A DNA stretch of 64,000 nt, taken from positions 26,036 to 90,035 of the forward strand of contig CALVYG010000001.1 in the NCBI GenBank assembly GCA_944372095.1, written 5' to 3'. The translations under genes were made by a program, and so were the position numbers. This DNA comes from an uncultured Clostridia bacterium. Lineage in GTDB: Bacteria; Bacillota; Clostridia; Christensenellales; DTU072. Shown here piece after piece: positions 1 to 64,000 of this stretch; the first letter of the stretch is position 1; the number at the start of each line of letters is the position of its first letter. The notes beneath the pieces are model-generated. The model saw nothing but the letters and a program-made list of their open reading frames with translations, had not been told where the DNA came from and ran no database searches.

Positions 1-543
1 CAATACTTCGTCCACTATTATTATATCGGGTTTGCTGTTTACGGCAATCGCAAATCCCAGTCGCGCCGTCATTCCCGCGCTGTAATTCTTTATCGGGACT
101 TCCATAAAATCTTCAAGCTCCGCGAATTTTACTATTTCGTCGTATTTTTCGAGCATCTCTTTTTTCGTATACCCGAGAATGGCTCCGTTCAAAAATACGT
201 TTTCTTTTCCCGTTGCGTCGTAATCGAATCCCGCTCCTATATGCAGCATGGGAACCATAGTTCCGTTTATGGTAACCTTTCCCGCCGTAGGCGGTATTAT
301 TCCCGCTATTATCCTTAACAGCGTACTCTTTCCCGCTCCGTTCCGTCCCACTATCGCCACCGATTCGCCTCGGTATATATTCAGCGATACGTTATTAAGC
401 ACGTTAAAATCCTTATATTTTAATTGTCCTTTCAAAAATCTTATTACGAATTCTTTCAGACTGTCTACTTTCTGCGTAGGCATTCTGTAATTCATCGTTA
501 TTTTTTCTACTTTTATCAGTATATCTTTTTCGTTGTGTTCCAT
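1..543 (-). CDS. Polysaccharide ABC exporter ATP-binding subunit (Wzt/TagH-like), truncated at window edge
   Basis: Manually translated from ATG at 543: MEHNEKDILIKVEKITMNYRMPTQKVDSLKEF..., Walker A GRNGAGKS, YSAGM signature, Walker B IVDEVL; follows the Wzm-like permease. Confidence 0.9.
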   Translation of the reverse strand, partial: MEHNEKDILIKVEKITMNYRMPTQKVDSLKEFVIRFLKGQLKYKDFNVLNNVSLNIYRGESVAIVGRNGAGKSTLLRIIAGIIPPTAGKVTINGTMVPMLHIGAGFDYDATGKENVFLNGAILGYTKKEMLEKYDEIVKFAELEDFMEVPIKNYSAGMTARLGFAIAVNSKPDIIIVDEVL

Positions 544-558
544 TATGTCGTCCTCGTA

Positions 559-1374
559 TCAGAGATGGAATATAAACGTCTTTTTGCTGTGCGTTATGAA
601 CATATATCCGAACGCATATACAAATATTCCCATTCCGTATATAAGAAGATGCGCTTCCCAGCCCGGAACGTGCCCCATTATGATTTCCCTGAAATAGTCT
701 ACGTAGTAGTACATCGGATTGAATTGAAGCAATTCCGTAAATAACGGATTATTCAATGCGTTTATCGTATAAAAAATCGGCGTCGCATACATCAGCAAAG
801 TCACAAACACGTTATATATGTTTTTTATATCGCGAAAATATACATAAACGACAGACAATACAAAACTTACCCCCATCGTAATCATCGTCAGCGCAGGGAT
901 AAGTATTAACGTCATAAGAAGCGTCGGTTCAAAAGGCTGCTTATAAATTAACATAACTATAAACAACGCTACAAGTGCAAACACAAAGTTGACAAGCGCG
1001 GTATACACCGGTATTCTCGGATAACACGCCACGGGAATTCTGGTCTGCAACACAAGCGACCGCCTGCTCACTATGCTCGTAAGACCCATCTGCGTTCCCG
1101 AACGGAATACCGTGTTGTATATAAGCATTCCGCTTAAAACGTAAACCGGGTATTTTATTTCCACCATATCTCTTCCGAACAGCTGGCTGTATACAAACGA
1201 CAACACGAACATCGTAAGCAACGGATTCAGTACCGTCCATACTATTCCAAGCACCGAGTCACGATAAGTCGTTTTGACGTTCCTGATAACCATTGTCGCC
1301 AAAAGATTTATATTTTTCTTCCTTTCGTGCCAAAATTCGGCTTTTTTAGCTTCTTTTACTTCTTTGTTATTCAT
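559..1374 (-). CDS. Polysaccharide ABC exporter permease (Wzm/TagG-like)
   Basis: YRDSVLGIVWTVLNPL, YFRD, YATPIFY and NPM motifs; ~6 TM. Confidence 0.9.
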   Translation of the reverse strand: MNNKEVKEAKKAEFWHERKKNINLLATMVIRNVKTTYRDSVLGIVWTVLNPLLTMFVLSFVYSQLFGRDMVEIKYPVYVLSGMLIYNTVFRSGTQMGLTSIVSRRSLVLQTRIPVACYPRIPVYTALVNFVFALVALFIVMLIYKQPFEPTLLMTLILIPALTMITMGVSFVLSVVYVYFRDIKNIYNVFVTLLMYATPIFYTINALNNPLFTELLQFNPMYYYVDYFREIIMGHVPGWEAHLLIYGMGIFVYAFGYMFITHSKKTFIFHL

Positions 1375-2017
1375 TTTCTTCGTCTGTTTCCGCAGGGGAA
1401 TATTTCCTTTCCATTTCTTTTATTTGCTCTTCCGGTACGTTTTTAAGGCAATACTCCTCTCCTTTCAGTATGACCAAAAACGTCTTGAAAAACAGCTTAA
1501 CGTCCAATTTGAACGAAATATTTTCGGCATAATACACGTCATAATAACTTCTGCCTTTCTTTTCGAGATACCCGTTACCCGACACTTGCGCAAGTCCGCT
1601 CAATCCGGGTTTCACGTCGAATTTATGCTTTTCCCATTCTTCGTATTCTTCCAGATAAACCGGCATAAGCGGCCTCGGACCTATAAAACTCATATCACCT
1701 TTAAGTATGTTGAATAATTGCGGAGTTTCGTCAATTTTCAATTTTCGCAGAATTTTCCCGACGGCGGTTACGCTCGGATTGTCGTCTTCGATTACGGCGT
1801 GGTCGGTATCGAATGCCACGTCCGTAGATTTCATTGTACGGAATTTATATATCATAAAAATTTTCCCGTCCTTGCCGACGCGTTCCTGCTTAAAAAACGC
1901 TTTCCCGTGCCTGTCCGCTCTGATAAGTATCGCGGATATCAAAAATACCGGAGACATTACCACTATCCCGATAAGCGCGAAAAATCTGTCCAGAAACCCT
2001 TTTATCCTCTTGTACAT
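1367..2017 (-). CDS. Priming sugar transferase (polyprenyl glycosylphosphotransferase)
   Basis: FKQERVG, YKFRTM, DETPQLFNILKGDMSFIGPRP, KPGLSGLAQV. Confidence 0.92.
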   Translation of the reverse strand: MYKRIKGFLDRFFALIGIVVMSPVFLISAILIRADRHGKAFFKQERVGKDGKIFMIYKFRTMKSTDVAFDTDHAVIEDDNPSVTAVGKILRKLKIDETPQLFNILKGDMSFIGPRPLMPVYLEEYEEWEKHKFDVKPGLSGLAQVSGNGYLEKKGRSYYDVYYAENISFKLDVKLFFKTFLVILKGEEYCLKNVPEEQIKEMERKYSPAETDEENE

Positions 2018-2042
2018 TTCTACTTTCCTTTCTTACTTTTCG

Positions 2043-2894
2043 TCATTGCTGCATAATAAAAAGTCTCGGTTTTATGTTAAGCTTTTCGACGTGCATGAAT
2101 CCGCCGTATTCCCGCTGTTCGCCGTCAACGCAGAACAACTGTTTTTCTTCCAGATTTATTTCCACGTTCTTTACGGGAAGAAAATCTATTTTCTTGGAAT
2201 GATATTCTTTTCTGAACCCCATAAAAAATGCCCTGAAAAACGGGAAAAACATCCTTATTTTCCCCCATAAATTGTTTTTTCCGGTGCTTTTAATAAGTAA
2301 AAGGTGCATTATTTTATCGTCGGGACGGTACGCTTTATTGAATTTGAATCCGAAACATCTGTCCGAATCGATTATCATTATAAGCGAATAGTTTCCGCCG
2401 TACGTTTCGTTATCCGTTACGATTTCAGCTTTTATGTTGAAAACTTTATATGCGGATAGCACTTTGGCAACATACGCAAGCGCTTTGAATTTCTTCTTTG
2501 CTCCCGATTTCGCCCTGTAACCTATTTCCGTAAAGGACCCTGCCGCTATAACGTAAGAAAACAGATTCTTATTTACCATTCCCATACACGGCAGCCGTCT
2601 CGACCTCTTTAATCCTTCGCTCGTCGATTTTGCCCTTTCGTTCAATGTTCCGTAAGGAAAATAGAATATGTCTATTGCCATATCCTTACACTTATTCACG
2701 GCGTTGTTTATCGTCCCGTCTCCGCCGCAAACTATCAGTTTGTTAAATCCGCTTACGTCGTAATCCTGATCAGGCGAAAATAACCTCAGTTCGTGAATAT
2801 CGTCGTTTTTCGCACACACGAAACGTATTACGTCAACATCCACGCCTTCAGAATTTCCGCTCATATCGTTTACGACTATCAACGTTTTCTTCAT
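2043..2894 (-). CDS. Diacylglycerol/lipid kinase family protein
   Basis: GGDGTIN, PYGTLNE and C-terminal VDGE motifs. Confidence 0.8.
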   Translation of the reverse strand: MKKTLIVVNDMSGNSEGVDVDVIRFVCAKNDDIHELRLFSPDQDYDVSGFNKLIVCGGDGTINNAVNKCKDMAIDIFYFPYGTLNERAKSTSEGLKRSRRLPCMGMVNKNLFSYVIAAGSFTEIGYRAKSGAKKKFKALAYVAKVLSAYKVFNIKAEIVTDNETYGGNYSLIMIIDSDRCFGFKFNKAYRPDDKIMHLLLIKSTGKNNLWGKIRMFFPFFRAFFMGFRKEYHSKKIDFLPVKNVEINLEEKQLFCVDGEQREYGGFMHVEKLNIKPRLFIMQQ

Positions 2895-2907
2895 TCAGTC
2901 CGACCCG

Positions 2908-4008
2908 TTATTTTAATTCCTTTTCCGCTGCTTCCAGAGCACGGGATATTACTTTGTCCATATCGTAATATTTATACTCGCCCAACCTTCCTCCGAAAAT
3001 CACGTTTTTTTCTTCTTTACTCTTTTTTTCGTATAACGCGTATATTTCACCGTTTCTTTCGTCGTTTATCGGATAATACGCCTCTTTCCCTTCCGTCCAT
3101 TCCGTCGGATACTCCCTGCTTATTACCGTTTTCGGACATTTCGTAAATTCGAAATGTTTATGCTCGATTATTCTCGTATACGGAATTTCGTACTCGGTAT
3201 AGTTTATTACGGCATTTCCCTGATAATCTTCGATATCGAGAATTTCGTCTTCGAATCTTACCGTCCTGTATTCGAGTTTTCCGTACTTATATCCGAAAAA
3301 TTCGTCTATTTTCCCGGTAAAAACAATCTTTCCGAACTTATCGTCCGTGTTCTTTATAAATTCAAAATAATCGACTCCCGTTCTTACTTCCGCGCCTTCC
3401 AACATTTTTTTCACCATTTCGGTATATCCGCCGATAGGAATCCCCTGGTATTTGGCGTCAAAGTAATTGTTGTCATACGTAAACCTCAACGGCAACCGCT
3501 TGATTATAAACGCAGGTAAATCCTTACATCTTCTTCCCCACTGCTTTTCGGTATATCCCTTAACAAGAGTTTCGAATACGTCTTTTCCGACAAGTTTAAG
3601 AGCTTGTTCTTCCAGGTTCGCCGGCTCGCCTATATTCAGTTCGGCAATCTGAGAATTTATCTTTTCTTTTGCTTCTTCCGCAGTGGTCACTCCCCAAAGC
3701 TGGTGAAAAGTGTTCATATTGAACGGCATATTGTATCTTTTACCCTTATACACGGCTATCGGGCTGTTGATGAAGTTATTGAACGAAGCAAATCTGTTTG
3801 CGTATTCCCATATTTTGTCGTCGTTGGTATGAAAAATATGAGCGCCGTAACGGTGTACGTTTATTCCTTCCACTTTTTCACAATAGATATTTCCCGCAAT
3901 ATGATTTCTCTTATCTATGACAAGGCAGGTTTTCCCTGCGTCCGTCGCTTCCCTTGCAAATACCGCCCCGAAAAGTCCGGCTCCCACTATCAGATAATCG
4001 TATCTCAT
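2908..4008 (-). CDS. glf: UDP-galactopyranose mutase
   Basis: GAGLFG FAD motif, HRYGAHIFHT, YTEKQWG, GRLGEYKYYDMD. Confidence 0.97.
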   Translation of the reverse strand: MRYDYLIVGAGLFGAVFAREATDAGKTCLVIDKRNHIAGNIYCEKVEGINVHRYGAHIFHTNDDKIWEYANRFASFNNFINSPIAVYKGKRYNMPFNMNTFHQLWGVTTAEEAKEKINSQIAELNIGEPANLEEQALKLVGKDVFETLVKGYTEKQWGRRCKDLPAFIIKRLPLRFTYDNNYFDAKYQGIPIGGYTEMVKKMLEGAEVRTGVDYFEFIKNTDDKFGKIVFTGKIDEFFGYKYGKLEYRTVRFEDEILDIEDYQGNAVINYTEYEIPYTRIIEHKHFEFTKCPKTVISREYPTEWTEGKEAYYPINDERNGEIYALYEKKSKEEKNVIFGGRLGEYKYYDMDKVISRALEAAEKELK

Positions 4009-4009
4009 T

Positions 4010-4861
4010 TTATTTCACCGTCCTTTTGAGGTATTCGGAAAATTTTTCACCGAACAATTCGGAACGAAGCGCATACTCGACGTTTGCCTGACAAAATCCG
4101 AATTTATTTCCGAGGTCGTATCTTTTACCTTCGAATTCGTAAGCATACCCCCCCTTCGCCGAAAGAATATTTCTTATTGCCACGGTAAGGTAAAGTTCGT
4201 CCATAAACAACGGCGCTTCCTCCAATGCGCGGAAAATATCGGGCGTAAGCACGAATCTCCCAAGGCTTACCAAATCCGACGGAAGTTCGTCAACCGGCGG
4301 TTTCTCTTTTATATCCTTTGCTTCCGTAAATCTGCCCTCGCTTTTTCCGGGAACGATAACTCCGCATCTTGCAGCAATTTCTTTTTCGCAACGCTGTACT
4401 CCTATTATGGTTTTCCCCGTAAGTTCGAAAGCGTCGCAAAGCTGCCCTATCGCGGGGCGGTTTTCGGTATATATAACGTCGTCTCCGAACATTACCGCAA
4501 AAGGTTCGTCTCCCACCGCTTTTTTCGTCACCAACACCGCGTCGCCGTTTCCTCTCATCGGCTCCTGTAACACAAACGTTATTTTCGCTCTGTCAAGAAT
4601 TTCGTCAACCGATTTCAAAAGCGTCCTGTCTTTCAGATTGTCGTAAATCTCGCTTTCGGAAAAATAATTTTCTATCGCCTGCTTACCCCTGCTTACCACT
4701 ATTATGATTTCCGTTATACCGGAATTTACCGCCTCTTCGATTACGTACTGAATGGCGGGCTTATCTACTATCGGCAGCATTTCCTTAGGTACGCCTTTCG
4801 TTATCGGCAAGAATCGCGTCCCGTATCCTGCCGCAGGTATTACGGCTTTTTTTATTTTCAT
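4010..4861 (-). CDS. galU: UTP-glucose-1-phosphate uridylyltransferase
   Basis: KAVIPAAGYGTRFLPITKGVPKEMLPIVDKP. Confidence 0.95.
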   Translation of the reverse strand: MKIKKAVIPAAGYGTRFLPITKGVPKEMLPIVDKPAIQYVIEEAVNSGITEIIIVVSRGKQAIENYFSESEIYDNLKDRTLLKSVDEILDRAKITFVLQEPMRGNGDAVLVTKKAVGDEPFAVMFGDDVIYTENRPAIGQLCDAFELTGKTIIGVQRCEKEIAARCGVIVPGKSEGRFTEAKDIKEKPPVDELPSDLVSLGRFVLTPDIFRALEEAPLFMDELYLTVAIRNILSAKGGYAYEFEGKRYDLGNKFGFCQANVEYALRSELFGEKFSEYLKRTVK

Positions 4862-4914
4862 CTGTTTCCCTCCTAATTTGTCTATTTATATTTAGTATTT
4901 ATCAGTTGTTTTTA

Positions 4915-4943
4915 ATTATAATTTAGGGAACCCTTTTTGTCAA
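4915..4943 (-). promoter_or_regulatory. Sigma-A promoter of the galU-glf-wzm/wzt operon
   Basis: TTGACA-17 nt-TATAAT on the minus strand. Confidence 0.8.
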
Positions 4944-5111
4944 TGTTTTTAACTCCACAAAACGCCACGGTAAAAAAACTAAATTTTAATTCAATATTTT
5001 TATCGGAATTAAAGTATCATAATATCCATTTTCGGAATCCCAAAATTCCTTCTAATTATAAATAAAGTCTTTTTATATCCTGTCCCTCTTTTAACAGTCA
5101 CAAACACCGTA

Positions 5112-5140
5112 TTGACAACGGCGCGAAAAACGGATATAAT
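5112..5140 (+). promoter_or_regulatory. Sigma-A promoter of the small lipoprotein gene
   Basis: TTGACA-17 nt-TATAAT. Confidence 0.8.
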
Positions 5141-5179
5141 TGTTTTAACAAAATAAATCCTTAAAGGAGTGAACGGATT

Positions 5180-5545
5180 ATGAAAAAAGCATTGAAAATA
5201 ATTGTTGCGGTTGCTTTGATAGCCGCATTCGCTTGCATTTTATTTGCGTGCGTACCCACTAACCTCGAAAAGGCAAAAGAAAAAATGGAAAATGAAGGCT
5301 TTTCCGTTTTATCCGCTTCGTTCAACTATGAAGGAATGGAAGGTGCGTTTAGTGCCACAAAAGTAAGCATTTCCGAAGGTTCCGGAACGCTCACCGCTAT
5401 TTACTTCGAAAGCATTTCCGCGGCAAAAGAAGCTTATGAAACGATTGTCGGAGAAGAAAACAAAGATAAAGATAATGCCGTCAAACAGAGCGGCAGATGG
5501 GTTTACTTCGGTACTTCTGCCGGAATTAAAGCTTTCGAAGGCTGA
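5180..5545 (+). CDS. Small hypothetical lipoprotein
   Basis: SD AAGGAG; signal peptide with lipobox LFAC; own promoter and terminator. Confidence 0.8.
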   Translation: MKKALKIIVAVALIAAFACILFACVPTNLEKAKEKMENEGFSVLSASFNYEGMEGAFSATKVSISEGSGTLTAIYFESISAAKEAYETIVGEENKDKDNAVKQSGRWVYFGTSAGIKAFEG

Positions 5546-5566
5546 ACCGATATCGGATAATTTTTC

Positions 5567-5596
5567 AAAAGAGAACCTTATCGGTTCTCTTTTTTT
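5567..5596 (+). terminator. Intrinsic terminator
   Basis: AAAAGAGAACC-loop-GGTTCTCTTTT followed by T run. Confidence 0.8.
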
Positions 5597-5659
5597 CTGA
5601 AAAAATTTTTTAATCGTTCGGGTGTTCATAAAGGCGCGATTACTTCATAGAATTTAAGT

Positions 5660-6499
5660 ATGAAAAATCTCGCTTATTATAACGGAGCGGTAGGCGAACT
5701 CACCGATATGTCAATCCCGATGTGCGACAGAGTATGTTTTTTCGGTGACGGCGTTTATGACGCTACCTACGCAAGAAACAAAAAAGTTTTTACACTCACA
5801 GAACACGTCGACAGACTTTTTTTCAGCGCGGAATCCGTCGGAATCGTTCCGCCCGTTCAGAAAGAAAAACTTTGTCAGCTTGTACGCTCACTCGTCACCC
5901 GCTGTGACGAAAACGAAACGTTCGTTTACGTTCAGTTTACCCGGGGCATATGCGTTCCGCGCAATCATATACATATCGGCGGCGACGCCAATTTATGGAT
6001 TACCGTAACGCCGAAAAAAATCACTCCGAAAGAAAAACGTCTTACTCTTATGACTTACCCCGACGAAAGGTATAATCTTTGCTATGTAAAAACTTTGAAT
6101 CTTTTGCCAAACGTACAGGCTTCAAATCTCGCGGCGAAAAACGGCTGTGACGAAGCTCTTTTCGTGGAGAACGGAACGGTTAACGAATGCGCGCACAGCA
6201 ACGTGCATATTCTCTCCGACGGCGTGTTGATTTCCCCTCCGCCCGGGAACCGCGTTCTCGGCGGTATTGCCCGCAATCATCTTTTGTCCGCATGCAAAAA
6301 ACTCGCCGTTCCCGTCGAAGAAAGACATTTTTCTCTTGACGAAGCAATGGGCGCCGACGAGGTTTACATTACCAGTGCGGGGACTTTTCTCGCTCCCTGT
6401 CGCGCCATTGACGGAAAAGAAGTCGGCGGCGGTAATATCGGTCTGACCAATGCTCTTCAAAACGAGCTTTACGGGGAATTTTATGCTTTTACCGACTGA
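5660..6499 (+). CDS. Class IV PLP aminotransferase (D-amino-acid aminotransferase-like)
   Basis: DRVCFFGDGVYD, VKTLNLLPN (PLP lysine), ECAHSN, LGGIAR, ADEVYITS. Confidence 0.88.
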   Translation: MKNLAYYNGAVGELTDMSIPMCDRVCFFGDGVYDATYARNKKVFTLTEHVDRLFFSAESVGIVPPVQKEKLCQLVRSLVTRCDENETFVYVQFTRGICVPRNHIHIGGDANLWITVTPKKITPKEKRLTLMTYPDERYNLCYVKTLNLLPNVQASNLAAKNGCDEALFVENGTVNECAHSNVHILSDGVLISPPPGNRVLGGIARNHLLSACKKLAVPVEERHFSLDEAMGADEVYITSAGTFLAPCRAIDGKEVGGGNIGLTNALQNELYGEFYAFTD

Positions 6500-7550
6500 C
6501 AGAACTTATGCCGACGTAAACGTAAAACAATTTATCGGCAACGTAAATTTTTTCCGCAATAAATGTAAAAATAAAAAAATCATCGCCGTTCTGAAAGCGT
6601 CCTGCTACGGACACGGCGACAGACTTGCAGAATTTGTTTATAACAATGTTGATGCTTTGGGTGTCGCTACTCTCGATGAAGGTATCCGATTGCGCAGATT
6701 TTGTCCGAATATCCCTATTTTAATTCTCGGTTACGTTCCTTTCGGGTCGGTATTCGCTTTGGATAAATACGCTTTATCCGTTTCGGTGTTTTCTCTTTCG
6801 TACGCTCAGACTCTGAACGCTCAGGCGGGAAAATACGGTATTAAATTAAAAGCCCATCTTAAAATAAATTCCGGTATGGACAGACTCGGTTTTTCTTACG
6901 ATAAAGAACAAGACTTAATTTCGGTCCTGTCTCTCGGGAACATTATATTCGAAGGCATTTTCAGCCACTACGCGGCAAGCGAAAAAGAATCTCCCGATTT
7001 TTTCCTCGAACAAACCCGGAGATTTGAATATGCGCTAAATATTTGTCGCGGGTTATATGATAAATTCGATTTCATACATATAGCAAACACATCTGCCGCC
7101 GACGAAAACTCATTCGGCAATACGGTAAGAATCGGTTACGGCCTTTACGGATACGGGTTAGAGGAAGTTACGCCAGTACTTAATTGGAAAGCGCGCGTAA
7201 TACAGGTTCACCGCGCAAATAAAGGCGAAACCGTAGGATACGGCAGAACCTATATAGTCGAGAAGCCTGCGCTTATCGCCACTCTCGCCGTAGGATACGG
7301 CGACGGCTATCCGCGCATTATGTCAAATTGCGGAAAAGTTATTTTTAACGGAAAATTTTTACCGGTTGTCGGCAGAGTCTGTATGGATATGATGATGGTA
7401 AACGCATCGGGAAGCGGCATTAAGCCGGGAGATTACGTCACTCTTTTAGGTTCGGATAACAATTTATCCATAAGTGCGGAAGAACTCGGTTTCGGCTATG
7501 AAGTCCTTTGCGGAATTTCGCCGAGAGTAAAAAAATACTATATTACGTAA
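6483..7550 (+). CDS. alr: Alanine racemase
   Basis: AVLKASCYGHG, HLKINSGMDRLG, GYGDGYPR, GRVCMD; likely start ATG 6483 overlapping the upstream gene. Confidence 0.92.
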   Translation: MLLPTDRTYADVNVKQFIGNVNFFRNKCKNKKIIAVLKASCYGHGDRLAEFVYNNVDALGVATLDEGIRLRRFCPNIPILILGYVPFGSVFALDKYALSVSVFSLSYAQTLNAQAGKYGIKLKAHLKINSGMDRLGFSYDKEQDLISVLSLGNIIFEGIFSHYAASEKESPDFFLEQTRRFEYALNICRGLYDKFDFIHIANTSAADENSFGNTVRIGYGLYGYGLEEVTPVLNWKARVIQVHRANKGETVGYGRTYIVEKPALIATLAVGYGDGYPRIMSNCGKVIFNGKFLPVVGRVCMDMMMVNASGSGIKPGDYVTLLGSDNNLSISAEELGFGYEVLCGISPRVKKYYIT

Positions 7551-7554
7551 AATT

Positions 7555-8217
7555 TTAATCGTCGTTTTTAACGCCCTCTATTTCAAGGTGAGGAAGATTG
7601 AGGTGCAAGGCGGCCGCAAGCATTCTGATAAGGAAAACCGCCGCCGTACTCACGCCGAACGCCCAGGCTTCCCCCGTATTGCACAAAATCATAAAATAAC
7701 AAATAATGCTTCCCGCAAGCGCCGCAACGGCATAAATTCTTTTCCGGAATACCATAGGAATGGATTTACTCATAACGTCGCGCAGAATTCCTCCGCCGCA
7801 TCCGGTTGTAAAACCTACGAATATGCAAAGAAATCCGTTTTCTCCGTATCCGTAATTCACCGAAAGAATAACTCCTACCGCTGCAAAAATCCCCAATCCC
7901 AATGCGTCGAATATATTAAAAATATTGTTTACAACCCGCCTGTGGCTTGCATACCGGCTTCTGAAAATTGCTATAACGATAAAAATAATAATCGTTGCTG
8001 CTCCTGCCGCCATAAGATACGAATAATCTTCAAACATCGCAGGCGGAGTTTTCCCGAGTATCAGGTCTCTTACCACTCCGCCGCCCAGCGCGGTTACCAC
8101 GCCCAGAAACAATACGCCGAATAAGTCAAGTTTTCTTTCGATTGCGACTATTCCGCCGGTTACGGCAAACGCAACCGTTCCTATCATTTCAAGAACGTAT
8201 ATCGCATTGTCTGACAT
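7555..8217 (-). CDS. Trimeric intracellular cation channel (UPF0126/YadS-like) membrane protein
   Basis: Duplicated GGG-x-x-RD motifs (ALGGGVVRD, CGGGILRD) and FDALGLG. Confidence 0.88.
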   Translation of the reverse strand: MSDNAIYVLEMIGTVAFAVTGGIVAIERKLDLFGVLFLGVVTALGGGVVRDLILGKTPPAMFEDYSYLMAAGAATIIIFIVIAIFRSRYASHRRVVNNIFNIFDALGLGIFAAVGVILSVNYGYGENGFLCIFVGFTTGCGGGILRDVMSKSIPMVFRKRIYAVAALAGSIICYFMILCNTGEAWAFGVSTAAVFLIRMLAAALHLNLPHLEIEGVKNDD

Positions 8218-8325
8218 ATTCCCTCCGACATTTTGTTTGCTTTGTTATTATAATCCCCTTTTTTATTTATTGTCAACCTAAACCGTAAGTTTGGTTTTTT
8301 TATACTTTTTGCTCATACTACCGTT

Positions 8326-9030
8326 ATGAATTTGTACAATTTCTTACGTGCAACTGCGCGGAAATTCACTAAAAAAGTTAAATTTACCGAAACCGTTCCC
8401 GTCGAACCTGCGCCATTCATCGTTACAAACCATACGGGAATTTCCGCTCCCGCTATGTTTCTGCTTCATTATCCCGCACCTTTAAGAACCTGGTCGCATT
8501 ATGCCTTTCTCGATAAAAAAACAACAATTTTTCACTTGAAAAACAACGTTCTAAAACGCCGTAAAGCCGGATTTTTGCTTTATCCTTTCGCACGCATATT
8601 CGTTTCGGTTATAGTCTGGTTTTTCCGTCAGGCTAACCCCGTTCCCGTGTGGCGCGGCAGTAAAAAAATTGTCGACACTCTGAACATTTCCGTAGAAACG
8701 AAATTACAAGGCATCACTCAGGTTGTGTTTCCCGAAAAACTCGACAGCAACGATATTTCCCTCGTTAATCCTTATTTGTTCCGCCTTAACCGCGGCTTTG
8801 TCTACGCCGCTAAAACTTATTATGAAAAGACGGGCAAATTATTGAAATTTTATCCTGCTTACAGCTGTCCGTCTCTCTCAACGGTAGTTATCGGCGAACC
8901 TGTCTGCTACAACCCCGATTATCCCATACACGAACAAAAAGAAAGCGTTTGCCAATATCTGGAAAACAAAATCCATTCCCTGGCTTTAACGCTTCCTCCG
9001 CATAAAATAGTCTTACCAGTTCAAAAATAG
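8326..9030 (+). CDS. Glycerophospholipid acyltransferase-like (PlsC superfamily) protein
   Basis: VTNH motif I (canonical HX4D Asp absent), PVWR, VVFPE, IGEP. Confidence 0.65.
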   Translation: MNLYNFLRATARKFTKKVKFTETVPVEPAPFIVTNHTGISAPAMFLLHYPAPLRTWSHYAFLDKKTTIFHLKNNVLKRRKAGFLLYPFARIFVSVIVWFFRQANPVPVWRGSKKIVDTLNISVETKLQGITQVVFPEKLDSNDISLVNPYLFRLNRGFVYAAKTYYEKTGKLLKFYPAYSCPSLSTVVIGEPVCYNPDYPIHEQKESVCQYLENKIHSLALTLPPHKIVLPVQK

Positions 9031-9040
9031 TTTAATTATC

Positions 9041-9994
9041 TTACCCGTCTATTTTTCCCGTCTCCGCATCTTGGAAAAACAGCCAATATCCGTCGTATCC
9101 GTCCATTCCGCTTAAAGGAAACCATTGCGCTATTCCGTCGGCGGCTTTCGGCGGTTTTACCGATTCTTTCCCCGGTACGCCGTATCCGAGAAACCTTACT
9201 TTCCCGTTATCTTTGAGTCTTCCTACTACATAATAATCTTCTCCGTCGTAATTTACCTTTACCCATTCCGAGTCGGGTATCGCTTCGCTCAATCCCTTTT
9301 CGGCAGGATATACGACGAAAAGTTCGTCTATCCTGTCGCTTATCCCGAGATAATATCCGGTCTTTTCTTCTCCCAATCTTCTGAGCATATCGGTTTCTTC
9401 GTTGACGGCTTCTTCTTCCTTTTTCGGGTATTCATTGAGTGTTCCCTTATCTTTTACGTTTTCCTTACTTTCTTTTTCATCGATTTCGACTTCGTTTTCT
9501 TTTATGGTTTGCGGCAAAATATCACCGGAACGTTCCGCTTGCTCCGATTCGGAATTCATTATTTCTTTTTCTTCCGACATATCGGTAATTACCGTTTGAG
9601 AAGTTTCCTCGTTCTTTTCCGTGCGTACGCTTCTCAGAACTTCTTCCGTGTCTTCGGATTTTTGTTCTTCCGATTGAATGTTTCCGCTTAAAATCGCCTG
9701 TTTTTCTCTTTCGGAAAGTTCTTTCCCGCCGGTGGCGATTATTTCTTTTCCATCAAATACCATACAGCTCATATTATCGGTATTCGTCAGAGAAAGTCCT
9801 ATTTCCGCCTCGGTTCGTTTCCCTGTTAACGTTATAATCTCGAACTTCTGTCCCGATTTCACATACGCTTTCATTCCGGACTTGAAATTTTCTCCCACAA
9901 TTTTTGCTCCCGATTCGTTTCCTACGCGTACAAAAGTAACGTATCCTTTCGGGGTTCTGTCGCTAAGTACAAATGTCCTTTTAACCAAACTCAT
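9041..9994 (-). CDS. Hypothetical protein with acidic low-complexity centre
   Basis: 317-aa ORF, E/K-rich middle, C-terminal WVKVNY...YYVVG...GYGVPG...GYW domain. Confidence 0.75.
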   Translation of the reverse strand: MSLVKRTFVLSDRTPKGYVTFVRVGNESGAKIVGENFKSGMKAYVKSGQKFEIITLTGKRTEAEIGLSLTNTDNMSCMVFDGKEIIATGGKELSEREKQAILSGNIQSEEQKSEDTEEVLRSVRTEKNEETSQTVITDMSEEKEIMNSESEQAERSGDILPQTIKENEVEIDEKESKENVKDKGTLNEYPKKEEEAVNEETDMLRRLGEEKTGYYLGISDRIDELFVVYPAEKGLSEAIPDSEWVKVNYDGEDYYVVGRLKDNGKVRFLGYGVPGKESVKPPKAADGIAQWFPLSGMDGYDGYWLFFQDAETGKIDG

Positions 9995-10038
9995 AAATTT
10001 CCTTTTTTTAATTTTTATGCTTTTAATTACTGCGTTAT

Positions 10039-10068
10039 GTATATAAACCGATAATCAAGGGAAAACTT
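10039..10068 (+). promoter_or_regulatory. Sigma-F/G-like sporulation promoter (putative)
   Basis: GTATA-15 nt-GGGAAAACTT matches the sigma-F consensus GYATA-15-GGNNANAHT; ends 6 nt before ATG 10075. Confidence 0.55.
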
Positions 10069-10074
10069 TGTGAT

Positions 10075-10872
10075 ATGAAAACAGCTCTTATAATCGGCGC
10101 ATCCGACGGTATAGGTTACGCTACCGCAAAACTGTTCCTGAAATCGGGATACAGAGTTATCAACGTTTCACGCACCGAATGCGACCTTTCGGGAGTTGAA
10201 AATATGCTTTGCGACGTTACGGTCAGGGAAAAATTCGACGAAATTTTGCAATTATTATCGTCGGGTCGAATCGACTGCTTCATATATTCCGCCGGATTTT
10301 CAATGGCTGCGCCGCTAGAATATTGTCTTGAAGGCGATTACAGGTATCTGTTCGAAGTTAACTTGTTTTCCTTTATCCACGCCTTACACGTGCTTATTCC
10401 CGCCTTGCGCCTGTCCGAAGGCGTCGTATGCGCCGTAAGCAGCCTTGCCGCTCTTCTTCCCATTCCCTTCGACTCCTACTATTCCGCTTCAAAATCGGCT
10501 CTCAATTCTCTTTGCGAGTCTCTTTCCTACGAACTTGAACCCGAAGGTATCAAAATTTACTCGGTTATGCCGGGCGGAACCAAAACTAAATTTACTTCTA
10601 AAAGAAAAATCTATCCCCCGTCGTCTGTCGACGGATACTCAAAACAACTTACTTTATCTGCCGACAGCCTTGCAAAAACCGAACAAAACGGTCTCTCTCC
10701 CGATAAAGTCGCTCTCGGTATTTTCAAAATCTGCACGGAACAAACGGCTGAATCGGTATGCTGCCCGCATATCTTCAATAAAATTTTTCATATCACCGCA
10801 AAACTTATGCCGGCTAAATTAAAAAAATTCTTAATTAAGTCAAAATATTTTTCCGAATCCGACGAACAATAA
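10075..10872 (+). CDS. Short-chain dehydrogenase/reductase
   Basis: GASDGIG, SAG, VSS, YSASK catalytic YxxxK, PGGTKT. Confidence 0.93.
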   Translation: MKTALIIGASDGIGYATAKLFLKSGYRVINVSRTECDLSGVENMLCDVTVREKFDEILQLLSSGRIDCFIYSAGFSMAAPLEYCLEGDYRYLFEVNLFSFIHALHVLIPALRLSEGVVCAVSSLAALLPIPFDSYYSASKSALNSLCESLSYELEPEGIKIYSVMPGGTKTKFTSKRKIYPPSSVDGYSKQLTLSADSLAKTEQNGLSPDKVALGIFKICTEQTAESVCCPHIFNKIFHITAKLMPAKLKKFLIKSKYFSESDEQ

Positions 10873-10889
10873 ATTTCTGACAAAAATAT

Positions 10890-10916
10890 AAAACCGGGTC
10901 ATATTGACCCGGTTTT
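10890..10916. terminator. Bidirectional terminator between convergent genes
   Basis: AAAACCGGGTCA-TAT-TGACCCGGTTTT. Confidence 0.8.
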
Positions 10917-10936
10917 GATATTTACTCTGTACTTTA

Positions 10937-13900
10937 TCAGCCTGCTGCCGAAAGCATCGTTAAGACTACTTCGTCATAGTCCGCTATCAGGAACACATAC
11001 GTCGTATCGTTATACACATAAGACTGATTCTTATATGCGGCGATATCTCCCGTTCTGGTTCCGATTGTTCCGTCTTTCTGCGTCAAAGATTTATACTGCC
11101 AACTGCTGATTTCTCCCGTTCCGAAGTTAACCGACGGATTTACGATTACGTCCGCTTCTCTTTCAACGGTTACGCCCGCGGAATTCTCAAATTTTACCGT
11201 CGGTAAATCTCCGCGTTCGTAAATATAACTTCCGCAACCGTCCCAAGCGGAACTCCACTTGTCAACGTATTCCTGTTTTATAAGTCCGGCTTCGTCGCCT
11301 TGTACATATACGCGCAGTCTGTAATTGTTTTCGGATAAATTCCCGAACGTTGTTCCCGTTATCGAAGGTGCCGTTGCTCCGCGCATTTCAACCTTTGCAA
11401 GATTTACGCAACCGCTGAATACGTCTTCTCCTATCGAATAAAGATTATGTCCGAAACTTATTCCCCACATCCCGGAACAGTTCATAAACGCTCCGTATCC
11501 GATGCTGACAAGGCTGTTGGGCATTTCCACCGTAAGAAGGTCGGGATTTTCCACGTCGAGTACGCTTCCGAGTTTTGCACATCCGGTGAACGCCTGGTTC
11601 TCTATTTTCGTAAGTTTACTGCTTCTTACAAATTCTACGCTTACAAGCGACGAACATCCTTCAAACGTGCTTTCTTTAATAACCGTTATGCCTTCCGGTA
11701 TTTTTATCTGAGCAAGATTTTTCGCGTTAAGGAATGCACTCGCCCCGAGCTCAGTCAGACCGCTGAGTTTTGTTTCGTCCAGAATTCCCGTAACAGAATC
11801 GTATCCGTCAAACGTTACCGTAGTTAATGCGCTGCAACCGTTAAACGCATTTTCTCCCACTGTTTTCAGACTGTACGGCAGACGCAGCGTCACCAGTGAT
11901 GTTGCCTGTGCAAACGCGCTGTCTCCGATTGTGGCAAGCGTGCTGTTTATCGTATCGATATTCACCGTCGTGAGATTCTTACAAGCCATAAACGCCCCGT
12001 TACCGATTGTCGTTACGCTGTTCGGTATCGTAACTTCTACCAAATCGACACAGCCGTAGAATGCGTTGTCTCCGATGCTTACTACGCTGTCAGGGATTAC
12101 CACTCTCGATATCTGCGAACCTCTGAAGGCGTTTGACGATATTGCTATCGTATCGTTTCTTATCTGCGAACTGTCATCCGCATTCTCCCATTTTATCAGT
12201 ATCTTTCCGACATACAATCCGTTTGTTGACTGATTATTATTGTAATAATCGGTCGAATTGAACACGTTGCTCGCTATTTCTCTGAGTCTTGCATAGCCGT
12301 CCGCGTTAAGAACGTCTTTGAAGTTTATGCCGCTGAACGCGTCGCTGTTTATTCTTGCAAGATTTGTCGGCAGCGTAAGTACGCTTGCGTTTATTTCGCC
12401 GCCCGCGTTTATTTCGCTTGCAAGCACGGTTATGTCTATTCCGTTCACAGTGCTCGGCATTACAAATCCTTCCTGTCCGAGATATTCGAGTATCTCCGAA
12501 CTGTATCCTGTCAATACGTTTGCTATTGCAGAGAATTCTCCGTAATTACCGTATTTATATAACAGTCCCGTAATTTCGATATAATCGGTTGTCGTCGTTT
12601 GCGTTCCCGATTCTTTCTTCATTATAGGCGCATCCGACGGTATTGCGTTGCGGGTTACGTTTATAAGGTTTATTTTCTTTGAAACTCTTAATGTCGTCAG
12701 CGTATCTCCGAACGCATTATCTCCTATCGCCGTAAGCGTCGACGGCAGAGATACGGTCTTAAATCCGGCATTTACCATTGCTTCCGAATATATTTCGGTC
12801 ACTCCTTCCGGAACGTTGAATACAAAGTCAAGCGCTTCCTCTCCTTCGTATCCGTTTTCTTTTGCAAGTTCCGTAGCGGCTTCTACGTTTCCTATCACCG
12901 CTATGAGTTTTGTTCCGTAGTTGGTTCCGCTCGCCGTATCGTTGGAGTAAACCGCATAGAACGTAGCTGTATATTCTTTTTCACCGTATGTTGCCGTAAG
13001 CACAACGGGTTCTACCTTGAAGTCTGCCGCCTGATAATTTGCATATCGAAGCTCTATTTTTTCCAATGCAACGAACTCGCTGAATATATTGTTCGTCATT
13101 CCGTTGAAGTTCGCCGCGTTCGTAAGTATCAGCGTCTTCACTACTTCATTTTCAGGTACGGATATAGCCGTTACGGTTCTCGGGCCTATCTTGTTGGGAA
13201 TATAAAGTACTTCCTGATTTTCTCCCGAAATTCCCGTTATCGATACGATTGTATCGCTGTTTTCACCGGTAAACGTAATTCCGTTCACGTCAGGAGTATT
13301 TTCGTCGATTTCGTTCGTATAGAATTTTGCGTCTATCGTAATGTCTTCCGTAACTACATAAGGATAAGTAATTCTCGTTTCCTTTCCTTCGTCCACCACT
13401 ACCCAATACATAAACGTATAGGTTTTTCCGCTGCTATCCGTACTGTGCGGCGGTTCGGGAATATCCCCTTCCTTGATATATTCGCTGTTGAACGGCGCAA
13501 GGTTATACCCTTGGTTAAGCGGCGTTACCGTAGGCAATGCTCCGTTTTCGTAGAATATCCAACCGTACGTTATCCATGCGCTCGAATATGTGAATCTCGT
13601 TGCGTCGTCTATATATTCTTTTGTCGCGGCATCGGTGTAGAATCTGATATTCATTCCGCTTACGAATATTCTGCTTCCCTGTCCTCCGTTTGAAATATTT
13701 TCTGCAAGTATCTCTATCGGAGCAAGTCCCGTCGCTTCTCCGTTCATCGGTCTGTTGATATCGAGCGTCCAGTTGACTTTGTATAAATTGCCGTTTCCTG
13801 CGTTGAACGCACGCGCGCCGATTTTTACAAGCGAGGAACCGAGATTTATTATCGTAAGCGTTGTCACTCCGTTAAATGCATCCGCTCCGATTTCGGTCAC

Positions 13901-16900
13901 CGTCGAAGGAACGGTATATCCGTCGTCCGCTATTCTTACGCCTTCCGCGTCATATTGTACGCTCGTTAACGAAGTTTCGTAAAACGCGCTGTCGCCTATC
14001 GTAAGCAATCCCACCGGCAATACGGCGTTTTTAAGGGTCTTTAATCCGTAAAACGCTCTGTTTCCTATTGCGGTAACTCCGCTTCCTATCTGAACGGTTA
14101 TAAGATTGCTGCACCCTTCAAATGCCGAATCTCCTATGCTTACCACGCTGTCGGGTATGACTATTTCGGTTATATACTGCGCCGTCGTATCGGAAAACGC
14201 CTTATACGCTATCATTGTTATTCCCGCGGGAATTTCAACCGTCAACGCATTCGTTTCTTCGAACACGGCTTTTGACTGAGTTCCTACTATATATTTAACG
14301 AGGACGTTACCGAGTCTTATAATGCTGTCTTCTTCCGCATTTCCCGCTTCCGAAGCCTTATACCATTCGGTATCTGCCAATCCGCTCTCAAATCTGTTAT
14401 CTTTGACCGAAAGTTCCGCTATTCCGTCCGCTACTATCGAACTGAGTTTCGTACATCCGCTCAACGCGTCTTTTCCGAGTTTCGTAACGGTCTTAGGCAT
14501 CGTAACTGCTCCCAGCGCGCTGTTATCCTTGAACGCTTCGTCGGGCAGTTCCGTTATTGCCGTTTCGGACAGATTTATTCCGGTTAGCGATTTACATTCC
14601 GCAAATACTCCGCGACCGAGTTTTTCCAACGATTTAGGTATGCTTACCGATGAAATGCTGCTGCCTTTGAACGCAAACGCTCCGATTTCTTTCAACGTTG
14701 ACGAACTTACGGTTACCGACGTAAGCGGCGCGCTTCTGAATGCTCCGTCCGCTATCTTCGTTACGCTTTCCGTTATCGTAAGCGATTGGGTCCCCGATAC
14801 GTTGTTATATTTAAGGAATATCGTTCCCAATATTACTTTTTCCGTCTTATACCATGCCGTGTTCTTGAACGCGTCCGTTCCGATTTCTTTTATGGACGAA
14901 ACGTATTGTTCGCTGTTTGTCGCTCCGTATCTTACAGAAGTCAATCCCGATTCGGCAAACGCTTCGTTTCCTATCGTGACGAGTTCCTTGTTGATTATCA
15001 GTGTTTTAAGCGTCGTATTGTTTTTGAATATTCCGTCTGAAAGCTTCGTTACTCCCGAAGGTATCGTTACTTCGCTGTCGCTTACCGAAGCTATCGACAA
15101 GGCGATTCCGTCTTCCGGCGCGGAATTGAGAATAAACAGATTTCTCCCGACCGTATACGTCCAATCCGCCGAATCCGTCGTATTCAACGCAAACTCGGCG
15201 CTTATTCCGAGCGTTGTCGCTTCTATAACGTATCTGTACACTCCGTCGTTTTCAATTTCGGCCTGCACGCTTACGCTTTCTTTAACGATTGTTCCGTCAT
15301 CCTTATATAACGTTACCGTGATGTCTATTTCTTCCGTACTTTCGGGGAATCCGAATTTTTTGGTTACTACGGTTTCCTTTTCTGCCGGCAAAAGCAGTAC
15401 GTCTGCCGTTCCGACAAATTTGATTGCAGTATTCCCCGCAATAATAAACCCGCCGTTTTGGCTTGCGTTTTCAAGCTGACCGCTCCACCACTTGCTTCCG
15501 AAGAACGCTTTTTCCGACACTTCCGAAAGTAAACTGCCTTCTTCAAAAATAATTTCTTCCACGTTTGCGTCCGTAAATACGCCGTCGGCGATATATTCGA
15601 CTCCCGCCGGAACGGTAACGTATTTAAGCGCCTCACCGAATGTCGTACCTTTAATAAAGCTTACAAATTCGTCGTTCGTCGTTCCATTACCCGTGAGTAT
15701 AGCCTTGACATATTCGGGTATAAAGAATTCTTCGGGTATGCAGCCCTTGAACGCTCCCGCATAAACAACTATTATTTCATCCGAACCGTTTGTTCCGTCA
15801 TCGTAAACGTTCGGGATACTCATTCTGCTCGGATTGGTTCCCGAATATCCGACAATCGCGTATCCGGTATCACCGAGATTATCGTATTCTTCGCTCATTA
15901 CGACGCCGAAAGAATTTTCAACGGTAAGGATTACTTTGAATATGTCTCCTTTATTCGCCTGTACAACCAGAGGCAACTCGGTTATTTCAATCTGATTTCC
16001 GCCGTTCACGGTATAATACCACCTTGCGGTTTCTCCCGAATCGAGGCTTACCGACGGCGTACGTCCGAGATAATAAACGTATTTTACGTCGGTGGACGCG
16101 TCTACCGAACCTTGTCTTTCATCATAATATTTCGCGTATAACGTACAGTTTTCTCTTATTACAATCGGGAATTCCACCGCCGTGTATTCTCCCGAATCGA
16201 GATACCAGCCTGCAAACGTATATCCTGCAAATACGGGCGCGGTCAAATCCGATTCTCTGATAAGGATTTTCGTCGTTATATCCGTCATAGAGAAGTTTAT
16301 CGCCATTTCTTTGCTGTCATCGGACAATTTAAATCCGATAATCGGATACGTAGCGCTGTGGTTGCCGCCGGTAAATAAATCCGACCCTGCGGTATCTACT
16401 GCCTGGCTTATAAAGAAGAACGTCCCCGTTTCGGGGAAAGCATTTTCTCCGATTACGGCGTCTTCGTATAGTCCGCCGTTATCGTAGCTTAATTCCACGG
16501 TAAGATTTGTACATCTGCTAAATGCATACGCTCCTACGCTTGTCACGCTCGAACCCAGCTGAACGTATCTTAACGCCGAACAGCTGCTGAACGCTTCCTG
16601 ACCTATTGTCGTAAGACTTGAAGAAGTCAGTATCGCATATTTGAGTCCGCTTCCGCTGAAAGCTCCCTGAGGTATTTCTTTGCCTATAAATTTAGTAAAA
16701 TCGAATTCGGACAGGCTTTCGCAACCATTAAACGCATTCGATACTCCGTCTTTCTTTTCAAATTCGTTTATTTTTTCAAGCGTCAAATCGCTTAACTTCG
16801 CACATCCGAAGAATGTCGAAACGGGAAGCGAATAATATACCGTACCTTCCTTATAGTCTTTATTCACTTCACCGTAAATTGCCGCTTCCGCAAGCGAAGT

Positions 16901-19900
16901 GCAGCCTGAAAAGACTTCTTCGTACATCACCGCCGCTGTTCCGCTAAAATTAAGCACCGCTTTAAGAAGCGAAGTACAGCCTTTGAATGCGCGCGCTCCT
17001 ACAAGCGTAAGTTCGACAGCCGTGAATTCTTCTAAATATTCGCATCCGTTGAATGCGTCTTCGTTAATAATTTTCACCGACGCGGGTAAATTTATAGAGG
17101 TAAGATTGCTGTCCTTGAAGAATCCTGCGGGAATTCCGCCTGCAAAATATTCGGCGGCTTCGTCTTCGTCTACGGTTGTGATTGCCCTTCCGCCGATTGA
17201 AGCGTTATTGTTGTATCCGATTAAAACTCCGCCGACCTTAATTATGTTATGGCGGCTGAACCATCCGTTCCCCTCAAAATCGGTAAGTTCGGGTTTATAG
17301 CTACCGCTCCAACCTTTAACCGAAAGCGTTCTGAGCGAATCCGTTCCGTTAAGTATTCCGCTGTTCCAACCTTTAAGCGTTGCAAGCACGGTCAGTTCTT
17401 CGAGGTATTCAAACGAAGCAAACGCTCCGCTCGCAATTTCAGTCACATTGTATCCGCCTAGTTTTTCGGGAACGGTAATGCTTTCCGCTTGCCTGTAACC
17501 TTTTACAACAGTCGCGGTAGTAGTCGAGGTTTCGCCCGATTTTACGGTTACGAGTTTATATATGAGTCTGCTGTCTTCGTCGTAAGCGAAATCGGCCTCC
17601 TGAGCGTCGGTAACAACCGCCGCGCCCGTAAACGCGTCCTCTGCCGAATCTTTATAACTTTCCGCAACTACAACGGCATAAACCGAATTCGTCGTTTCTG
17701 AAAATCCCAATCCGGCAACAGAAGACAAATCCAATACGGCAACGGTAGCGTTTGCAAATGCGCCGGCATTTACGATAAGCGAAGCTCCTTCCGGTAAAAC
17801 CGCTTTATAACTTCCCGTTTTGTCGTTAGGATAATAAATCAGATTATAATTGTTTCCGGATACGGCATAAAGTACTCCGCCGTCGGAATAATATGTTTCG
17901 CTTCCTTCCGATACGGTTATGGAATCAAGGTTTTTCAGACTTGCAAACACCGTTTCGTCGGGTTCGATATTGCTTACGCCGGCTCCGAACGAAACGGACT
18001 CAATATTCACGCAACCCGTCAGAGCGTTAACGTTAAATACAAGTTCGTCCGCGGGAACTCCGTTCGTTCCGATTAAAAGTTTGGTAAGCGCTCCGTTATC
18101 GGCAAACGCACATATTCCTATTGCTTCCGCTTCGGGTAAATCTATTACTGTAAGATTTGTTCCCGCAAACGCATAATCACCCACGGTTTTTATTCCCGCA
18201 AGAGAAGTAATTACCGAAAGAGCGGTGTTATAGAACGCATAGTCTCCGACTGTTACAACCGTTCCGGGCAAAGTGACCGAAATAAGTCCCTGCGCTCCGT
18301 TAAAGGTATCATCTCCCACTCCCGTGAGCACGGAACCGAGATTGATTTGCAGTCCGTCCGCTTTAACGTCTTTGAAAGCGGCAGTCCCGAGAGCTTTCAA
18401 AACGGGAAATTCCATTTTCTCCGCGGAAACGGTCGCGCCTTCAAACGCGTTGTTTCCGATAGTCTGTAAAGCGGGAAGAACCACGTCTCCGTAAACCGTA
18501 GCGCCTTTAAGCGCGCCGCTTTCTATCGTAACGAGGTTGGACGACAGTCTCGTAACGTTTTTACCCGCAAGAGCGTTTGCTTTTATTGTCGTCACGGGCA
18601 GATTGTCGTAGGTATCGGGTATAAATATATTTTCGTTATTGTAATCGCTGCCGAGTCCCGCAACCGCATATGCCGTCGTTCCCAGCTTCTCCCACGTTAT
18701 TCCCGTCGTTGCCGCGGAAATGCTTACGGTAAACTCGACGGAAGACGCGTTTATGAGTTTCGCTCCGCCGGGAACAAGCACCGTCTGCTCCACGTTGACT
18801 ACGGTTATTCCGTATAAAGCGGCTTTCCCGAGCGCAGTTTCTCTTATTCTGCTGCTGTTGTCTCTTACGTTTCTTACAACTTCGGAATTGCTTACCGATT
18901 GTCCGTTGAGGAGTTTTATGTAATCGTTTTTATTGTCGGATATATTAGTGAGGAGGTTGTCGATATATTGATACGTCACCGCGTCGCCGATGGCAAACGC
19001 GTCGCTTACCGTAAGCGTTAAACGGTAGTTTTCCGTATTGTTATCGGGAAGTTTGTCGTCTTTGAAATCAAAGCTGAAAATCACAGGCACCGTCAGTGAG
19101 GCGTATACGGGCGTAATTTCCACACTGAGTCCGTAGTCTTTTGTTACCGTCCATTTGTTTTCCAATATTGAAATTTCTTCCGAACCGAGTTCTCCGCTTA
19201 CTTTCCAACCGCTGAGAGCGTATCCGCTTACCGTTGCGGCACTGCTCGGGAATGTTATTACCGTTCCGATTTTCATCGGCGACTGATACCCGGGTACAAG
19301 CGTATTTTTATCGGCGTCGTTATATACTTTTATCTGAACGCTGGCGTCTTTTACTATGTAGATGAACTCTACCATACCGCTTTGCGTTATTGTCGTGCTC
19401 TGCGAAGGTTTTTTCGCTATTTCGTATCCCGCGTTTTTAAGGAAACTTTCCATTTTCTGCGCCGTCGCGCTTACATCCGTGCCGTACTTTACCGTTGTGC
19501 CGTAGTCTTTCACATACGTATACGACGTAGGATTGGATTCGAGCGCATATCCGAACATTACCGCGCAGGTTTTGTACTCGGGCACCATTTTTACCGTAAT
19601 ATCGGAAGTCACTTCAAACGGGAATTTTTCGCTCCAGGTAAAACTCGAAAGTTCGGGATAAGAAGAAAGATTAACTCTCGGGGCATTGGATTCGGTGATT
19701 TTACTCCCCGCGTTAACCGAATCGCTTTGAAGCTCTTTCCCGTTATAGTCGGCAAACTTAACCGTGTAGCTTGCCTGCGCTACGGAATAAGACGCCGTAA
19801 CGGTAATCGAACCGGTAACGGCGGACAAATCGACGATATTGCCTTTTGAATCAACCCAGCCGACAAACTTCTGCCCGTCGACCGCCGGCGCGGTCACCGC

Positions 19901-20338
19901 TTCGACCGACCCGCCCACAAGAGTATATTTTTTGGCAAGTTCGTTCCCTCCGTTATCGTTAAACGTAACGCACGCTATCTGCGCTCCGTCTTCGACGAGG
20001 AAAATCTTTACTACGGCAGTTTTTCCTTTGTAGTTTATGGTCAGATTTTTTTCTCCCGGTTCTTTGAGAGAATTTGCCGCTTCGGTTGTGAGCATCGATT
20101 TTGTCGCGTTAATCTGATTTACGTCGCCGCCCTCGTAAGTCACGTCCAGAAGAATCGACGTAATGTCGAATTCTCCGACGACATAGTAACCTTTAACGGA
20201 ATCTTCTTTCACGGAAATCCCCGTTACCACGCCGTCGTCGCCGCTGCACGCGGTGAACGCCATTACGGAAAAGACGATAATCAGAGCAGCTGTCAAAAGT
20301 TTCATTGCTCCGAATCTTCCTGTGCCCGTTTTTTTCAT
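10937..20338 (-). CDS. Giant surface lipoprotein with BspA-type (TpLRR) leucine-rich repeats, Ig-like and InlB B-repeat-like domains
   Basis: Lipobox FTAC; many I-P-x-S-V-x-x-I-G-x-x-A-F-x-x-C-x-x-L repeats; GYTFAGWY/GQKFVGW B-repeat-like units; SD GGAGG. Confidence 0.9.
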   Translation of the reverse strand: MKKTGTGRFGAMKLLTAALIIVFSVMAFTACSGDDGVVTGISVKEDSVKGYYVVGEFDITSILLDVTYEGGDVNQINATKSMLTTEAANSLKEPGEKNLTINYKGKTAVVKIFLVEDGAQIACVTFNDNGGNELAKKYTLVGGSVEAVTAPAVDGQKFVGWVDSKGNIVDLSAVTGSITVTASYSVAQASYTVKFADYNGKELQSDSVNAGSKITESNAPRVNLSSYPELSSFTWSEKFPFEVTSDITVKMVPEYKTCAVMFGYALESNPTSYTYVKDYGTTVKYGTDVSATAQKMESFLKNAGYEIAKKPSQSTTITQSGMVEFIYIVKDASVQIKVYNDADKNTLVPGYQSPMKIGTVITFPSSAATVSGYALSGWKVSGELGSEEISILENKWTVTKDYGLSVEITPVYASLTVPVIFSFDFKDDKLPDNNTENYRLTLTVSDAFAIGDAVTYQYIDNLLTNISDNKNDYIKLLNGQSVSNSEVVRNVRDNSSRIRETALGKAALYGITVVNVEQTVLVPGGAKLINASSVEFTVSISAATTGITWEKLGTTAYAVAGLGSDYNNENIFIPDTYDNLPVTTIKANALAGKNVTRLSSNLVTIESGALKGATVYGDVVLPALQTIGNNAFEGATVSAEKMEFPVLKALGTAAFKDVKADGLQINLGSVLTGVGDDTFNGAQGLISVTLPGTVVTVGDYAFYNTALSVITSLAGIKTVGDYAFAGTNLTVIDLPEAEAIGICAFADNGALTKLLIGTNGVPADELVFNVNALTGCVNIESVSFGAGVSNIEPDETVFASLKNLDSITVSEGSETYYSDGGVLYAVSGNNYNLIYYPNDKTGSYKAVLPEGASLIVNAGAFANATVAVLDLSSVAGLGFSETTNSVYAVVVAESYKDSAEDAFTGAAVVTDAQEADFAYDEDSRLIYKLVTVKSGETSTTTATVVKGYRQAESITVPEKLGGYNVTEIASGAFASFEYLEELTVLATLKGWNSGILNGTDSLRTLSVKGWSGSYKPELTDFEGNGWFSRHNIIKVGGVLIGYNNNASIGGRAITTVDEDEAAEYFAGGIPAGFFKDSNLTSINLPASVKIINEDAFNGCEYLEEFTAVELTLVGARAFKGCTSLLKAVLNFSGTAAVMYEEVFSGCTSLAEAAIYGEVNKDYKEGTVYYSLPVSTFFGCAKLSDLTLEKINEFEKKDGVSNAFNGCESLSEFDFTKFIGKEIPQGAFSGSGLKYAILTSSSLTTIGQEAFSSCSALRYVQLGSSVTSVGAYAFSRCTNLTVELSYDNGGLYEDAVIGENAFPETGTFFFISQAVDTAGSDLFTGGNHSATYPIIGFKLSDDSKEMAINFSMTDITTKILIRESDLTAPVFAGYTFAGWYLDSGEYTAVEFPIVIRENCTLYAKYYDERQGSVDASTDVKYVYYLGRTPSVSLDSGETARWYYTVNGGNQIEITELPLVVQANKGDIFKVILTVENSFGVVMSEEYDNLGDTGYAIVGYSGTNPSRMSIPNVYDDGTNGSDEIIVVYAGAFKGCIPEEFFIPEYVKAILTGNGTTNDEFVSFIKGTTFGEALKYVTVPAGVEYIADGVFTDANVEEIIFEEGSLLSEVSEKAFFGSKWWSGQLENASQNGGFIIAGNTAIKFVGTADVLLLPAEKETVVTKKFGFPESTEEIDITVTLYKDDGTIVKESVSVQAEIENDGVYRYVIEATTLGISAEFALNTTDSADWTYTVGRNLFILNSAPEDGIALSIASVSDSEVTIPSGVTKLSDGIFKNNTTLKTLIINKELVTIGNEAFAESGLTSVRYGATNSEQYVSSIKEIGTDAFKNTAWYKTEKVILGTIFLKYNNVSGTQSLTITESVTKIADGAFRSAPLTSVTVSSSTLKEIGAFAFKGSSISSVSIPKSLEKLGRGVFAECKSLTGINLSETAITELPDEAFKDNSALGAVTMPKTVTKLGKDALSGCTKLSSIVADGIAELSVKDNRFESGLADTEWYKASEAGNAEEDSIIRLGNVLVKYIVGTQSKAVFEETNALTVEIPAGITMIAYKAFSDTTAQYITEIVIPDSVVSIGDSAFEGCSNLITVQIGSGVTAIGNRAFYGLKTLKNAVLPVGLLTIGDSAFYETSLTSVQYDAEGVRIADDGYTVPSTVTEIGADAFNGVTTLTIINLGSSLVKIGARAFNAGNGNLYKVNWTLDINRPMNGEATGLAPIEILAENISNGGQGSRIFVSGMNIRFYTDAATKEYIDDATRFTYSSAWITYGWIFYENGALPTVTPLNQGYNLAPFNSEYIKEGDIPEPPHSTDSSGKTYTFMYWVVVDEGKETRITYPYVVTEDITIDAKFYTNEIDENTPDVNGITFTGENSDTIVSITGISGENQEVLYIPNKIGPRTVTAISVPENEVVKTLILTNAANFNGMTNNIFSEFVALEKIELRYANYQAADFKVEPVVLTATYGEKEYTATFYAVYSNDTASGTNYGTKLIAVIGNVEAATELAKENGYEGEEALDFVFNVPEGVTEIYSEAMVNAGFKTVSLPSTLTAIGDNAFGDTLTTLRVSKKINLINVTRNAIPSDAPIMKKESGTQTTTTDYIEITGLLYKYGNYGEFSAIANVLTGYSSEILEYLGQEGFVMPSTVNGIDITVLASEINAGGEINASVLTLPTNLARINSDAFSGINFKDVLNADGYARLREIASNVFNSTDYYNNNQSTNGLYVGKILIKWENADDSSQIRNDTIAISSNAFRGSQISRVVIPDSVVSIGDNAFYGCVDLVEVTIPNSVTTIGNGAFMACKNLTTVNIDTINSTLATIGDSAFAQATSLVTLRLPYSLKTVGENAFNGCSALTTVTFDGYDSVTGILDETKLSGLTELGASAFLNAKNLAQIKIPEGITVIKESTFEGCSSLVSVEFVRSSKLTKIENQAFTGCAKLGSVLDVENPDLLTVEMPNSLVSIGYGAFMNCSGMWGISFGHNLYSIGEDVFSGCVNLAKVEMRGATAPSITGTTFGNLSENNYRLRVYVQGDEAGLIKQEYVDKWSSAWDGCGSYIYERGDLPTVKFENSAGVTVEREADVIVNPSVNFGTGEISSWQYKSLTQKDGTIGTRTGDIAAYKNQSYVYNDTTYVFLIADYDEVVLTMLSAAG

Positions 20339-20467
20339 TGTTGCGAAACCTCCATTTTACGCATTTCGTTTGCTTGCGGCGAACGCACGTGCGCCGCGGC
20401 CGCCTTGTATATATGCGTGCGCGCGCTTTTCGGCGCACCTCTCCCATATTACAAAACAGTTATATAT

Positions 20468-20496
20468 AATATAACATATCCGCACGCTTATTGCAA
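20468..20496 (-). promoter_or_regulatory. Sigma-A promoter of the giant LRR gene
   Basis: TTGCAA-17 nt-TATATT with TGn extension. Confidence 0.6.
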
Positions 20497-20548
20497 GGGG
20501 GTAATCCCAAAAAAAAGCGCCCTCCCTTCAACCCCGTAAAAATCCGAT

Positions 20549-20582
20549 AAAAAAATCACACCGTTTTTCGGTGCGATTTTTT
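20549..20582 (-). terminator. Intrinsic terminator
   Basis: AAAATCACACCG-loop-CGGTGCGATTTT flanked by A/T runs. Confidence 0.7.
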
Positions 20583-20635
20583 ATTTTTTGCATATTCCCC
20601 GATTGAATTTTTTATAAAAAATTATGAAAAATAAC

Positions 20636-21238
20636 TCAATCCTCTTCCAACGTAAGTTTCTTCTTTTTTGGCAAAGCGCGCACTTTTTTCTTGATTTTGA
20701 AAACCTCTGGTTTCATCGTTTTTTTCAGAAATGCCGCTACTTCTTCACATACTCCCGGCTCTTGTTTTTTCGCAATAATGTAGTAAAATACCGACACCTG
20801 CGCATAAATGTAAACCCTTTTTCTTTTCACAGATACTTTCTCAATCCTGTCATAAGGATGCGTTTCGATGTAAATAGGGTTCCCTTTTGCATCGATATTG
20901 GTCACTATAATCGCGTCTTCGTTGAATTCCAGTTTCTGTTTCGCTATCCCGCGCTTTTCCATATCGACTTTATATCCGCCGATTGAAGTAATGAGGAACA
21001 AAATAAACGCTATCAGTATAAGCACTACGCATACGCCGAAAAGTATCAATATGAAAGTCTGCGCCATTGCAAAAAACAAAACAAGTCCGACTATAACCAA
21101 AATTGCAAGAATAAGTATTTCTCTGAGCCCGAAAAATCGGCGCATATAGTACATACTGCAATTAAAATAATCTTTCTTGTCCGCCGTGACGTAAACCGTC
21201 ATTGCGGGAGTAGTTTCCGTAAAATTGTCTTTATCCAT
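20636..21238 (-). CDS. Two-TM membrane protein (YcxB-like)
   Basis: Two TM helices followed by a beta-rich domain (LEFNEDAIIV...PYDRIEKV...YIY). Confidence 0.65.
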   Translation of the reverse strand: MDKDNFTETTPAMTVYVTADKKDYFNCSMYYMRRFFGLREILILAILVIVGLVLFFAMAQTFILILFGVCVVLILIAFILFLITSIGGYKVDMEKRGIAKQKLEFNEDAIIVTNIDAKGNPIYIETHPYDRIEKVSVKRKRVYIYAQVSVFYYIIAKKQEPGVCEEVAAFLKKTMKPEVFKIKKKVRALPKKKKLTLEED

Positions 21239-21275
21239 AGAATCAATTATATCTTATTAAGACTGTTTGTCAAGT

Positions 21276-23237
21276 CTATTCGAGTTCGACCGCACCCGTA
21301 TACAGAGCATAATACGTGCCTTTAAGCGCGAGAAGCTCGTCGTGGCTGCCTCTTTCGATAACTCTGCCGTTTTCAAGCACCATAATCGTATCCGAGTTTC
21401 TGACCGTGGAAAGCCTGTGCGCAATCACAAATACCGTTCTCCCTTTCATAAGCCTGTCCGTACCTTCCTGAACGAGAAGTTCGGTTCTGGTATCGATGGA
21501 TGAAGTCGCTTCGTCCATAATCATAACGGGCGCGTCCGCCACCGCCGCACGCGCAATGGCAAGCAACTGCCTTTGTCCTTGCGAAAGGTTCGAACCGTCG
21601 TTAGTCAGCATCGTGTCGTATCCTTGCGGTAAACGCGTTATAAAATCGTGTGCGTTAGCTATCTTCGCCGCTTCGTACACCTGTTCGTCCGTCGCGTCCA
21701 GTCTGCCGTATCGGATGTTTTCCATTATCGTTCCTGTAAACAGATTCGTATCCTGCAACACCATGCCGAGAGACTTTCTTAAATCGGATTTTTTGATTTT
21801 GTTGATATTTATTCCGTCGTATCGGATTTTTCCGTCTGCTATATCGTAAAACCTGTTAAGCAGATTCGTGATAGTCGTTTTCCCTGCGCCGGTCGCTCCG
21901 ACAAAAGCATATTTTTCCCCCGGTTTTGCGTGAAGAGATACGTCGTGCAATACGATTTTTTCGGGCACGTATCCGAAATCCACTTCGCGCATTTCGATAT
22001 CGCCCCGTAACGGTACGTACGTTATCGTTCCCTCCGCTCTGTGAGGATGTTTCCACGCCCATAAGCCCGTTCTCTCTTCCGTTTCGCAAAGTTCGCCGTT
22101 TTCGTTGTATTTTGCGTGGACAAGAGTTACGTATCCGTTATCTTCCTCGGGTTTTTCGTCCATAAGCTCAAACACCCTCTGCGCTCCTGCAAGCGCCATT
22201 ACCACAGCGTTTAACTGCTGGGACGCCTGACCTATCTGTACGGAGAATTGTCTTCCCATAGTCAGAAACCCTACGACTACCGGTATTATTTCCGCAGCGG
22301 TACGGGATACCCCCGAAAGCCCCACGTTTATCCCTTCGTATACTATTATCATCGAACCCACAAACGCCAATAACACATACATTATATTGCCTACGTTTCC
22401 GAGAATGGGCATAAGCATATTCGCATATGTGTGCGCCGTTTTTGAATCGTTATAAAGTTCTTCGTTGACTTTGTCGAATTCTTTTTTTATTTCCTCTTCG
22501 TGGTTAAATACTTTTATGACTTTCTGCCCGTGCATCGTTTCTTCCATAAACCCTTCCGCACGCGCGGTGGATTTCTGTTGCCTGATAAAATATTTGGCGC
22601 TCCGTCCGCCGACGTTTTTCGTAACGAAAAGCATTATCACGCTGAATCCCATTACTATCATTGCAAGCCATAAACTGTATGTGAGCATTATAATAAATAT
22701 GGTTACGAGCATTATGAACGAATTGAAAATATTCGGCAGCGACTGACTCACCATTTCTCTTATCGCGTCGATATCGTTCGTATAATGGCTCATTATGTCG
22801 CCGTGCGTATGCGTATCGAAATATTTTACGGGCAGATTCTGCATTCCGTTAAACATTTTCTTTCTCGTTTCGTCCAGGAATTTCTGCGTGACGACAGCCA
22901 TAATTCTGCTCCGCAGAAACTGAGCTATTATTCCTAGAAGATAGATAAACGCCATTACGATTACGCCGGTAATCAGTGATTTCAATATCTCGTCGCGTAC
23001 TTTACCCGAGTCGAACAGCGTTCCCACCATATTGATAATATAAATGCTCGCGCCGCTCGTGGCTATCGCCGCAACCACAAGGCATACCGCCACCACAATC
23101 AGCCTTTTTCCGTTTGCTTCAAACAACTCCTTCATTATCCGCCCGAATGCGTGAGCGGCGTCTTTCATATTTATTACCGGACGTTTAATATGATTATTTG
23201 CAGCGGTCTTTCCGCTTTTTTTCGTTGCAGCATCCAT
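21276..23237 (-). CDS. ABC exporter, fused permease/ATPase (heterodimer subunit)
   Basis: GATGAGKT, LSQGQRQ, IMDEATS, IAHRLST. Confidence 0.95.
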   Translation of the reverse strand: MDAATKKSGKTAANNHIKRPVINMKDAAHAFGRIMKELFEANGKRLIVVAVCLVVAAIATSGASIYIINMVGTLFDSGKVRDEILKSLITGVIVMAFIYLLGIIAQFLRSRIMAVVTQKFLDETRKKMFNGMQNLPVKYFDTHTHGDIMSHYTNDIDAIREMVSQSLPNIFNSFIMLVTIFIIMLTYSLWLAMIVMGFSVIMLFVTKNVGGRSAKYFIRQQKSTARAEGFMEETMHGQKVIKVFNHEEEIKKEFDKVNEELYNDSKTAHTYANMLMPILGNVGNIMYVLLAFVGSMIIVYEGINVGLSGVSRTAAEIIPVVVGFLTMGRQFSVQIGQASQQLNAVVMALAGAQRVFELMDEKPEEDNGYVTLVHAKYNENGELCETEERTGLWAWKHPHRAEGTITYVPLRGDIEMREVDFGYVPEKIVLHDVSLHAKPGEKYAFVGATGAGKTTITNLLNRFYDIADGKIRYDGININKIKKSDLRKSLGMVLQDTNLFTGTIMENIRYGRLDATDEQVYEAAKIANAHDFITRLPQGYDTMLTNDGSNLSQGQRQLLAIARAAVADAPVMIMDEATSSIDTRTELLVQEGTDRLMKGRTVFVIAHRLSTVRNSDTIMVLENGRVIERGSHDELLALKGTYYALYTGAVELE

Positions 23238-23238
23238 A

Positions 23239-25062
23239 TTATTCCTCCTCCTTTATCTGTGAATCGTATACTTCCCTGTAAATACGGCTTCTTTCCATAA
23301 GCTCTTCGTGCGTGCCGATATCGCTTATCCTGCCGCCGTCCATTACGATTATTTTATCCGCGTCCATTACAGACGCTATTCTTTGCGCTATTATAAATTT
23401 TGTTATATGCGGAATTTCTTCTTTGAAAGATTTTCTTATTTCCGCATCGGTACGGGTATCTACCGCACTCGTGGAATCGTCGAGAATAATTATTTTAGGG
23501 TTCTTTAACAACGCTCTTGCGATACACAAACGCTGCCTTTGTCCTCCGCTTACGTTGGTTCCTCCCTGTTCGATGTAAGTATCGTACCCGTCGGGAAAAC
23601 TCCTTATAAATCCGTCCGCGCAGGCAAGCGTCGCGGCATGGACGAGTTCTTCGTCCGTTGCGTCCTTATTTCCCCAACGCAGGTTTTCTTTTATCGTTCC
23701 GCTGAAAAGCAAGTTCTTTTGCAGCACCATCGAAACCGAATCGCGCAGCACCACAAGGTCATATTCTCTTACGTCTCTTCCGCCGACCAGAACTCTTCCT
23801 TCGGTAACGTCGTAAAGCCTCGGTATAAGCTGAACAAGACTTGTTTTCGCCGCTCCGGTTCCACCTATTATCCCGATTGTTTCTCCGCTTTTTATCGAAA
23901 GATTTATTCCTTCCAATGCAAATTTCTCCGCTTTATCGGAATATTTGAAACTTACGTTATCGAATACCACGCTTCCGTCGTCAACATGTTTTACCGCATT
24001 TTCGGGAGACGCAAGCGTGCTTTTTTCTTCAAGCACTTCGTAGAGTCGTCTTGACGATTCCACAGCCATTGTGCACATCACCAATATCATCGACAGCATC
24101 ATAAGCGATGCAAGCGATTGCATTGAGTATGTCAATAAACTCGTTATTTCTCCTATTTGTATTTTATCCCCCAACGGATGAGTTACGTCCATTATTATCA
24201 GCGACCCGAGGAATATTACGGTAAGCATTACCATATACATCATTCCCATCATCAGCGGGTTTGCAAATGCTATGATTTTTTCGGCACGCGTAAAATCGTT
24301 TCTTATCTCTCCGCTTGATTTCGCAAATTTTTCCTTTTCGTACTCCTCTCTGACATAAGCTTTCACAACTCTCATTGCCTTGACGTTCTCCTGTACGGAT
24401 TCGTTCATTTTGTCGTATTTCTTGAACACCTTATTAAAGATAGGAATAACTTTTACGAAAATGAATACGCATCCTACCGCCATAATAAACATAAGTCCGA
24501 GCGAAATAAGCGCAATGGACTTGCTTATCTGGAAAGACATAACAAGTGAAATCACCAGCATAAGCGGCGCTCTTACGCCTACCCTTATGAACATCATATA
24601 TGCGTTCTGTACGTTTGTTATATCGGTGGTAAGACGGGTAACCAATCCCGGCGCGCTGAACTTGTCTATGTTCGCAAAGGAAAATGTCTGTACGTTGTAA
24701 TAAACGTCTTTTCTTAAATTCTTTGCAAATCCGGCGCTTGCGCTAGCAACGGTTTTTCCTGCCATAGCCCCGCAGAACAGACTTAAAAACGCTATTATCA
24801 ACAGCAGTATGCCGTGGATAATAATACAGTTAAGCGTATCTCCGTCCGAAAGACCGTACATAAACGTCTGTATTCCGTGAATTATACCCGTGCTGGATTC
24901 CCCTGCTCCGCCCGCAAAATCTTCTATCGTATTTATCAGACTTGACGTAAACAACGGCAATATACATTCAAGCAGAACTTCGAATACGATAAGAACAGGC
25001 GTCAGTATACTGTCTTTCTTGTATTCTCTTATACATTTTGAAAGCCTTTTTATTATTTTCAT
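23239..25062 (-). CDS. ABC exporter, fused permease/ATPase (degenerate-site subunit)
   Basis: GGTGAAKT, VSGGQRQ, ILDDSTS, IAQRI; likely start MKIIK at 25062. Confidence 0.95.
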   Translation of the reverse strand: MKIIKRLSKCIREYKKDSILTPVLIVFEVLLECILPLFTSSLINTIEDFAGGAGESSTGIIHGIQTFMYGLSDGDTLNCIIIHGILLLIIAFLSLFCGAMAGKTVASASAGFAKNLRKDVYYNVQTFSFANIDKFSAPGLVTRLTTDITNVQNAYMMFIRVGVRAPLMLVISLVMSFQISKSIALISLGLMFIMAVGCVFIFVKVIPIFNKVFKKYDKMNESVQENVKAMRVVKAYVREEYEKEKFAKSSGEIRNDFTRAEKIIAFANPLMMGMMYMVMLTVIFLGSLIIMDVTHPLGDKIQIGEITSLLTYSMQSLASLMMLSMILVMCTMAVESSRRLYEVLEEKSTLASPENAVKHVDDGSVVFDNVSFKYSDKAEKFALEGINLSIKSGETIGIIGGTGAAKTSLVQLIPRLYDVTEGRVLVGGRDVREYDLVVLRDSVSMVLQKNLLFSGTIKENLRWGNKDATDEELVHAATLACADGFIRSFPDGYDTYIEQGGTNVSGGQRQRLCIARALLKNPKIIILDDSTSAVDTRTDAEIRKSFKEEIPHITKFIIAQRIASVMDADKIIVMDGGRISDIGTHEELMERSRIYREVYDSQIKEEE

Positions 25063-25109
25063 ATTTTCTATTCCTTCCCTTTCCGCCACTCCCGGCGGTT
25101 CGTTTTTCC

Positions 25110-25556
25110 TTATTTCCCTTTTTCTTCATTTCCCGACAGCATTTTCTTCAACAGCTTCACCATAACGGCTTTCTCTTCTTCGCTTAAAACGCCTGTCGCT
25201 TTTTCGTCTATGCTGTCAACGAGGTCTTTTATTTTTTCGGTCAGACCCTTTCCTTTTTCGGTAAGCGTCAGAAAATACTCTCTTCCGTCAAGCGGATTGG
25301 ATTTTTTTTCAATCAATCCGTTTTTCTGCATCGTCCCTATAAGGCTCGTCACGCTCGAACCTTTTAATTTCATTCTTTCGCACACCGCTTTCTGATTTAC
25401 ATCCCTGCCTTCGTTTTCTTTCAGAAACCCCAGCACTATCATCTGCGGAAAGCTCAGCCCCGCTCTTCCGAGTATTTCTTCCTTTGCGATAAACATCATA
25501 TGATTTACCGAATGCAAAAGATACACGAGCGAATCTTCTCTCCCTACGGATTTCAT
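25110..25556 (-). CDS. MarR family transcriptional regulator
   Basis: Winged HTH, NPLDGRE and LTLTEKG; heads the ABC operon. Confidence 0.92.
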   Translation of the reverse strand: MKSVGREDSLVYLLHSVNHMMFIAKEEILGRAGLSFPQMIVLGFLKENEGRDVNQKAVCERMKLKGSSVTSLIGTMQKNGLIEKKSNPLDGREYFLTLTEKGKGLTEKIKDLVDSIDEKATGVLSEEEKAVMVKLLKKMLSGNEEKGK

Positions 25557-25580
25557 AAGTCTTTTCTCCCGAAAAAAAAT

Positions 25581-25596
25581 AGTTAGATGTCTAACT
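25581..25596. promoter_or_regulatory. Putative MarR operator
   Basis: Palindrome AGTTAGA-TG-TCTAACT just downstream of minus-strand TTGACA-16-TATAAT (25604-25631). Confidence 0.75.
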
Positions 25597-25787
25597 TGTT
25601 TATATTATACCACATCAATTTTTATTGTCAAAGATTTTACACAAGAAATATCCGTAGTTTTCACAGTTTTTTTATCTTCATTTTCCGTATTACGTTAGTG
25701 CCGAAAACGGGCCTTCATCCGAGAATGACCCGTTCGACAAACATATTTTAATATTATAATGAATGGTTATTGAAAAAAAACCGGCAA

Positions 25788-26483
25788 TCAGCTGTTTTCA
25801 AAATATGCGACAACTCCGTCGTAGAGCGAATAGACGAATTTATCCAGGTAATCCTTATTACATAAAAGTTCTTCGTCCTGAGGATTGCTCAAAAAGCCGC
25901 ATTCGACGATAACCGAAGGCGCGTGGGTGCAGTTAAGCATAAAATATTCGCCCGGCAACGCGTCGAACACTCTCCCTACGTTCGCGGCATTAAGCGAGTT
26001 TATGCAGCCTTGAAGAATATCCGCAAGTATTCTTCCCTCTTCGCTCAAATCGTTGAAGAACACCTGAGCACCTCTTCTGTCCGACGACGGGAACTTATTA
26101 CAATGAATACTTAAAACCATATCGGGTTCGGATTTTTCTATAATATTTTTTCTTCTCGTAAAATCTTCCTGCTTAAAACTTCCCGCTTCATCCGCTCCGT
26201 CGTCCGTCGTACGCGTCATAACGACGAAAAATCCGGCGTCTTCAAGCAAATCTTTCAGCATAAAAGAAATTTCGAGATTCTTATCCGCTTCCTCTGTGCC
26301 GTTTTTCCCGACGACGCCCCTGTCGCTTCCGCCGTGCCCGGCGTCAATTACTATCACTTTCTGCCCGACGGAAGCCGTTTTGCTTTCCGCGACGCAAATC
26401 CCGCCCGCTATTGCGCACACCGCTACCGCCGCTATGATAATCAATGCTATTATTATCGTTTTTTTCTTCAAAACTATAAACAT
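25788..26483 (-). CDS. N-acetylmuramoyl-L-alanine amidase (CwlD-like)
   Basis: N-terminal anchor, IDAGHGG, LSIHCN, IVECGFLSN. Confidence 0.9.
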   Translation of the reverse strand: MFIVLKKKTIIIALIIIAAVAVCAIAGGICVAESKTASVGQKVIVIDAGHGGSDRGVVGKNGTEEADKNLEISFMLKDLLEDAGFFVVMTRTTDDGADEAGSFKQEDFTRRKNIIEKSEPDMVLSIHCNKFPSSDRRGAQVFFNDLSEEGRILADILQGCINSLNAANVGRVFDALPGEYFMLNCTHAPSVIVECGFLSNPQDEELLCNKDYLDKFVYSLYDGVVAYFENS

Positions 26484-26672
26484 TTCACCCTCCGATTTTC
26501 GGCATTTGCCGCCGATTTTTATTTCACTTTATTTTTTCCGCTTTACCCGCTCCCGTTTTTAAGCCTCTGCGTTCAATTCCCGCTCCGTTTTTCCCTCTTG
26601 CCTTTTCCTCTTCCTACCCTGTTAGGGGTTCCTTTTTGCTGTCTGAAAACGGTTTTTTTACATTTGTAACAA

Positions 26673-26825
26673 TTTTCAACAGAGTTATCCACAAAGTTAT
26701 CCACATTAAATTTATTGCTTGTTTTTTGCGTAATTCTTGCATATTTATGCGAATTTATGCTTATTTTCGGTTTACTCTTCCTCTCTTGTCTTTTAATATT
26801 GTGGATAACTTCTCTCTTATTCACA
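26673..26825. promoter_or_regulatory. DnaA-box cluster
   Basis: TTATCCACA at 26685 and 26697, TGTGGATAA at 26800, TTATTCACA at 26817, TTTTCAACA at 26673. Confidence 0.85.
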
Positions 26826-26956
26826 TTTTTTGCAACTTTGGTCGATTTTTGTCGAACGTACTTTTTGCCTTATCCGTTTTCTGCGGCTTTACCGTACACC
26901 CAAAACGCCTTGCACGGCTACCTTTACATACTTCCGTTTCGGGATATTGCGCATTT

Positions 26957-27712
26957 TTATGCACCCTTTATTAAGAAAAATGCCGCAATTCCGAGTATGG
27001 CGGTATATATCGAAAACCACGCCGCTTTGTCTTTTTTCAACACCGCCACAAACGTCTTTATGGCGGCAATCCCGACGCAGAACGCCACCGCCATTCCCAG
27101 AAATACTCCGCCGTTTACGGCTGTTCTTTCCGTATTCGTGATTATCTCCACCGCGCTTGAAGCTATTATCACGGGGATTGACAGTAAAAACGACATTTCC
27201 GCGCTCTCTTCCGCATTGACTCCGCAAAGCCTCAACGCCGTTACCGTCGTTCCGCTGCGCGATATTCCGTTTATGCACGCTATTCCCTGCGCCAGTCCCA
27301 CTATCGTGCTCTTTAATCCGGTTTTATTATCAAGCGCGCTCTCTTTCGGCTTGATTATTTTAGGCAGAATTAAAATCATAGACGTGAGTATAAAGCAAAA
27401 AGGCAAGGCGTTTGCCGTCTGGTCGGTAAAATATCTTACCAACGCGGCGATTATCCCCGTAGGGATACTCGCTATCAATATCATCTTCACGCGCGCGTCA
27501 AGCGGGTGCCTGATAAGATACAGAAGCCGTTTGCGATATACCGCTATTACCGCCGCAAGCGTTGCAAGGTGCAACATCAGATTCGTCATAAGGTCGGGTT
27601 TTCCTACCCCGAGCGATTCGAGAAGCATCAGATGTCCGCTGCTCGATATCGGCAGAAATTCGGTAAGTCCCTGTACCAGTCCCAATATAAATCCGCTTAA
27701 ATATTCGTTCAT
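26957..27712 (-). CDS. uppP: Undecaprenyl-diphosphate phosphatase
   Basis: QGLTEFLPISSSGH, GISRSG, SFLLSIP. Confidence 0.93.
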   Translation of the reverse strand: MNEYLSGFILGLVQGLTEFLPISSSGHLMLLESLGVGKPDLMTNLMLHLATLAAVIAVYRKRLLYLIRHPLDARVKMILIASIPTGIIAALVRYFTDQTANALPFCFILTSMILILPKIIKPKESALDNKTGLKSTIVGLAQGIACINGISRSGTTVTALRLCGVNAEESAEMSFLLSIPVIIASSAVEIITNTERTAVNGGVFLGMAVAFCVGIAAIKTFVAVLKKDKAAWFSIYTAILGIAAFFLIKGA

Positions 27713-27797
27713 TTTACTTTATTATTTATCTTTACAATCTTATTGTTTTGATGTATACTTTATGCACGAAATCAAAGGAAAAGGCAGGTAAAATTTT

Positions 27798-28880
27798 ATG
27801 AAACTCGGCGTAGTGGGATTGCCTAACGTAGGTAAAAGCACACTGTTCAACGCATTGACAAAGGGAAAAGCAATGGCCGCCAACTACCCGTTCTGCACCA
27901 TTGACCCGAACGTCGGCGTGGTAAAAGTCAAAGACGAACGTATCGACACTCTTTCCCGTCTTTACAACAGTAAAAGTACGGTCTATACGACGATTGAATT
28001 CGTCGATATTGCGGGACTGGTAAAAGGCGCGTCGAAAGGCGAAGGTCTCGGGAACAAATTCCTTTCCCATATCCGAGAAGTGGACGCCATTGTTCACGTC
28101 GTAAGATGTTTCGACGACGAGAACATTACTCACGTGGACGGAAGCGTAGACCCCGTACGCGATATTGAAACCATATCTTTGGAACTCGTTTTTGCCGATA
28201 TCGAGACCCTGAACAGAAGAATCGACCGTACGAAAGTCGCTATGAAAAGCGGCGATAAGAAGTACGTTTTCGAAATGGACGTTCTGAAAAAACTCATGGC
28301 AGTGCTTGAAAACGGCAAACCCGTAAGAAGCCTTTCTCTCGATAAAGAGGAAGAAGAGTTCGTCAAAAGTCTGTTCCTTCTCACGGATAAGAAAGTCATC
28401 TACTGCGCAAACGTAAAAGAGGGCGAAGAAAACTGCGAATATGCCCGCAAAGTAGCCGATTATGCCGCGGAAGAAGGCAGCGAGTCCGTCGCTTTATGCG
28501 TTAAACTCGAAGAAGAATTGAGCGAACTCGAAGATGACGAACGCGAATTGTTTATGGCTGACCTCGGTATGACGGAAAGCGGTCTGGATAAGCTTGTCAA
28601 AAAATGTTATTCTCTTCTCGGACTTATAAGTTTTCTTACCGCGGGAGAAAAAGAAACCCGCGCCTGGACGATTGAGAAAGGAACGAAAGCTCCTCAGGCG
28701 GCAGGTAAGATACATTCCGATTTCGAAAAAGGCTTTATCCGCGCGGAAATAGTGGATTACGATACTCTGGTGGAATGCGGCTCGTTCAACGCCGCAAAAG
28801 AAAAAGGCAAAATGCGTTCGGAAGGCAAAGATTACGTATTCAAGGACGGCGACGTCGTGATTTTCAGATTTAACGTTTAA
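27798..28880 (+). CDS. ychF: Redox-regulated ATPase YchF
   Basis: [41 protein letters not shown]. Confidence 0.97.
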
Positions 28881-28899
28881 TCTGAATAAAAACAAAATT

Positions 28900-28927
28900 A
28901 AAAGCGTCCTTTGGGGGACGCTTTTTT
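28900..28927. terminator. Bidirectional terminator
   Basis: AAAAGCGTCC-loop-GGACGCTTTTTT. Confidence 0.8.
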
Positions 28928-28981
28928 ATTTAATTTTTTTCTTTTGTCTATCCTATGAAATTTCTGTTTTTATCACAGAAA

Positions 28982-30625
28982 TTATTTATGCTGATTTCTT
29001 ATATCGGCACGTTTGATTTTACCGCTGATAGTTTTCGGCAATTCGGCGACGAACTCCACAAGTCTCGGGTATTTATAAGGCGCGGTGGTACGTTTAACGT
29101 GGGTTTGCAGTTCTTTAACCAATTCTTCCGACGGTTCATACCCCTTTGCAAGCACTATCGTGGCTTTGATTATCTGTCCGCGCTGTTCGTCGGGAACTCC
29201 CGTAATCGCACATTCGAGAACAGCGGGATGCTCCATAAGCGCGCTTTCGACTTCAAACGGTCCTATTCTGTATCCGCTGCTTTTTATTACGTCGTCCGTT
29301 CTGCCGATAAACCAGAAATATCCGTCTTCGTCGTAATATGCCAAATCTCCCGTGTTGTGATAACCGTCCCCCAGTCTTTCTTTCGTAAGCTCGGGACTGT
29401 TATGATATTTATATACCAAACTGCATTGGGGTTTTTGAATTTTAATCACTATTTCCCCCACTACTCCCGGCTGAACGTCGTTCATATTTTCGTCCACAAG
29501 ATGTAAATCGTACAAAGGAGAAGGTTTTCCCATACTCCCCTCTTTTATGTCCATCATCGAAAACGTACCGAGAATTATACTCGTTTCGGTCTGTCCGTAT
29601 CCTTCGTAAATTTTTTGCCCGGTAGCCGCGTAAAATTGCCTGAAAACTTCGGGATTCAGCGCTTCCCCCGCCGTAGAACAATGCGTAAGCGACGAAAGAT
29701 TGTATTTCGATAAATCCTCTTTTATAAGATAACGGTATATCGTAGGCGGCGCGCAGAAGGTGTCTATTCCGTATTTTTCAATCCTTTCAAGCAAATCGGT
29801 AGGTTTGAATTTGTGCAGATAATCGTATATAAACAGACACGCGCCCGCTATCCACTGTCCGTAAAGTTTTCCCCAACTGCATTTCGCCCAGCCCGATTCG
29901 GATGCCGTAAAATGCAGTCCGTCGTCTTTTACCTTGTGCCAGAACACGGCATTGTATATAAATCCGAGCGGATAAAGGAAATTATGCGCAACCATTTTAG
30001 GATATCCGGTTGTTCCGGAAGTGAAATAAACCATACTTTCGTCGTCAAGTGACGTTTCCACTCTTTCCCATTCCGTACTCGCATTTTCCATTTCCGAAGT
30101 ATAATCCGCATACCCGTCGCGTTTCCCCGTCGTAAAATATATTATATCCGACGGAAGGTCGGGTTTCGTCTTATCGATGTTTTCAAGCACCGTTTCTTCG
30201 TTGGTCGCTATAAGGCATTTCGCCCCCGCTCCCTTTATGCGGTATTCTATGTCTTTCGGGGTAAGCAGGAAAGTTGCGGGGATTATTACTATACCGGCTT
30301 TATGGCACGCTATAACCGTAACCCAATATTCCCATCTGCGGTTGAGCATCGTCATAACGATGTCGCCTTTTTTCAATCCGCGGCTTTTAAGTACGTTTGC
30401 CGCCTGATTTGCCATAACCGACAGTTCTTTGAACGTTATCGTCTTTTCTTCACCTTTGTCGTTGCACCACAGTATCGCTTTCTTTTCCGGCGCAAGTTTC
30501 GCATATTCGTCTATTACGTCGTAAGCAAAATTAAATTTCTCAGGTACTTTCAGTTTTCCGTTCTTTCTGAAATCTTCATAATCGGCATATTCCGTTCTTT
30601 CAAGAAATCTGTTTACTAAATTCAT
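28982..30625 (-). CDS. Acyl-CoA synthetase (AMP-forming, short/medium-chain type)
   Basis: YFTSGTTGYPK, YGQTE, YHNTGD, GRTDDVIKSSGYRIGPFEVES, LPKTISGKI. Confidence 0.93.
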   Translation of the reverse strand: MNLVNRFLERTEYADYEDFRKNGKLKVPEKFNFAYDVIDEYAKLAPEKKAILWCNDKGEEKTITFKELSVMANQAANVLKSRGLKKGDIVMTMLNRRWEYWVTVIACHKAGIVIIPATFLLTPKDIEYRIKGAGAKCLIATNEETVLENIDKTKPDLPSDIIYFTTGKRDGYADYTSEMENASTEWERVETSLDDESMVYFTSGTTGYPKMVAHNFLYPLGFIYNAVFWHKVKDDGLHFTASESGWAKCSWGKLYGQWIAGACLFIYDYLHKFKPTDLLERIEKYGIDTFCAPPTIYRYLIKEDLSKYNLSSLTHCSTAGEALNPEVFRQFYAATGQKIYEGYGQTETSIILGTFSMMDIKEGSMGKPSPLYDLHLVDENMNDVQPGVVGEIVIKIQKPQCSLVYKYHNSPELTKERLGDGYHNTGDLAYYDEDGYFWFIGRTDDVIKSSGYRIGPFEVESALMEHPAVLECAITGVPDEQRGQIIKATIVLAKGYEPSEELVKELQTHVKRTTAPYKYPRLVEFVAELPKTISGKIKRADIRNQHK

Positions 30626-30643
30626 CTGCGTCTCCCGTATATT

Positions 30644-30672
30644 AAAAAAGGTATCTTGCTTGTAAGATACCT
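30644..30672 (-). terminator. Attenuator terminator in the acyl-CoA synthetase leader
   Basis: AGGTATCTT-ACAAGC-AAGATACCT-TTTTT on the minus strand, upstream of the CDS start. Confidence 0.85.
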
Positions 30673-30712
30673 CCTGTATTAAATGTCGCTTACAAGCACG
30701 GTTTATCGAACG

Positions 30713-30772
30713 TCATCTTACGACGTTTACGACTACCACTCCTACGACTGTAAGTATTCTGCTTGTTTTCAT
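30713..30772 (-). CDS. Val-rich attenuator leader peptide MKTSRILTVVGVVVVNVVR
   Basis: SD GGAAGG, ATG 30772, TGA 30713-30715; 8 Val among codons 9-18; followed by antiterminator and terminator. Confidence 0.85.
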   Translation of the reverse strand: MKTSRILTVVGVVVVNVVR

Positions 30773-30800
30773 AATACCTTCCTGCGTTTTTGTAATTATT

Positions 30801-30829
30801 ATGCTAGCACAATTTTCACCGTCGGTCAA
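30801..30829 (-). promoter_or_regulatory. Promoter of the leader-peptide/acyl-CoA synthetase transcript
   Basis: TTGACC-17 nt-TAGCAT with TGn extension. Confidence 0.55.
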
Positions 30830-33189
30830 CGTTTTGCAAAAAGTTTTTCCAAAATTTTTACGTTGGTTTGAGCGTCTTTGGAATAAATTGCTCCTATTCC
30901 GTCCGCATACGTCTTAGTTACGACCGCACCGCCCACTATTACGGGAATCTTCGGATATCTCTCCTTTAACAGGCGTACGGTGTCCGTCATATTGTCTATC
31001 GTTGTGGTCATAAGCGCGCTGAGTCCGACCGCGTCGGGCAGGTATTTTTCCGCCGCTCTCAGTATTTCTTCGGGCGGCACGTCTTTTCCGAGGTCGATTA
31101 TTCTGTATCCGTAATTTGCAGTAACGGCTTTGACTATGTTTTTTCCTATATCGTGTACGTCCCCTTTTACCGTTGCAAGTATAACGGTTCCTTTATTGCT
31201 TTCCCCTTTTTCTCCTATATATTTTTCCTTTATATAATCCAGTGCCGCTTTCGCCGCTTCGCTCCCCGCTATGAGCTGCGGCAGGAACGCCTCGCCTTTT
31301 TCGTACATTGCCCCGAGTTCGTTCAGTCCTTTTATTATTCCGCTTTCTATTATTTCCGAATAGTTTTCTTCCGTTGCTTCTTCTTTTACCGCGCGCACGG
31401 CTTCCGACGTCTGCCCTTTCTTTATGCAATAACAAATATCGTGTTTCAAACTCTGCGTTTCGCGCTTTATTTCCTTTCCCGAGTTAAGCGCAATATATTC
31501 CCTGCACGCTTCGTCTTCCCCTTTAAGAAGTTTTACCGCCGCAGGGTCGTCTCCCTCTTTCAATACGGGATTTATTATAACCGCCGTAACTCCTTCTTCC
31601 GTAACCATTTTCAAAAACGCGGCGTTTATTTTTGCCCTGTCGGGCAACCCGAAACTTATATTCGATAACCCTAACGCCGTTTTTACGCCGAGTTCCGACC
31701 TCAGTCGTTTTATCGATTCGAGCACCTTTATACCGTTTGAAACATCGACGCTTACCGCCATCGTTAACGGGTCGAATATGAGTTTTTCTTTGCCCACTCC
31801 GTATTTCTCGGCAAGAGCTATGATTTTTTTTGCCGCGGCGATTCTGCCTTCCGTATCGCTCGGTATCCCCTTTTCGTCCATACATAACGCTATTATGTAC
31901 GAACCGTATTTTTTCGCTACGGGAAACACTTTTTCCGCCGATTTTTCGTCGGCGCTTACGGAGTTTATCACGCAGATTCCGTCGGTTACTCTCACCGCGC
32001 TTTCAAGCGCTTCCTTTTTCGACGTGTCGATAACGAGAGGCAAATCGGCAACGCCCTGAATATGCGCGACCGCGGATACCAGTTTTTCTCTTTCGTCAAT
32101 CCCGGTCATTCCGAGATTTATATCGAGCAAATCCGCTCCCTGCTCCGCCTGTTCCACGCACATCGATAAAATATAATCGTAATTATCGTCGATAATAGCT
32201 TGTTTCAGAAGCGGTTTATTTGTCGGATTTACTCTTTCTCCAATCACTATCGGTTGTTTTTCACCGAAATTAACCACCCTTGAATAAGAACACACGGCGT
32301 CGGTATAATTCTTGTTTTCAACCGCGGGAATATCCGCCGTCGCCCTAACCGTACAAGCTATATACTTTTCGTCCGTTCCGCAGCAACCGCCGAGAATTCC
32401 CGCCCCGGCAAAGGCAAGTTCTCTCATCTGCAATCCGAAAGTTTCAGCGTCCACGTCGTAAACCGTCCGTCCGTTTTCATATCTCGGCAACCCTGCATTC
32501 GGTTTTGCGAAAACCGGCACGCGGGCGTGCCTTACAAGCGAATCAACCGCCTTTTTCATACCTGCCGCACCCGTTCCGCAGTTAGCTCCGATTGCCGCCG
32601 CTCCCAGCGCCTGCGCGCATAAAGCGAAACTCTCTGCCGACACTCCCGCAAACGTTCTGCCCGTTTCTTCAAACGTCATACTGCATATTACGGGCAGATT
32701 CGTTATTTCTTTGAACGCAAGTATCGCCGCACGCATTTCCTGCAAATCCGAAACGGTCTCTATAACCACTCCGTCGGCTCCGCTGTCTTTTACAATCTCC
32801 GCCTGTTCGGCAAACAAGCAATACGCTTCTTCAAAACTCATCCGTCCGTACGGATATAACAGCTCGCCCGTAGGTCCGCAATCGTAAAGTACGTATCCGC
32901 CGTATTTTTCCGCCGATTCCTTTGCGTTTCTTATCCCCGCTTCAATCAGTTCTTTAAGCGTGTATTTCGTTAAATCCGCTTTTCTGCGGTTGCATCCGAA
33001 CGTATTAGTGTAAATCACGTCGCTGCCGGCGGCAAGATACTTTTCGTGAATTTCTCTTACCAATTCCGGACGCTCTATGTTGAGAACTTCCGCATGCAAT
33101 GTAGGCACTCCGTATTTTACAAGCTCGCTGCCAGTTCCTCCGTCCAGATATACTCTTCCTTTAATAAATTCGGTGAATTCCTTTTTCAT
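30826..33189 (-). CDS. metH: Cobalamin-dependent methionine synthase catalytic part (Hcy-, pterin- and B12-binding domains)
   Basis: LDGGTGS, GANC, GGCCGT, IGERVNPT, GDVHDIGKNIV, LSALMTTT; no C-terminal activation domain. Confidence 0.92.
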   Translation of the reverse strand: MKKEFTEFIKGRVYLDGGTGSELVKYGVPTLHAEVLNIERPELVREIHEKYLAAGSDVIYTNTFGCNRRKADLTKYTLKELIEAGIRNAKESAEKYGGYVLYDCGPTGELLYPYGRMSFEEAYCLFAEQAEIVKDSGADGVVIETVSDLQEMRAAILAFKEITNLPVICSMTFEETGRTFAGVSAESFALCAQALGAAAIGANCGTGAAGMKKAVDSLVRHARVPVFAKPNAGLPRYENGRTVYDVDAETFGLQMRELAFAGAGILGGCCGTDEKYIACTVRATADIPAVENKNYTDAVCSYSRVVNFGEKQPIVIGERVNPTNKPLLKQAIIDDNYDYILSMCVEQAEQGADLLDINLGMTGIDEREKLVSAVAHIQGVADLPLVIDTSKKEALESAVRVTDGICVINSVSADEKSAEKVFPVAKKYGSYIIALCMDEKGIPSDTEGRIAAAKKIIALAEKYGVGKEKLIFDPLTMAVSVDVSNGIKVLESIKRLRSELGVKTALGLSNISFGLPDRAKINAAFLKMVTEEGVTAVIINPVLKEGDDPAAVKLLKGEDEACREYIALNSGKEIKRETQSLKHDICYCIKKGQTSEAVRAVKEEATEENYSEIIESGIIKGLNELGAMYEKGEAFLPQLIAGSEAAKAALDYIKEKYIGEKGESNKGTVILATVKGDVHDIGKNIVKAVTANYGYRIIDLGKDVPPEEILRAAEKYLPDAVGLSALMTTTIDNMTDTVRLLKERYPKIPVIVGGAVVTKTYADGIGAIYSKDAQTNVKILEKLFAKR

Positions 33190-33728
33190 TTTACTCCGAT
33201 TAACGCTATTACGCTTTTATTTGGCGTAAGCATATAACATTCGTTGATTTTTACCCCTATCCTTGCCCCGTCCGTAACGTCGAACAATTTTTTCTGAACC
33301 GATATGTCCAAATCCCCGTAACCGCAACTTATTCTGCCTGTTATATTCCCGTATTTTTCCGATAACTCTTGTTCGGTTTTATCGAGAAATTCTTCGATTT
33401 TTGCAGTATACACGGCATCGAGAACCACGGCTTTCGCCGCATTTGTCGCAAAAACTTTCTTTAATAAAATCTCGCTTTTCAATCCGAGAGTCGCAATAAC
33501 GGAAATTATTTTTTTACACCCGTAAAAGTGATTTTCCGCCAGTTTTCCTTCAAGCACAATATCCGTTCCTTCGAGTTTTATGCCTCTTTCCTCTTTAACT
33601 GCGGTAAAACACGCGCTTATATAAGCAGGCACGATAACGGAAGCTTCTTTTTCCGCTTCTTCGATATATTTTGCCGTTATTTCGTCAACTTCCTTAATAC
33701 CGAGATATCTTGCCGCTTCTTTCGTCAA
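33186..33728 (-). CDS. Stand-alone methionine synthase reactivation domain
   Basis: RISCGYGD and MLTPNKSVIALIG; lies between metF and metH. Confidence 0.82.
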   Translation of the reverse strand: MTKEAARYLGIKEVDEITAKYIEEAEKEASVIVPAYISACFTAVKEERGIKLEGTDIVLEGKLAENHFYGCKKIISVIATLGLKSEILLKKVFATNAAKAVVLDAVYTAKIEEFLDKTEQELSEKYGNITGRISCGYGDLDISVQKKLFDVTDGARIGVKINECYMLTPNKSVIALIGVK

Positions 33729-33758
33729 TTTCCGTTCCCTTGCCTTTAAGGTAAATTT

Positions 33759-34586
33759 TTACAACAAATCACTTATCCCGCCGAAAATTTCCCTCGTAAC
33801 GTCGGCTCTGCACATCGTGTAAAGATGAATGTGTCCGCACCCTTCCTTTACAAGGTTCCTTATCTGATTAACGGCATATTCTTCCCCCGCTTTTCTCATA
33901 TCGGCGGGATTGTTTCCGTACCGTGAAAGAATATTCTTCATTTCGTCGGTAAGTCCTGCGCCGCTTAACGTAATCATACGGTAAACCGAATTAAGCGACA
34001 AAACGGGCATTATTCCCGCGCAGAATTCCGCGTCCGAACAGATTTTTACTCCTTTGTCACGCATTCTCAGAAAATCGGCGTTGTCAAGAAACAACTGGCT
34101 TACGAAACTCCTCACTCCGAGGTCGTATTTAAGTTTAATCACGCTTAAATCGTCATAAAAACTTCCGCTTTCGACGTGCCCTTCGGGGTAACATGCCGCC
34201 ATCACGTTAAACCCTCCGACGGCGTTTACGGCCTTTATAAGGTCGGTTGCGTGCCGATACTCTCCGAGAGGTTTTTCAGGCGTAACGTCGCCTCTTAACG
34301 CAAGTATGGTGTCTACTTTTAATTCTTTAAGTAACCCTAACTCAGCTTTTATACTCTCGCTCGTCGCACCTGTACAGGTAAGATGCGACACGGCTGGAAT
34401 TTTATAATTATCGTATATGTATCCGCAAACTTCTCCGGTAAGCCCTTTCTTTGCGTTGCCCGCACTGTACGTTACGCTTATAAAACAAGGGTTCATCCCG
34501 GACAGTTCGTCAAGACACCCGTATATTTTCTTTATTCCGTCGCTTGTCTTCGGCGGAAACACCTCAAAGCTGAGTTCGGTTTTCAT
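33759..34586 (-). CDS. metF: Methylenetetrahydrofolate reductase
   Basis: SFEVFPPK, ISVTY, HLTC, LALRGD, YPEGH, HLYTM. Confidence 0.94.
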   Translation of the reverse strand: MKTELSFEVFPPKTSDGIKKIYGCLDELSGMNPCFISVTYSAGNAKKGLTGEVCGYIYDNYKIPAVSHLTCTGATSESIKAELGLLKELKVDTILALRGDVTPEKPLGEYRHATDLIKAVNAVGGFNVMAACYPEGHVESGSFYDDLSVIKLKYDLGVRSFVSQLFLDNADFLRMRDKGVKICSDAEFCAGIMPVLSLNSVYRMITLSGAGLTDEMKNILSRYGNNPADMRKAGEEYAVNQIRNLVKEGCGHIHLYTMCRADVTREIFGGISDLL

Positions 34587-35317
34587 TTATTTTCTCCTTT
34601 CCGTAAGGTCAAATCAAGTATTACTTCCCCTGCCGCAATCAAACCCGCTACTCCCGTCACATACGCGAGACTTCCGATTTTTTTTGCGTATTTTTCTTCT
34701 CCGTTTTCACTTTCTTCCGTTCTTACGGCAACGTACGGCGCTTCGTCGCTCCATACGGTTTTCAGTTTCTTCACCCCGCGTTCTTTAAGTTTTTTCCTCA
34801 TTACCCGCGCGAGCGGACACACGCTTGTGGAATATATATCTCCCACTCTGAAACGCGTTGCGTCGAGTTTGTTCCCCGCAGACAGACAGCTTATTATCGG
34901 AATTCCTTCTTTTTCCGCTTTCTCCGCAAGATAAATTTTCGAAGAAACGCTGTCTATCGCGTCCACTATATAATCATATTTTTTTATGTCTATTTTTGAA
35001 TTTTCGTCAAAATATTCGTCGTAGGTTTCAATTTCGATTTTCGGATTAACCGAAAGAAATCTTTCTTTTGCCGCAAGCGTTTTTTTCATCGAAACCGTAT
35101 TTTCCGTCGCAATAAGCTGTCTGTTGATATTGCTCGGAACAACCGTATCGGAATCGACAAGAGCAATTCTGCCTATGCCCGTTCTTACCAATGCTTCCGC
35201 GGTATAACTTCCTACTCCGCCCAACCCGAAAACTATAACGGACGAGCGCGAAAGAAGTTCCGTCTGTTCTTTCCCCAATATCATTTCGGTTCTCGAAAAT
35301 ATGCCGTCTTTATCCAA
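34583..35317 (-). CDS. tcdA: ThiF-family tRNA threonylcarbamoyladenosine dehydratase
   Basis: GLGGVGS, SNINRQ, DAID, CPLARVMR; TTG start with SD. Confidence 0.88.
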   Translation of the reverse strand: MDKDGIFSRTEMILGKEQTELLSRSSVIVFGLGGVGSYTAEALVRTGIGRIALVDSDTVVPSNINRQLIATENTVSMKKTLAAKERFLSVNPKIEIETYDEYFDENSKIDIKKYDYIVDAIDSVSSKIYLAEKAEKEGIPIISCLSAGNKLDATRFRVGDIYSTSVCPLARVMRKKLKERGVKKLKTVWSDEAPYVAVRTEESENGEEKYAKKIGSLAYVTGVAGLIAAGEVILDLTLRKGENK

Positions 35318-35332
35318 ACTTTCTCCCTTAAT

Positions 35333-35911
35333 TTATCCGTTGCTTTTGAATAATACGCTTAAATCAATCGGATTATTGGAATACATAAGATAGAAAAAGC
35401 TGTTTCCGCTTTCTTCCATTTCTTTAAGCACGGTGCCGACCGATTCCACGTCGGTAAGAAGCGCCATTACCGCCATTACGAGATATACCGTCAAAACGAA
35501 TGCCGCGCCTAAAAGCAACATTCCCAATACGCGGTTTACGGCGTTCCTTACGCCGTAAAGTTTAGAATCCTTGTCTTTCGGCGTAAAAATTCTTCCTATG
35601 AGCTTGACTATGATTATTCTTACAATTTGTACTACCAAAAAAAGCACAACATAATATATCCACGTCGCCACGTTCAGTTTTGCCAGAATTTCCGCAATAG
35701 AACCGAAATACGCGTTACCTTTGTCGATAAGTTCGGCTACAAAATCGATATTCGCTATTATTCCGCCGAACATCACGCAGAAGATTATCGAACACACGAA
35801 CCCGACGATACCGCCCGTAACGAATTTAAGCGTCCTTCCGAATCCCAATAAAAATCCCAACAGAAGGCTTACCGCAAATCCGACTATTATTACTATACTG
35901 TATATATCCAT
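35333..35911 (-). CDS. CvpA-like membrane protein
   Basis: Four TM, LGFLLGF start, NRVLGMLLG pattern. Confidence 0.55.
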   Translation of the reverse strand: MDIYSIVIIVGFAVSLLLGFLLGFGRTLKFVTGGIVGFVCSIIFCVMFGGIIANIDFVAELIDKGNAYFGSIAEILAKLNVATWIYYVVLFLVVQIVRIIIVKLIGRIFTPKDKDSKLYGVRNAVNRVLGMLLLGAAFVLTVYLVMAVMALLTDVESVGTVLKEMEESGNSFFYLMYSNNPIDLSVLFKSNG

Positions 35912-36150
35912 AACTCCCTTACAATCCTTATATCCTATGCAGAATTTTGCACCTCGGTTTTGATTTTAACACATTATTTCCTTTTTAACAAGCATTTATA
36001 GGTTTATATACTTCTTGCCGTATTTCTCTCCCTGTTTTTCAATATTCGTTTTTCGTTTATAGCGGAAAATAATGTTCAGGCTATTTACTTTTCGGGTCGG
36101 ATATAGTATTATGTTTATTAAAGTAATCTTAAATATATCAAGGAGAAAGT

Positions 36151-36900
36151 ATGGTTGAAAGCTATCCGATTATCTATATTATCGGTGCGGTAATTGCCGC
36201 AATCATCATTGCTATGAGCGTGTTTTTCATAATCAAAAGCGTAAAACGCGCGAAAAAAATCGGCATGGATATGTCAAAAATTAAAAAAACGGTCGTTTCA
36301 AGCGCGGTTTTTTCGATTGTTCCCAGTATTCCGATAGTAATAGGTGTCGGGATTATGATGTCGAGTCTGGGACTCGCCATACCGTGGATTCGTCTTACCG
36401 TCATCGGCGCGCTTCAATACGAACTTATAGCGTATAATACCGCAAACGAGGCTCTTATAGGAACCGGAGCAAGCACGGAAGTTATCGTCGCTACCGCCGT
36501 TACCGTTATGACTCTGTCCATTTTATCGGGCCCGCTCTTTAACGCTATCGTTTATAAAAAATATCAAGGCAAACTTGCCGATTTGCAGAAGAAAAACGGT
36601 AAACTTATGAACACCGTTACCGGAGCGTTGCTCGGCGGACTCCTTGCCGGTATGCTCAGCGCGTTGCTCGTAGGCGGTATTTTCTCCGTCGGCTCTCCCT
36701 CAACGGAGGAAGCTACCGGAATAAAAACTTACGGCGAAATTACGCTTATAACTCTTGCCGCAAGCCTTGTCATTATGGGCATTTGCGGCGCAATCATTAA
36801 ACTCGGTAAACAAAAATGGCTGGAAAATTACGCTCTGCCGATTACCATTCTCGGCGCTCTCGCCATTGCTTACGGGTTTACTTTCGTTTTTAATTTCTAA
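36151..36900 (+). CDS. Multi-pass membrane protein (DUF5058-like)
   Basis: KRAKKIGM...SAVFSIVPS...PWIRLTVIGALQYE; ~7 TM. Confidence 0.75.
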   Translation: MVESYPIIYIIGAVIAAIIIAMSVFFIIKSVKRAKKIGMDMSKIKKTVVSSAVFSIVPSIPIVIGVGIMMSSLGLAIPWIRLTVIGALQYELIAYNTANEALIGTGASTEVIVATAVTVMTLSILSGPLFNAIVYKKYQGKLADLQKKNGKLMNTVTGALLGGLLAGMLSALLVGGIFSVGSPSTEEATGIKTYGEITLITLAASLVIMGICGAIIKLGKQKWLENYALPITILGALAIAYGFTFVFNF

Positions 36901-36912
36901 GGAGGCGCGGTA

Positions 36913-37617
36913 ATGAAAAAATCAGATAAAGTCAAAGAAACTCCCGTACTTACCGAAAGAGACATTTATAACAATCAGATGCACAATTACGGACGATTGT
37001 TCACCTGGATTTCTCTCGGTCTTATATGCCTCGTTCCCGTGCTTTACTGCGTCGCGGCAGGTACTCTCCCCGATTGGGAAGCTTTGGGTAAATGCGTTCC
37101 CTTCCTTCTAGGTTACGTCGCAATCGGTCTTATAGAAGCGGTAAGCTATGCGCCGCTCCTCGGCACCGGCGGGCAATATATGTCATTTATTACAGGAAAC
37201 GTAAGCAATCTTAAACTCCCCTGCGCGCTCAACGCACAAAATATTACGGGAGTCGAAAAAGGCAGCGAAGAACAGGAAATAGTCACTACGATTTCCATCG
37301 CCGTAAGCAGTATCGTAACTACGTTGGTTATAATTATCGGGCTTATTCCCCTTCTCATTTTCCAGGAACAGATTGTGGAAGTGCTTAAACCCGTTTCTCC
37401 TTACGTTATTCCCGCTATTTTCGGCGGACTTACGCTTGTACTGATTGCTCAGTACTTCAAAATAGCAATCATTCCGTTCGTAGCCTGTATCCTTATCTGC
37501 GTCGTCGGAAACCTTATAGGATACGGCGACGCGCTTTCACAATCGACTATGGTTATCGTAGGTATGGCCGTAAGCGGTATCAGTACCACTGTCCTTTATA
37601 AACTGAAAAAGATATAA
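36913..37617 (+). CDS. Membrane protein, probable partner of the upstream gene
   Basis: EAVSYAPLLG...YMSFITGNVSNLKLPC, PAIFGG; co-oriented, 12-nt gap. Confidence 0.75.
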   Translation: MKKSDKVKETPVLTERDIYNNQMHNYGRLFTWISLGLICLVPVLYCVAAGTLPDWEALGKCVPFLLGYVAIGLIEAVSYAPLLGTGGQYMSFITGNVSNLKLPCALNAQNITGVEKGSEEQEIVTTISIAVSSIVTTLVIIIGLIPLLIFQEQIVEVLKPVSPYVIPAIFGGLTLVLIAQYFKIAIIPFVACILICVVGNLIGYGDALSQSTMVIVGMAVSGISTTVLYKLKKI

Positions 37618-37684
37618 ATTCACGTAAAAACAGCGTTTTTTGCACCGTTTCCTGTTTTTGCTATAAGTTTAATGAGAAATTCTC

Positions 37685-37713
37685 TTGCAAAAAACGCGCG
37701 CGCGTAATATAAT
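37685..37713 (+). promoter_or_regulatory. Sigma-A promoter for the membrane protein-cysE-cysS-cysK unit
   Basis: TTGCAA-17 nt-TATAAT. Confidence 0.75.
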
Positions 37714-37786
37714 TGTTTTGTATAAGTATAATTACCGAATACAAAACCCCGCGCTCTGTGCGCAAACCAAACTCCGGGAGGAAGTA

Positions 37787-39127
37787 ATGGCGGTAAAAGT
37801 AAGTAACGTCAATAATTCGCGTAAATCGCGCTTATGGAGCGAGCAGGACGACGCCCAACTCGCCATATTGCTTAAACGCAAAATCAAAGACACTGCCGTG
37901 GCAATCCGCGAAAGCGAAACGCCTTACGAGCGGTCGAGACTCAAAGCGCAACGCGCCCGCTATAAAGAAATGCTTTATAAAGTCGAATCGGGTTCGTATA
38001 ACGGCGATATAATCTTTAACGAACTCCGCGCTTCCGCCGCTTTAAGACAGGAATCTCAGTTTGCTTCGGGATTGCATTCTTCAATGGCAGGCGGAAAAGC
38101 TTACACTAACGCTTACGGCAACGTCGATTTCGATTATGAAGCGGCTTTCCGTAAAAAACGTTATTACGGAGCGGCTCTGCCTATCCTGATGACTATATTC
38201 ACGATTATAATGATTGCTTCCGTAATTATCGGCGCTTTCAGTCCTTCGCTTATCGACGCAAAAACGACCGATACCGTTACCGCTTCAACCGGCGGTATGC
38301 TCAACATCAACGCTATGTTCGTTTACCGTCTCGGTGAGTACGAGGGAGAAACTTTCGATATTCCCGTACGTGCGGACGATAACGGAAAATGGTGGTGGCC
38401 CGAAGGTAACTATTCGGACGGACAACCTGCTCAGGGTGAACCTTATACCGATAAAAACGGCGTCGTTCACGACAACGACGGCGAAGTCGTTTATCTCTTT
38501 GCCGACCTCGGTTGTACGGAAATTTATATAGACGCCATCGACGTAATTAAAGCCTGGTTCAGAACGAAAATGCTCGAAAAAACGCGTATCGACGTTCTCG
38601 AAGACCTTGAAATCTTCCAGGGCGACAGTTACTATTACGCGCTTTTCCTGAGCGGCACGAAAGCCGACGAACTTATTATTCAGAAAAACAGCGAAGGTAA
38701 TTATGACTTCGGTATAATCTATAACCATATCGGCGTTTACGGAACGATAATGTTCCTGCTCGTGACAATCATCCTCATGGTGATAATGCTGATACAGAAT
38801 ATCGTGCGGATTTTTACCTATACTTCGCGCAGAATTCATATAACGACATTGCTCTGTCTTATATTCAGCGGATTGCTTTTAATAAGCCCCGCTCTCGCTT
38901 CCTGCGAAGGTACGGACATAGGTACGTCGCTTACGAATTATTTTATGAAACTCTTGAATTCCGCGGGATTTTCTGAAAGCACCGAAACTTCGGTCGGCGT
39001 TTCCGTTATGGCGATTATTCCGCCCGTAGTGTGTCTTATCCTTCTCATCTTACCTAAATTGTTCAAGAACAGACACAAGGAATTCCCGTCGCGTATTCCC
39101 AAGGGCAACGCAAAAATTCATATGTAG
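37787..39127 (+). CDS. Hypothetical four-TM protein with helical N-terminus and large loop
   Basis: SD GGGAGG before ATG 37787 (MAVKVS); KKR-TM1, large loop, three C-terminal TMs. Confidence 0.8.
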   Translation: MAVKVSNVNNSRKSRLWSEQDDAQLAILLKRKIKDTAVAIRESETPYERSRLKAQRARYKEMLYKVESGSYNGDIIFNELRASAALRQESQFASGLHSSMAGGKAYTNAYGNVDFDYEAAFRKKRYYGAALPILMTIFTIIMIASVIIGAFSPSLIDAKTTDTVTASTGGMLNINAMFVYRLGEYEGETFDIPVRADDNGKWWWPEGNYSDGQPAQGEPYTDKNGVVHDNDGEVVYLFADLGCTEIYIDAIDVIKAWFRTKMLEKTRIDVLEDLEIFQGDSYYYALFLSGTKADELIIQKNSEGNYDFGIIYNHIGVYGTIMFLLVTIILMVIMLIQNIVRIFTYTSRRIHITTLLCLIFSGLLLISPALASCEGTDIGTSLTNYFMKLLNSAGFSESTETSVGVSVMAIIPPVVCLILLILPKLFKNRHKEFPSRIPKGNAKIHM

Positions 39128-39140
39128 ATATTAAGGATAT

Positions 39141-39818
39141 ATGTTCGACAACATCAAAGCGGATTTGGCGGCGGCTCTCGAAAAAGACCCGGCCGCCAAA
39201 AGTAAATTTGAAATTTTTCTGACTTACGGCGGTTTTCGCGCCTTATGCGCTTATCGGAGAGCACATTGGTTTTATACCCGCGGGTTACACACCATAGCTT
39301 TTTTAATCTCCGCTCACGCAAGAAAAAACTACGGTATAGAAATTCATCCCGCCGCAAAAATCGGTAAAGGAATTTTTATCGACCACGGCGTGGGGCTTAT
39401 TATCGGCGAAACAACGGAAATCGGAGACAACGTTACCATTTACCAGGGAGTTACGCTCGGCGGAACGGGTAAAGAAACGGGTAAACGCCATCCGACCATT
39501 GAAAACAACGTTATGGTCTGCGCCGGCGCAAAGGTTTTAGGTCCCGTCCGAATAGGAGAATACTCCAAAATAGGCGCAGGCAGCGTCGTCCTTAAAGACG
39601 TTCCGCCTCACTGTACCGTTGTCGGCGTTCCCGGAAGAATCGTCCGTATGCACGGCGAAAAGTACCGCGATATGGACCAGAAACTCCCCGACCCGGTTCT
39701 CGAAGAATTCAGCAGAATAAATAAACGTCTGCAAAAAATTGAAGAAAATCTCAATATTACCTCCTGCCGCTTTTCGATTGCACAGCAAATCGACGAACCG
39801 ACAGACGACGGAGAATAA
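39141..39818 (+). CDS. cysE: Serine O-acetyltransferase
   Basis: DPAA, IEIHPAA, FIDHG, GVTLGGTG...RHP. Confidence 0.96.
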   Translation: MFDNIKADLAAALEKDPAAKSKFEIFLTYGGFRALCAYRRAHWFYTRGLHTIAFLISAHARKNYGIEIHPAAKIGKGIFIDHGVGLIIGETTEIGDNVTIYQGVTLGGTGKETGKRHPTIENNVMVCAGAKVLGPVRIGEYSKIGAGSVVLKDVPPHCTVVGVPGRIVRMHGEKYRDMDQKLPDPVLEEFSRINKRLQKIEENLNITSCRFSIAQQIDEPTDDGE

Positions 39819-39820
39819 TT

Positions 39821-41221
39821 ATGCTTAAAGTTTATAATACCCTGACAAGAAAAAAAGAAGATTTTATACCAATTCACGATAAAAGCGTATATATGTATTC
39901 GTGCGGACCTACGGTGTACAGCTACGCGCATATAGGAAACCTGCGTACTTACATATTTATGGACTTATTGCGCCGCGTAATGAAATACGACGGATACAAA
40001 TTGAAAGGCGTAATGAACATAACCGACGTAGGACATCTTCTGGACGACGCCGACGACGGTGAGGACAAGTTACAAAAAGCCGCGCGCGAACAGAAAAAAT
40101 CTCCCTGGGAAATAGCGGAATTTTACACCGACGTCTTTTTCCGCGACCTTGCCGCGCTTAATATTAACAAACCTGAAATTATCGCAAAAGCCACCGACCA
40201 TATTCAGGAAATGATACAATTCGTTGAAAAATTAGAAGAAAAAGGCTATGCGTACGAAATAAGCGACGGAGTATATTTCGACATATCGAAATTTCCTTCT
40301 TACGGAAAACTCTCGGGACAAACAGTAGACGAAAAAGAAGCAGGCGCAAGAATAGAAGAAAACAGTGAAAAAAGACATCCGGCAGATTTCGCTTTATGGA
40401 AAAAAGCCGACAAGAACCACATAATGCAATGGCCGAGTCCGTGGGGACAGGGATATCCCGGCTGGCATATTGAATGCAGCGCGATGAGCAGAAAATATTT
40501 AGGCGAAGTTTTCGATTTACATACCGGAGGCATAGACGCCGTTCCCGTACACCACGAAAACGAAATTGCGCAAAACGAAGCTCTTGCGGGAAAACAAACG
40601 GTAAATTATTGGATGCACGGCGAATTCATGATGGTTGACGGAGGCAAAATGAGTAAGAGTCTCGGTAACGTTTATACCATTGCTCAGCTCGAAGAAAAAG
40701 GATACTCTCCCCTCGATTTCAGATTCTTCTGTCTGAACGCTCATTACCGTAAAAAGCTCAACTTCACCTTTGACGGCCTTACCGCCGCTAAGACCTCCCG
40801 CGAAAGAATATCGGCGTCTTTATATTCTCATAAATCTTCCGACGCGGCAACGGATAAAGCCGTTCTTGAAAATTACAAAAATCAGTTTACCGAAGCCATC
40901 AACGACGATATAAACATTCCTCTCGCTCTGGGGATACTTTTCAATATGCTTAAAGAACCTAAAAGCAAGGATATTTATGCTCTCGCTTTGGATTTCGATA
41001 AAGTTTTCGGACTGAGTTTCGATAAAATTTCCGCTCCCGAAACAAAAATCGGACAGGAAAACGATTACCCTCAGGAAATAGCCGAACTTATTGAAAAACG
41101 CAAACAGGCGAAAAAAGACAAGAACTTTGCGCTTGCCGACGAAATCCGTTCGGAAATAGCCAGACTCGGATATTCCGTTCTCGACACCCGCGAAGGCGTT
41201 AAAGTCACAAAAATACAATAA
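39821..41221 (+). CDS. cysS: Cysteine-tRNA ligase
   Basis: CGPTVY, HIGN, PGWHIECS, KMSKS. Confidence 0.97.
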   Translation: MLKVYNTLTRKKEDFIPIHDKSVYMYSCGPTVYSYAHIGNLRTYIFMDLLRRVMKYDGYKLKGVMNITDVGHLLDDADDGEDKLQKAAREQKKSPWEIAEFYTDVFFRDLAALNINKPEIIAKATDHIQEMIQFVEKLEEKGYAYEISDGVYFDISKFPSYGKLSGQTVDEKEAGARIEENSEKRHPADFALWKKADKNHIMQWPSPWGQGYPGWHIECSAMSRKYLGEVFDLHTGGIDAVPVHHENEIAQNEALAGKQTVNYWMHGEFMMVDGGKMSKSLGNVYTIAQLEEKGYSPLDFRFFCLNAHYRKKLNFTFDGLTAAKTSRERISASLYSHKSSDAATDKAVLENYKNQFTEAINDDINIPLALGILFNMLKEPKSKDIYALALDFDKVFGLSFDKISAPETKIGQENDYPQEIAELIEKRKQAKKDKNFALADEIRSEIARLGYSVLDTREGVKVTKIQ

Positions 41222-41244
41222 CTTATTGGCGCTTAAAATTAACT

Positions 41245-42174
41245 ATGAAAATTTATAAATCGATAACCGAACTTATAGGCAAAACTCCTCTTCTGGAACT
41301 TTGCAATTACGGCAAACAACAAGGTCTTAACGCGACGATAGCGGCAAAACTCGAATATTTCAATCCGACGGGTTCGGCAAAGGACAGAGTCGCATTATCG
41401 ATGATAGAAAATGCGGAACGCGCGGGAATACTCAATCCCGATTCCGTAATAATCGAACCGACAAGCGGAAACACGGGAATAGGTCTTGCCGCCATTGCGG
41501 CGAGAAAAGGCTATAAAACCGTTATTACGATGCCGGAAACGATGTCCCCCGAAAGAATTAAACTTATGAAAGCATACGGTGCGCAAGTTGTTCTTACCGA
41601 CGGAAAAAAAGGAATGAGCGGCGCAATCGAAAAAGCCGAACAAATAGCGTTATCCGAAAAAAACGCGTTTATCCCCGGGCAGTTTACAAACCCGGCAAAC
41701 CCCGAAGCGCATTATCATTCCACCGGTCCGGAAATATGGTCGGATACCGACGGCAAAGTCGATATTTTCGTTGCGGGAATAGGTACGGGCGGAACAATAT
41801 CGGGAACGGGCAGATTCCTTAAATCGAAAAATCCCGACATAAAAATCATAGGCGTCGAACCGTATTCGTCCCCCGTTCTGTCGCAAGGCAAATCGGGCGC
41901 GCACGGAATTCAGGGTATCGGCGCGGGATTCGTTCCCGAAACTCTCGATACCTCGGTTTACGACGAAATCGTTGCCGTTAAAGACTCCGACGCATTCCTG
42001 TCTTCCCGCGAACTTGCAAGAACGGAAGGTATTCTTACGGGCATATCCTCGGGGGCGGCTTTATATGCGGCGGCGCAGGTTGCTCTCCGCCCGGAAAACC
42101 GCAATAAACTTATTGTCGTTTTACTTCCCGACACGGGCGAAAGATACCTTTCTTCTCCCGTTTTCGGCGAATAA
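41245..42174 (+). CDS. cysK: Cysteine synthase A
   Basis: NPTGSAKDR, EPTSGNTG, GTGGT, IQGIG, PDTGERYLS. Confidence 0.96.
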   Translation: MKIYKSITELIGKTPLLELCNYGKQQGLNATIAAKLEYFNPTGSAKDRVALSMIENAERAGILNPDSVIIEPTSGNTGIGLAAIAARKGYKTVITMPETMSPERIKLMKAYGAQVVLTDGKKGMSGAIEKAEQIALSEKNAFIPGQFTNPANPEAHYHSTGPEIWSDTDGKVDIFVAGIGTGGTISGTGRFLKSKNPDIKIIGVEPYSSPVLSQGKSGAHGIQGIGAGFVPETLDTSVYDEIVAVKDSDAFLSSRELARTEGILTGISSGAALYAAAQVALRPENRNKLIVVLLPDTGERYLSSPVFGE

Positions 42175-42192
42175 TTCTTATCTTAAATAAAC

Positions 42193-42223
42193 AAAACGAC
42201 CGCATCATAAAAGCGGTCGTTTT
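42193..42223. terminator. Bidirectional terminator
   Basis: AAAACGACCGC-loop-GCGGTCGTTTT. Confidence 0.78.
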
Positions 42224-42251
42224 ATGTTTTCCCGTTTCTCCCCTATTATAT

Positions 42252-42557
42252 TCAACTTGCTACCACTATGGCTATTATAATTATCCACAGCACAATCCAA
42301 CCCAAAAAGAATCCTATTCCGATTTTACAATTTTTTCTGTTCCTTTCTTCCTTATACGTTGCCAATCCGATTATGCCGAGAACCAATCCGAGCCACCCGC
42401 CGAGAATTCCGAATACCAAAGCGCATATCCCCAACGCGGAACATTCCTCTTTCCTTGCGTTTCCGCCGACAAATTTTCCGCAATTCAGACATACCTCCGC
42501 TCCGCGGTTTAACGGCGTGCCGCAATTTGAACAATATCTTCTGTTTTCTTCCTCCAT
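42252..42557 (-). CDS. Zinc-ribbon two-TM membrane protein
   Basis: CSNCG...CLNCG followed by two hydrophobic segments. Confidence 0.8.
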   Translation of the reverse strand: MEEENRRYCSNCGTPLNRGAEVCLNCGKFVGGNARKEECSALGICALVFGILGGWLGLVLGIIGLATYKEERNRKNCKIGIGFFLGWIVLWIIIIAIVVAS

Positions 42558-42606
42558 TTCCTTCCTCCTCGTTTCTGTTTCCGTCGTCCCCGACTGCGTT
42601 ATTTTA

Positions 42607-42658
42607 ATTATATAGACAATTTTTGTCTATGTCAACAGTTTTAGACAATAATCGTCTA
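42607..42658. promoter_or_regulatory. Divergent promoter region with two palindromic operators
   Basis: ATAGACAA-TTT-TTGTCTAT (42612-42630) fills the spacer of minus-strand TTGACA-17-TATAAT; second copy TAGACAATAATCGTCTA at 42642-42658. Confidence 0.8.
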
Positions 42659-42663
42659 TATTG

Positions 42664-42879
42664 ATGAATATGGAAATTATTTTCGGTACAAATTTACAGG
42701 CGCTCAGAAAGGAAAAAAAGCTGAACCAGTCGGAGCTTGGAGAAAAGCTCGATATGACGCAAAGAAAAATATCGTATCTTGAAAACGGAAAAGCCGAGCC
42801 GAGTCTGGCGGATTTATGGAAAATTTCCGATTTTTTCGACGTTTCGGTTGATTTTCTGATTGGTAAAAAACCGTATTGA
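42664..42879 (+). CDS. XRE-family HTH regulator
   Basis: LRKEKKLNQSELG...ISYLENGKAEP...FDVSVDFLIG. Confidence 0.92.
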   Translation: MNMEIIFGTNLQALRKEKKLNQSELGEKLDMTQRKISYLENGKAEPSLADLWKISDFFDVSVDFLIGKKPY

Positions 42880-42909
42880 AAACAAACACCGGAACGGAAT
42901 TATAAAAAT

Positions 42910-42943
42910 AACAACTCCGTAAATAAAATTACGGAGTTGTTTT
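42910..42943. terminator. Bidirectional terminator
   Basis: AACAACTCCGTAA-loop-TTACGGAGTTGTT. Confidence 0.8.
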
Positions 42944-42965
42944 ATTGTTAAAGCGAAATAAGTAA

Positions 42966-44666
42966 TTACATTTTCGGCGGCGCGTCGATACCGAGAAGTC
43001 TGAGCCCTTCTTCTATGACGCAGTGTACCGCGGCGGTAAGCATCGTTCTCGCGTTTTTTATCCCTTCTTTTTCACCCGCAATTCTGTGGGCAAGATAAAA
43101 ACGGTTAAAATCTTTACATAGGTCAACGAGATACCGCGCAAGATAACAAGGTTCGTATTTCCTTATACATTCGCGTAACACTTCTCCGAATCCGCCGAGC
43201 CTTGCCGCCACGGCCTCGCTTTCGGGGTTATCTATCCCCGAAAAATCCGCCTTCGCCGCATCGTATCCCCCTACTTTTTCCATGAGCGAAAGACATCTTG
43301 CGTTTGTGTACTGGACGTAAGGCGCAGTTTCTCCGTCAAAATTAAGCACCTTGTCGTAACTGAAAACTATATCCTTAATCCTGTTGTTATACAGCGTGGA
43401 AAAAACAACCGCTCCCACGCCCACTTTTTCGGCTGTAACACGCTTGTTTTCAAGGTCGGGGTTCTTGTTTGAGATTATATCGTACGCTTTCTCAACCGCA
43501 CGGTCGAGAACGTCTTTAAGCAAAACGACTTTGCCTTTTCTCGTACTCATTGCTCCGTCTTCGAGACTGACCATTCCGAACGCAACGTGCACCATATCCT
43601 TAGCCCAGTCTTTTCCGAGTAATTCGAGTACCTTAAATACCTGCCTGAAATGTAAATTCTGCTGGTATGCGACTACATACAGACATTTATAAAAATCGTA
43701 AACCTGTTTTCTGTAATACGCAGCGGCAAGGTCGCGCGTAGCATATAGCGTCGCGCCGTCTTTTTTTACGAGAAGACAGGGCGGCATTCCGTATTTTTCC
43801 AGTTCAACGACTTTCGCTCCGTCGCTCTCTACAAGCAATCCTTTTTCTTCCAGTTCGTCCAGTACCGGCTGCATTTTGTCGTTATAGAACGATTCGCCGT
43901 TATAACTGTCGAACGTTATATGCAGTCTTTCGTATATCTTACGGACCTCTCTCAGCGTTATTTCCTTAAACAGATTGAACAGTTCCGTAGCTTCTTCGTC
44001 CCCGTCTTCTATTTTCTTGAAATATGCTCTCGCTTCGTCGTCCATTTCGGGATGTATTTCCGCTTCCGTATGGTATCTGACGTATATTTCGGTCAGTACT
44101 TCCATTCCTCTGCGGTCGAGTTCTTCTTTGTTGCACCATTTCTTAAATGCCACGATAAGTTTCCCGAACTGCGTTCCCCAGTCACCCAAATGGTTTATTC
44201 CTACCGATTTATATCCTAGTTTCGAATATATTTTATATAGACTTCCTCCGAGTACGGTAGTATATAAATGTCCGATATGAAAAGGCTTTGCTATGTTTAC
44301 GGAAGAATAGTCTATGCAAACCGTTTTTCCCTTTCCCTCGTCGCTGTCGCCGTAAGAAAACTTTTCGGCGCATATTTTTTCTATCGTCCTTATTGCTCCG
44401 AGTTTTCTGTCCGTAAAGAAATTAAGATATCCGTTTACCGCCTCGACTCTTATAACGTCCCCTGCCGGAAGTTTTATTGACGCGGCAAGTTCGGAAGCTA
44501 TCGCCGCAGGACTTTTCCTGAGCGCTTTCGCAAATCGGAAACACGGCAACGTATAATCGCCGTTATCCCTCGTCGGCGGTACGCTTATAAGTTCCGCAAG
44601 CTCGTCTTTCCCCACGCCTTCGATATTTATCAGAGACGCTATCATTGCTTTTCTTTCGTCTGTCAT
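42966..44666 (-). CDS. argS: Arginine-tRNA ligase
   Basis: DYSSVNIAKPFHIGH, GDWGTQFG, MSTRKG, PYVQY. Confidence 0.97.
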   Translation of the reverse strand: MTDERKAMIASLINIEGVGKDELAELISVPPTRDNGDYTLPCFRFAKALRKSPAAIASELAASIKLPAGDVIRVEAVNGYLNFFTDRKLGAIRTIEKICAEKFSYGDSDEGKGKTVCIDYSSVNIAKPFHIGHLYTTVLGGSLYKIYSKLGYKSVGINHLGDWGTQFGKLIVAFKKWCNKEELDRRGMEVLTEIYVRYHTEAEIHPEMDDEARAYFKKIEDGDEEATELFNLFKEITLREVRKIYERLHITFDSYNGESFYNDKMQPVLDELEEKGLLVESDGAKVVELEKYGMPPCLLVKKDGATLYATRDLAAAYYRKQVYDFYKCLYVVAYQQNLHFRQVFKVLELLGKDWAKDMVHVAFGMVSLEDGAMSTRKGKVVLLKDVLDRAVEKAYDIISNKNPDLENKRVTAEKVGVGAVVFSTLYNNRIKDIVFSYDKVLNFDGETAPYVQYTNARCLSLMEKVGGYDAAKADFSGIDNPESEAVAARLGGFGEVLRECIRKYEPCYLARYLVDLCKDFNRFYLAHRIAGEKEGIKNARTMLTAAVHCVIEEGLRLLGIDAPPKM

Positions 44667-45751
44667 ATTTCGGTCACCTTCCCGTCGCTGATTGAATATA
44701 TTTTTTTCTTTTCTCCTCCGCCGTCAAAATCGGTACACGTCACAAATGACTGCATTTTTTCCAACTCCTTAAAAAGCGCGTTTCTTCTTTCGGCGTCGAG
44801 CTCACTCAGTACGTCGTCAAGTAAAAGCACCGGGTATTCTCCGCTTTCATTCCTGAACATTTCCGTTTCGGCAAGTTTCATACTGAGCACCGCCGTTCTT
44901 TGCTGTCCCTGAGACCCGTATTTTCTCACGTCCGTTTCGTCCGCGGTGATTTTTATTTCGTCACGGTGTATTCCTACCGTCGTATATTCCAGCCTGGTAT
45001 CTTTTTCGTAATTCTTTTCGTATATCGATTTCAGGCTTTCGTAATAATTTCCTTCTTCCGTTTCTTCGGTTTCGTAAGTTAATTTAAGTTCTTCTTTTCC
45101 GCCCGTTAAAACCGAATGTTTTTCTGCCGCAACAGGCGCAAGTTTTCCGATAAAATCTTTACGTTTTAACGCAATATATTCTTGTGCTCGGCACATTTTA
45201 TCTATAAGTATCGAATTCATTTCGGCAAGCGTAGGCGAATTTTTATATTCTTTAAGCAACTTATTCCTTTGCGCAAGCAGTTTATTATACCTTACAAGCG
45301 TATAGAAATAATTTTTATCCCTCTGACATATGCTTATATCCATAAATCTGCGTCTGTCAGCGGGGGATTCTTTAATAAGTTTCATTTCCGCAGGCGAAAA
45401 ATAAACTACGTATACCGCGCCCATCAGTTCTCCGATTTTACTTATCGGTAATCCGTCAAGCAGAATACGTTTTTTGCCTTGCGCGTCAATTGCTATGTCT
45501 ACCGTATGCGATGAATATTTTTTTTCGACGCACAATTTTATTCTCGCTCCGCCTTGCGTTCCCCATTTTATGAGTTCCTTATCTTTCATTCCCCTTGCGG
45601 ATTTGCCGAGCGAACTGTAATAAACACTTTCAAGCAAATTGGTTTTTCCCGCGGCATTATGCCCGACAAGTACGTTAAGGCCGTCACCGAATTCGGCGAA
45701 CAGCCTGTCGTAGCTTAAAAAATTCTGCAAGAAAACCTTATTTACCTTCAT
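44663..45751 (-). CDS. recF: DNA replication and repair protein RecF
   Basis: GHNAAGKTN, RRRFMD, QRN, GIHRD, GSQGQQR, LLLDDVLSELD. Confidence 0.96.
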   Translation of the reverse strand: MKVNKVFLQNFLSYDRLFAEFGDGLNVLVGHNAAGKTNLLESVYYSSLGKSARGMKDKELIKWGTQGGARIKLCVEKKYSSHTVDIAIDAQGKKRILLDGLPISKIGELMGAVYVVYFSPAEMKLIKESPADRRRFMDISICQRDKNYFYTLVRYNKLLAQRNKLLKEYKNSPTLAEMNSILIDKMCRAQEYIALKRKDFIGKLAPVAAEKHSVLTGGKEELKLTYETEETEEGNYYESLKSIYEKNYEKDTRLEYTTVGIHRDEIKITADETDVRKYGSQGQQRTAVLSMKLAETEMFRNESGEYPVLLLDDVLSELDAERRNALFKELEKMQSFVTCTDFDGGGEKKKIYSISDGKVTEI

Positions 45752-46659
45752 TATCCTTTAATATCGTAAGGCGTAACCTGATATACGTAATAATTCAGCC
45801 AGTTACTGAAAAGCAACGTCCCCGTAGACCGCCAGCTCATATCAATTTTATCGGTACCGTCACCGATAAAATAATTCTTCGGCCGCGCAATATCCGCTCC
45901 TTTCCCGACGTCGCGCAGATATTCGTTTTTCAGCGTCTCGCGGTCGTACTCCGAATGCCCGATAAAGAAAAACCGTTTATTATCTATGCTTTTTATTACG
46001 CTGGCGCCGCACTCTTTTCCCTCCGCAAGCACAACAAGCTTCCCTTCGTTTTTCAATGCGTCCGAATCGATTTCCGTATGTCTTGAATGCGGCATCATAA
46101 ACCTGTCGTCAAGTCCGCGCATAAGCGGGTCAAGCGGAACTTTGATTTCATTCTCGAAAACTCCGAACATTTTATGTTCCAGCTCCCTTTTACCTATGCC
46201 GTAATAATAACTGAGCGCCGCCTGCGCTCCCCAACAGATAAATATCGAACTCGTTACGTTCTTATCCGCATAATCCATTATTTCGCAAAGCTCGTCCCAA
46301 TATTTTACGTCGTGAAAATCCATTGTTTCTACCGGCGCTCCCGTTACGATGAGCCCGTCAAACCGACGGTTCTTCACTTCCTCCATCGTATTGTAAAATC
46401 TGTCCATATGACTTTGCGAAGCGTTTGTCGCGCTGTATGTCGCCGTTTTTATAAGCGTTACGTTTATCTGCAACGGACTGTTACTCAGCATTCTCATAAG
46501 CTGTGTTTCAGTCTCTATTTTTGTCGGCATAAGATTTAATATCGCTATTTCAAGAGGTCGTATATCCTGCGTCGACGCTCTTTTGTCTCCCATTACGAAT
46601 ATTGCTTCTTTTGTCAATACTTCAAACGCCGGTATCTCTCTCGGTATTACGATAGGCAT
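45751..46659 (-). CDS. metA: Homoserine O-acyltransferase (MetA family, probably acetyl-specific)
   Basis: LNLMP, TGAPVE (Glu typical of acetyltransferases), ICWGAQA, PHSRHT, GHSEY. Confidence 0.94.
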   Translation of the reverse strand: MPIVIPREIPAFEVLTKEAIFVMGDKRASTQDIRPLEIAILNLMPTKIETETQLMRMLSNSPLQINVTLIKTATYSATNASQSHMDRFYNTMEEVKNRRFDGLIVTGAPVETMDFHDVKYWDELCEIMDYADKNVTSSIFICWGAQAALSYYYGIGKRELEHKMFGVFENEIKVPLDPLMRGLDDRFMMPHSRHTEIDSDALKNEGKLVVLAEGKECGASVIKSIDNKRFFFIGHSEYDRETLKNEYLRDVGKGADIARPKNYFIGDGTDKIDMSWRSTGTLLFSNWLNYYVYQVTPYDIKG

Positions 46660-46726
46660 TGTCTTTCTCCTCTTGTGTAAGGGCGGTTACTCTTTTTTTA
46701 TTCACCCTTTCATTATTCGGTATGTA

Positions 46727-48007
46727 TTATTTCTGACTTGCTTCGAGCGCGTTTTTCACGTCGCCGATTATATCTTTCTCGCTTTCTATTCCCACCGACA
46801 GCCTTATCAGATTATTGCTTATTCCGCATTTAACCAAATCGGCGTCCGATAACTGTCTGTGAGTTGTGCTTGCAGGATGCAGAACGCAGCTTCTCGCGTC
46901 GGCAATATGCGTTACTATCCTGAACAGCTTCAACGCCTTCTGGAATTTTGCCGCCGCCTCTCTTCCGCCTTTTATCCCGAACGTAACCATTCCCGACGCC
47001 ATTCCGTTCGTAAAATATTTTTTCGTAAGCGGATAATTTACGTCGCTTTCCAATCCGCCGTATTCAACCCATTCTACCGCAGGATTATCTTTAAGCATTT
47101 TTGCTACGGCCAATGCGTTGGAACTGTGTCTCGGCATTCTTAAATGCAAAGTATCGATACCTAAAATCGTGAGAAACGCGTTAAACGGCGCAGCCTGCGC
47201 TCCCAAATCCCTCATCATCTGTCCTCTCGCTTTTACCAGAAACGCCATCGGACCGAAGTCCTTTGCGTACACAAGTCCGTGATAGCTTTCGTCGGGCTGA
47301 TTGAAGTCGGGAAATCTCGGATTGCCGAGATATCCGAATTTACCGCTGTCCACTATTATCCCGCCTAAACTCGTAGCGTGTCCGTCAAGATATTTTGTAG
47401 ACGAATATATTATTATATCCGCTCCGAACTCGAACGGGCGGCATATTACGGGCGTCGCAAGCGTATTGTCCACTATAAGCGGTATTCCGTATTTTTTCGT
47501 TACAGCCGAAAGCTTCCCGAAATCCGCAACTGCCATTGCGGGATTAGCTATCGTTTCGCAGAAAATGAATTTTGTTTTTTCGTCTATAAGCGATTCTATT
47601 TCCTTTATGCCGGCGTCGGGTTTTACAAACTTACAGGTAATCCCGTACTTCGGCAGCGTCGTACAGAACAGATTGTACGTTCCCCCGTAAATGGTGGAAG
47701 TACTTATAAAATTATCTCCCGTCCTGCAAAGATTGAGAGCGGTGAGCGTCGTCGCCGCCATACCGCTCGCGCAGCAAAGCGCTCCCACGCCGCCGTCAAG
47801 GTCCGCTATCTTCTTTTCCAACGCGTCGACGGTGGGACTTCCGAGCCGCGCATAAAAAAATCCTTCCCTTTTAAGGTCAAACAATTCCCCCATTTCTTCG
47901 GGCGTATCGTAAACATAAGTGGTGCTTTGAACAAGCGGCACTACCCTCGGCTCACCGTTTTTCGGGCTGTATCCCGACTGTACGCATTTTGTGTCAATAT
48001 CGAACAT
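46727..48007 (-). CDS. O-acetylhomoserine aminocarboxypropyltransferase (MetY-like)
   Basis: YARLGSPT, ETIANP, DNT, STKYLDGH, HPASTTH, IRLSVGIE. Confidence 0.93.
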   Translation of the reverse strand: MFDIDTKCVQSGYSPKNGEPRVVPLVQSTTYVYDTPEEMGELFDLKREGFFYARLGSPTVDALEKKIADLDGGVGALCCASGMAATTLTALNLCRTGDNFISTSTIYGGTYNLFCTTLPKYGITCKFVKPDAGIKEIESLIDEKTKFIFCETIANPAMAVADFGKLSAVTKKYGIPLIVDNTLATPVICRPFEFGADIIIYSSTKYLDGHATSLGGIIVDSGKFGYLGNPRFPDFNQPDESYHGLVYAKDFGPMAFLVKARGQMMRDLGAQAAPFNAFLTILGIDTLHLRMPRHSSNALAVAKMLKDNPAVEWVEYGGLESDVNYPLTKKYFTNGMASGMVTFGIKGGREAAAKFQKALKLFRIVTHIADARSCVLHPASTTHRQLSDADLVKCGISNNLIRLSVGIESEKDIIGDVKNALEASQK

Positions 48008-48010
48008 TTT

Positions 48011-48463
48011 TTACCTCCAACCGTTCAGCGCGCGCGCTACGTCGCGTTTTATCTGTTTTTCTTTAAGCGTTTTTCTCTTATCGTATAGTTCCTTTCCCTT
48101 TGCCAGCGCAACTTCCGCTTTTACAAGCGAATCCTTGAAATATAATCTTGTTACGACCAACGTATAACCTTTCTGTTCGGTTTTGCTTTTAAGCCGCGTT
48201 ATCTCCTTTTTATGCATCAGCAGTCTGCGTCTCCGGCGCGGGTCGGGATTGAAAAAACTTCCTTTTTCGTACGGCGATATATGCGCGTTATACAAATACA
48301 GCTCTCCGTCTTTTACCGCCGCATAGCTGTCTTTCAGATTAACCGCGCCCTTTCGTATACTTTTTACTTCGCTCCCGACAAGCTCTATCCCCGCTTCGTA
48401 GGTTTCTTCGATGAAATAATCGTGATACGCTTTCTTATTTGTTGCTACCGTTTTTTCGCTCAT
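48011..48463 (-). CDS. smpB: SsrA-binding protein
   Basis: [30 protein letters not shown]. Confidence 0.97.
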
Positions 48464-48665
48464 ATCTTAATATTTTACCATATCGCGCACGCGTATGCAA
48501 GCGAAACCCTTGTCACCCTATTATCCTTTATTTGCATTTTTTTTGCTTTATAAAGTATTTTTATCGTCTTGTTTCGGTATATTAAACTTTGAACGCAACG
48601 ATTCTTCATTCAAATGAAATTTCGTTGCGTTCCGTTTTGCCTGTTCCGATTCTTTTTACTTCCGA

Positions 48666-50573
48666 TTAAATTCCCGATTCGAGCAATGCTTTCAAATCGG
48701 ATATTTTATTAAGCAGCTCCTTTCCTTTATCGGTATCCGCAACCGTCAGTCTGCGTCTTGTCTGCTCAAAAACCGTCACATCCGAATGTATATCCGCGCA
48801 TTTTCTTACCGCCTCTTCTTTCGAACTGAACGGTTCGTGCGCGGAAAGGCGTAATCCGTAAGAATTGTAAATCAAAGTATATCCCGCTATACCCGTGGTT
48901 TTCTGATATGCGCGGCAGAATCCCCCGTCTATAACGATAAGTTTCCCTTCCGCTCTTAACGGTGATTCTCCGTCTTTTGCCTTGACCGGAATATGTCCGT
49001 TTATTATATGCGTCTGCTCGCCCTGAACTCCGAAATCCGCAAGTATTTTTTCACATACTTCCCTTTGTTTCGTATATTCGTAACACGGATTTTTACGTTC
49101 GACTCCGTATTCTTTCGGAAGATATACTCTTTCAAACGTAGCTATTTTATCCCGCCCGAAAAGCGGAGAAAGTCTGCCGCACCACAAATACCATAAAAAG
49201 TCAAGGTCGTAATCGTCCTTAACCCCCGTAAATCTGTTTGCATACGCCCGTCTTACAATCTTTTCGCAGGCGTCAAAATACGCCTTCCCCGAAAACGTTC
49301 CGCACCTTAATTTCTGTTCGGCATAACTCCCGTCTTCGTTCAGCGGCACGCACCCGTGATATAACAAATTTCCGTTGACCACCTTATACAGTCCGCCGTT
49401 GCGCATCAGATAATCAATATGTTTCTGCAACTTCTCACTTGTCGCAAAAGTCCTTATAAGATGTTCCATAACTGCTTTTTCGGAATCTGAAAACTCAATT
49501 TCCGAATACGGAGCTTTGAAATCGTAATCGTAAAACACTTTCCCGTCGGGCGCTGTGAACGAACCGTTTTTTCTGTCAAGACGCGCAAGCATTATTCTGT
49601 CGTTCATTCCGTAATCCGGATTTCTCGATATAATTTCCGCTTCCGCTTTCTGCATCATAAAGAATATGGCTTTACGCATACGCGCGTAATTTTTTCTTTC
49701 TCTTTCCGATAAATCGTTTTTTTGCGGGGCGAATCTTTCGTCGTAATCGTAATTTTTTCTCGCAAACTCTTCCAACCGCCTCAAAGATATTCCGTATCCG
49801 TCCTCGATTGCTTCAACCGAACCCGCTTTAAGGGCGATATAAATAACGCTCGCTATGCAAGCGGCATTACCTAGTCCCGCGCCTATCCATTGAATATCGT
49901 GGTTTCCCCACTGAATATCGACGTGGTCGTGCTGTAACAGTAAATCCATTATATAATCGGGGTGCTCGCCTCTGTCGAATATATCTCCGATTATATGTAA
50001 GTTCGCTACCGCAAGTTCTTTTATGGCGTCGCAAAGCGACTGTATAAACGCGGGCGCACGTTTTAACGCTATTATGTTTTTATATACGCCTTCGCAGAAT
50101 TTTTCATATTCGAACCCTTCTCTGCGCGCGTTCACCAGTTCGTTTATAATGTATCTGAACTCGGGCTGTACCGCTTTTACCACTTTACTTCTTGTATATT
50201 TTGACGATACGCGTATCAATATTTTTACAAGTTTTTCGATATAGTATTCAAACTTCCCGTCGCCTATATCCCTGCGTTCTTCCCAAAGTTCTATCGTCTC
50301 TTTCGGATAGCTTATAAGCGACGCTATATGCGCGCATTCTTTTTCGCTCAGTTCGTCTTTGTACAGCAAATCGACTTTTTCTCTTATTACTCCCGAACAG
50401 GTATTGAGCAAATGACAGAACGCTTCGTATTCTCCGTGAATATCGCTTACGAAATGCTCCGTTCCTTTCGGCATACTGAGAATTGCTTGCAGATTTATTA
50501 TTTCCGCCGCCGCAGCTTCCTGCGTCGGATACTCTTTCTTTAATAGAGTAAGATACTTCTGTTCGTCAGCCAT
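48666..50573 (-). CDS. fbp: Fructose-1,6-bisphosphatase class 3
   Basis: KGTEHFVSDIHGE, GDIFDRG, QWGNHD, HIINGHIPV, VIDGGF. Confidence 0.95.
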   Translation of the reverse strand: MADEQKYLTLLKKEYPTQEAAAAEIINLQAILSMPKGTEHFVSDIHGEYEAFCHLLNTCSGVIREKVDLLYKDELSEKECAHIASLISYPKETIELWEERRDIGDGKFEYYIEKLVKILIRVSSKYTRSKVVKAVQPEFRYIINELVNARREGFEYEKFCEGVYKNIIALKRAPAFIQSLCDAIKELAVANLHIIGDIFDRGEHPDYIMDLLLQHDHVDIQWGNHDIQWIGAGLGNAACIASVIYIALKAGSVEAIEDGYGISLRRLEEFARKNYDYDERFAPQKNDLSERERKNYARMRKAIFFMMQKAEAEIISRNPDYGMNDRIMLARLDRKNGSFTAPDGKVFYDYDFKAPYSEIEFSDSEKAVMEHLIRTFATSEKLQKHIDYLMRNGGLYKVVNGNLLYHGCVPLNEDGSYAEQKLRCGTFSGKAYFDACEKIVRRAYANRFTGVKDDYDLDFLWYLWCGRLSPLFGRDKIATFERVYLPKEYGVERKNPCYEYTKQREVCEKILADFGVQGEQTHIINGHIPVKAKDGESPLRAEGKLIVIDGGFCRAYQKTTGIAGYTLIYNSYGLRLSAHEPFSSKEEAVRKCADIHSDVTVFEQTRRRLTVADTDKGKELLNKISDLKALLESGI

Positions 50574-50594
50574 AATTTCTCCTTATCATACCTC

Positions 50595-51320
50595 TTACAC
50601 AATTTCCATAAAAAGCCCTACTAAAAACAGCGCGAGCGCAGTCAACGCTATAAACAACGCTATCAGCAGAATTTTTATACCCAGCTTTTTTCCGTCTTTG
50701 AGTTCGGCGGACGACAGAATTTCTTTTTCTTCCTCTTCCGACGTTTCCGAAAATCCTTCCGGCAAATCATTTTCGGGATAAAGCGCATAATACGCCGTGG
50801 CGTCCGGGTGGTCGATTATTTTTCTTTCCGTATCTTTATTTTTGAGAACGCCGCACAGCATAACGACATCTCCGGAAGCCCCTGCCGTCATCAACGCAAA
50901 AATCGCCGTCTGCATAAGTCCGCCGGTTATCATACATACGATAAAAGGAATAATCCCCGTAATAATCAGCGGTATAATCAGAATTGCGCAATAAGCTTTT
51001 CCGTCAACGGGTTTTTTGCAATGACAATAAAACAAACCTTCTTTGAGCTTAACGCCGAATTCAATATCTTCTTTTTTACATTTGCCGAAAACAATCGCCG
51101 CAAGCGCGTGCAGTCCTTCGTGCAGAATTACGCCGACAAGCACCAAAGCAACCGACAACCCGACGTCGCCGGCAACGGAACCCGTCGCAAGAAACTCTGC
51201 TTTCGTTCCCCAGAAGTTTACCGACAATCCGATAATCAGCAACACGAAAAATACCGTAACCGCACATACGTTTATTTTCCCTATACCGAAAACTCTTAAT
51301 TTCTTTTTATACCCTTCCAT
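50595..51320 (-). CDS. Membrane zincin-like peptidase (DUF3267-like)
   Basis: ILHEGLH, YCHC, P-x5-G, GASGD, DHP. Confidence 0.75.
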   Translation of the reverse strand: MEGYKKKLRVFGIGKINVCAVTVFFVLLIIGLSVNFWGTKAEFLATGSVAGDVGLSVALVLVGVILHEGLHALAAIVFGKCKKEDIEFGVKLKEGLFYCHCKKPVDGKAYCAILIIPLIITGIIPFIVCMITGGLMQTAIFALMTAGASGDVVMLCGVLKNKDTERKIIDHPDATAYYALYPENDLPEGFSETSEEEEKEILSSAELKDGKKLGIKILLIALFIALTALALFLVGLFMEIV

Positions 51321-54131
51321 TTATTCCTGTCCGTTATTGTTTTCGACAAAAAATGCAAATACGTAATTATCGTCGTCGCGCCCTTCGAAAATCAAAATTT
51401 TCATATTATTGTTAATATCGTCAACCGTAAACCCGACACCGACGCCCGTCATAGCGTTAACTATACCGTCCGCCAGAATGTTCTGCCCGCCTTCGCCGCT
51501 GTTTTCAAGTATAAGGTATTTCGGCGCGCAGAAATCCAACATCAGTTCGTTATCTCCGTATATCTCTTTCAGTTCAACGTATTTTGCAAATATTGCCGTT
51601 AATTCTTCTTCATTTTCGGCATAATAATCGTCCGTTTCGCCGTCGTCAATCAACACGTCGCCGTAAATGTCGTAAACTGTCTGCGCGACGTATTTCCCTT
51701 TCCATTTGTCGTTGTAAACATATCCGCTTTTATTGACAAGCATATCGTCGGTCGTAAGTATAAACGTATGATTGATAACTTCTATTCCCGTTCCGTCTTT
51801 CGTTTTTGAAAGAGTGTTTGCGGCGGTACAATCCACTACCATCCATTCTCTTAATCCGTCGCCGTTCACGTCGATATAAACTTTGTTCCACGCATGGTTT
51901 ACTCCGTTCATCGTTCCGTCTACGCGAACCGATTTAATTCCTTCTATCGCGCAAAGCGCAGTAAAAGCTTTACTTATACCGTCGCATACCGCTATTTTAT
52001 CGATTATTGCTCCTTCGAGATAAAAACATCTGTATGAATATAATTCGTCCGCCATTTCGGGGTTATTGAATATTTCGTAAGTTTCGTTATCGTACGCAAC
52101 GGTTTTTACAAGATATTCCGCTATCGCAATTACTTTATCTTTTTCGCTGAACCCGTTTCCGATAATATTGCGCAGAATATTTTTCATTTCCGAATAAACC
52201 TCCTGCGCCGTCGTTCCGTCCTTAACGTCGGGTTTATAACCGTTTTCAAGCGCAAACACAAGCTGCTCGGTATTGCTGACCGTCATAACGGCTTTAACGT
52301 GTTCTATCGCAAAATCGTTAAATCCGCGCTCTCTGTTTCCCTCTTTTGCAAATCCGATAAAATCAATCTGCTCATATGTTCCGTCTATGCTCGTTTTCGT
52401 AGGTTCGTCTTTATAATCGCCGAACGTTACGGTAACTTTGTTTTCGGTTTCGCTACACTTTACAGAGATACTACACGAAACGGATATTTCTCCTGCCGCC
52501 GTAATATAAAAACTCTCTTCCTCGTCTTCGTCGAGTCCGTATACCACCGCGGTCGCGCTGCTTATCCTGTTAAACATAAGAAAATCGAGAAATCTCGGAT
52601 ATTCGTTTTTCGTCACGTAATAAACGTCATCGAAAGGCTCGAACCTCCAATATGAATCTTTCGTATAAAGAGCGTAAAGAGTTTTATTCCCCGTAAGCCC
52701 CGTAAACCCGTCAAAACTTTGGGTATACTCTTCGTCGAAATACCAACCGCAAAATTTGTATCCGCCCGGAACAACGGCGTCCGCGAGCGTTTTCGTTGAT
52801 TCTATCGTATAATACGTCGGATTGGACGCGGGATTTTCCGCCGCACCCGTATAATAGGTTATATTGTATTTCACGGGGAAAAATACGGCTTCAAGCGTAA
52901 TATTCCCGTTAATGACGGAATTGAAATCAAATTCTTTTTCGGTACTTTCTTCCGCCCAGTATCCGAACGTATATCCCGTTTTTTCTTCTTCGTAAACATA
53001 AGGCGTTTCTATCACGTCTCCTCGCGAAATATTATCCACGTTTACGCTTTCTCCGTTTACTTTATATGTAACGGTTACGTTGCTTTCATCGTATTGACGG
53101 ATAATTATACCGTAAGTTTCGGACTTATTTCCTGCCTCCGCCGTAACAGTCAGCTCGTAACTGTATTCTTTTATGCCGCTTGTTCCGATATTTGCGTTTA
53201 TTTCCGCATTGTTTCCTATTGTCTGTCCGTCCGAATTCCTGATTTTAACCGAACTTCCCTCGCTGAATACAAAATACCTCGGAATATTGATTGTCTGAGC
53301 GCTGCTGTCGGTGTATATTACAAAGTAATTGCCTTCTTTTATACTCAGTCCTTTACGCACTCTCATTTCCGCCAGAAGACAGGCATACCTTGCGTAAAAA
53401 GTTTTATTTCCGCTGTCTCCGTCAAGTTCGGATACTTTTTCTCCCGAAAAATCCGGTTCGGTATACCAACCGACAAATTCATAATTGTCCTTTACGGGTT
53501 TTGTAAGAGTTATCATATCGGTTATACGGTAAGTCGTTTCCGGCGTAACTCCTTCGAATTTTCCGCCGTTAAGTTCGTATTTTATCGTATAATCGGCATA
53601 ATCCCACCCGACGTATATTTCCGTTTCTGCCGTTACGGGCGTATCGAGATTATACACTTTCGTACATTCTTCGTCCTGATACCAGCCCTTAAAAATATAT
53701 CCGTCGCTTTTCGGCGCGCTTATTTCGATTCTTTCACCGTAATTTACTTTTATTATGTCGTTTCCGTTATGTTTGTCTATAATTTTAACGTCAAACTGCG
53801 CCGTTTTATATATCGGATAGATATTGACCACGCTTGCTGCTTTTTCCCCGGGCACGACAGGATTTTTCCCTTCCTCGTCAAGATACCAGCCGACAAATTC
53901 ATACCCCGTTTTCACAGGTTCTTTGGTCGGTATTTTAAGCCTGCCCGACGAATCCACAAAGTCCGATGCCGTATAGTCTCCGTCGACGTATAAATTTACC
54001 ATTATCGTAACTTTATCGGTTTTATCCGCAGAATTGTTTCCTGTCTCTCCGCCGAATAAACTGCACGCGCTCAGAATTGCGCCGATTGCAATTATAAGTA
54101 TTATTACGGATATTATTTTTCTTATTTTCAT
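51321..54131 (-). CDS. Lipoprotein with InlB B-repeat-like domains and C-terminal transglutaminase-like domain
   Basis: Lipobox LSAC; five GY-x-F-x-GW-type repeats; AVCDG, HAWNKV, VDCT triad. Confidence 0.88.
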   Translation of the reverse strand: MKIRKIISVIILIIAIGAILSACSLFGGETGNNSADKTDKVTIMVNLYVDGDYTASDFVDSSGRLKIPTKEPVKTGYEFVGWYLDEEGKNPVVPGEKAASVVNIYPIYKTAQFDVKIIDKHNGNDIIKVNYGERIEISAPKSDGYIFKGWYQDEECTKVYNLDTPVTAETEIYVGWDYADYTIKYELNGGKFEGVTPETTYRITDMITLTKPVKDNYEFVGWYTEPDFSGEKVSELDGDSGNKTFYARYACLLAEMRVRKGLSIKEGNYFVIYTDSSAQTINIPRYFVFSEGSSVKIRNSDGQTIGNNAEINANIGTSGIKEYSYELTVTAEAGNKSETYGIIIRQYDESNVTVTYKVNGESVNVDNISRGDVIETPYVYEEEKTGYTFGYWAEESTEKEFDFNSVINGNITLEAVFFPVKYNITYYTGAAENPASNPTYYTIESTKTLADAVVPGGYKFCGWYFDEEYTQSFDGFTGLTGNKTLYALYTKDSYWRFEPFDDVYYVTKNEYPRFLDFLMFNRISSATAVVYGLDEDEEESFYITAAGEISVSCSISVKCSETENKVTVTFGDYKDEPTKTSIDGTYEQIDFIGFAKEGNRERGFNDFAIEHVKAVMTVSNTEQLVFALENGYKPDVKDGTTAQEVYSEMKNILRNIIGNGFSEKDKVIAIAEYLVKTVAYDNETYEIFNNPEMADELYSYRCFYLEGAIIDKIAVCDGISKAFTALCAIEGIKSVRVDGTMNGVNHAWNKVYIDVNGDGLREWMVVDCTAANTLSKTKDGTGIEVINHTFILTTDDMLVNKSGYVYNDKWKGKYVAQTVYDIYGDVLIDDGETDDYYAENEEELTAIFAKYVELKEIYGDNELMLDFCAPKYLILENSGEGGQNILADGIVNAMTGVGVGFTVDDINNNMKILIFEGRDDDNYVFAFFVENNNGQE

Positions 54132-54206
54132 TATTTTCTCCTCTTATCCCCTTATCTTTCGGCTTTATCGTATTTATCAATCCGGTTTTTATCCGTTAAA
54201 ATACAT

Positions 54207-54251
54207 AAAATCCGCTTGCCGTACGTTGTAAGACGATAATGCAAGCGGATT
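54207..54251 (-). terminator. Terminator after acpP
   Basis: AATCCGCTTGC...GCAAGCGGATT, U-rich tail on the minus strand. Confidence 0.65.
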
Positions 54252-54273
54252 AAGTCAAAGTAATATTTCCGTT

Positions 54274-54498
54274 TTATTTCTTTTTCTCTATAAGGCTGAC
54301 CGCATCGCGCACCGTCTTGATTTCGGCAATTTCATCGTCTTCGAAACTTACTCCGAATTCCTTTTCCATCGCTATAAGCATCTGCACGATATCGAGACTG
54401 TCCGCGCCGAGGTCGTCGACGAATTTCGATTCTTCGTTTATTTCACTCGCGTCGATATAGAGTTGTTCTGCTATAAGGTTCTTAATTTTATCAAGCAT
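54274..54498 (-). CDS. acpP: Acyl carrier protein
   Basis: DDLGADSLD phosphopantetheine motif; SD AAGGAG. Confidence 0.95.
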   Translation of the reverse strand: MLDKIKNLIAEQLYIDASEINEESKFVDDLGADSLDIVQMLIAMEKEFGVSFEDDEIAEIKTVRDAVSLIEKKK

Positions 54499-54516
54499 TG
54501 TTATCTCCTTTGCTTT

Positions 54517-55371
54517 TTATTTTATTACATACGTCTGCTTGCTTGCGACATAATCGAGTACCTGGATTTTCTTATTTATAAACAGGGGAAGAATCATCAT
54601 AACCGCAAGTATTCCCGCTATGACGTAAGCGCCTATCGCTATTTCGAACATATCTTTCTTTATGAACATTATCGCAATGTCGGCTATGGCTAACAACAAT
54701 GCTATAAGCGTCCATACGTTGAGTTTCCCGAGCGGTTTCATTTTTGCGAGCTTTACAAGCGCGTTAATCATTATAATTACGCAGAACAGCATTATTACAG
54801 CATAAAGTAAAGGTACGATTACGCTGAATATAACGCTCATATCTCCCGCAAGCAGATTGTTTATTGCGTCGGATTCGGTAAACAGCCAAAGCAGGCTGTC
54901 AATCGCCGTACTGGTGCCGTAAACAGGCAACAGACTTGCCACAATTATAACCGCAACCGCAAACAATGCCACAAACGCGCTTATTCCCGCATAAGCTTTC
55001 GGTTTATAAACGGGTTCCGGAGCCGCCGTATGTTCGACCGGCGGACGGTAATTGGGGTCATATTGCACCAGCGGCTGATTCTGCGTAGTATACGGAACCA
55101 TCGCTATCGGCTGCACTATCGGCGGAAGCTGTACTATCTGCGACGGCATAGGGATTGCGTTATTCATATTCGCTCCTATCGGCGTCGGATTGGTAAAACT
55201 CGTCGTTTCTTTGGCATAGTAAAACGCTCCGTCTTCTCCGAGACTCGGTCTGTTCGGGTCTTCGCTTACTCCTGCCGGCGCTTCGCGTTCGTCCACGGGC
55301 ACCCATTTCCCGGATACTCCGTTCAGCGTTCCGCTGTGTATCTGCTGGTTTACTTCGTAAGGGTTTGCCAT
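54517..55371 (-). CDS. Hypothetical four-TM protein with Pro/Gln-rich N-terminus
   Basis: QLPPIVQPIAMVPYTTQNQP motif; four hydrophobic helices; SD AGGAG. Confidence 0.85.
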   Translation of the reverse strand: MANPYEVNQQIHSGTLNGVSGKWVPVDEREAPAGVSEDPNRPSLGEDGAFYYAKETTSFTNPTPIGANMNNAIPMPSQIVQLPPIVQPIAMVPYTTQNQPLVQYDPNYRPPVEHTAAPEPVYKPKAYAGISAFVALFAVAVIIVASLLPVYGTSTAIDSLLWLFTESDAINNLLAGDMSVIFSVIVPLLYAVIMLFCVIIMINALVKLAKMKPLGKLNVWTLIALLLAIADIAIMFIKKDMFEIAIGAYVIAGILAVMMILPLFINKKIQVLDYVASKQTYVIK

Positions 55372-55390
55372 AATTTCTTCTCCTGATAAT

Positions 55391-55876
55391 TTATTTCGTT
55401 ATGTTAAGCGGTATTTTTATCGCTTCCGTCTGTATCGTTTTCGAAGGTTTCGGTATCGGTATCGGTCCGGCTCCCGGCAAAGTCGTATAACTTACCGGCG
55501 TTTCAAATACCCTGCCGTATTCGTCGCTCGTGTAATACTTGGGTATTCCGAGTTGCGCCATTGCATCCGTAGCATAGCATGAACGGATAACCTCTTCCAC
55601 GCCTCTCGACGCATAACACGGCGCTTTCGGCGCAGGTATTTTCCCGCAGCTTCTGTCTACGTATACCGTCGGCAGTTCCGGCTCAGCCATACTCGCGTCA
55701 CGCAACGTTATTGCTCTCATATACGCGTCTTTGGGTCTCTTCCCTCCGCATTTGGGACATCTTTTCGGCATTAACGATATATCCCATCCGCATTGAGGAC
55801 AATAATAATGCAATATATTATTATCTTCGTCCACTCCGGTTTTCAACGCCCTTCTGATTCTCTTGTCCATAGCCAC
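55391..55876 (-). CDS. Hypothetical soluble zinc-ribbon, Pro-rich protein
   Basis: CPQCG-x8-CPKCGGKRP; start may be ATG 55870. Confidence 0.8.
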   Translation of the reverse strand: MAMDKRIRRALKTGVDEDNNILHYYCPQCGWDISLMPKRCPKCGGKRPKDAYMRAITLRDASMAEPELPTVYVDRSCGKIPAPKAPCYASRGVEEVIRSCYATDAMAQLGIPKYYTSDEYGRVFETPVSYTTLPGAGPIPIPKPSKTIQTEAIKIPLNITK

Positions 55877-55908
55877 TCCTGTTTAATTTTTGTTTCTTTC
55901 ATCTATGT

Positions 55909-56757
55909 TTATACTCTTTGTTTCTTTCCGCGCGCGCACACGGTCAATATAAATATTATCAACGACAGCGCCGCAAGAATTATCAATCCGTATGTTTCAA
56001 ATTCTATTTTCACAACCGTAAACGCAACGACGGCTGCTCCCGCGTTCAATAAAAACGTCAATGCCGCTATTATTTTAACGAATACCGACGTTCTTCCCGC
56101 TACAGTTATCAGCGAAAACAACGTCGTAATAACCGTAAATACTGCCGACGCGGCAATCAATACGGACAAAATTGACGTTCCCTGCGTTACATCGAACCCT
56201 CCTCCGGTTATATCCGTTATCAATTGACGTATTATTCCGAATGCCGCCTGTCCGTCATAAAGGTAATTGTAATTAAACCCTTCAATCATTCCGCCGAAAT
56301 CGAATAAAAGCGCGATATAAACTATTCCAAGAATTGCGCTTATTATTGCCATAACGTTGGTTTTCCTTCCCGATTTAACGGAATTCTGAGACAAAACTTC
56401 CGATTCGGCTGTTCTTTGCACTCTTGACGCCGTGTTTGAACGCAAATACGACGCGTCTCCTTCGGGAAGAGCATAGCTTTCTTCTTCGTCGAACAAATCT
56501 TCATAATAAGTTGCAGGCAACTCTTCTTCTCTGTTTTTTTCTCCCTCGGGATTATAGTAATACATAGGTTGCTGAGTCGAAACGTAAGGAACCACTACCA
56601 ACGGCTGAATAAGCGGAGTAGTTTTTACCGAATCGACAGACGTCTGAGAGGAAACAAGTTCTTCTTTCGGCGCAAGGGAAACCGCGGGCGCAGGCGCGCT
56701 CTTCTCGGCAGGCGATGTCTGCCACCAGTTTATGTACTTTATTCTTCTAGCGTCCAT
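55909..56757 (-). CDS. Hypothetical four-TM protein
   Basis: PLIQPLVVVPYVSTQQP motif; LYDGQ loop motif; four TM. Confidence 0.85.
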   Translation of the reverse strand: MDARRIKYINWWQTSPAEKSAPAPAVSLAPKEELVSSQTSVDSVKTTPLIQPLVVVPYVSTQQPMYYYNPEGEKNREEELPATYYEDLFDEEESYALPEGDASYLRSNTASRVQRTAESEVLSQNSVKSGRKTNVMAIISAILGIVYIALLFDFGGMIEGFNYNYLYDGQAAFGIIRQLITDITGGGFDVTQGTSILSVLIAASAVFTVITTLFSLITVAGRTSVFVKIIAALTFLLNAGAAVVAFTVVKIEFETYGLIILAALSLIIFILTVCARGKKQRV

Positions 56758-56763
56758 ACTTTT

Positions 56764-57414
56764 CTACCCGTTCTCCTTGACACTTTTTTTTCCTGTTCCG
56801 GCAATGGCGCTTACCAGAAACGCAAGAGCGGAGGCGGCTACCGCCGCACCCATCGGCACTGCCGAACTTTTCGTAATTCCTATTATTGCCGCGCACATCA
56901 TCAGCGCAAATGCCGCAAACGTTCCTATTATTACGGCAAATCCCATTCCTTCTTTCCTTAACCTTGTCAAAGGCCACACCAATCCGAAACAAATTTCCGC
57001 AACAACCGCAAGCAGACACGCAACAGCCGCAACAGTATCCGCCGCGTCGGCGTATTTTCCGCCGAAAAGCAGTTTTACAACGGTAAGCGCGCTCTGTCCG
57101 TCATATAATGCAAACGCCGATGCCGCACTGCCTTCGAGTTTTACCGTACTGCCTATGACTATCCATACGGTAAACAATAAAGCGCATATTGCAGTCAATA
57201 TTGCCGCAACGTTTATCTTTTTATTTTCCTTGGCGGACTGCACGTCTTCCGCCGCTGCAACTTCCTCTCCCGCCGAAGTGTATTTCACGGGAAGAACAAC
57301 TCCGTTTTCCTTAACGTAACGCTTAAACTGCGGCAATTCGAGATAATCCTTATACGAAACGAATGCGCTTATTTCCGTAACGTCATCGAAATCGTCGATA
57401 TTTATCTCTCTCAT
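56764..57414 (-). CDS. Hypothetical four-TM protein
   Basis: YKDYLELP N-terminal motif; LYDGQ loop motif; four TM. Confidence 0.85.
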   Translation of the reverse strand: MREINIDDFDDVTEISAFVSYKDYLELPQFKRYVKENGVVLPVKYTSAGEEVAAAEDVQSAKENKKINVAAILTAICALLFTVWIVIGSTVKLEGSAASAFALYDGQSALTVVKLLFGGKYADAADTVAAVACLLAVVAEICFGLVWPLTRLRKEGMGFAVIIGTFAAFALMMCAAIIGITKSSAVPMGAAVAASALAFLVSAIAGTGKKSVKENG

Positions 57415-58320
57415 TTATTCCTCGCCCTTGCCTTTCTCCGCAGTTTTATCTTTACCGTAGGCAACACAGGTACAGATAAACGTTATTACAGGGACTATAA
57501 TCATAAGATAAAGTCCGTATCCTGCGGTAAAATCACCGCTTCCGGTAAAGAAACCGCCTATTTCCGACGCCTGCGTTCCGCTTATTGCCAGTCCTCCGAC
57601 AAGCACTATCAAAGAACACAGAAACATAATTATACTGAGAAATCCGAGACGGGCTTTCGCATATGTACCGTCTTCTCTCTTCTTCCCCGCAACGCCCGCT
57701 ATCGCCGCTATAAGCATTATCAAAGCGAAAACTATGTACAACGCAATCGCAACGGGAACGATATATCCGGCGAAAGAGCTCAGAAAATCCTCTCCGAACA
57801 GTTCGAAACATTTTCCGAATTCAGCAGGAATACTGCCCGTTTCTATTCCGAATTTCTCGGACAGAAAACTCATAAACGGGTCGGTCATCGGGAAATTCGT
57901 TTCGACAACGTAATTATAATTATATATGGATATAACGTTCTTGAACGGAACGGTAAACAATCCGCATACGGCAAAGAACAGAATTGCAACGACCAATATT
58001 ATCGGTATTACGAGAAAAAGAGTTCTTTTTTTCGTATAAGCGTTGGTTCTTGACGGTTTCTGAACTTTCTGTGGCTTCTCTGCCGTTTCCGGGAAATCGT
58101 ATGACGGCGCTTCGGAAGGCTCAATCCCGAAAAGCTCCGCTCTGAGGCGGTTCGCCATCTGCTCGACTTCCCCGCGGTAAATCACGCTTCCCTCGTCGTT
58201 ATATACCGAAAAGCTCTGCGGTAAAGTCATATTATATCTGTTATACTGGTTTTCCGAAAGCCGTACGGGAACTTTTCCGTCCGTTCCGGTTCCGTTACCG
58301 GTTTTTTTCACTGCACTCAT
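57415..58320 (-). CDS. Hypothetical four-TM protein
   Basis: GFLSII...GG...TAGYGLY...AYGK; likely start MSAVKK at 58320. Confidence 0.85.
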   Translation of the reverse strand: MSAVKKTGNGTGTDGKVPVRLSENQYNRYNMTLPQSFSVYNDEGSVIYRGEVEQMANRLRAELFGIEPSEAPSYDFPETAEKPQKVQKPSRTNAYTKKRTLFLVIPIILVVAILFFAVCGLFTVPFKNVISIYNYNYVVETNFPMTDPFMSFLSEKFGIETGSIPAEFGKCFELFGEDFLSSFAGYIVPVAIALYIVFALIMLIAAIAGVAGKKREDGTYAKARLGFLSIIMFLCSLIVLVGGLAISGTQASEIGGFFTGSGDFTAGYGLYLMIIVPVITFICTCVAYGKDKTAEKGKGEE

Positions 58321-58350
58321 TCTGCCCTCTCCCTGCAATCAGTTTCAAAA

Positions 58351-58647
58351 TCAATCCCAATCGTCAAAGTCGTCAAAATCGTCATCGAAATCGTCGCTCT
58401 TATTGATACTGCTTTCCGCCTGCATAGGCGTCGGAACAAACGATATCGGCTGAATAATCGGAGGAAGCTGAATGGCGTTCATCTGACCGCTCGATACCGG
58501 CAGCGACATACCGTTAAGCGACCCAAAAGACACTCCGGGAAAATACATAGGCTGAGCCGCCGCAGCATTCCTTTCCGCCTCTTCCGTTCTTCTGCGCTCT
58601 TCCGCAAGCCGTGCTTCTTCAAGTTCTCTTTTCTTTTTTCTGGTCAT
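58351..58647 (-). CDS. Hypothetical small soluble protein
   Basis: SD GGGAGG; charged helix, QLPPIIQPISFVP motif, (DDF)n acidic tail. Confidence 0.8.
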   Translation of the reverse strand: MTRKKKRELEEARLAEERRRTEEAERNAAAAQPMYFPGVSFGSLNGMSLPVSSGQMNAIQLPPIIQPISFVPTPMQAESSINKSDDFDDDFDDFDDWD

Positions 58648-58678
58648 TTTTGCCTCCCCGTTATATATCCTTTTACGA

Positions 58679-59863
58679 TTAGCCTCTTCCGCTTCTCGCC
58701 CTCGCGTCGCGCAAGGATTCTCTGTATTCGTACATTATTATCGGCTGCGTGATTTCTCTGCTTCTCAGTTTCTTTTCGAGCAGGAAGAAAGATAAAATCA
58801 ATCCGACAAGCGGCAATGCCACCATTATCAGCAATCCGTATCCTGCCGTAAATCCGCCCGTTCCCGTAACGATACCGATAAGATAATTCACGATATTTCC
58901 GAATTCCATCTTTGCATTTATGTCAACCGTGCAAGCATATCCGCCGATTGCCACAATTAGCGCAAGAATTATCATAATCAGACATTCTATCGACGTGTGA
59001 CGGTATATTCTTCTGTCTCCGGACGCCCAGCATATGAACGTTTTTATCACAAGCGTAAGCGCGAAAATCACATACAGTATTATCGCCGCGGGAAACGCCT
59101 GAATGAGTATTGCCGCAAGATTATCGCTCATACCCGTCTCGACTTTCGATATCTGCATGTCGTACCAAGCCGAATCTCCTATCGTAAGGTCGTAATTGAA
59201 AAGCTTGGCTATGTAAGAAATCCAACCGTAAACGGGGTCGCTGAATTTGTAGTATGTTCCGGTTGCTTCCGAAACAGTCTCTCCGCTTTCGTCTCCGGTT
59301 TCTTCTCCGTCAGCAGTTTCTCCGTCAGCAGTTTCTCCGTCTCCGGTTTCGTCCGTATTTTCTCCGCTTTCGGCGTTTGCGGGAGTTTCCTCTCCGCCGT
59401 TTTCGTCTTCCGTATTTTCGTTATTTTCGTCCTGGTTATCGGCAGGCGTCTGCGCCTTTGCTTCCGTTTCCGCAAATATGGCGGTGTACTGGTCCACCAT
59501 AGGTATTTCCACCGGTATAAAAGACAACGCAACCAGCGCGAGCGCAACAAGGAATACTATTGTCATCAGGAACCCGACGGGTTTCCTGCAAAACTTCATT
59601 TTTTGTATATCCGCGGCAAAACGGTGGTCAACTTCCGGCACTCCCCCGCCCGCAACGGGTCCGCTTGTCTGCGGCGTATAATCGTAATCGCCGTCTCCGT
59701 ATCCCGACAGATACCTGTCGCGTTCGCGCGAATTGGAAATTGCCGCCTGTCGACGTTCGGTAAGCATTGCGCGTCTTTCTTTTGCTTTCCTGCGCTTTGC
59801 CAGTGCCTGCATTTGTTCCTTAGTCAACGGTTTCTTTCCCGAACCCGTTATGTTGTTAGCCAT
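58679..59863 (-). CDS. Hypothetical four-TM protein with acidic loop
   Basis: SD AAGGTGG before ATG 59863 (MANNIT); TAGYGLL; E/D/T-rich loop. Confidence 0.85.
   Translation of the reverse strand: MANNITGSGKKPLTKEQMQALAKRRKAKERRAMLTERRQAAISNSRERDRYLSGYGDGDYDYTPQTSGPVAGGGVPEVDHRFAADIQKMKFCRKPVGFLMTIVFLVALALVALSFIPVEIPMVDQYTAIFAETEAKAQTPADNQDENNENTEDENGGEETPANAESGENTDETGDGETADGETADGEETGDESGETVSEATGTYYKFSDPVYGWISYIAKLFNYDLTIGDSAWYDMQISKVETGMSDNLAAILIQAFPAAIILYVIFALTLVIKTFICWASGDRRIYRHTSIECLIMIILALIVAIGGYACTVDINAKMEFGNIVNYLIGIVTGTGGFTAGYGLLIMVALPLVGLILSFFLLEKKLRSREITQPIIMYEYRESLRDARARSGRG
59303..59341. repeat. In-frame 15-bp tandem repeat (~2.6 copies, GETAD units)
   Basis: TTCTCCGTCAGCAGT x2 plus TTCTCCGTC. 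Confidence 0.85.
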
Positions 59864-59918
59864 ATTCGCCACCTTTTTTATATTTATAGTACAAATATTT
59901 ATAATACTATACGCTACT

Positions 59919-59947
59919 ATTCTAGCATAGCGCTCCGAAAATATCAA
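59919..59947 (-). promoter_or_regulatory. Internal sigma-A promoter of the membrane-protein cluster
   Basis: TTGATA-17 nt-TAGAAT with TGn extension. Confidence 0.65.
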
Positions 59948-60055
59948 TACTTAATTTGTAAAAATTGCATTTTTTTTGGTATTATTTTGTATTTATCCAC
60001 TGCAAACTTTTTCCGTCCGTCAAAAATCTTCCCCATAGGGGAAGAATTGCCTCTT

Positions 60056-60094
60056 AAAACAAACCGACCGACTGTACCGGCAGTCGGTCGGTTT
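60056..60094 (-). terminator. Intrinsic terminator
   Basis: 14-bp stem AAACCGACCGACTG/CAGTCGGTCGGTTT, U-rich tail on the minus strand. Confidence 0.8.
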
Positions 60095-60117
60095 CACGTC
60101 AAGTTTGTTTTTGCCCG

Positions 60118-60978
60118 CTATTTTCTTTTCTTTCCGTACGCGATACAGCTCATTATGAACGTAACCGCCGCGGCTCCGAACATTACGTACAACCCGTATC
60201 CGGCCACCGCCGCTCTTTCCCCGCGCAAGAAGAAATCACCGATTGCGGTTATATCTCCTCCCGTTATGTAAATTCCGCCGATAAGACATATCGCACCGCA
60301 TAAAAGCGCAACTATCGATAAAAATCCGAATTTTCTTTTCTTGTAATATCCGCAGACGGTCCTTTTTTCAAACAACGCATAGGCGGATTTTATAAGCATT
60401 ATCACAAAACATACGGTAAACAGTATCACCGCGCAACTGACCGCATATACGGGTATAAGCGCATACTCGCTTCCTGCATCGGCATAATAAGCAATGTAAT
60501 TACCTTCGCCGTCTTTATCGAGAAGATATTCGAACATAGATACCACCGTATCGATTATACCTACGTCTCCGTCCTCGCTTTCGTATAGCGCTATGCTTTT
60601 ACCTATATCTCCGTTTTCGATTACCCCCATCCCGACAATTACCAGCATCGCAATACTGACCAGCAATATTACCGCTATCGGCAAAATATGTTTGCGAACA
60701 TAATTTTTGCTTGTTTTTACTTGCGTTTGGGGTTCCTTTTCTTGCGCTTTGGTTTCCTTTACCGGCATTTTGGCATTCTTTGCCAGTATCCCTATCTGAG
60801 TTTCGGACAGATAGCCGTTTACCGACATATCTTTTGTCCTCGGCGCACAAAGATAGTCAAAATATAACGGCGCGCCGAACCTCTCTACGCCTGCAAGAAA
60901 CTCCGGGTCCGTCATTTCGTCGAGGGTTTTATTTACTACTTCCGTTTCTTCTTCGAAAGAAGGTTTTTTCTTTGCCAT
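60118..60978 (-). CDS. Hypothetical four-TM protein
   Basis: YFDYLCAP motif; GFLSIV...GG...VAGYGLY...AYGK. Confidence 0.85.
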   Translation of the reverse strand: MAKKKPSFEEETEVVNKTLDEMTDPEFLAGVERFGAPLYFDYLCAPRTKDMSVNGYLSETQIGILAKNAKMPVKETKAQEKEPQTQVKTSKNYVRKHILPIAVILLVSIAMLVIVGMGVIENGDIGKSIALYESEDGDVGIIDTVVSMFEYLLDKDGEGNYIAYYADAGSEYALIPVYAVSCAVILFTVCFVIMLIKSAYALFEKRTVCGYYKKRKFGFLSIVALLCGAICLIGGIYITGGDITAIGDFFLRGERAAVAGYGLYVMFGAAAVTFIMSCIAYGKKRK

Positions 60979-61066
60979 TTATTTTTCTCCCGAAATATTT
61001 TTCTTTAATCGAAAAACATCCGCTTTACCTCGCGGGATAAATACGGATGTCGTTTTTATTCAGTAA

Positions 61067-62734
61067 TCACACGGTTTGCCGCAAACCGGCTTCTTTCTTC
61101 TTTGCTTTTCCCGACAAAACAGCCGCTATTACGGATATGACCAGAACGATAACGGAAGCTATTAACGCAATCAGAATTCCGATACTCGCAAAAACCTCGC
61201 TTGCCGTAACAATATCTCCGATAACTAATCCGCAAATCAATAAAGCCGCACCGATGACACCGACCGCACCGAATATCGGAAACGCCGCATTCGCTTTTCC
61301 CGAAATCAACCCGATAATACCGCACACAAGACAAGCTACCGCGCCGACGCACATCACTATTATTCCTATCGAAGGAAGCAACGCGCCGACTCCGCTATCC
61401 GGTAATATATCCGCAAACGAATTACCTTCTTTTATGAACAGTGAAGTCAGAATATCGATATTGTTTTCACCGGAAACGTAACCGAAAGCCGTAACGGAAT
61501 CAGATAAAAGTACCGTCAAAATCACCGCTATCGTAAGCAAAGCCGCTATTATCGAGCATACCTTTACCGCTCCCGAGCCCTTTATTTGATTTTTTACCTC
61601 TTTTTTTTTACCGGGTTTTACATAAATCTGAGAAGGAGCGTTCCTTTTCTGCTCGGAAGGCATTTCGTCCGGAACAAATCTATATACGGTTTTCGACAAA
61701 CCGTACTGATAAATCGGCTGCTGACTGTTGACATAAGGCACTATCGTAAGCGGTTGAACGTTTCCGCCCGTTACTCCGCCGTAAGTCTGCGCCGCTCCGC
61801 GCCTGCCGTAAAGCAGTTCTCTTTCCGCTTTTATTCTTTCGTCTACCGCTCTTTCTATCGCTTCTCTTTCTACTTTGTATTTCGAATAAGCGTTAATTTC
61901 CGCAATCCTCTTTTCTTCCGCAACCCTGTCCATTGCCGCTCTCGAAATTGCGTCGCGTTCTATTCTAGCACGGTCTTCCGCCGCCTGCTCTCCCGCCACG
62001 ACTTTAAGAACAGCCCTTCTTGCCGCGCTCTTTTCCGCTTCGTCTATCGCGTTGGCTATCGTTTCCTGCGCTTTCTGTTCCGTGCTCTTTCTCTCCGCGG
62101 CAATACGTTCTTCCGCCGCGTTTTCTATTCCCGCCCGTTCCGATATAACGCGTTTCGCCGCGGCGTACAGCACTTTTTCCCTCTCAGAAGCTATCTGCTC
62201 TTCGATTTCGCGGTTCCTGCCGTTTATCGCTTCTTCCGCGCGTAGTTCCGCTGCTTTTACTTTTTCGTCGGCTATTCTTTCCGCTTCTATTATTCTCAGC
62301 ACAGCGTCACGCGCCGTCGTTCTCTTTATGTCGTCGGTTTCCTGTTCAAGCTTCACCGCTTCCTGCGCGAGTATCTGCGCTTTCTCGTCCGCTACTCTGC
62401 TTTCCACTAACCGAACAAGCTGGTCCTGCATAGCTTCCTGTCTGTCCGTTGCGAGTCTCGCCTGTTCTTCGATGTATCTGTCCTTTATGCTGTCGGCATT
62501 TCTCATCTTGCCCATCGCATTCAGGTATTCGCTTCTCGGACGTCTTTTTCCGCATCTTACGCAATTCGGCGACGATATTGCATTCACCTTTCCGCAATAC
62601 TCGCATATATACGAAAGCTGGTCCAAACTGACGTTCACTTCCATTTCTTCCGCCGCCGTCTTTTCGGCAGTTTTCTCTTCTGCCGTAATTCCGGTGTTTT
62701 CGTAGGTGTTGTCGGTCGTTGTTGTATCTACCAT
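61067..62734 (-). CDS. Hypothetical zinc-ribbon + long coiled-coil + four-TM protein
   Basis: SD AAGGAG before ATG 62734 (MVDTT); CEYCG-x8-CVRCGKRRP; ~230 aa A/E/R-rich helix; VQPLTIVPYVNSQQP; four TM. Confidence 0.85.
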   Translation of the reverse strand: MVDTTTTDNTYENTGITAEEKTAEKTAAEEMEVNVSLDQLSYICEYCGKVNAISSPNCVRCGKRRPRSEYLNAMGKMRNADSIKDRYIEEQARLATDRQEAMQDQLVRLVESRVADEKAQILAQEAVKLEQETDDIKRTTARDAVLRIIEAERIADEKVKAAELRAEEAINGRNREIEEQIASEREKVLYAAAKRVISERAGIENAAEERIAAERKSTEQKAQETIANAIDEAEKSAARRAVLKVVAGEQAAEDRARIERDAISRAAMDRVAEEKRIAEINAYSKYKVEREAIERAVDERIKAERELLYGRRGAAQTYGGVTGGNVQPLTIVPYVNSQQPIYQYGLSKTVYRFVPDEMPSEQKRNAPSQIYVKPGKKKEVKNQIKGSGAVKVCSIIAALLTIAVILTVLLSDSVTAFGYVSGENNIDILTSLFIKEGNSFADILPDSGVGALLPSIGIIVMCVGAVACLVCGIIGLISGKANAAFPIFGAVGVIGAALLICGLVIGDIVTASEVFASIGILIALIASVIVLVISVIAAVLSGKAKKKEAGLRQTV

Positions 62735-62845
62735 TGTCGTCTCCTTGCTTTTTCTGCTTTTTCTTTCGGTTTCGGCTTTTTCCCGCCGAACCTTTTTCAC
62801 GCTGAACATTATTGTTCGCGCACGCCTACCTATATACGCTATTTT

Positions 62846-62874
62846 ATTATAAACTTATTTCTTTTTTTTTTCAA
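62846..62874 (-). promoter_or_regulatory. Sigma-A promoter at the head of the cluster, containing an A10 tract
   Basis: TTGAAA-17 nt-TATAAT; T10 on the plus strand at 62862-62871. Confidence 0.7.
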
Positions 62875-62942
62875 TACTTTTTTAAGATTTTCCCGAACTT
62901 TTTTACTTCCGTGCTCTTTTACCTGTCGTTTTTCGGCGCTTT

Positions 62943-64000
62943 TCAGCGGTTAAACGTATCTTTTAAGCCGACTATCAGATAACACAGCAGGTCTTTTCCG
63001 CGCTTTTCCGCCAGCTTATAATACCCTGAACGCATAAATTGAAATTGCTCTCCTTCTTCGTTTTCCGCAAGATACGGCTCTCCGAGCGCTCCCTTTACTA
63101 CCACAAGCGATTCCGGATTTATCCTTTCGTCGAATTCCTTTACTCCGTCTTTTTCGTCAAGAAGAAGGCTGTAATACTTGTTAAGCGTTAACTTAACCGC
63201 ATCGGACGCGTTCACCCACTGTACCACTCCTTTTACCTTTATCCCGGCATTTACTCCGCCTTTTGCCGAATCTTCGATGTATTCGCAGCGCACTTCCGTT
63301 ACTTCTCCGTTTTCTTCTTTATGCGAAACGTATTTCAGAATATACGCCCCTTTCAGCCTTACCATTCCCCCGGGGACAAGCCTGTGGTATTTCGGCGGAG
63401 GATTTACCGCAAAATCCGTTTTGTCGATATATATTTCTCTTCCGAATTTAACTTTGTGCGTTCCCGATTCCGGCATATTCGGATTGTTTTCCACTTCTAT
63501 GTCTTCTTCTCCCGACATATTCTCGATTATTACTTTAAGAGGATTTTCAACGACCATTACCCTGTTTGCTTTTTCATTGAGATAATCTCTTACGCAATGT
63601 TCCAATACCGCCGGGTCAACTTCGCTGTTCGCTTTCGCAACGCCTACCGTCGCGCAGAAATTCTTTATCGCTTCGGCAGGATACCCTCTTTTTCTCATTC
63701 CGCTCAGCGTAGGCATTCTCGGGTCGTCCCAACCTTCCACTATTCCGCTTTCTACGAGTTTTTTCAGATACCTCTTGCTCATTATCGTATTTTTTATATT
63801 CAGTCTTGCAAACTCGTATTGGTGCGGAGGGTTCTCAAATCCGCAGTTCTCGGTTACCCAATCGTATAATGGACGATGGTCTTCGAATTCAAGCGTGCAT
63901 ATCGAATGCGTTACTTTTTCGATTGCGTCTCCTATCGGATGCGCAAAATCGTACATAGGATATATCAGCCATTTATCGCCCGTATGGTGATGATGCGCCC
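62943..64000 (-). CDS. glnS: Glutamine-tRNA ligase, C-terminal part (5' end outside window)
   Basis: TGDKWLIYPMYDFAH, THSICTLEF, EFARL, MSKR, GWDDPRMPT, QFMRSGYY. Confidence 0.95.
   Translation of the reverse strand, partial: AHHHHTGDKWLIYPMYDFAHPIGDAIEKVTHSICTLEFEDHRPLYDWVTENCGFENPPHQYEFARLNIKNTIMSKRYLKKLVESGIVEGWDDPRMPTLSGMRKRGYPAEAIKNFCATVGVAKANSEVDPAVLEHCVRDYLNEKANRVMVVENPLKVIIENMSGEEDIEVENNPNMPESGTHKVKFGREIYIDKTDFAVNPPPKYHRLVPGGMVRLKGAYILKYVSHKEENGEVTEVRCEYIEDSAKGGVNAGIKVKGVVQWVNASDAVKLTLNKYYSLLLDEKDGVKEFDERINPESLVVVKGALGEPYLAENEEGEQFQFMRSGYYKLAEKRGKDLLCYLIVGLKDTFNR

Follow-up and report, generated by a model that had tools for sequence, protein, structure and literature searches.

A candidate valine leader-peptide attenuator of an acyl-CoA synthetase gene, conserved in a genus of the Christensenellales

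The gene of an AMP-forming acyl-CoA synthetase in the analysed stretch of DNA (64,000 nucleotides, referred to as the window) is preceded by a leader that is probably a ribosome-mediated attenuator sensing the supply of charged Val-tRNA. The single gene under its control is predicted to encode a branched short-chain acyl-CoA synthetase that would serve the formation of valine from isobutyrate. The architecture of ilv-type ribosome-mediated attenuators, which the original prediction had recognised in this leader, is supported by the comparison with related genomes and is kept across one genus. The leader seems to represent a new family of classical leader-peptide attenuator, acting on a new kind of target.

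The whole leader and the synthetase gene are on the minus strand. The features are as follows, the coordinates being positions in the window.

30829–30801, minus strand: promoter, with the −35 box TTGACC (30829–30824), a 17-nt spacer with a TG extension and the −10 box TAGCAT (30806–30801); 9 of 12 consensus matches
30782–30777, minus strand: Shine-Dalgarno-like GGAAGG, 4 nt 5' of the ATG of the upstream open reading frame (uORF); read from the sequence
30772–30713, minus strand: leader peptide uORF, from the ATG at 30772 to TGA, 19 codons plus TGA, MKTSRILTVVGVVVVNVVR; 8 Val, 1 Ile, 1 Leu
30766–30760, minus strand: region 1 (anti-antiterminator), ACAAGCA, in uORF codons 3–5; a copy of the terminator loop that pairs with UGCUUGU at 30698–30692
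30737–30700, minus strand: hairpin P1, spanning the final Val codons, the uORF stop and the next 13 nt, core AACGUCGU/AUGACGUU; extended form −13.2 kcal/mol, z −2.7
30698–30689, minus strand: region 2, the 5' arm of the antiterminator, UGCUUGUAAG (TGCTTGTAAG); its core GCUUG is the same in all 18 loci
30666–30657, minus strand: region 3, the 3' arm of the antiterminator, CUUACAAGCA (CTTACAAGCA); exact complement of region 2
30672–30649, minus strand: intrinsic terminator found by folding, 5' arm AGGUAUCUU (AGGTATCTT) at 30672–30664, loop ACAAGC at 30663–30658, 3' arm AAGAUACCU (AAGATACCT) at 30657–30649
30649–30644, minus strand: U tract (T6) of the terminator; the whole terminator, 30672–30644, has −12.3 kcal/mol, z −5.2
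30636–30631, minus strand: Shine-Dalgarno site of the synthetase gene, GGGAGA, between the U tract and the ATG
30625–28982, minus strand: AMP-forming acyl-CoA synthetase gene, 547 aa, Pfam AMP-binding and AMP-binding_C
28925–28900, both strands: two-way terminator between the synthetase gene and a convergent ychF-like gene, with 11 pairs on one strand and 10 on the other

The promoter, the ribosome-binding site and the Val-rich uORF are all present at the minus-strand positions originally assigned to them. The −35 box overlaps the stop codon of the metH-like gene upstream, and the Val codons of the uORF occupy positions 30748–30719. In the alignment of 18 leaders described below, TTGAC of the −35 box and the T, A, A and T positions of the −10 box are invariant. 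A simple consensus terminator scanner missed the terminator of the attenuator, which was established by folding.

Regions 2 and 3 form an antiterminator helix of 10 bp (−12.9 kcal/mol, z −3.8). Region 3 consists of the last 3 nt of the 5' arm of the terminator, the entire loop and the first nucleotide of the 3' arm, and because it covers these bases, the antiterminator and the terminator are mutually exclusive, as had been claimed from the exact complementarity of the two regions. The energies of the two structures are nearly equal (−12.9 and −12.3 kcal/mol). The AACGTC/GACGTT hairpin noted earlier across the stop codon was recovered too, in the extended form given above; in the full-length fold, the outward extension of this hairpin P1 pairs Val codons 9–12 with region 2. 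Folds of the other loci with a long gap between the uORF and region 2 also show a hairpin across the stop codon. Region 1 pairs with region 2, and therefore the leader has the full 1:2, 2:3 and 3:4 set of pairings of a classical attenuator; all the alternative structures, that is, the antiterminator, the terminator and the region 1:2 pairing, fold. The fold of the 161-nt leader as a whole has z −3.65, and none of 200 shuffles folds equally well. The copy of the terminator loop within the uORF, here called region 1, is an element absent from the original description of the leader.

Val-rich uORFs were to be looked for upstream of the orthologs, and they are indeed found there. The Val uORF, the antiterminator and the terminator precede the orthologous gene in 18 of the 30 loci first fetched, and also in a nineteenth genome (G005), where the leader is at a contig end. 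The 18 leaders, labelled L001 etc., form the aligned set; all of them come from one Christensenellales genus, in which 19 of 28 genomes carry the leader. The start codon, the in-frame stop and the Val run are kept in all 18 aligned leaders and in G005. The peptides from the 18 loci have 18–26 codons with 5–10 Val each. Outside the Val run the peptide sequences are unrelated between lineages and the length varies as well, while the Val richness, the frame and the pairing persist.

Valine accounts for 144 of the 382 residues (38%) of the 18 uORFs, compared to 7.2% genome-wide, and the two other frames of the same leaders hold 8 and 7 Val. There are 83 stops in frame +1, and frame +2 is open; in all 18 loci, no frame but that of the uORF contains a start codon downstream of the predicted transcription start. 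An Arg-rich reading of frame +2 was considered and ruled out, as this frame has no start codon in any of the 18 loci. Among the 15,567 ATG-started ORFs of 8–40 codons in the genome of the window, only the uORF has 7 Val within nine consecutive codons. The short-ORF scan for further leader peptides in this genome yielded no other convincing amino acid run; the first scan for amino acid runs had been dominated by frames rich in F, K, L or S from AT-rich spacers.

The Val codon usage in the uORFs is strongly biased (GTA 66, GTC 62, GTT 10, GTG 6, in a genome rich in GTT), and therefore RNA-level constraints also shape the Val run. As for the other branched-chain residues, the L015 uORF has five Ile and the L018 uORF has five Leu. 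The stop codon of the uORF is always 0–17 nt before region 2: the distance is 14 nt in the subgroup of the window and 0–3 nt in another subgroup.

In the alignment of the antiterminator, 97.8% of the 180 cells (18 sequences) are paired, versus 26–48% when the partner is slid by 1–3 columns. Changes on both sides are seen in two pairs (three cells), including U-A replaced by C-G in L015 and L016. The covariation is thin, since four of the ten pairs never vary, and the helix appears to be supported mainly by conservation within a single genus. The terminator stems are quite different in sequence between lineages, yet in all 18 loci a hairpin folds, its energy between −10.4 and −18.6 kcal/mol, with five or more T behind it. 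The terminators were judged sequence by sequence, as the stems are out of register on the MAFFT alignment and no single consensus structure can be written for them. A DNA operator was ruled out as a reading of the inverted repeat, whose arms are not at a constant distance from each other.

When the transcript is truncated immediately 3' of region 2, its minimum-energy fold has region 2 paired onto uORF bases in 17 of the 18 loci, the exception being L012, where region 2 is not paired with the uORF. A stalled ribosome was represented, in an equilibrium model, by a mask at the second Val codon. With this mask, the difference between the terminator and antiterminator energies moves toward the antiterminator in 16 of 18 loci, with no shift in L012 and L018, and with the antiterminator only partly defined in L007 and L008 (5 and 4 bp, respectively); in the window, the difference changes from −0.1 to +3.4 kcal/mol. 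In at least nine loci the terminator is thermodynamically favoured even with the stalled ribosome, and therefore the antiterminator in these loci must be a kinetic trap. When the mask slides along the full-length leaders, the terminator wins at every ribosome position in many loci.

In the subgroup of the window the stop codon is 14 nt before region 2, hence a terminating ribosome would leave region 2 uncovered; with the ribosome waiting at the stop, the equilibrium favours the antiterminator (P(terminator) 0.01). If the transcript is cut off ahead of region 4, no ribosome is needed for the antiterminator to form; in this computation the wrong CAAG was taken for L001, L003 and L017. As the antiterminator is favoured both with the ribosome at the stop codon and without any ribosome, termination in valine-replete cells would depend on kinetics.

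From the alternative pairings we infer the following order of events. Transcription would start about 35 nt after the −35 box, and the 19-codon peptide would be translated while the RNA polymerase proceeds. When valine is sufficient, the ribosome would pass the Val codons and depart at the stop codon; region 2 would then be sequestered by region 1 (codons 3–5) and by the P1 extension onto Val codons 9–12, the terminator would form, and transcription would stop 18 nt short of the synthetase ATG. When valine is short, a ribosome stalled on the Val run would cover the leader partners of region 2, and the latter would pair with region 3 once this is made; no terminator would form, and the synthetase gene would be transcribed. 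In the subgroup with the stop codon 0–3 nt before region 2, the terminating ribosome may itself also block region 2, in the manner of the trp operon.

The leader belongs to the synthetase gene, because just 9 of the 18 loci have metH next to them upstream, the antiterminator pattern occurs once per leader-bearing genome, and the space between the terminator and the synthetase ATG, about 18–20 nt, is taken up by the Shine-Dalgarno site and has no room for a second promoter. The two-way terminator downstream makes the synthetase gene a single-gene unit. In 81 genomes of the family, the matches to the antiterminator pattern outside the acs leaders are inside long ORFs in L045 and L047, and the others are one match in G003 and some matches in other genera. 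No leader was found before the VOR operon (VOR, the VorB-type oxidoreductase considered below) or before leuA, and no Val uORF was seen outside the genus's own records among 80 genome-contig loci and 80 metagenome-contig loci. The Rfam search of positions 28000–34000 at E up to 10 gave no match in 30640–30830, the T-box family RF00230 included; the weak matches in the searched interval are all on the two-way terminator at 28900. At the gathering scores, Rfam has no match in the leaders of L001, L006, L013 and L018.

The best PDB match of the synthetase is 3ETC (E 3.6e-196 over residues 2–545). The best NCBIfam match is MbcS (NF047394) with 488.7 bits, below the equivalog cut-off of 850 bits, and by sequence score the enzyme is a relative of MbcS rather than its equivalog. 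The protein of the 3ETC structure, MacsMa from Methanosarcina acetivorans, is reported to prefer 2-methylbutyrate (PMC10455477), and MbcS from Staphylococcus aureus is reported to prefer 2-methylbutyrate and isobutyrate and to serve branched-chain fatty acid synthesis (PMC10026030). Both are AMP-forming short/medium-chain acyl-CoA synthetases acting on small branched acids. The available text of these two papers describes no tRNA-sensing leader for either, whereas the window synthetase has a predicted one; MbcS differs from the window enzyme also by the score gap and by feeding fatty acid synthesis.

The gene content of the genome, which is 95.4% complete, bears on the proposed role of the enzyme. 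As to ilvBCD and the 2-oxoacid:ferredoxin oxidoreductase, for which the original prediction suggested checking the genome, ilvC and ilvD have no matches in it, the best score for ilvB is 200 bits, below the cut-off of 538, and an oxidoreductase of the VorB type is present (542 bits, cut-off 399). A type II IlvE is present as well (465 bits, cut-off 307), and leuA, leuC, leuD and leuB, which need 2-oxoisovalerate, are retained. The synthetase would activate isobutyrate to isobutyryl-CoA, the VorB-type ferredoxin oxidoreductase would reductively carboxylate the latter to 2-oxoisovalerate, and IlvE would convert 2-oxoisovalerate to valine, while LeuABCD together with IlvE would lead to leucine.

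No ilvD was detected in 17 of the 19 genomes of the genus that carry the leader (G017 and G024 are the two with the gene), and it is present in all nine leaderless congeners; as related genomes are non-independent, one or two evolutionary events may account for this contrast. VorB scores above the cut-off in all 19 leader-bearing genomes. In two congeners, a synthetase of the same family as the window enzyme is clustered with VOR genes. The conversion of isobutyrate to valine is known from classical rumen work. For isoleucine and leucine, formation from branched volatile fatty acids by reductive carboxylation in the rumen has been reported (PMC10658910). Our literature search turned up no account of isobutyrate being activated under regulation to make valine.

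The original prediction noted as background that T-boxes are the usual device in Firmicutes, and this held true here in an unexpected form. The same genome encodes a paralogous synthetase, 50% identical and fused to HTH and cupin domains, behind a T-box with the specifier AUC (Ile). Of the 13 T-boxes on such paralogs that were read in the order, 11 have an Ile specifier and two a Val specifier (GUA). The Val T-boxes sit on fusion-type synthetases in other families; in the genus of the window, it is a stand-alone synthetase that has the Val leader peptide. The T-boxes (RF00230) of the HTH-cupin-synthetase fusions resemble the window leader in sensing the charging of tRNA-Ile or tRNA-Val, as is predicted for the leader, in the enzyme family controlled, in the choice between a terminator and an antiterminator, and in the presumed aim. 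However, a T-box binds tRNA directly, needs no translation, and is about 240 nt long compared to about 150 nt for the window leader, which is without T-box features. The literature search yielded no description of an isoleucine-specifier T-box on an acyl-CoA synthetase.

Leader-peptide attenuators of branched-chain amino acid operons are known for ilvGMEDA and ilvBN of E. coli. Another is formed by the ilvBNC uORF, or ilvB-II motif, of Corynebacterium (PMC10272879). So far as they are described in the text available, these attenuators and the window leader have in common a short uORF rich in branched-chain codons, with an in-frame start and stop and a length always divisible by three, a terminator just before the gene that is excluded by an antiterminator, and one copy per genome in a fixed place. 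In contrast to them, the window leader precedes a single acyl-CoA synthetase gene in a genome in which the search for the ilv genes was negative, and its peptide is almost purely Val-rich rather than of mixed Ile/Leu/Val composition. Further differences are the host, a gut bacterium from the Christensenellales, the lack of any sequence or Rfam similarity, and the position of a part of region 1 upstream of the regulatory codons.

More generally, classical amino acid leader peptides are a textbook mechanism in the Proteobacteria and Actinobacteria and are rare in the Firmicutes. The His leader of bacilli has been treated as a notable exception (Naville and Gautheret, PMC2965389). The independent emergence of these His leader peptides, located before hisS paralogs and hisZ, was argued there (Naville and Gautheret 2010, PMC2965389). 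As far as that account goes, the resemblance to our case is in a regular leader peptide being used in Firmicutes whose relatives use a T-box, and the differences are in the amino acid, the gene class and the bacterial order, the exchange in our case being between paralogs. No leader-peptide valine attenuator on an acyl-CoA synthetase was found described in the literature searched, although supplementary tables, such as the attenuator lists of PMC2965389, were outside the scope of the search and could hold related predictions.

Even if the leader is a genuine Val-tRNA attenuator, the enzyme might act outside valine synthesis, providing branched acyl-CoA primers for membrane fatty acids or activating some other short acid such as 2-methylbutyrate or isovalerate, in which case valine would be no more than a proxy signal. 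The fatty acid role of its best NCBIfam match, MbcS (PMC10026030), the preference of its best PDB match, MacsMa, for 2-methylbutyrate over isobutyrate (PMC10455477), and the Ile and Leu codons in some leaders, such as L015 and L018, all agree with this. Nevertheless, we consider such a role unlikely: control by the charging of a single tRNA is a hallmark of amino acid supply genes, the paralogs are behind Ile and Val T-boxes, ilvC and ilvD were not found while leuACDB, IlvE and VOR are kept, and the leader tracks the absence of ilvD within the genus.

Two other explanations dispense with valine sensing altogether. The start codon, the in-frame stop and the Val run are kept in 19 leaders despite the changing length, peptide and position of the run, no other frame has a start codon, the stop codon never departs from the interval of 0–17 nt before region 2, and no Rfam riboswitch or protein-binding leader is matched in the leaders searched. 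All this makes it very improbable that a trans-acting factor, be it an RNA-binding protein, a small RNA or a metabolite, reads the GCUUG/CAAG cores or the GUCGUA repeats, with the Val frame as a by-product, even though both cores are invariant while the flanking stems vary freely, the Val codons are almost entirely GTA and GTC, as if nucleotides were selected, and frame +2 of the Val run is also nearly stop-free. Still harder to believe is that the uORF product is a functional micropeptide of hydrophobic character, that the terminator serves the uORF, and that the synthetase is expressed by unregulated leak-through. The peptide is hydrophobic, and annotations often list short ORFs in front of operons as hypothetical proteins (PMC2965389), but there is no peptide conservation beyond the Val content, and a conserved helix excluding the terminator would be purposeless. 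Moreover, only 18 nt, filled by the Shine-Dalgarno site, follow the U tract, so the leader promoter is the only promoter of the gene.

The attenuator reading, which we prefer, would provide a clean genus-wide example of a leader-peptide attenuator for the Clostridia. The controlled gene encodes a fatty-acid-activating enzyme and no biosynthetic operon is involved; the regulatory signal itself argues for a role in the valine supply. Taken together, the leader, the T-boxes of the paralogs, the absence of ilvBCD and the retention of VOR, IlvE and leuACDB may serve as a genome-readable marker of the reductive-carboxylation route, which is hard to call from the gene content alone. Isobutyrate and 2-methylbutyrate are suggested as media additions for uncultured gut Christensenellales.

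A wider scenario is a real possibility, though one that we stop short of favouring: the order may make branched-chain amino acids backwards, from branched fatty acids of neighbours, with each synthetase paralog of the first step wired to the charging of its own tRNA, through a T-box for Ile and, in some families, also for Val, and the genus that lacks ilvBCD may have evolved the Val leader independently on a different paralog. If true, the leaders would label the substrates of otherwise unassignable acyl-CoA synthetases, Val standing for isobutyrate and Ile for 2-methylbutyrate, and the genus could make neither valine nor leucine unless isobutyrate were cross-fed to it.

The leaders also vary at the 5' end. 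In the loci with the uORF situated away from the 5' end of the transcript, the uORF ATG is preceded by a purine-rich stretch. In L006–L009 and L011, about 7 nt separate the −10 box from the first ATG, so that the uORFs in these five loci may start leaderless.

The gene of the 547-aa acyl-CoA synthetase is preceded by a leader, all of whose elements named in the original prediction were found on the minus strand, with the coordinates and structure claimed for them. One further pairing, absent from that description, involves the ACAAGCA segment of the uORF. The parts are as follows.

30829–30801, minus strand: promoter, TTGACC and TAGCAT with a 17-nt spacer containing TG
30782–30777, minus strand: Shine-Dalgarno site of the uORF, GGAAGG
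30772–30713, minus strand: uORF encoding MKTSRILTVVGVVVVNVVR, with 8 Val
30766–30760, minus strand: region 1 segment ACAAGCA (uORF codons 3–5), pairing with UGCUUGU of region 2
30737–30700, minus strand: hairpin spanning the uORF stop codon, −13.2 kcal/mol
30698–30689, minus strand: region 2, the antiterminator 5' arm, UGCUUGUAAG
30672–30644, minus strand: terminator AGGUAUCUU-ACAAGC-AAGAUACCU followed by U6, −12.3 kcal/mol (z −5.2)
30666–30657, minus strand: region 3, the antiterminator 3' arm, CUUACAAGCA, the exact complement of region 2
30625, minus strand: ATG of the synthetase, 18 nt past the terminator, with a Shine-Dalgarno site within these 18 nt

Region 3 covers the end of the terminator 5' arm, the loop and the first base of the 3' arm, so the terminator and the antiterminator are mutually exclusive, as proposed. 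When folded, they have nearly equal energies, −12.3 and −12.9 kcal/mol (z −3.8 for the antiterminator helix), and the fold of the 161-nt leader beats all 200 shuffles (z −3.65). The ACAAGCA of codons 3–5 is a copy of the terminator loop. The stop-codon hairpin is extended outward in the minimum-energy fold of the full-length leader, where Val codons 9–12 pair with region 2. The −35 box of the promoter shares bases with the stop codon of the metH-like gene upstream.

The synthetase was searched in 61 related genomes, 46 of which contain matches at E up to 1e-100; the set comprises 30 loci. At 18 loci (L001–L018) the gene follows a Val-rich uORF, the GCUUG...CAAG pairing and a terminator; all 18 are within the window's genus, with enzyme identity of 71–100%. 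The leader is absent from the other 12 loci (at most 69% identity), one of which, L019, has only 162 nt upstream. A 19th copy of the leader lies at a contig end in genome G005. Hence Val-rich uORFs do occur upstream of orthologs, as anticipated, in this one genus. The promoter is conserved across the aligned leaders, and since metH is the upstream neighbour in just nine of the 18 loci, the leader travels with the synthetase gene.

The leader peptides are 18–26 codons long and contain 5–10 Val, for example MYTSNLSVVEVVVVNVVE, MKIASTVKVLHVAVKVVVVKPTAL, MTKQSNSGFNVNVVVDVVLVVVAV and MKSSNVKNLVVNMVVVVPAVVTVCG; outside the Val run, peptides of different lineages are unrelated. Valine makes up 144 of the 382 uORF residues, compared to 7.2% in the long ORFs of the genome. 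Frame +1 over the same 18 stretches has 83 stops. Frame +2, Arg-rich and with four stops, was rejected, as none of the 18 loci offers it a start codon past the predicted transcription start; the GUCGUA repeats leave this frame Arg-rich and nearly without stops. Among 15,567 ATG ORFs of 8–40 codons in the window's genome, this is the only one with seven Val in nine codons, and no other leader-peptide-like amino acid runs are seen. The Val codons of the uORFs (window 30719–30748 and the runs of L002–L018) are GTA (66), GTC (62), GTT (10) and GTG (6), the preferred ones in the genome being GTA and GTT; among its tRNAs are Val-UAC, Val-GAC and two Val-CAC. In five loci (L006–L009 and L011) the first ATG of the uORF is situated about 7 nt after the −10 box and about 35 nt after the −35 box, a position which suggests a leaderless mRNA as the possible template for its translation. 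These loci have another in-frame ATG five codons on, with no Shine-Dalgarno site.

The terminator stems are wholly different between lineages (GGUAUCUU, ACACCUUAC, GGCGCC, AUCGAUUUUCUU and others), and all 18 loci retain a hairpin (−10.4 to −18.6 kcal/mol) with a run of five or more T behind it. The antiterminator is paired in 97.8% of 180 cells of the MAFFT alignment A2; with the 3' partner slid by 1–3 columns, this drops to 26–48%. Four of its ten pairs are invariant and only two pairs (three cells) have changed on both sides, e.g. U-A to C-G in L015 and L016, so the helix rests mainly on conservation. The complementary arms could also be read as a DNA operator; however, the distance between them differs among loci, which fits an RNA helix instead. 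In minimum-energy folds of transcripts ending just past region 2, at least five of the ten arm bases of region 2 are paired with the uORF in 17 of 18 loci, the sole exception being L012.

As judged from the sequence, the leader is put together like a classical attenuator. Region 1 would be formed by uORF bases, that is, ACAAGCA of codons 3–5 and the Val codons; UGCUUGUAAG and CUUACAAGCA would serve as regions 2 and 3, and the 3' arm of the terminator as region 4. With all these parts found, terminators in 18 of 18 loci and the leader genus-wide, the proposed ilv-type ribosome-mediated architecture holds. With either structure forced, terminator and antiterminator differ little in energy among loci of the window's subgroup (−0.1 kcal/mol for the window itself). 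When a ribosome footprint is placed on the second Val codon, the balance shifts toward the antiterminator in 16 of 18 loci, in the window from −0.1 to +3.4 kcal/mol, the antiterminator helix being only partly defined for L007 and L008; in L012 there is no change, and in L018 the shift is in the opposite direction.

Termination in replete cells may proceed in two ways. In L006–L009 and L011 the stop codon is 0–3 nt from region 2, so that region 2 would be blocked by a terminating ribosome, in the manner of trp. The corresponding distance is 14 nt in the window's subgroup, too far for a ribosome on the stop codon to cover region 2; with the ribosome at this position equilibrium folding favours the antiterminator, and the latter forms without a ribosome in transcripts cut before region 4. 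Here termination would have to depend on the ribosome leaving quickly and on the stop-codon hairpin refolding, extended onto region 2; it is at this step that the model is weakest.

The genome (1.81 Mb, 55 contigs, 95.4% complete) yields no matches to ilvC and ilvD in searches that matched 14 of 14 control genomes, and the best ilvB score is 200 bits against the cut-off of 538. The expected 2-oxoacid:ferredoxin oxidoreductase is present: the alpha subunit of a four-subunit enzyme matches VorB (542 bits, cut-off 399), and an indolepyruvate oxidoreductase and a PFOR-type enzyme are also encoded. There are a type II IlvE (465 bits, cut-off 307) and a complete leuA-leuC-leuD-leuB operon (L174, G000:C6:4500-12500, positions 2419–6797); no leader precedes the VOR operon or leuA. 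The leucine branch starts from 2-oxoisovalerate, and its retention without ilvBCD points to another source of this compound. Among the 28 genomes of the genus, 17 of the 19 with the leader gave no ilvD match, the exceptions being G017 and G024, whereas ilvD is present in all nine genomes without the leader; as the genomes are related, this contrast may reflect few evolutionary events. G017, a sister of the L019 genome, has a leader with 5 Val, 5 Leu and 2 Ile, less rich in Val than any other. L019 itself (G026:C102) is an ortholog nested in the leader-bearing clade, with no uORF or terminator in the available 162 nt; its genome, G026, has ilvD. VorB exceeds the cut-off in 25 of the 28 genomes, including all 19 with the leader. 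In the congener G003, ferredoxin, VorB, beta and gamma subunits, an HTH-cupin protein and an AMP-forming synthetase of the window enzyme's family form one co-directional cluster (L152, G003:C7:24500-31200, positions 1204–6087), for which Rfam gives no leader at gathering scores; VorB and synthetase matches are about 2 kb apart on one contig of G027 (L153, G027:C159:6000-12300). The original interpretation, of a predicted valine-responsive attenuator on an enzyme that may activate isobutyrate, is supported by every genomic check proposed originally.

The regulated protein has AMP-binding and AMP-binding_C domains. Among NCBIfam models it matches MbcS best, with 488.7 bits against a cut-off of 850, so it is a relative, not an equivalog, and by similarity is related to enzymes acting on small branched acids. 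Its best PDB match is MacsMa of Methanosarcina acetivorans (3ETC), with E 3.6e-196 across residues 2–545. MbcS activates 2-methylbutyrate and isobutyrate (PMC10026030), and the preferred substrate of MacsMa is 2-methylbutyrate (PMC10455477).

The window's genome has three T-boxes. One (L041, G000:C21, positions 258–2846; T-box at about 258–498) directly precedes a fusion gene (558–2846) encoding a paralog of 762 aa, 50% identical, with HTH_19, Cupin_2 and AMP-binding domains. The Infernal alignment places AUC at its specifier, with the usual purine next, and hence it reads Ile; this paralog may be a 2-methylbutyrate-to-isoleucine counterpart of the window gene. The other two, Trp (UGG; L038, G000:C25, 1501–3160) and Tyr (UAC; L040, G000:C24, 1501–3254), stand before the genes of a PLP-dependent enzyme that may be TrpB-like and of a sodium:solute symporter, respectively. 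Thus the four predicted tRNA-sensing leaders of this genome are all on salvage or uptake genes, and none is on a tRNA synthetase.

Of 18 such fusion genes examined from the order, 11 have T-boxes upstream. Thirteen T-boxes were read, including the G000 copy and two first copies of tandem pairs and leaving out the weak L162 one; 11 have AUC (Ile) and two GUA (Val). Both Val T-boxes belong to tandem pairs from two other families of the order, in G039 (L175, G039:C1:162300-167700) and G054 (L176, G054:C39:9900-15300), where the first copy is behind an Ile T-box and the second behind a Val T-box (L172, L166, L173, L171). In the tree of 34 synthetases, with 11 of the 18 leader loci (L003, L005, L008, L011, L014, L016 and L017 left out as close repeats), the leader-bearing genes group with L019 in a single clade (100/100) nested among the stand-alone genes, and the T-box fusion genes fall in the other main clade. 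Hence the Val leader peptide does not descend from the Val T-box genes, and on this phylogeny is an independent solution on another paralog.

The mechanism is the same as for the ilv, leu and trp leader peptides. Some rumen bacteria make valine from isobutyrate, as established in classical work. PMC10658910 states that branched volatile fatty acids are used to synthesise isoleucine and leucine. The nearest described relatives by function are ilvB uORFs (PMC10272879), and Naville and Gautheret treat regular leader peptides in place of T-boxes in Firmicutes as a notable finding (PMC2965389). Rfam gave no match for the window leader, even at E up to 10, or, at gathering scores, for those of L001, L006, L013 and L018. 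The literature search found no paper uniting leader peptide, attenuation, valine and acyl-CoA synthetase, and none joining T-box, specifier, acyl-CoA synthetase and isoleucine; large attenuator catalogues may list related predictions. What is new in this predicted system is the leader family, the host order, and the target gene class with the implied pathway. The leader is of interest for the light it sheds on how uncultured gut Clostridia are supplied with amino acids. Among named records, the closest are metagenome-assembled genomes from the gut that carry the labels Christensenellales, uncultured Christensenella, Catabacter or Clostridia, and more distant ones include Candidatus Borkfalkia and Stercoripulliclostridium.

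The synthetase is a one-gene unit, ended by a two-way terminator (28900–28925) facing a convergent ychF-like gene. Upstream of it, at 30826–34586 on the minus strand, lies a methionine cluster. The neighbours are listed below.

26715–27791, plus strand: 358-aa ORF without a Pfam or NCBIfam match, immediately preceding the ychF-like gene
30826–33189, minus strand: 787-aa MetH without the activation domain
33186–33728, minus strand: 180-aa ORF, weak match to the methionine synthase activation domain
33759–34586, minus strand: MTHFR

Follow-up and report, generated by a model that had tools for sequence, protein, structure and literature searches.

Why should neighboring proteins, some embedded in the membrane and others soluble, carry one and the same short peptide? 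The question is raised by a gene cluster on the minus strand at 54.5-62.8 kb of the window (the whole 64,000-nt stretch of DNA analyzed). The DNA comes from an uncultured gut bacterium with a 1.81-Mb genome, and the cluster holds every copy of the motif in that genome. An earlier note had reported five strings of a QP-hydrophobic-VPY-x3-QP type, all of which are indeed found in minus-strand ORFs, and had proposed a beta-strand assembly or docking motif through which different subunits co-polymerize.

The Cluster and Its Gene Products

62846..62874, minus strand: promoter-like site upstream of p580, TTGAAA-17-TATAAT, 11/12, consensus match only
61067..62809, minus strand: p580 (ORF, AlphaFold model, orthologue alignment A3)
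61703-61759, minus strand: p580 motif copy, aa 351-369, VQPLTIVPYVNSQQPIYQY
61700..61792, minus strand: HMM envelope of the p580 motif, aa 340-370
60118..60978, minus strand: p286, four-helix membrane paralogue without the motif (ORF and paralogy search)
60027..60045, minus strand: terminator-like hairpin between p286 and p422, consensus match only
59947-59919, minus strand: second promoter-like site, after this hairpin, consensus match only
58679..59947, minus strand: p422, membrane paralogue with four helices and an acidic loop of low complexity
58730-58753, minus strand: ITQPIIMY in the C-terminal tail of p422, aa 399-406
58351..58647, minus strand: p98, small soluble carrier
58426-58470, minus strand: p98 motif copy, aa 60-74, QLPPIIQPISFVPTP
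57415..58338, minus strand: p307, four-helix membrane paralogue without the motif
56764..57414, minus strand: p216, four-helix membrane paralogue without the motif
55909..56757, minus strand: p282, motif followed by a four-helix membrane domain
56554-56616, minus strand: p282 motif copy, aa 48-68, PLIQPLVVVPYVSTQQPMYYY
55391..55876, minus strand: p161, soluble zinc-ribbon protein, paralogue of the p580 N-terminus
54517..55371, minus strand: p284, small N-terminal beta region, extended motif, and four-helix membrane domain
55060-55131, minus strand: p284 motif copy, aa 81-104, QLPPIVQPIAMVPYTTQNQPLVQY

In p580, a zinc ribbon (CxxC-x10-CxxC, aa 69-86) is followed by a long helix, the motif, and a four-helix membrane domain (aa 410-579). 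The helix is predicted by the AlphaFold model to run uninterrupted through aa 92-334, a length of 243 residues. To judge from the sequences in alignment A3, where M26 is nearly invariant, this residue is probably the true start of the protein; M29 (59863) and M7 are the probable starts of p422 and p307. The CxxC-x10-CxxC pattern is also present in p161, which has a conserved DEYGR block as well and ends in a degenerate remnant of the motif (~aa 134-161, 55394-55477); the protein scores 21.3 bits against Pfam DZR, below the cut-off of 27.3. Motif and membrane domain are combined in p282 and p284, the extended motif of the latter covering aa 67-108 (55048-55173). The N-terminus of p98 is basic and helical, and its tail is acidic-aromatic (DDFDDDFDDFDDWD).

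The evidence that the membrane domains are paralogous comes partly from iterated jackhmmer searches of only 1,220 ORFs, a small database in which hydrophobic composition can inflate scores; single-pass HMMER matches back part of it. The membrane region of p307 is matched by the A1 profile (E 2.8e-8), and p216 by a p282 query (E 9e-4). All nine cluster proteins stay below the Pfam cut-offs, none is matched by PADLOC, and NCBIfam yields nothing for them except one low-complexity match. A DUF3267 putative zincin is encoded ~3 kb downstream of the cluster in the window.

Form of the Motif and Its Confinement to the Cluster

The recurrence of the motif is borne out, but its true extent is larger than first described, at ~27-40 residues. 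Its full form is [IV]Q[LM][TP]P[IV][IV]QP-h-x-h-VP[YF]-x2-Q-x-QP[LM]-x2-[YF], and P[VI]P[VI]A-x-P often comes before it. In each of the four window proteins, the motif profile HMM matches through one significant stretch of ~30 residues, and there are 4-5 prolines per ~25 residues of the core. The p98 copy is a degenerate half motif, whose string had been read correctly but placed ~3 nt away. ITQPIIMY, previously taken for a weak copy, does exist, but it is the local form of a C-terminal tail conserved in the p422 family, a tail whose sequence is KKVPYSIFDK in most relatives. The G[ST]LNG[MV]S string said to be common to p98 and p284 occurs in both and nowhere else in the genome, but it is kept in none of the three close p98 orthologues.

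The likeness of the copies could be a chance or compositional by-product of Pro/Gln-rich linkers, as these low-complexity segments are without structure in the models. The counts speak against this. In a six-frame translation of the genome, the core QP[ILVMF]xxVP[YT] is found four times, QP-h-x-h-VP[YT] four times, and QP-h-xx-VPY-x3-5-QP-h three times, always in the cluster; in 30 residue shuffles, the core appears 0.23 times on average (maximum 1) and the longer pattern never. Nor do Pro/Gln-rich sequences elsewhere in the genome share the motif: the core is present in a single one of 341 such 30-aa stretches, that of p98, and the other 340 are without a copy. A profile scan of the genome, a check of the kind proposed earlier, matches the four cluster ORFs alone even at E <= 10, a result that is informative only in its lack of other matches because the window copies are in the profile. 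The motif also persists where overall identity has fallen to 27%, it recurs at 70 other loci, and the paralogues use different codons. Genome counts, alignment, profile search, and shuffles together refute a chance or compositional origin, which we consider exceedingly improbable.

Conservation of the Motif

When 27 relatives of p284 are aligned, 15 of the 20 invariant columns fall within residues 81-104, in an alignment whose mean column identity is 35% and whose members are as little as 27% identical overall to the window protein. Residues Q352, V357, P358, and Q368 of the p580 motif are invariant in 39 orthologues; in the p282 motif, Q51, P52, and P57 are invariant. Outside the positions selected by the regular expression, 65-92 of 99 motif segments retain Q, P, V, and Y. 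Recent gene conversion fails to explain this likeness, because codon use differs between the window paralogues (the same codon at 4/8, 4/10, and 4/12 identical motif residues) and the nucleotide identity of their motifs is 38-58%. Within the window's own genus the motif has decayed in p98 and p161, so not every copy is indispensable. Absence from orthologues would have refuted the earlier proposal; instead, the motif recurs in orthologues and paralogues. Because it is also conserved far more strongly than any other part of the cluster, the evidence supports a functional role. No other cytoplasmic patch conserved to a comparable degree was found in the cluster proteins.

Position and Topology

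In 165 of 166 membrane carriers, the motif is N-terminal of the first membrane helix, with a median of 21 residues between the two when helices are called by a crude hydropathy window; in soluble carriers, it is near the C-terminus. The earlier placement in low-complexity, cytoplasmic segments stands on both counts. The segments are unstructured in two AlphaFold monomer models, with a pLDDT of ~40 across residues 63-104 of p284 and of 34-49 across residues 336-404 of p580, compared with 84-97 in the membrane domains. No strand is predicted at the motif in either model, nor is it docked in cis onto the zinc ribbon or its own membrane domain, and it matches no chain in the PDB. It is placed in the cytoplasm because the carriers have no signal peptide and have Lys/Arg-rich segments before the first helix, and because soluble and zinc-ribbon proteins carry it too.

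Distribution Among Relatives

A motif search of 1.84 billion representative proteins gives 218 matches. Motif-bearing genes, 1-6 per locus, are present in 70 of 73 related or sampled Christensenellales loci; the 63 loci taken from genome contigs have 1-6 motif-bearing ORFs each, and all regular-expression matches at the relatives' loci are on the strand of the p284 orthologue. Matches occur in 33 of 301 sampled genomes of the order, and by group in 13/13 genomes of f1, 6/6 of f23, ten of f36, 2/6 of f19, and 1/14 of f9. One f19 locus and one f9 locus that were examined have membrane-domain relatives without the motif.

The carriers are paralogous four-helix membrane proteins, zinc-ribbon proteins, and soluble proteins of ~60-130 aa, and 63 of 74 loci encode at least one soluble carrier plus at least one carrier with three or more membrane helices. 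The domains are also combined differently: the small soluble proteins have the motif on its own; in f36, the motif is at the C-terminus of a soluble protein with several zinc ribbons, and in f23 and f19 relatives the zinc ribbon and membrane domain are within one protein. Zinc-ribbon families are the sole Pfam matches among 142 motif-bearing representatives (17/40 in one scan, 0/102 in the other), with relatives such as P0208 (Zn_Ribbon_1, 75.6 bits) and one at f36 locus L073 (85.3 bits) above the cut-off. Two Rce1-like genes are also near the cluster at L073. As for the neighbors, glnS is upstream of the cluster in f1 and f36, acpP is downstream, and in a distant genus the L11, L1, and rpoB genes come next.

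Comparison With Known Systems

In the portions of the LetA literature used here, the LetA/PqiA module of Proteobacteria is described as a cytoplasmic zinc ribbon directly before a tetraspanin-like four-helix membrane domain in each module, and the TARP and VKOR folds are grouped with LetA (PMC13017536). The cluster resembles it in that zinc ribbons are joined with four-helix membrane domains, the modules being in one gene or in adjacent genes. Unlike LetA, it has a zinc ribbon in just one of its seven membrane paralogues (p580), ~320 residues away from the membrane domain, and a motif of this kind is not described for LetA in those portions (PMC13017536). A Foldseek search with the p284 model gives LetAB as its top row at a non-significant E of 0.41, then TARP and VKOR chains. 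With VIA-align, LetA scores Z 8.0 (rmsd 4.0, 128 aligned) against up to 11.8 for generic soluble four-helix bundles. A beta-sheet on the extracytoplasmic side belongs to folds of the LetA, TARP, or claudin kind. In the p284 model, outer loop 1 is helical for the most part, and it has neither a beta-sheet nor a cysteine pair. PqiA (PF04403) matches none of the nine cluster proteins at E <= 0.1 and nothing in the 95%-complete genome, although it did match the E. coli control; a PDB search with the p580 profile finds no LetA chains up to E 10; and the MCE/MlaD partner (PF02470) has no match in the genome, with four control genomes matched.

Claudins are four-helix membrane scaffolds whose C-terminal tails bind PDZ scaffold proteins, and the cluster likewise encodes a family of compact membrane paralogues with four helices and one short cytoplasmic peptide in common. 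However, this peptide is N-terminal of the first helix and is also carried by soluble proteins. Scores of the membrane domain against a designed claudin fold, MP20, TARP, and claudin-19 (Z 9.9, 9.6, 9.2, and 9.1) are in the noise range of helical bundles. The best match to Pfam PMP22_Claudin (PF00822) is p307 (E 0.048), whose 14.0 bits fall short of the cut-off of 26.7; none of the remaining membrane proteins is matched. The first outer loop of claudins has a conserved cysteine pair and a Trp-containing signature; the sequence of that of p284 (PVYGTSTAIDSLLWLFTESDAINNLLAGDMS) has no cysteine.

Articulins and alveolins, to which the motif had been compared, are soluble skeleton proteins in which long tandem arrays of short Val/Pro-rich repeats make up the bulk of the protein. 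A Val/Pro-rich peptide and a place at the cytoplasmic membrane face are shared with them, but the cluster carriers are mostly integral membrane proteins, Gln is as prominent as Val and Pro, and the analogy breaks down on there being one motif copy per protein and no tandem array. Shared targeting peptides, such as the cargo-loading peptides of encapsulins or the Rubisco-binding motif of pyrenoid proteins, are similar in that one short conserved peptide, disordered or terminal, is found on unlike soluble and membrane proteins. Here, however, no shell, matrix, or receptor gene was found, and the carriers are paralogues and gene neighbors rather than unrelated cargo. In gene arrangement, the cluster is like the pspA-ydjGHI operon of Bacillus subtilis, a member of the Bacillota, where the zinc-ribbon membrane protein YdjG is encoded beside membrane proteins and a long-helix cytoplasmic protein; the parts of that source used here describe no motif of the cluster's kind for YdjG (PMC9239133). 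No cluster protein of the nine is matched by the Pfam PspA or band-7 families.

Possible Roles of the Motif

The carriers might dock via the motif onto one conserved cytoplasmic hub encoded outside the cluster, for example a cytoskeletal, division, or secretion component, and would then be parallel clients or anchors rather than mutual partners. Near-invariant peptides are typical of binding to a slowly evolving hub, and this motif is near-invariant across paralogues and three families. A hub would also fit with the housekeeping genes that surround the cluster, and with the finding of no comparably conserved receptor patch inside it; FtsZ and SepF are present in the 95%-complete assembly, and the FtsA family was not found. 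Yet a widespread hub should recruit clients beyond one cluster, and the motif occurs only beside four-helix membrane and zinc-ribbon genes, nowhere else in the genome, and in a mere 218 of 1.84 billion proteins. Since no candidate hub was found either, we regard this explanation as doubtful. More improbable is that the motif is not a protein-protein handle at all. It could insert its Ile/Val/Leu/Pro side chains into the inner leaflet as a membrane-interface anchor, or be a processing or degradation site for a membrane protease. The segment is moderately hydrophobic and adjoins the membrane, soluble carriers need a route to it, and genes resembling membrane proteases, the Rce1-like and DUF3267 ones, are near clusters. 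However, generic lipid anchors tolerate substitution, unlike the nearly invariant Q, P, V, and Y seen here, the four helices of the membrane carriers make an extra anchor needless, and the protease genes are not conserved alongside the cluster across families.

That the motif is a beta-strand segment by which subunits co-polymerize into an articulin- or alveolin-like filament or lattice under the membrane is unlikely. In its favor, hydrophobic and polar residues alternate (IVQPIALVPY, PLLQY), and no complete system has fewer than two carriers. If all copies had to be compatible with one another, their concerted conservation would be explained, and the predicted p580 helix could serve as a strut. 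Proline disfavors regular beta-sheets, though, and the core has 4-5 prolines in ~25 residues; each of the four window proteins has a single significant stretch, and neither model predicts a strand. An articulin-like beta-polymer is thus unsupported, because there is one copy per protein and that copy is proline-rich. With its prolines, the core looks more like an extended peptide used for docking than like part of a regular beta-sheet polymer. Of the earlier proposal, docking or assembly is retained as the best reading and beta-strand co-polymerization is not.

A Model for the Cluster

The reading that we prefer, with a probability of roughly 55%, is that the motif is cytoplasmic, folds on binding, and assembles the products of the cluster; we infer the binding, the partner, and the function of the complex. 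Most likely, then, the shared peptide links neighboring proteins in one membrane complex, of a type that has no described precedent. The motif would be a clade-specific cytoplasmic short linear motif of ~27-40 residues and the shared handle by which the subunits of a membrane system are put together. This system would consist of seven paralogous four-helix membrane proteins, zinc-ribbon/long-helix proteins, and small soluble proteins, here p98. Unfolded when unbound, the motif most likely adopts an extended conformation on binding, tying soluble carriers to membrane carriers at the inner membrane face. Either all copies could fit equivalent sites on a partner from the cluster, or they could pair with each other. 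It counts against this model that the monomer models show no docking of the motif in cis, that the motif has decayed in p98 and p161, and that no cytoplasmic surface patch in the cluster is as conserved as the motif, as a dedicated receptor might show one.

A more elaborate picture is offered tentatively, as rather unlikely in full: the cluster would encode a membrane scaffold of a new sort, in which the motif, as zipper, fixes to a four-helix lattice a cytoplasmic coat of zinc-ribbon proteins, p580 as strut, and adaptors. The lattice, or patch, would lie in the cytoplasmic membrane and be heteromeric, built from four-helix proteins resembling tetraspanins or claudins; the strut would be a roughly 36-nm helix, and the adaptors would be small and acidic-tailed. 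Such a scaffold would be to prokaryotes what the tetraspanin web is to eukaryotes, would have a coat of its own, and would be restricted to a few families of gut Christensenellales.

Concluding Remarks

Seven to nine adjacent genes, whose order is kept beside housekeeping genes in entire families of uncultured gut Clostridia, carry no family assignment. The motif is the one feature tying them together, and its invariant QP...VPY...QP is a precise experimental handle. For annotation, a motif profile retrieves the system in full, which domain libraries miss entirely. If the motif does assemble four-helix membrane proteins into a heteromeric complex, bacteria would have a second system besides LetA that is made from tetraspanin-like domains, and monoderm Bacillota would have their first; it would also be a clean model of how short linear motifs organize bacterial membrane complexes.

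Organization of the cluster

Nine co-directional minus-strand ORFs, named here by the length of their products in amino acids (p580, p286, p422, p98, p307, p216, p282, p161 and p284), lie between glnS on one side and an acyl carrier protein gene on the other. The features with positions relevant to the analysis are as follows:

62943 onward: glnS
5' of p580: strong promoter-like site, by consensus match
61067-62809 (-): p580
59919-60045 (-): terminator-like hairpin and second promoter-like site, between p286 and p422
58679-59947 (-): p422
58351-58647 (-): p98
54274-54498: acyl carrier protein gene
51321-54131 (-): 936-aa lipoprotein, directly 3' of the acyl carrier protein gene
50595-51320 (-): membrane protein with five helices, DUF3267 (putative zincin peptidase) family
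48666-50573 (-): Firmicute-type fructose-1,6-bisphosphatase, after the DUF3267 gene

The hairpin and the second promoter-like site suggest that the cluster is transcribed as two units. The TTG given as the start of p422 overlaps this same promoter-like site, and, judging by orthologue alignments, translation probably begins at M29 in p422, M26 in p580 and M7 in p307. Two metatranscriptome libraries, as assembled contigs only, contain pieces of 144-265 nt on p284, p98/p307, p422 and p580, almost all at ≥99% identity and with DNA carry-over possible; these short, near-identical contigs of four genes weakly support transcription of the cluster. In the neighboring lipoprotein, a transglutaminase-like core is accompanied by five stretches of the Listeria-Bacteroides repeat (Flg_new); its gene adjoins the cluster in closer relatives only.

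A conserved motif confined to the cluster

The earlier note had pointed to a recurrent QP-hydrophobic-VPY-x3-QP peptide in four or five of these proteins, and all five of its peptide strings are found at coordinates agreeing to within 3 nt. In a six-frame translation of the whole 1.81-Mb, 55-contig genome, the core QP[ILVMF]xxVP[YT] occurs four times and the longer form QP-h-xx-VPY-x3-5-QP-h (h, hydrophobic residue) three times, always inside the cluster. Residue shuffles (n = 30) yield on average 0.23 copies of the core and none of the longer form, and a profile HMM of the motif (E ≤ 10) retrieves no ORF in the genome beyond those four cluster ORFs. The observation is thus confirmed, and is not an accident of composition. 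What changes is the motif's length, which at about 27-40 residues exceeds that first described: the full form reads [IV]Q[LM][TP]P[IV][IV]QP-h-x-h-VP[YF]-x2-Q-x-QP[LM]-x2-[YF], often with P[VI]P[VI]A-x-P ahead of it. In the window's genus the p98 copy has lost its second half, and the zinc-ribbon protein p161 has just a remnant, while p161 counterparts in distant genera bear a full copy with S replacing the first Q. The string ITQPIIMY, taken for a weak copy, does stand at the end of p422, but there it is the version that a conserved C-terminal tail takes locally; most relatives have KKVPYSIFDK. Likewise p98 and p284 do both contain the string G[ST]LNG[MV]S, which none of three close p98 orthologues keeps.

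Searches with p284 bring up 91 relatives at E ≤ 0.01. When 27 relatives ranging from 82% down to 27% identity to the window protein are aligned (mean column identity 35%), residues 81-104 hold 15 of the 20 invariant columns. At positions outside the pattern by which segments were selected, 99 aligned motif segments keep Q25 in 76, P28 in 66, V30 in 70, Q43 in 89, P44 in 84, L45 in 71 and Y48 in 65. The full copies of p284, p282 and p580 are only 38-58% identical in nucleotides, and across the three comparisons identical motif residues share the same codon in only about half of cases. This means that the likeness is held by selection on the peptide, and not by recent gene conversion. The F variant of VP[YF] occurs in several paralogues of one clade (loci L023-L028 from other genomes) and singly elsewhere, in a Y/F covariation table that is noisy and built from mutually related loci.

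Architecture of the cluster proteins

Iterated searches over the locus ORFs connect all seven membrane proteins through one common four-helix membrane domain, although in so small a database hydrophobic composition may inflate the scores. Part of this paralogy is supported by single-pass HMMER searches, in which p282 matches p216 (E = 9e-4) and the p284-family profile matches p307 (2.8e-8) and p422 (3.9e-6). The two remaining types are zinc-ribbon proteins, p161 being a paralogue of the p580 N-terminus, and small proteins of about 60-130 aa, in which the motif follows a basic helical N-terminus and precedes an acidic-aromatic tail, which in p98 is DDFDDDFDDFDDWD. Small carriers (proteins bearing a motif copy) in distant genera end in tails of like character, D/E with F/Y/W. 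Another acidic stretch, a long low-complexity insertion rich in D/E/G/T/N, occupies about residues 160-240 of p422, in the outer loop that joins membrane helices 1 and 2.

AlphaFold models the membrane domains at pLDDT 84-97, and p580 as a zinc ribbon (66-90) followed by one uninterrupted helix of 243 residues (92-334). This helix is rich in A/E/R/K, and A-x-R-x-V...AAE-like units visibly recur in it; p580 relatives in distant genera are far shorter, about 395 aa overall. The motif regions are modeled at a pLDDT of about 40 in p284 (63-104) and 34-49 in p580 (336-404), and the monomer models of these two proteins do not show the motif docking in cis. In 165 of 166 membrane carriers the motif is N-terminal of the first membrane helix, its end separated from that helix by a median of 21 residues. 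No signal peptide is seen in the carriers, and Lys/Arg-rich stretches precede the first helix; together with the occurrence of the motif in zinc-ribbon and soluble proteins, this places it in the cytoplasm.

Distribution

A scan of species-representative genomes recovers 63 loci, all of them in Christensenellales-like Clostridia that are uncultured or metagenome-binned; every regex match in these loci is on the strand of the p284 orthologue, inside that gene or a few kb upstream. With the window and ten loci from other families, this gives a set of 74. By profile, 3, 4, 7, 12, 15, 13 and 20 of these loci have 0, 1, 2, 3, 4, 5 and 6 motif-bearing ORFs, respectively, many of the low counts stemming from truncation at contig ends. 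Soluble and membrane carriers occur together in 63 loci, membrane carriers only in 7, soluble only in 1, and neither in 3. A p282 query matches 22 of 24 other genomes of the genus and none of 16 genomes of other families. The p284-family profile matches 33 of 301 genomes sampled from the order: 13/13 in family f1, 6/6 in f23, ten genomes in f36, 2/6 in f19 and 1/14 in f9. One locus fetched from each of f19 and f9 encodes membrane-domain relatives without the motif. Among 1.84 billion representative proteins the motif profile finds 218 at E ≤ 0.001 and 50 at E ≤ 1e-10; Pfam searches on 142 of the best 150 matches return zinc ribbons as the sole families (17/40 and 0/102). The cluster DNA occurs in gut metagenomes of chicken and other birds.

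Family f36 has a small version, in which glnS precedes a soluble multi-zinc-ribbon protein with a C-terminal motif, itself followed by a pair of four-helix membrane proteins. One or both of this pair bear a motif variant with V or I replacing the first Q. A single motif carrier in f36, which would oppose motif-motif pairing, was considered and rejected, since profile searches find second carriers. After the small cluster of one f36 locus (L073:4999-7939) come a metallo-beta-lactamase-fold protein and two Rce1-like membrane proteins of the CAAX protease family; genes of like size and helix count follow in four others (L072, L074, L075, L077), the Pfam scan covering L073 only. In a distant f1 genus (L064:11146-20961), the genes for ribosomal proteins L11 and L1 and rpoB lie downstream of the acyl carrier protein gene, making this a core housekeeping neighborhood there. 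Two other assignments, an ABC transporter downstream in f36 and rnc-smc in the distant genus, were rejected on Pfam matches.

Known families and systems

None of the nine cluster proteins scores above the Pfam cut-off, and the one NCBIfam match, low-complexity CobT on the acidic loop of p422, is spurious. PADLOC matches none of the cluster proteins, and so gives no sign of a defense system. For p284, the ESM Atlas returns unnamed hypothetical clusters only, a Foldseek search of its model against the PDB returns nothing at E ≤ 0.001, and a wide VIA-align search returns generic four-helix bundles only (Z ≤ 11.8), so no fold family can be named. Against PDB sequences, the p580 profile gives weak zinc-ribbon rows only (eL40, E 0.009) and the motif profile none at E ≤ 10. 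Four motif strings are absent from the main text of 8.4 million full-text papers, and a keyword search of the literature brings up LetA and Psp papers only, as analogies.

The LetA module of Proteobacteria joins a cytoplasmic zinc ribbon to a four-helix membrane domain of tetraspanin-like type, either within a single gene or across neighboring ones (PMC13017536). It is the nearest described architecture to the zinc-ribbon and four-helix proteins of the cluster. At the top of the Foldseek results for the p284 model stand LetAB, TARP and VKOR chains, yet at E ≥ 0.4, and by VIA-align LetA (Z 8.0) ranks under generic bundles. Searches of the window's genome find neither the PqiA nor the MlaD family. 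With such weak fold scores and neither family in the genome, membership in the LetA family is unsupported, and the likeness serves as an architectural lead only.

A possible role for the motif

The motif recombines freely with both the zinc-ribbon and the four-helix membrane module, and its position is fixed: beside the membrane in membrane carriers and terminal in soluble ones. Nearly every complete locus encodes both kinds of carrier. These features, along with its extreme conservation within fast-evolving unstructured linkers, fit a short linear motif that would fold upon binding, and that would tie the soluble zinc-ribbon and helical proteins to the paralogous membrane proteins. We infer such an assembly or docking role on good grounds, and put at roughly 0.55 the probability that the cluster encodes a heteromeric membrane complex whose assembly handle is the motif. 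Four-helix membrane scaffold families with a common short cytoplasmic tail motif exist, as do shared targeting peptides, and these would be the closest functional analogy.

The partner of the motif may be a site on one of the cluster proteins that all copies share, another motif copy, or a protein from elsewhere. No second cytoplasmic patch as conserved as the motif is found in the cluster proteins, which leaves room both for motif-motif pairing and for an unlinked hub encoded outside the cluster, to which the copies would bind. We consider such a hub rather unlikely. FtsZ, SepF and Spo0A are present in the genome (95% complete; contigs C48, C11 and C9), MreB_Mbl gives weak matches only (70 and 51 bits, the former in a 608-aa frame), and genome searches link none of these four candidates to the motif; the FtsA family (PF14450) is not found in this 95% complete assembly. 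A complex prediction of p282, p216 and p161 against residues 55-125 of p284, run without controls, yields no verdict (score 0.00, mark 0.32) and is neutral as to binding.

The earlier proposal that the motif is a beta-strand through which different subunits co-polymerize is weakened by the four to five prolines in each core of roughly 25 residues, by the finding that each of the four window proteins has just one significant motif match, and by models that predict no strands at the motif; we now find it doubtful. With one match per protein there are no tandem repeats, and the accompanying analogy to articulins and alveolins falls away. That the motif acts instead as a lipid-interface anchor or a processing signal suits its place beside the membrane but poorly fits the invariant Q, P and Y, and is very improbable.

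The motif itself is real, under strong selection and not described before. With it comes a conserved membrane system of several genes, so far unannotated, that occurs in a few families of uncultured gut Christensenellales and is marked out by the motif.
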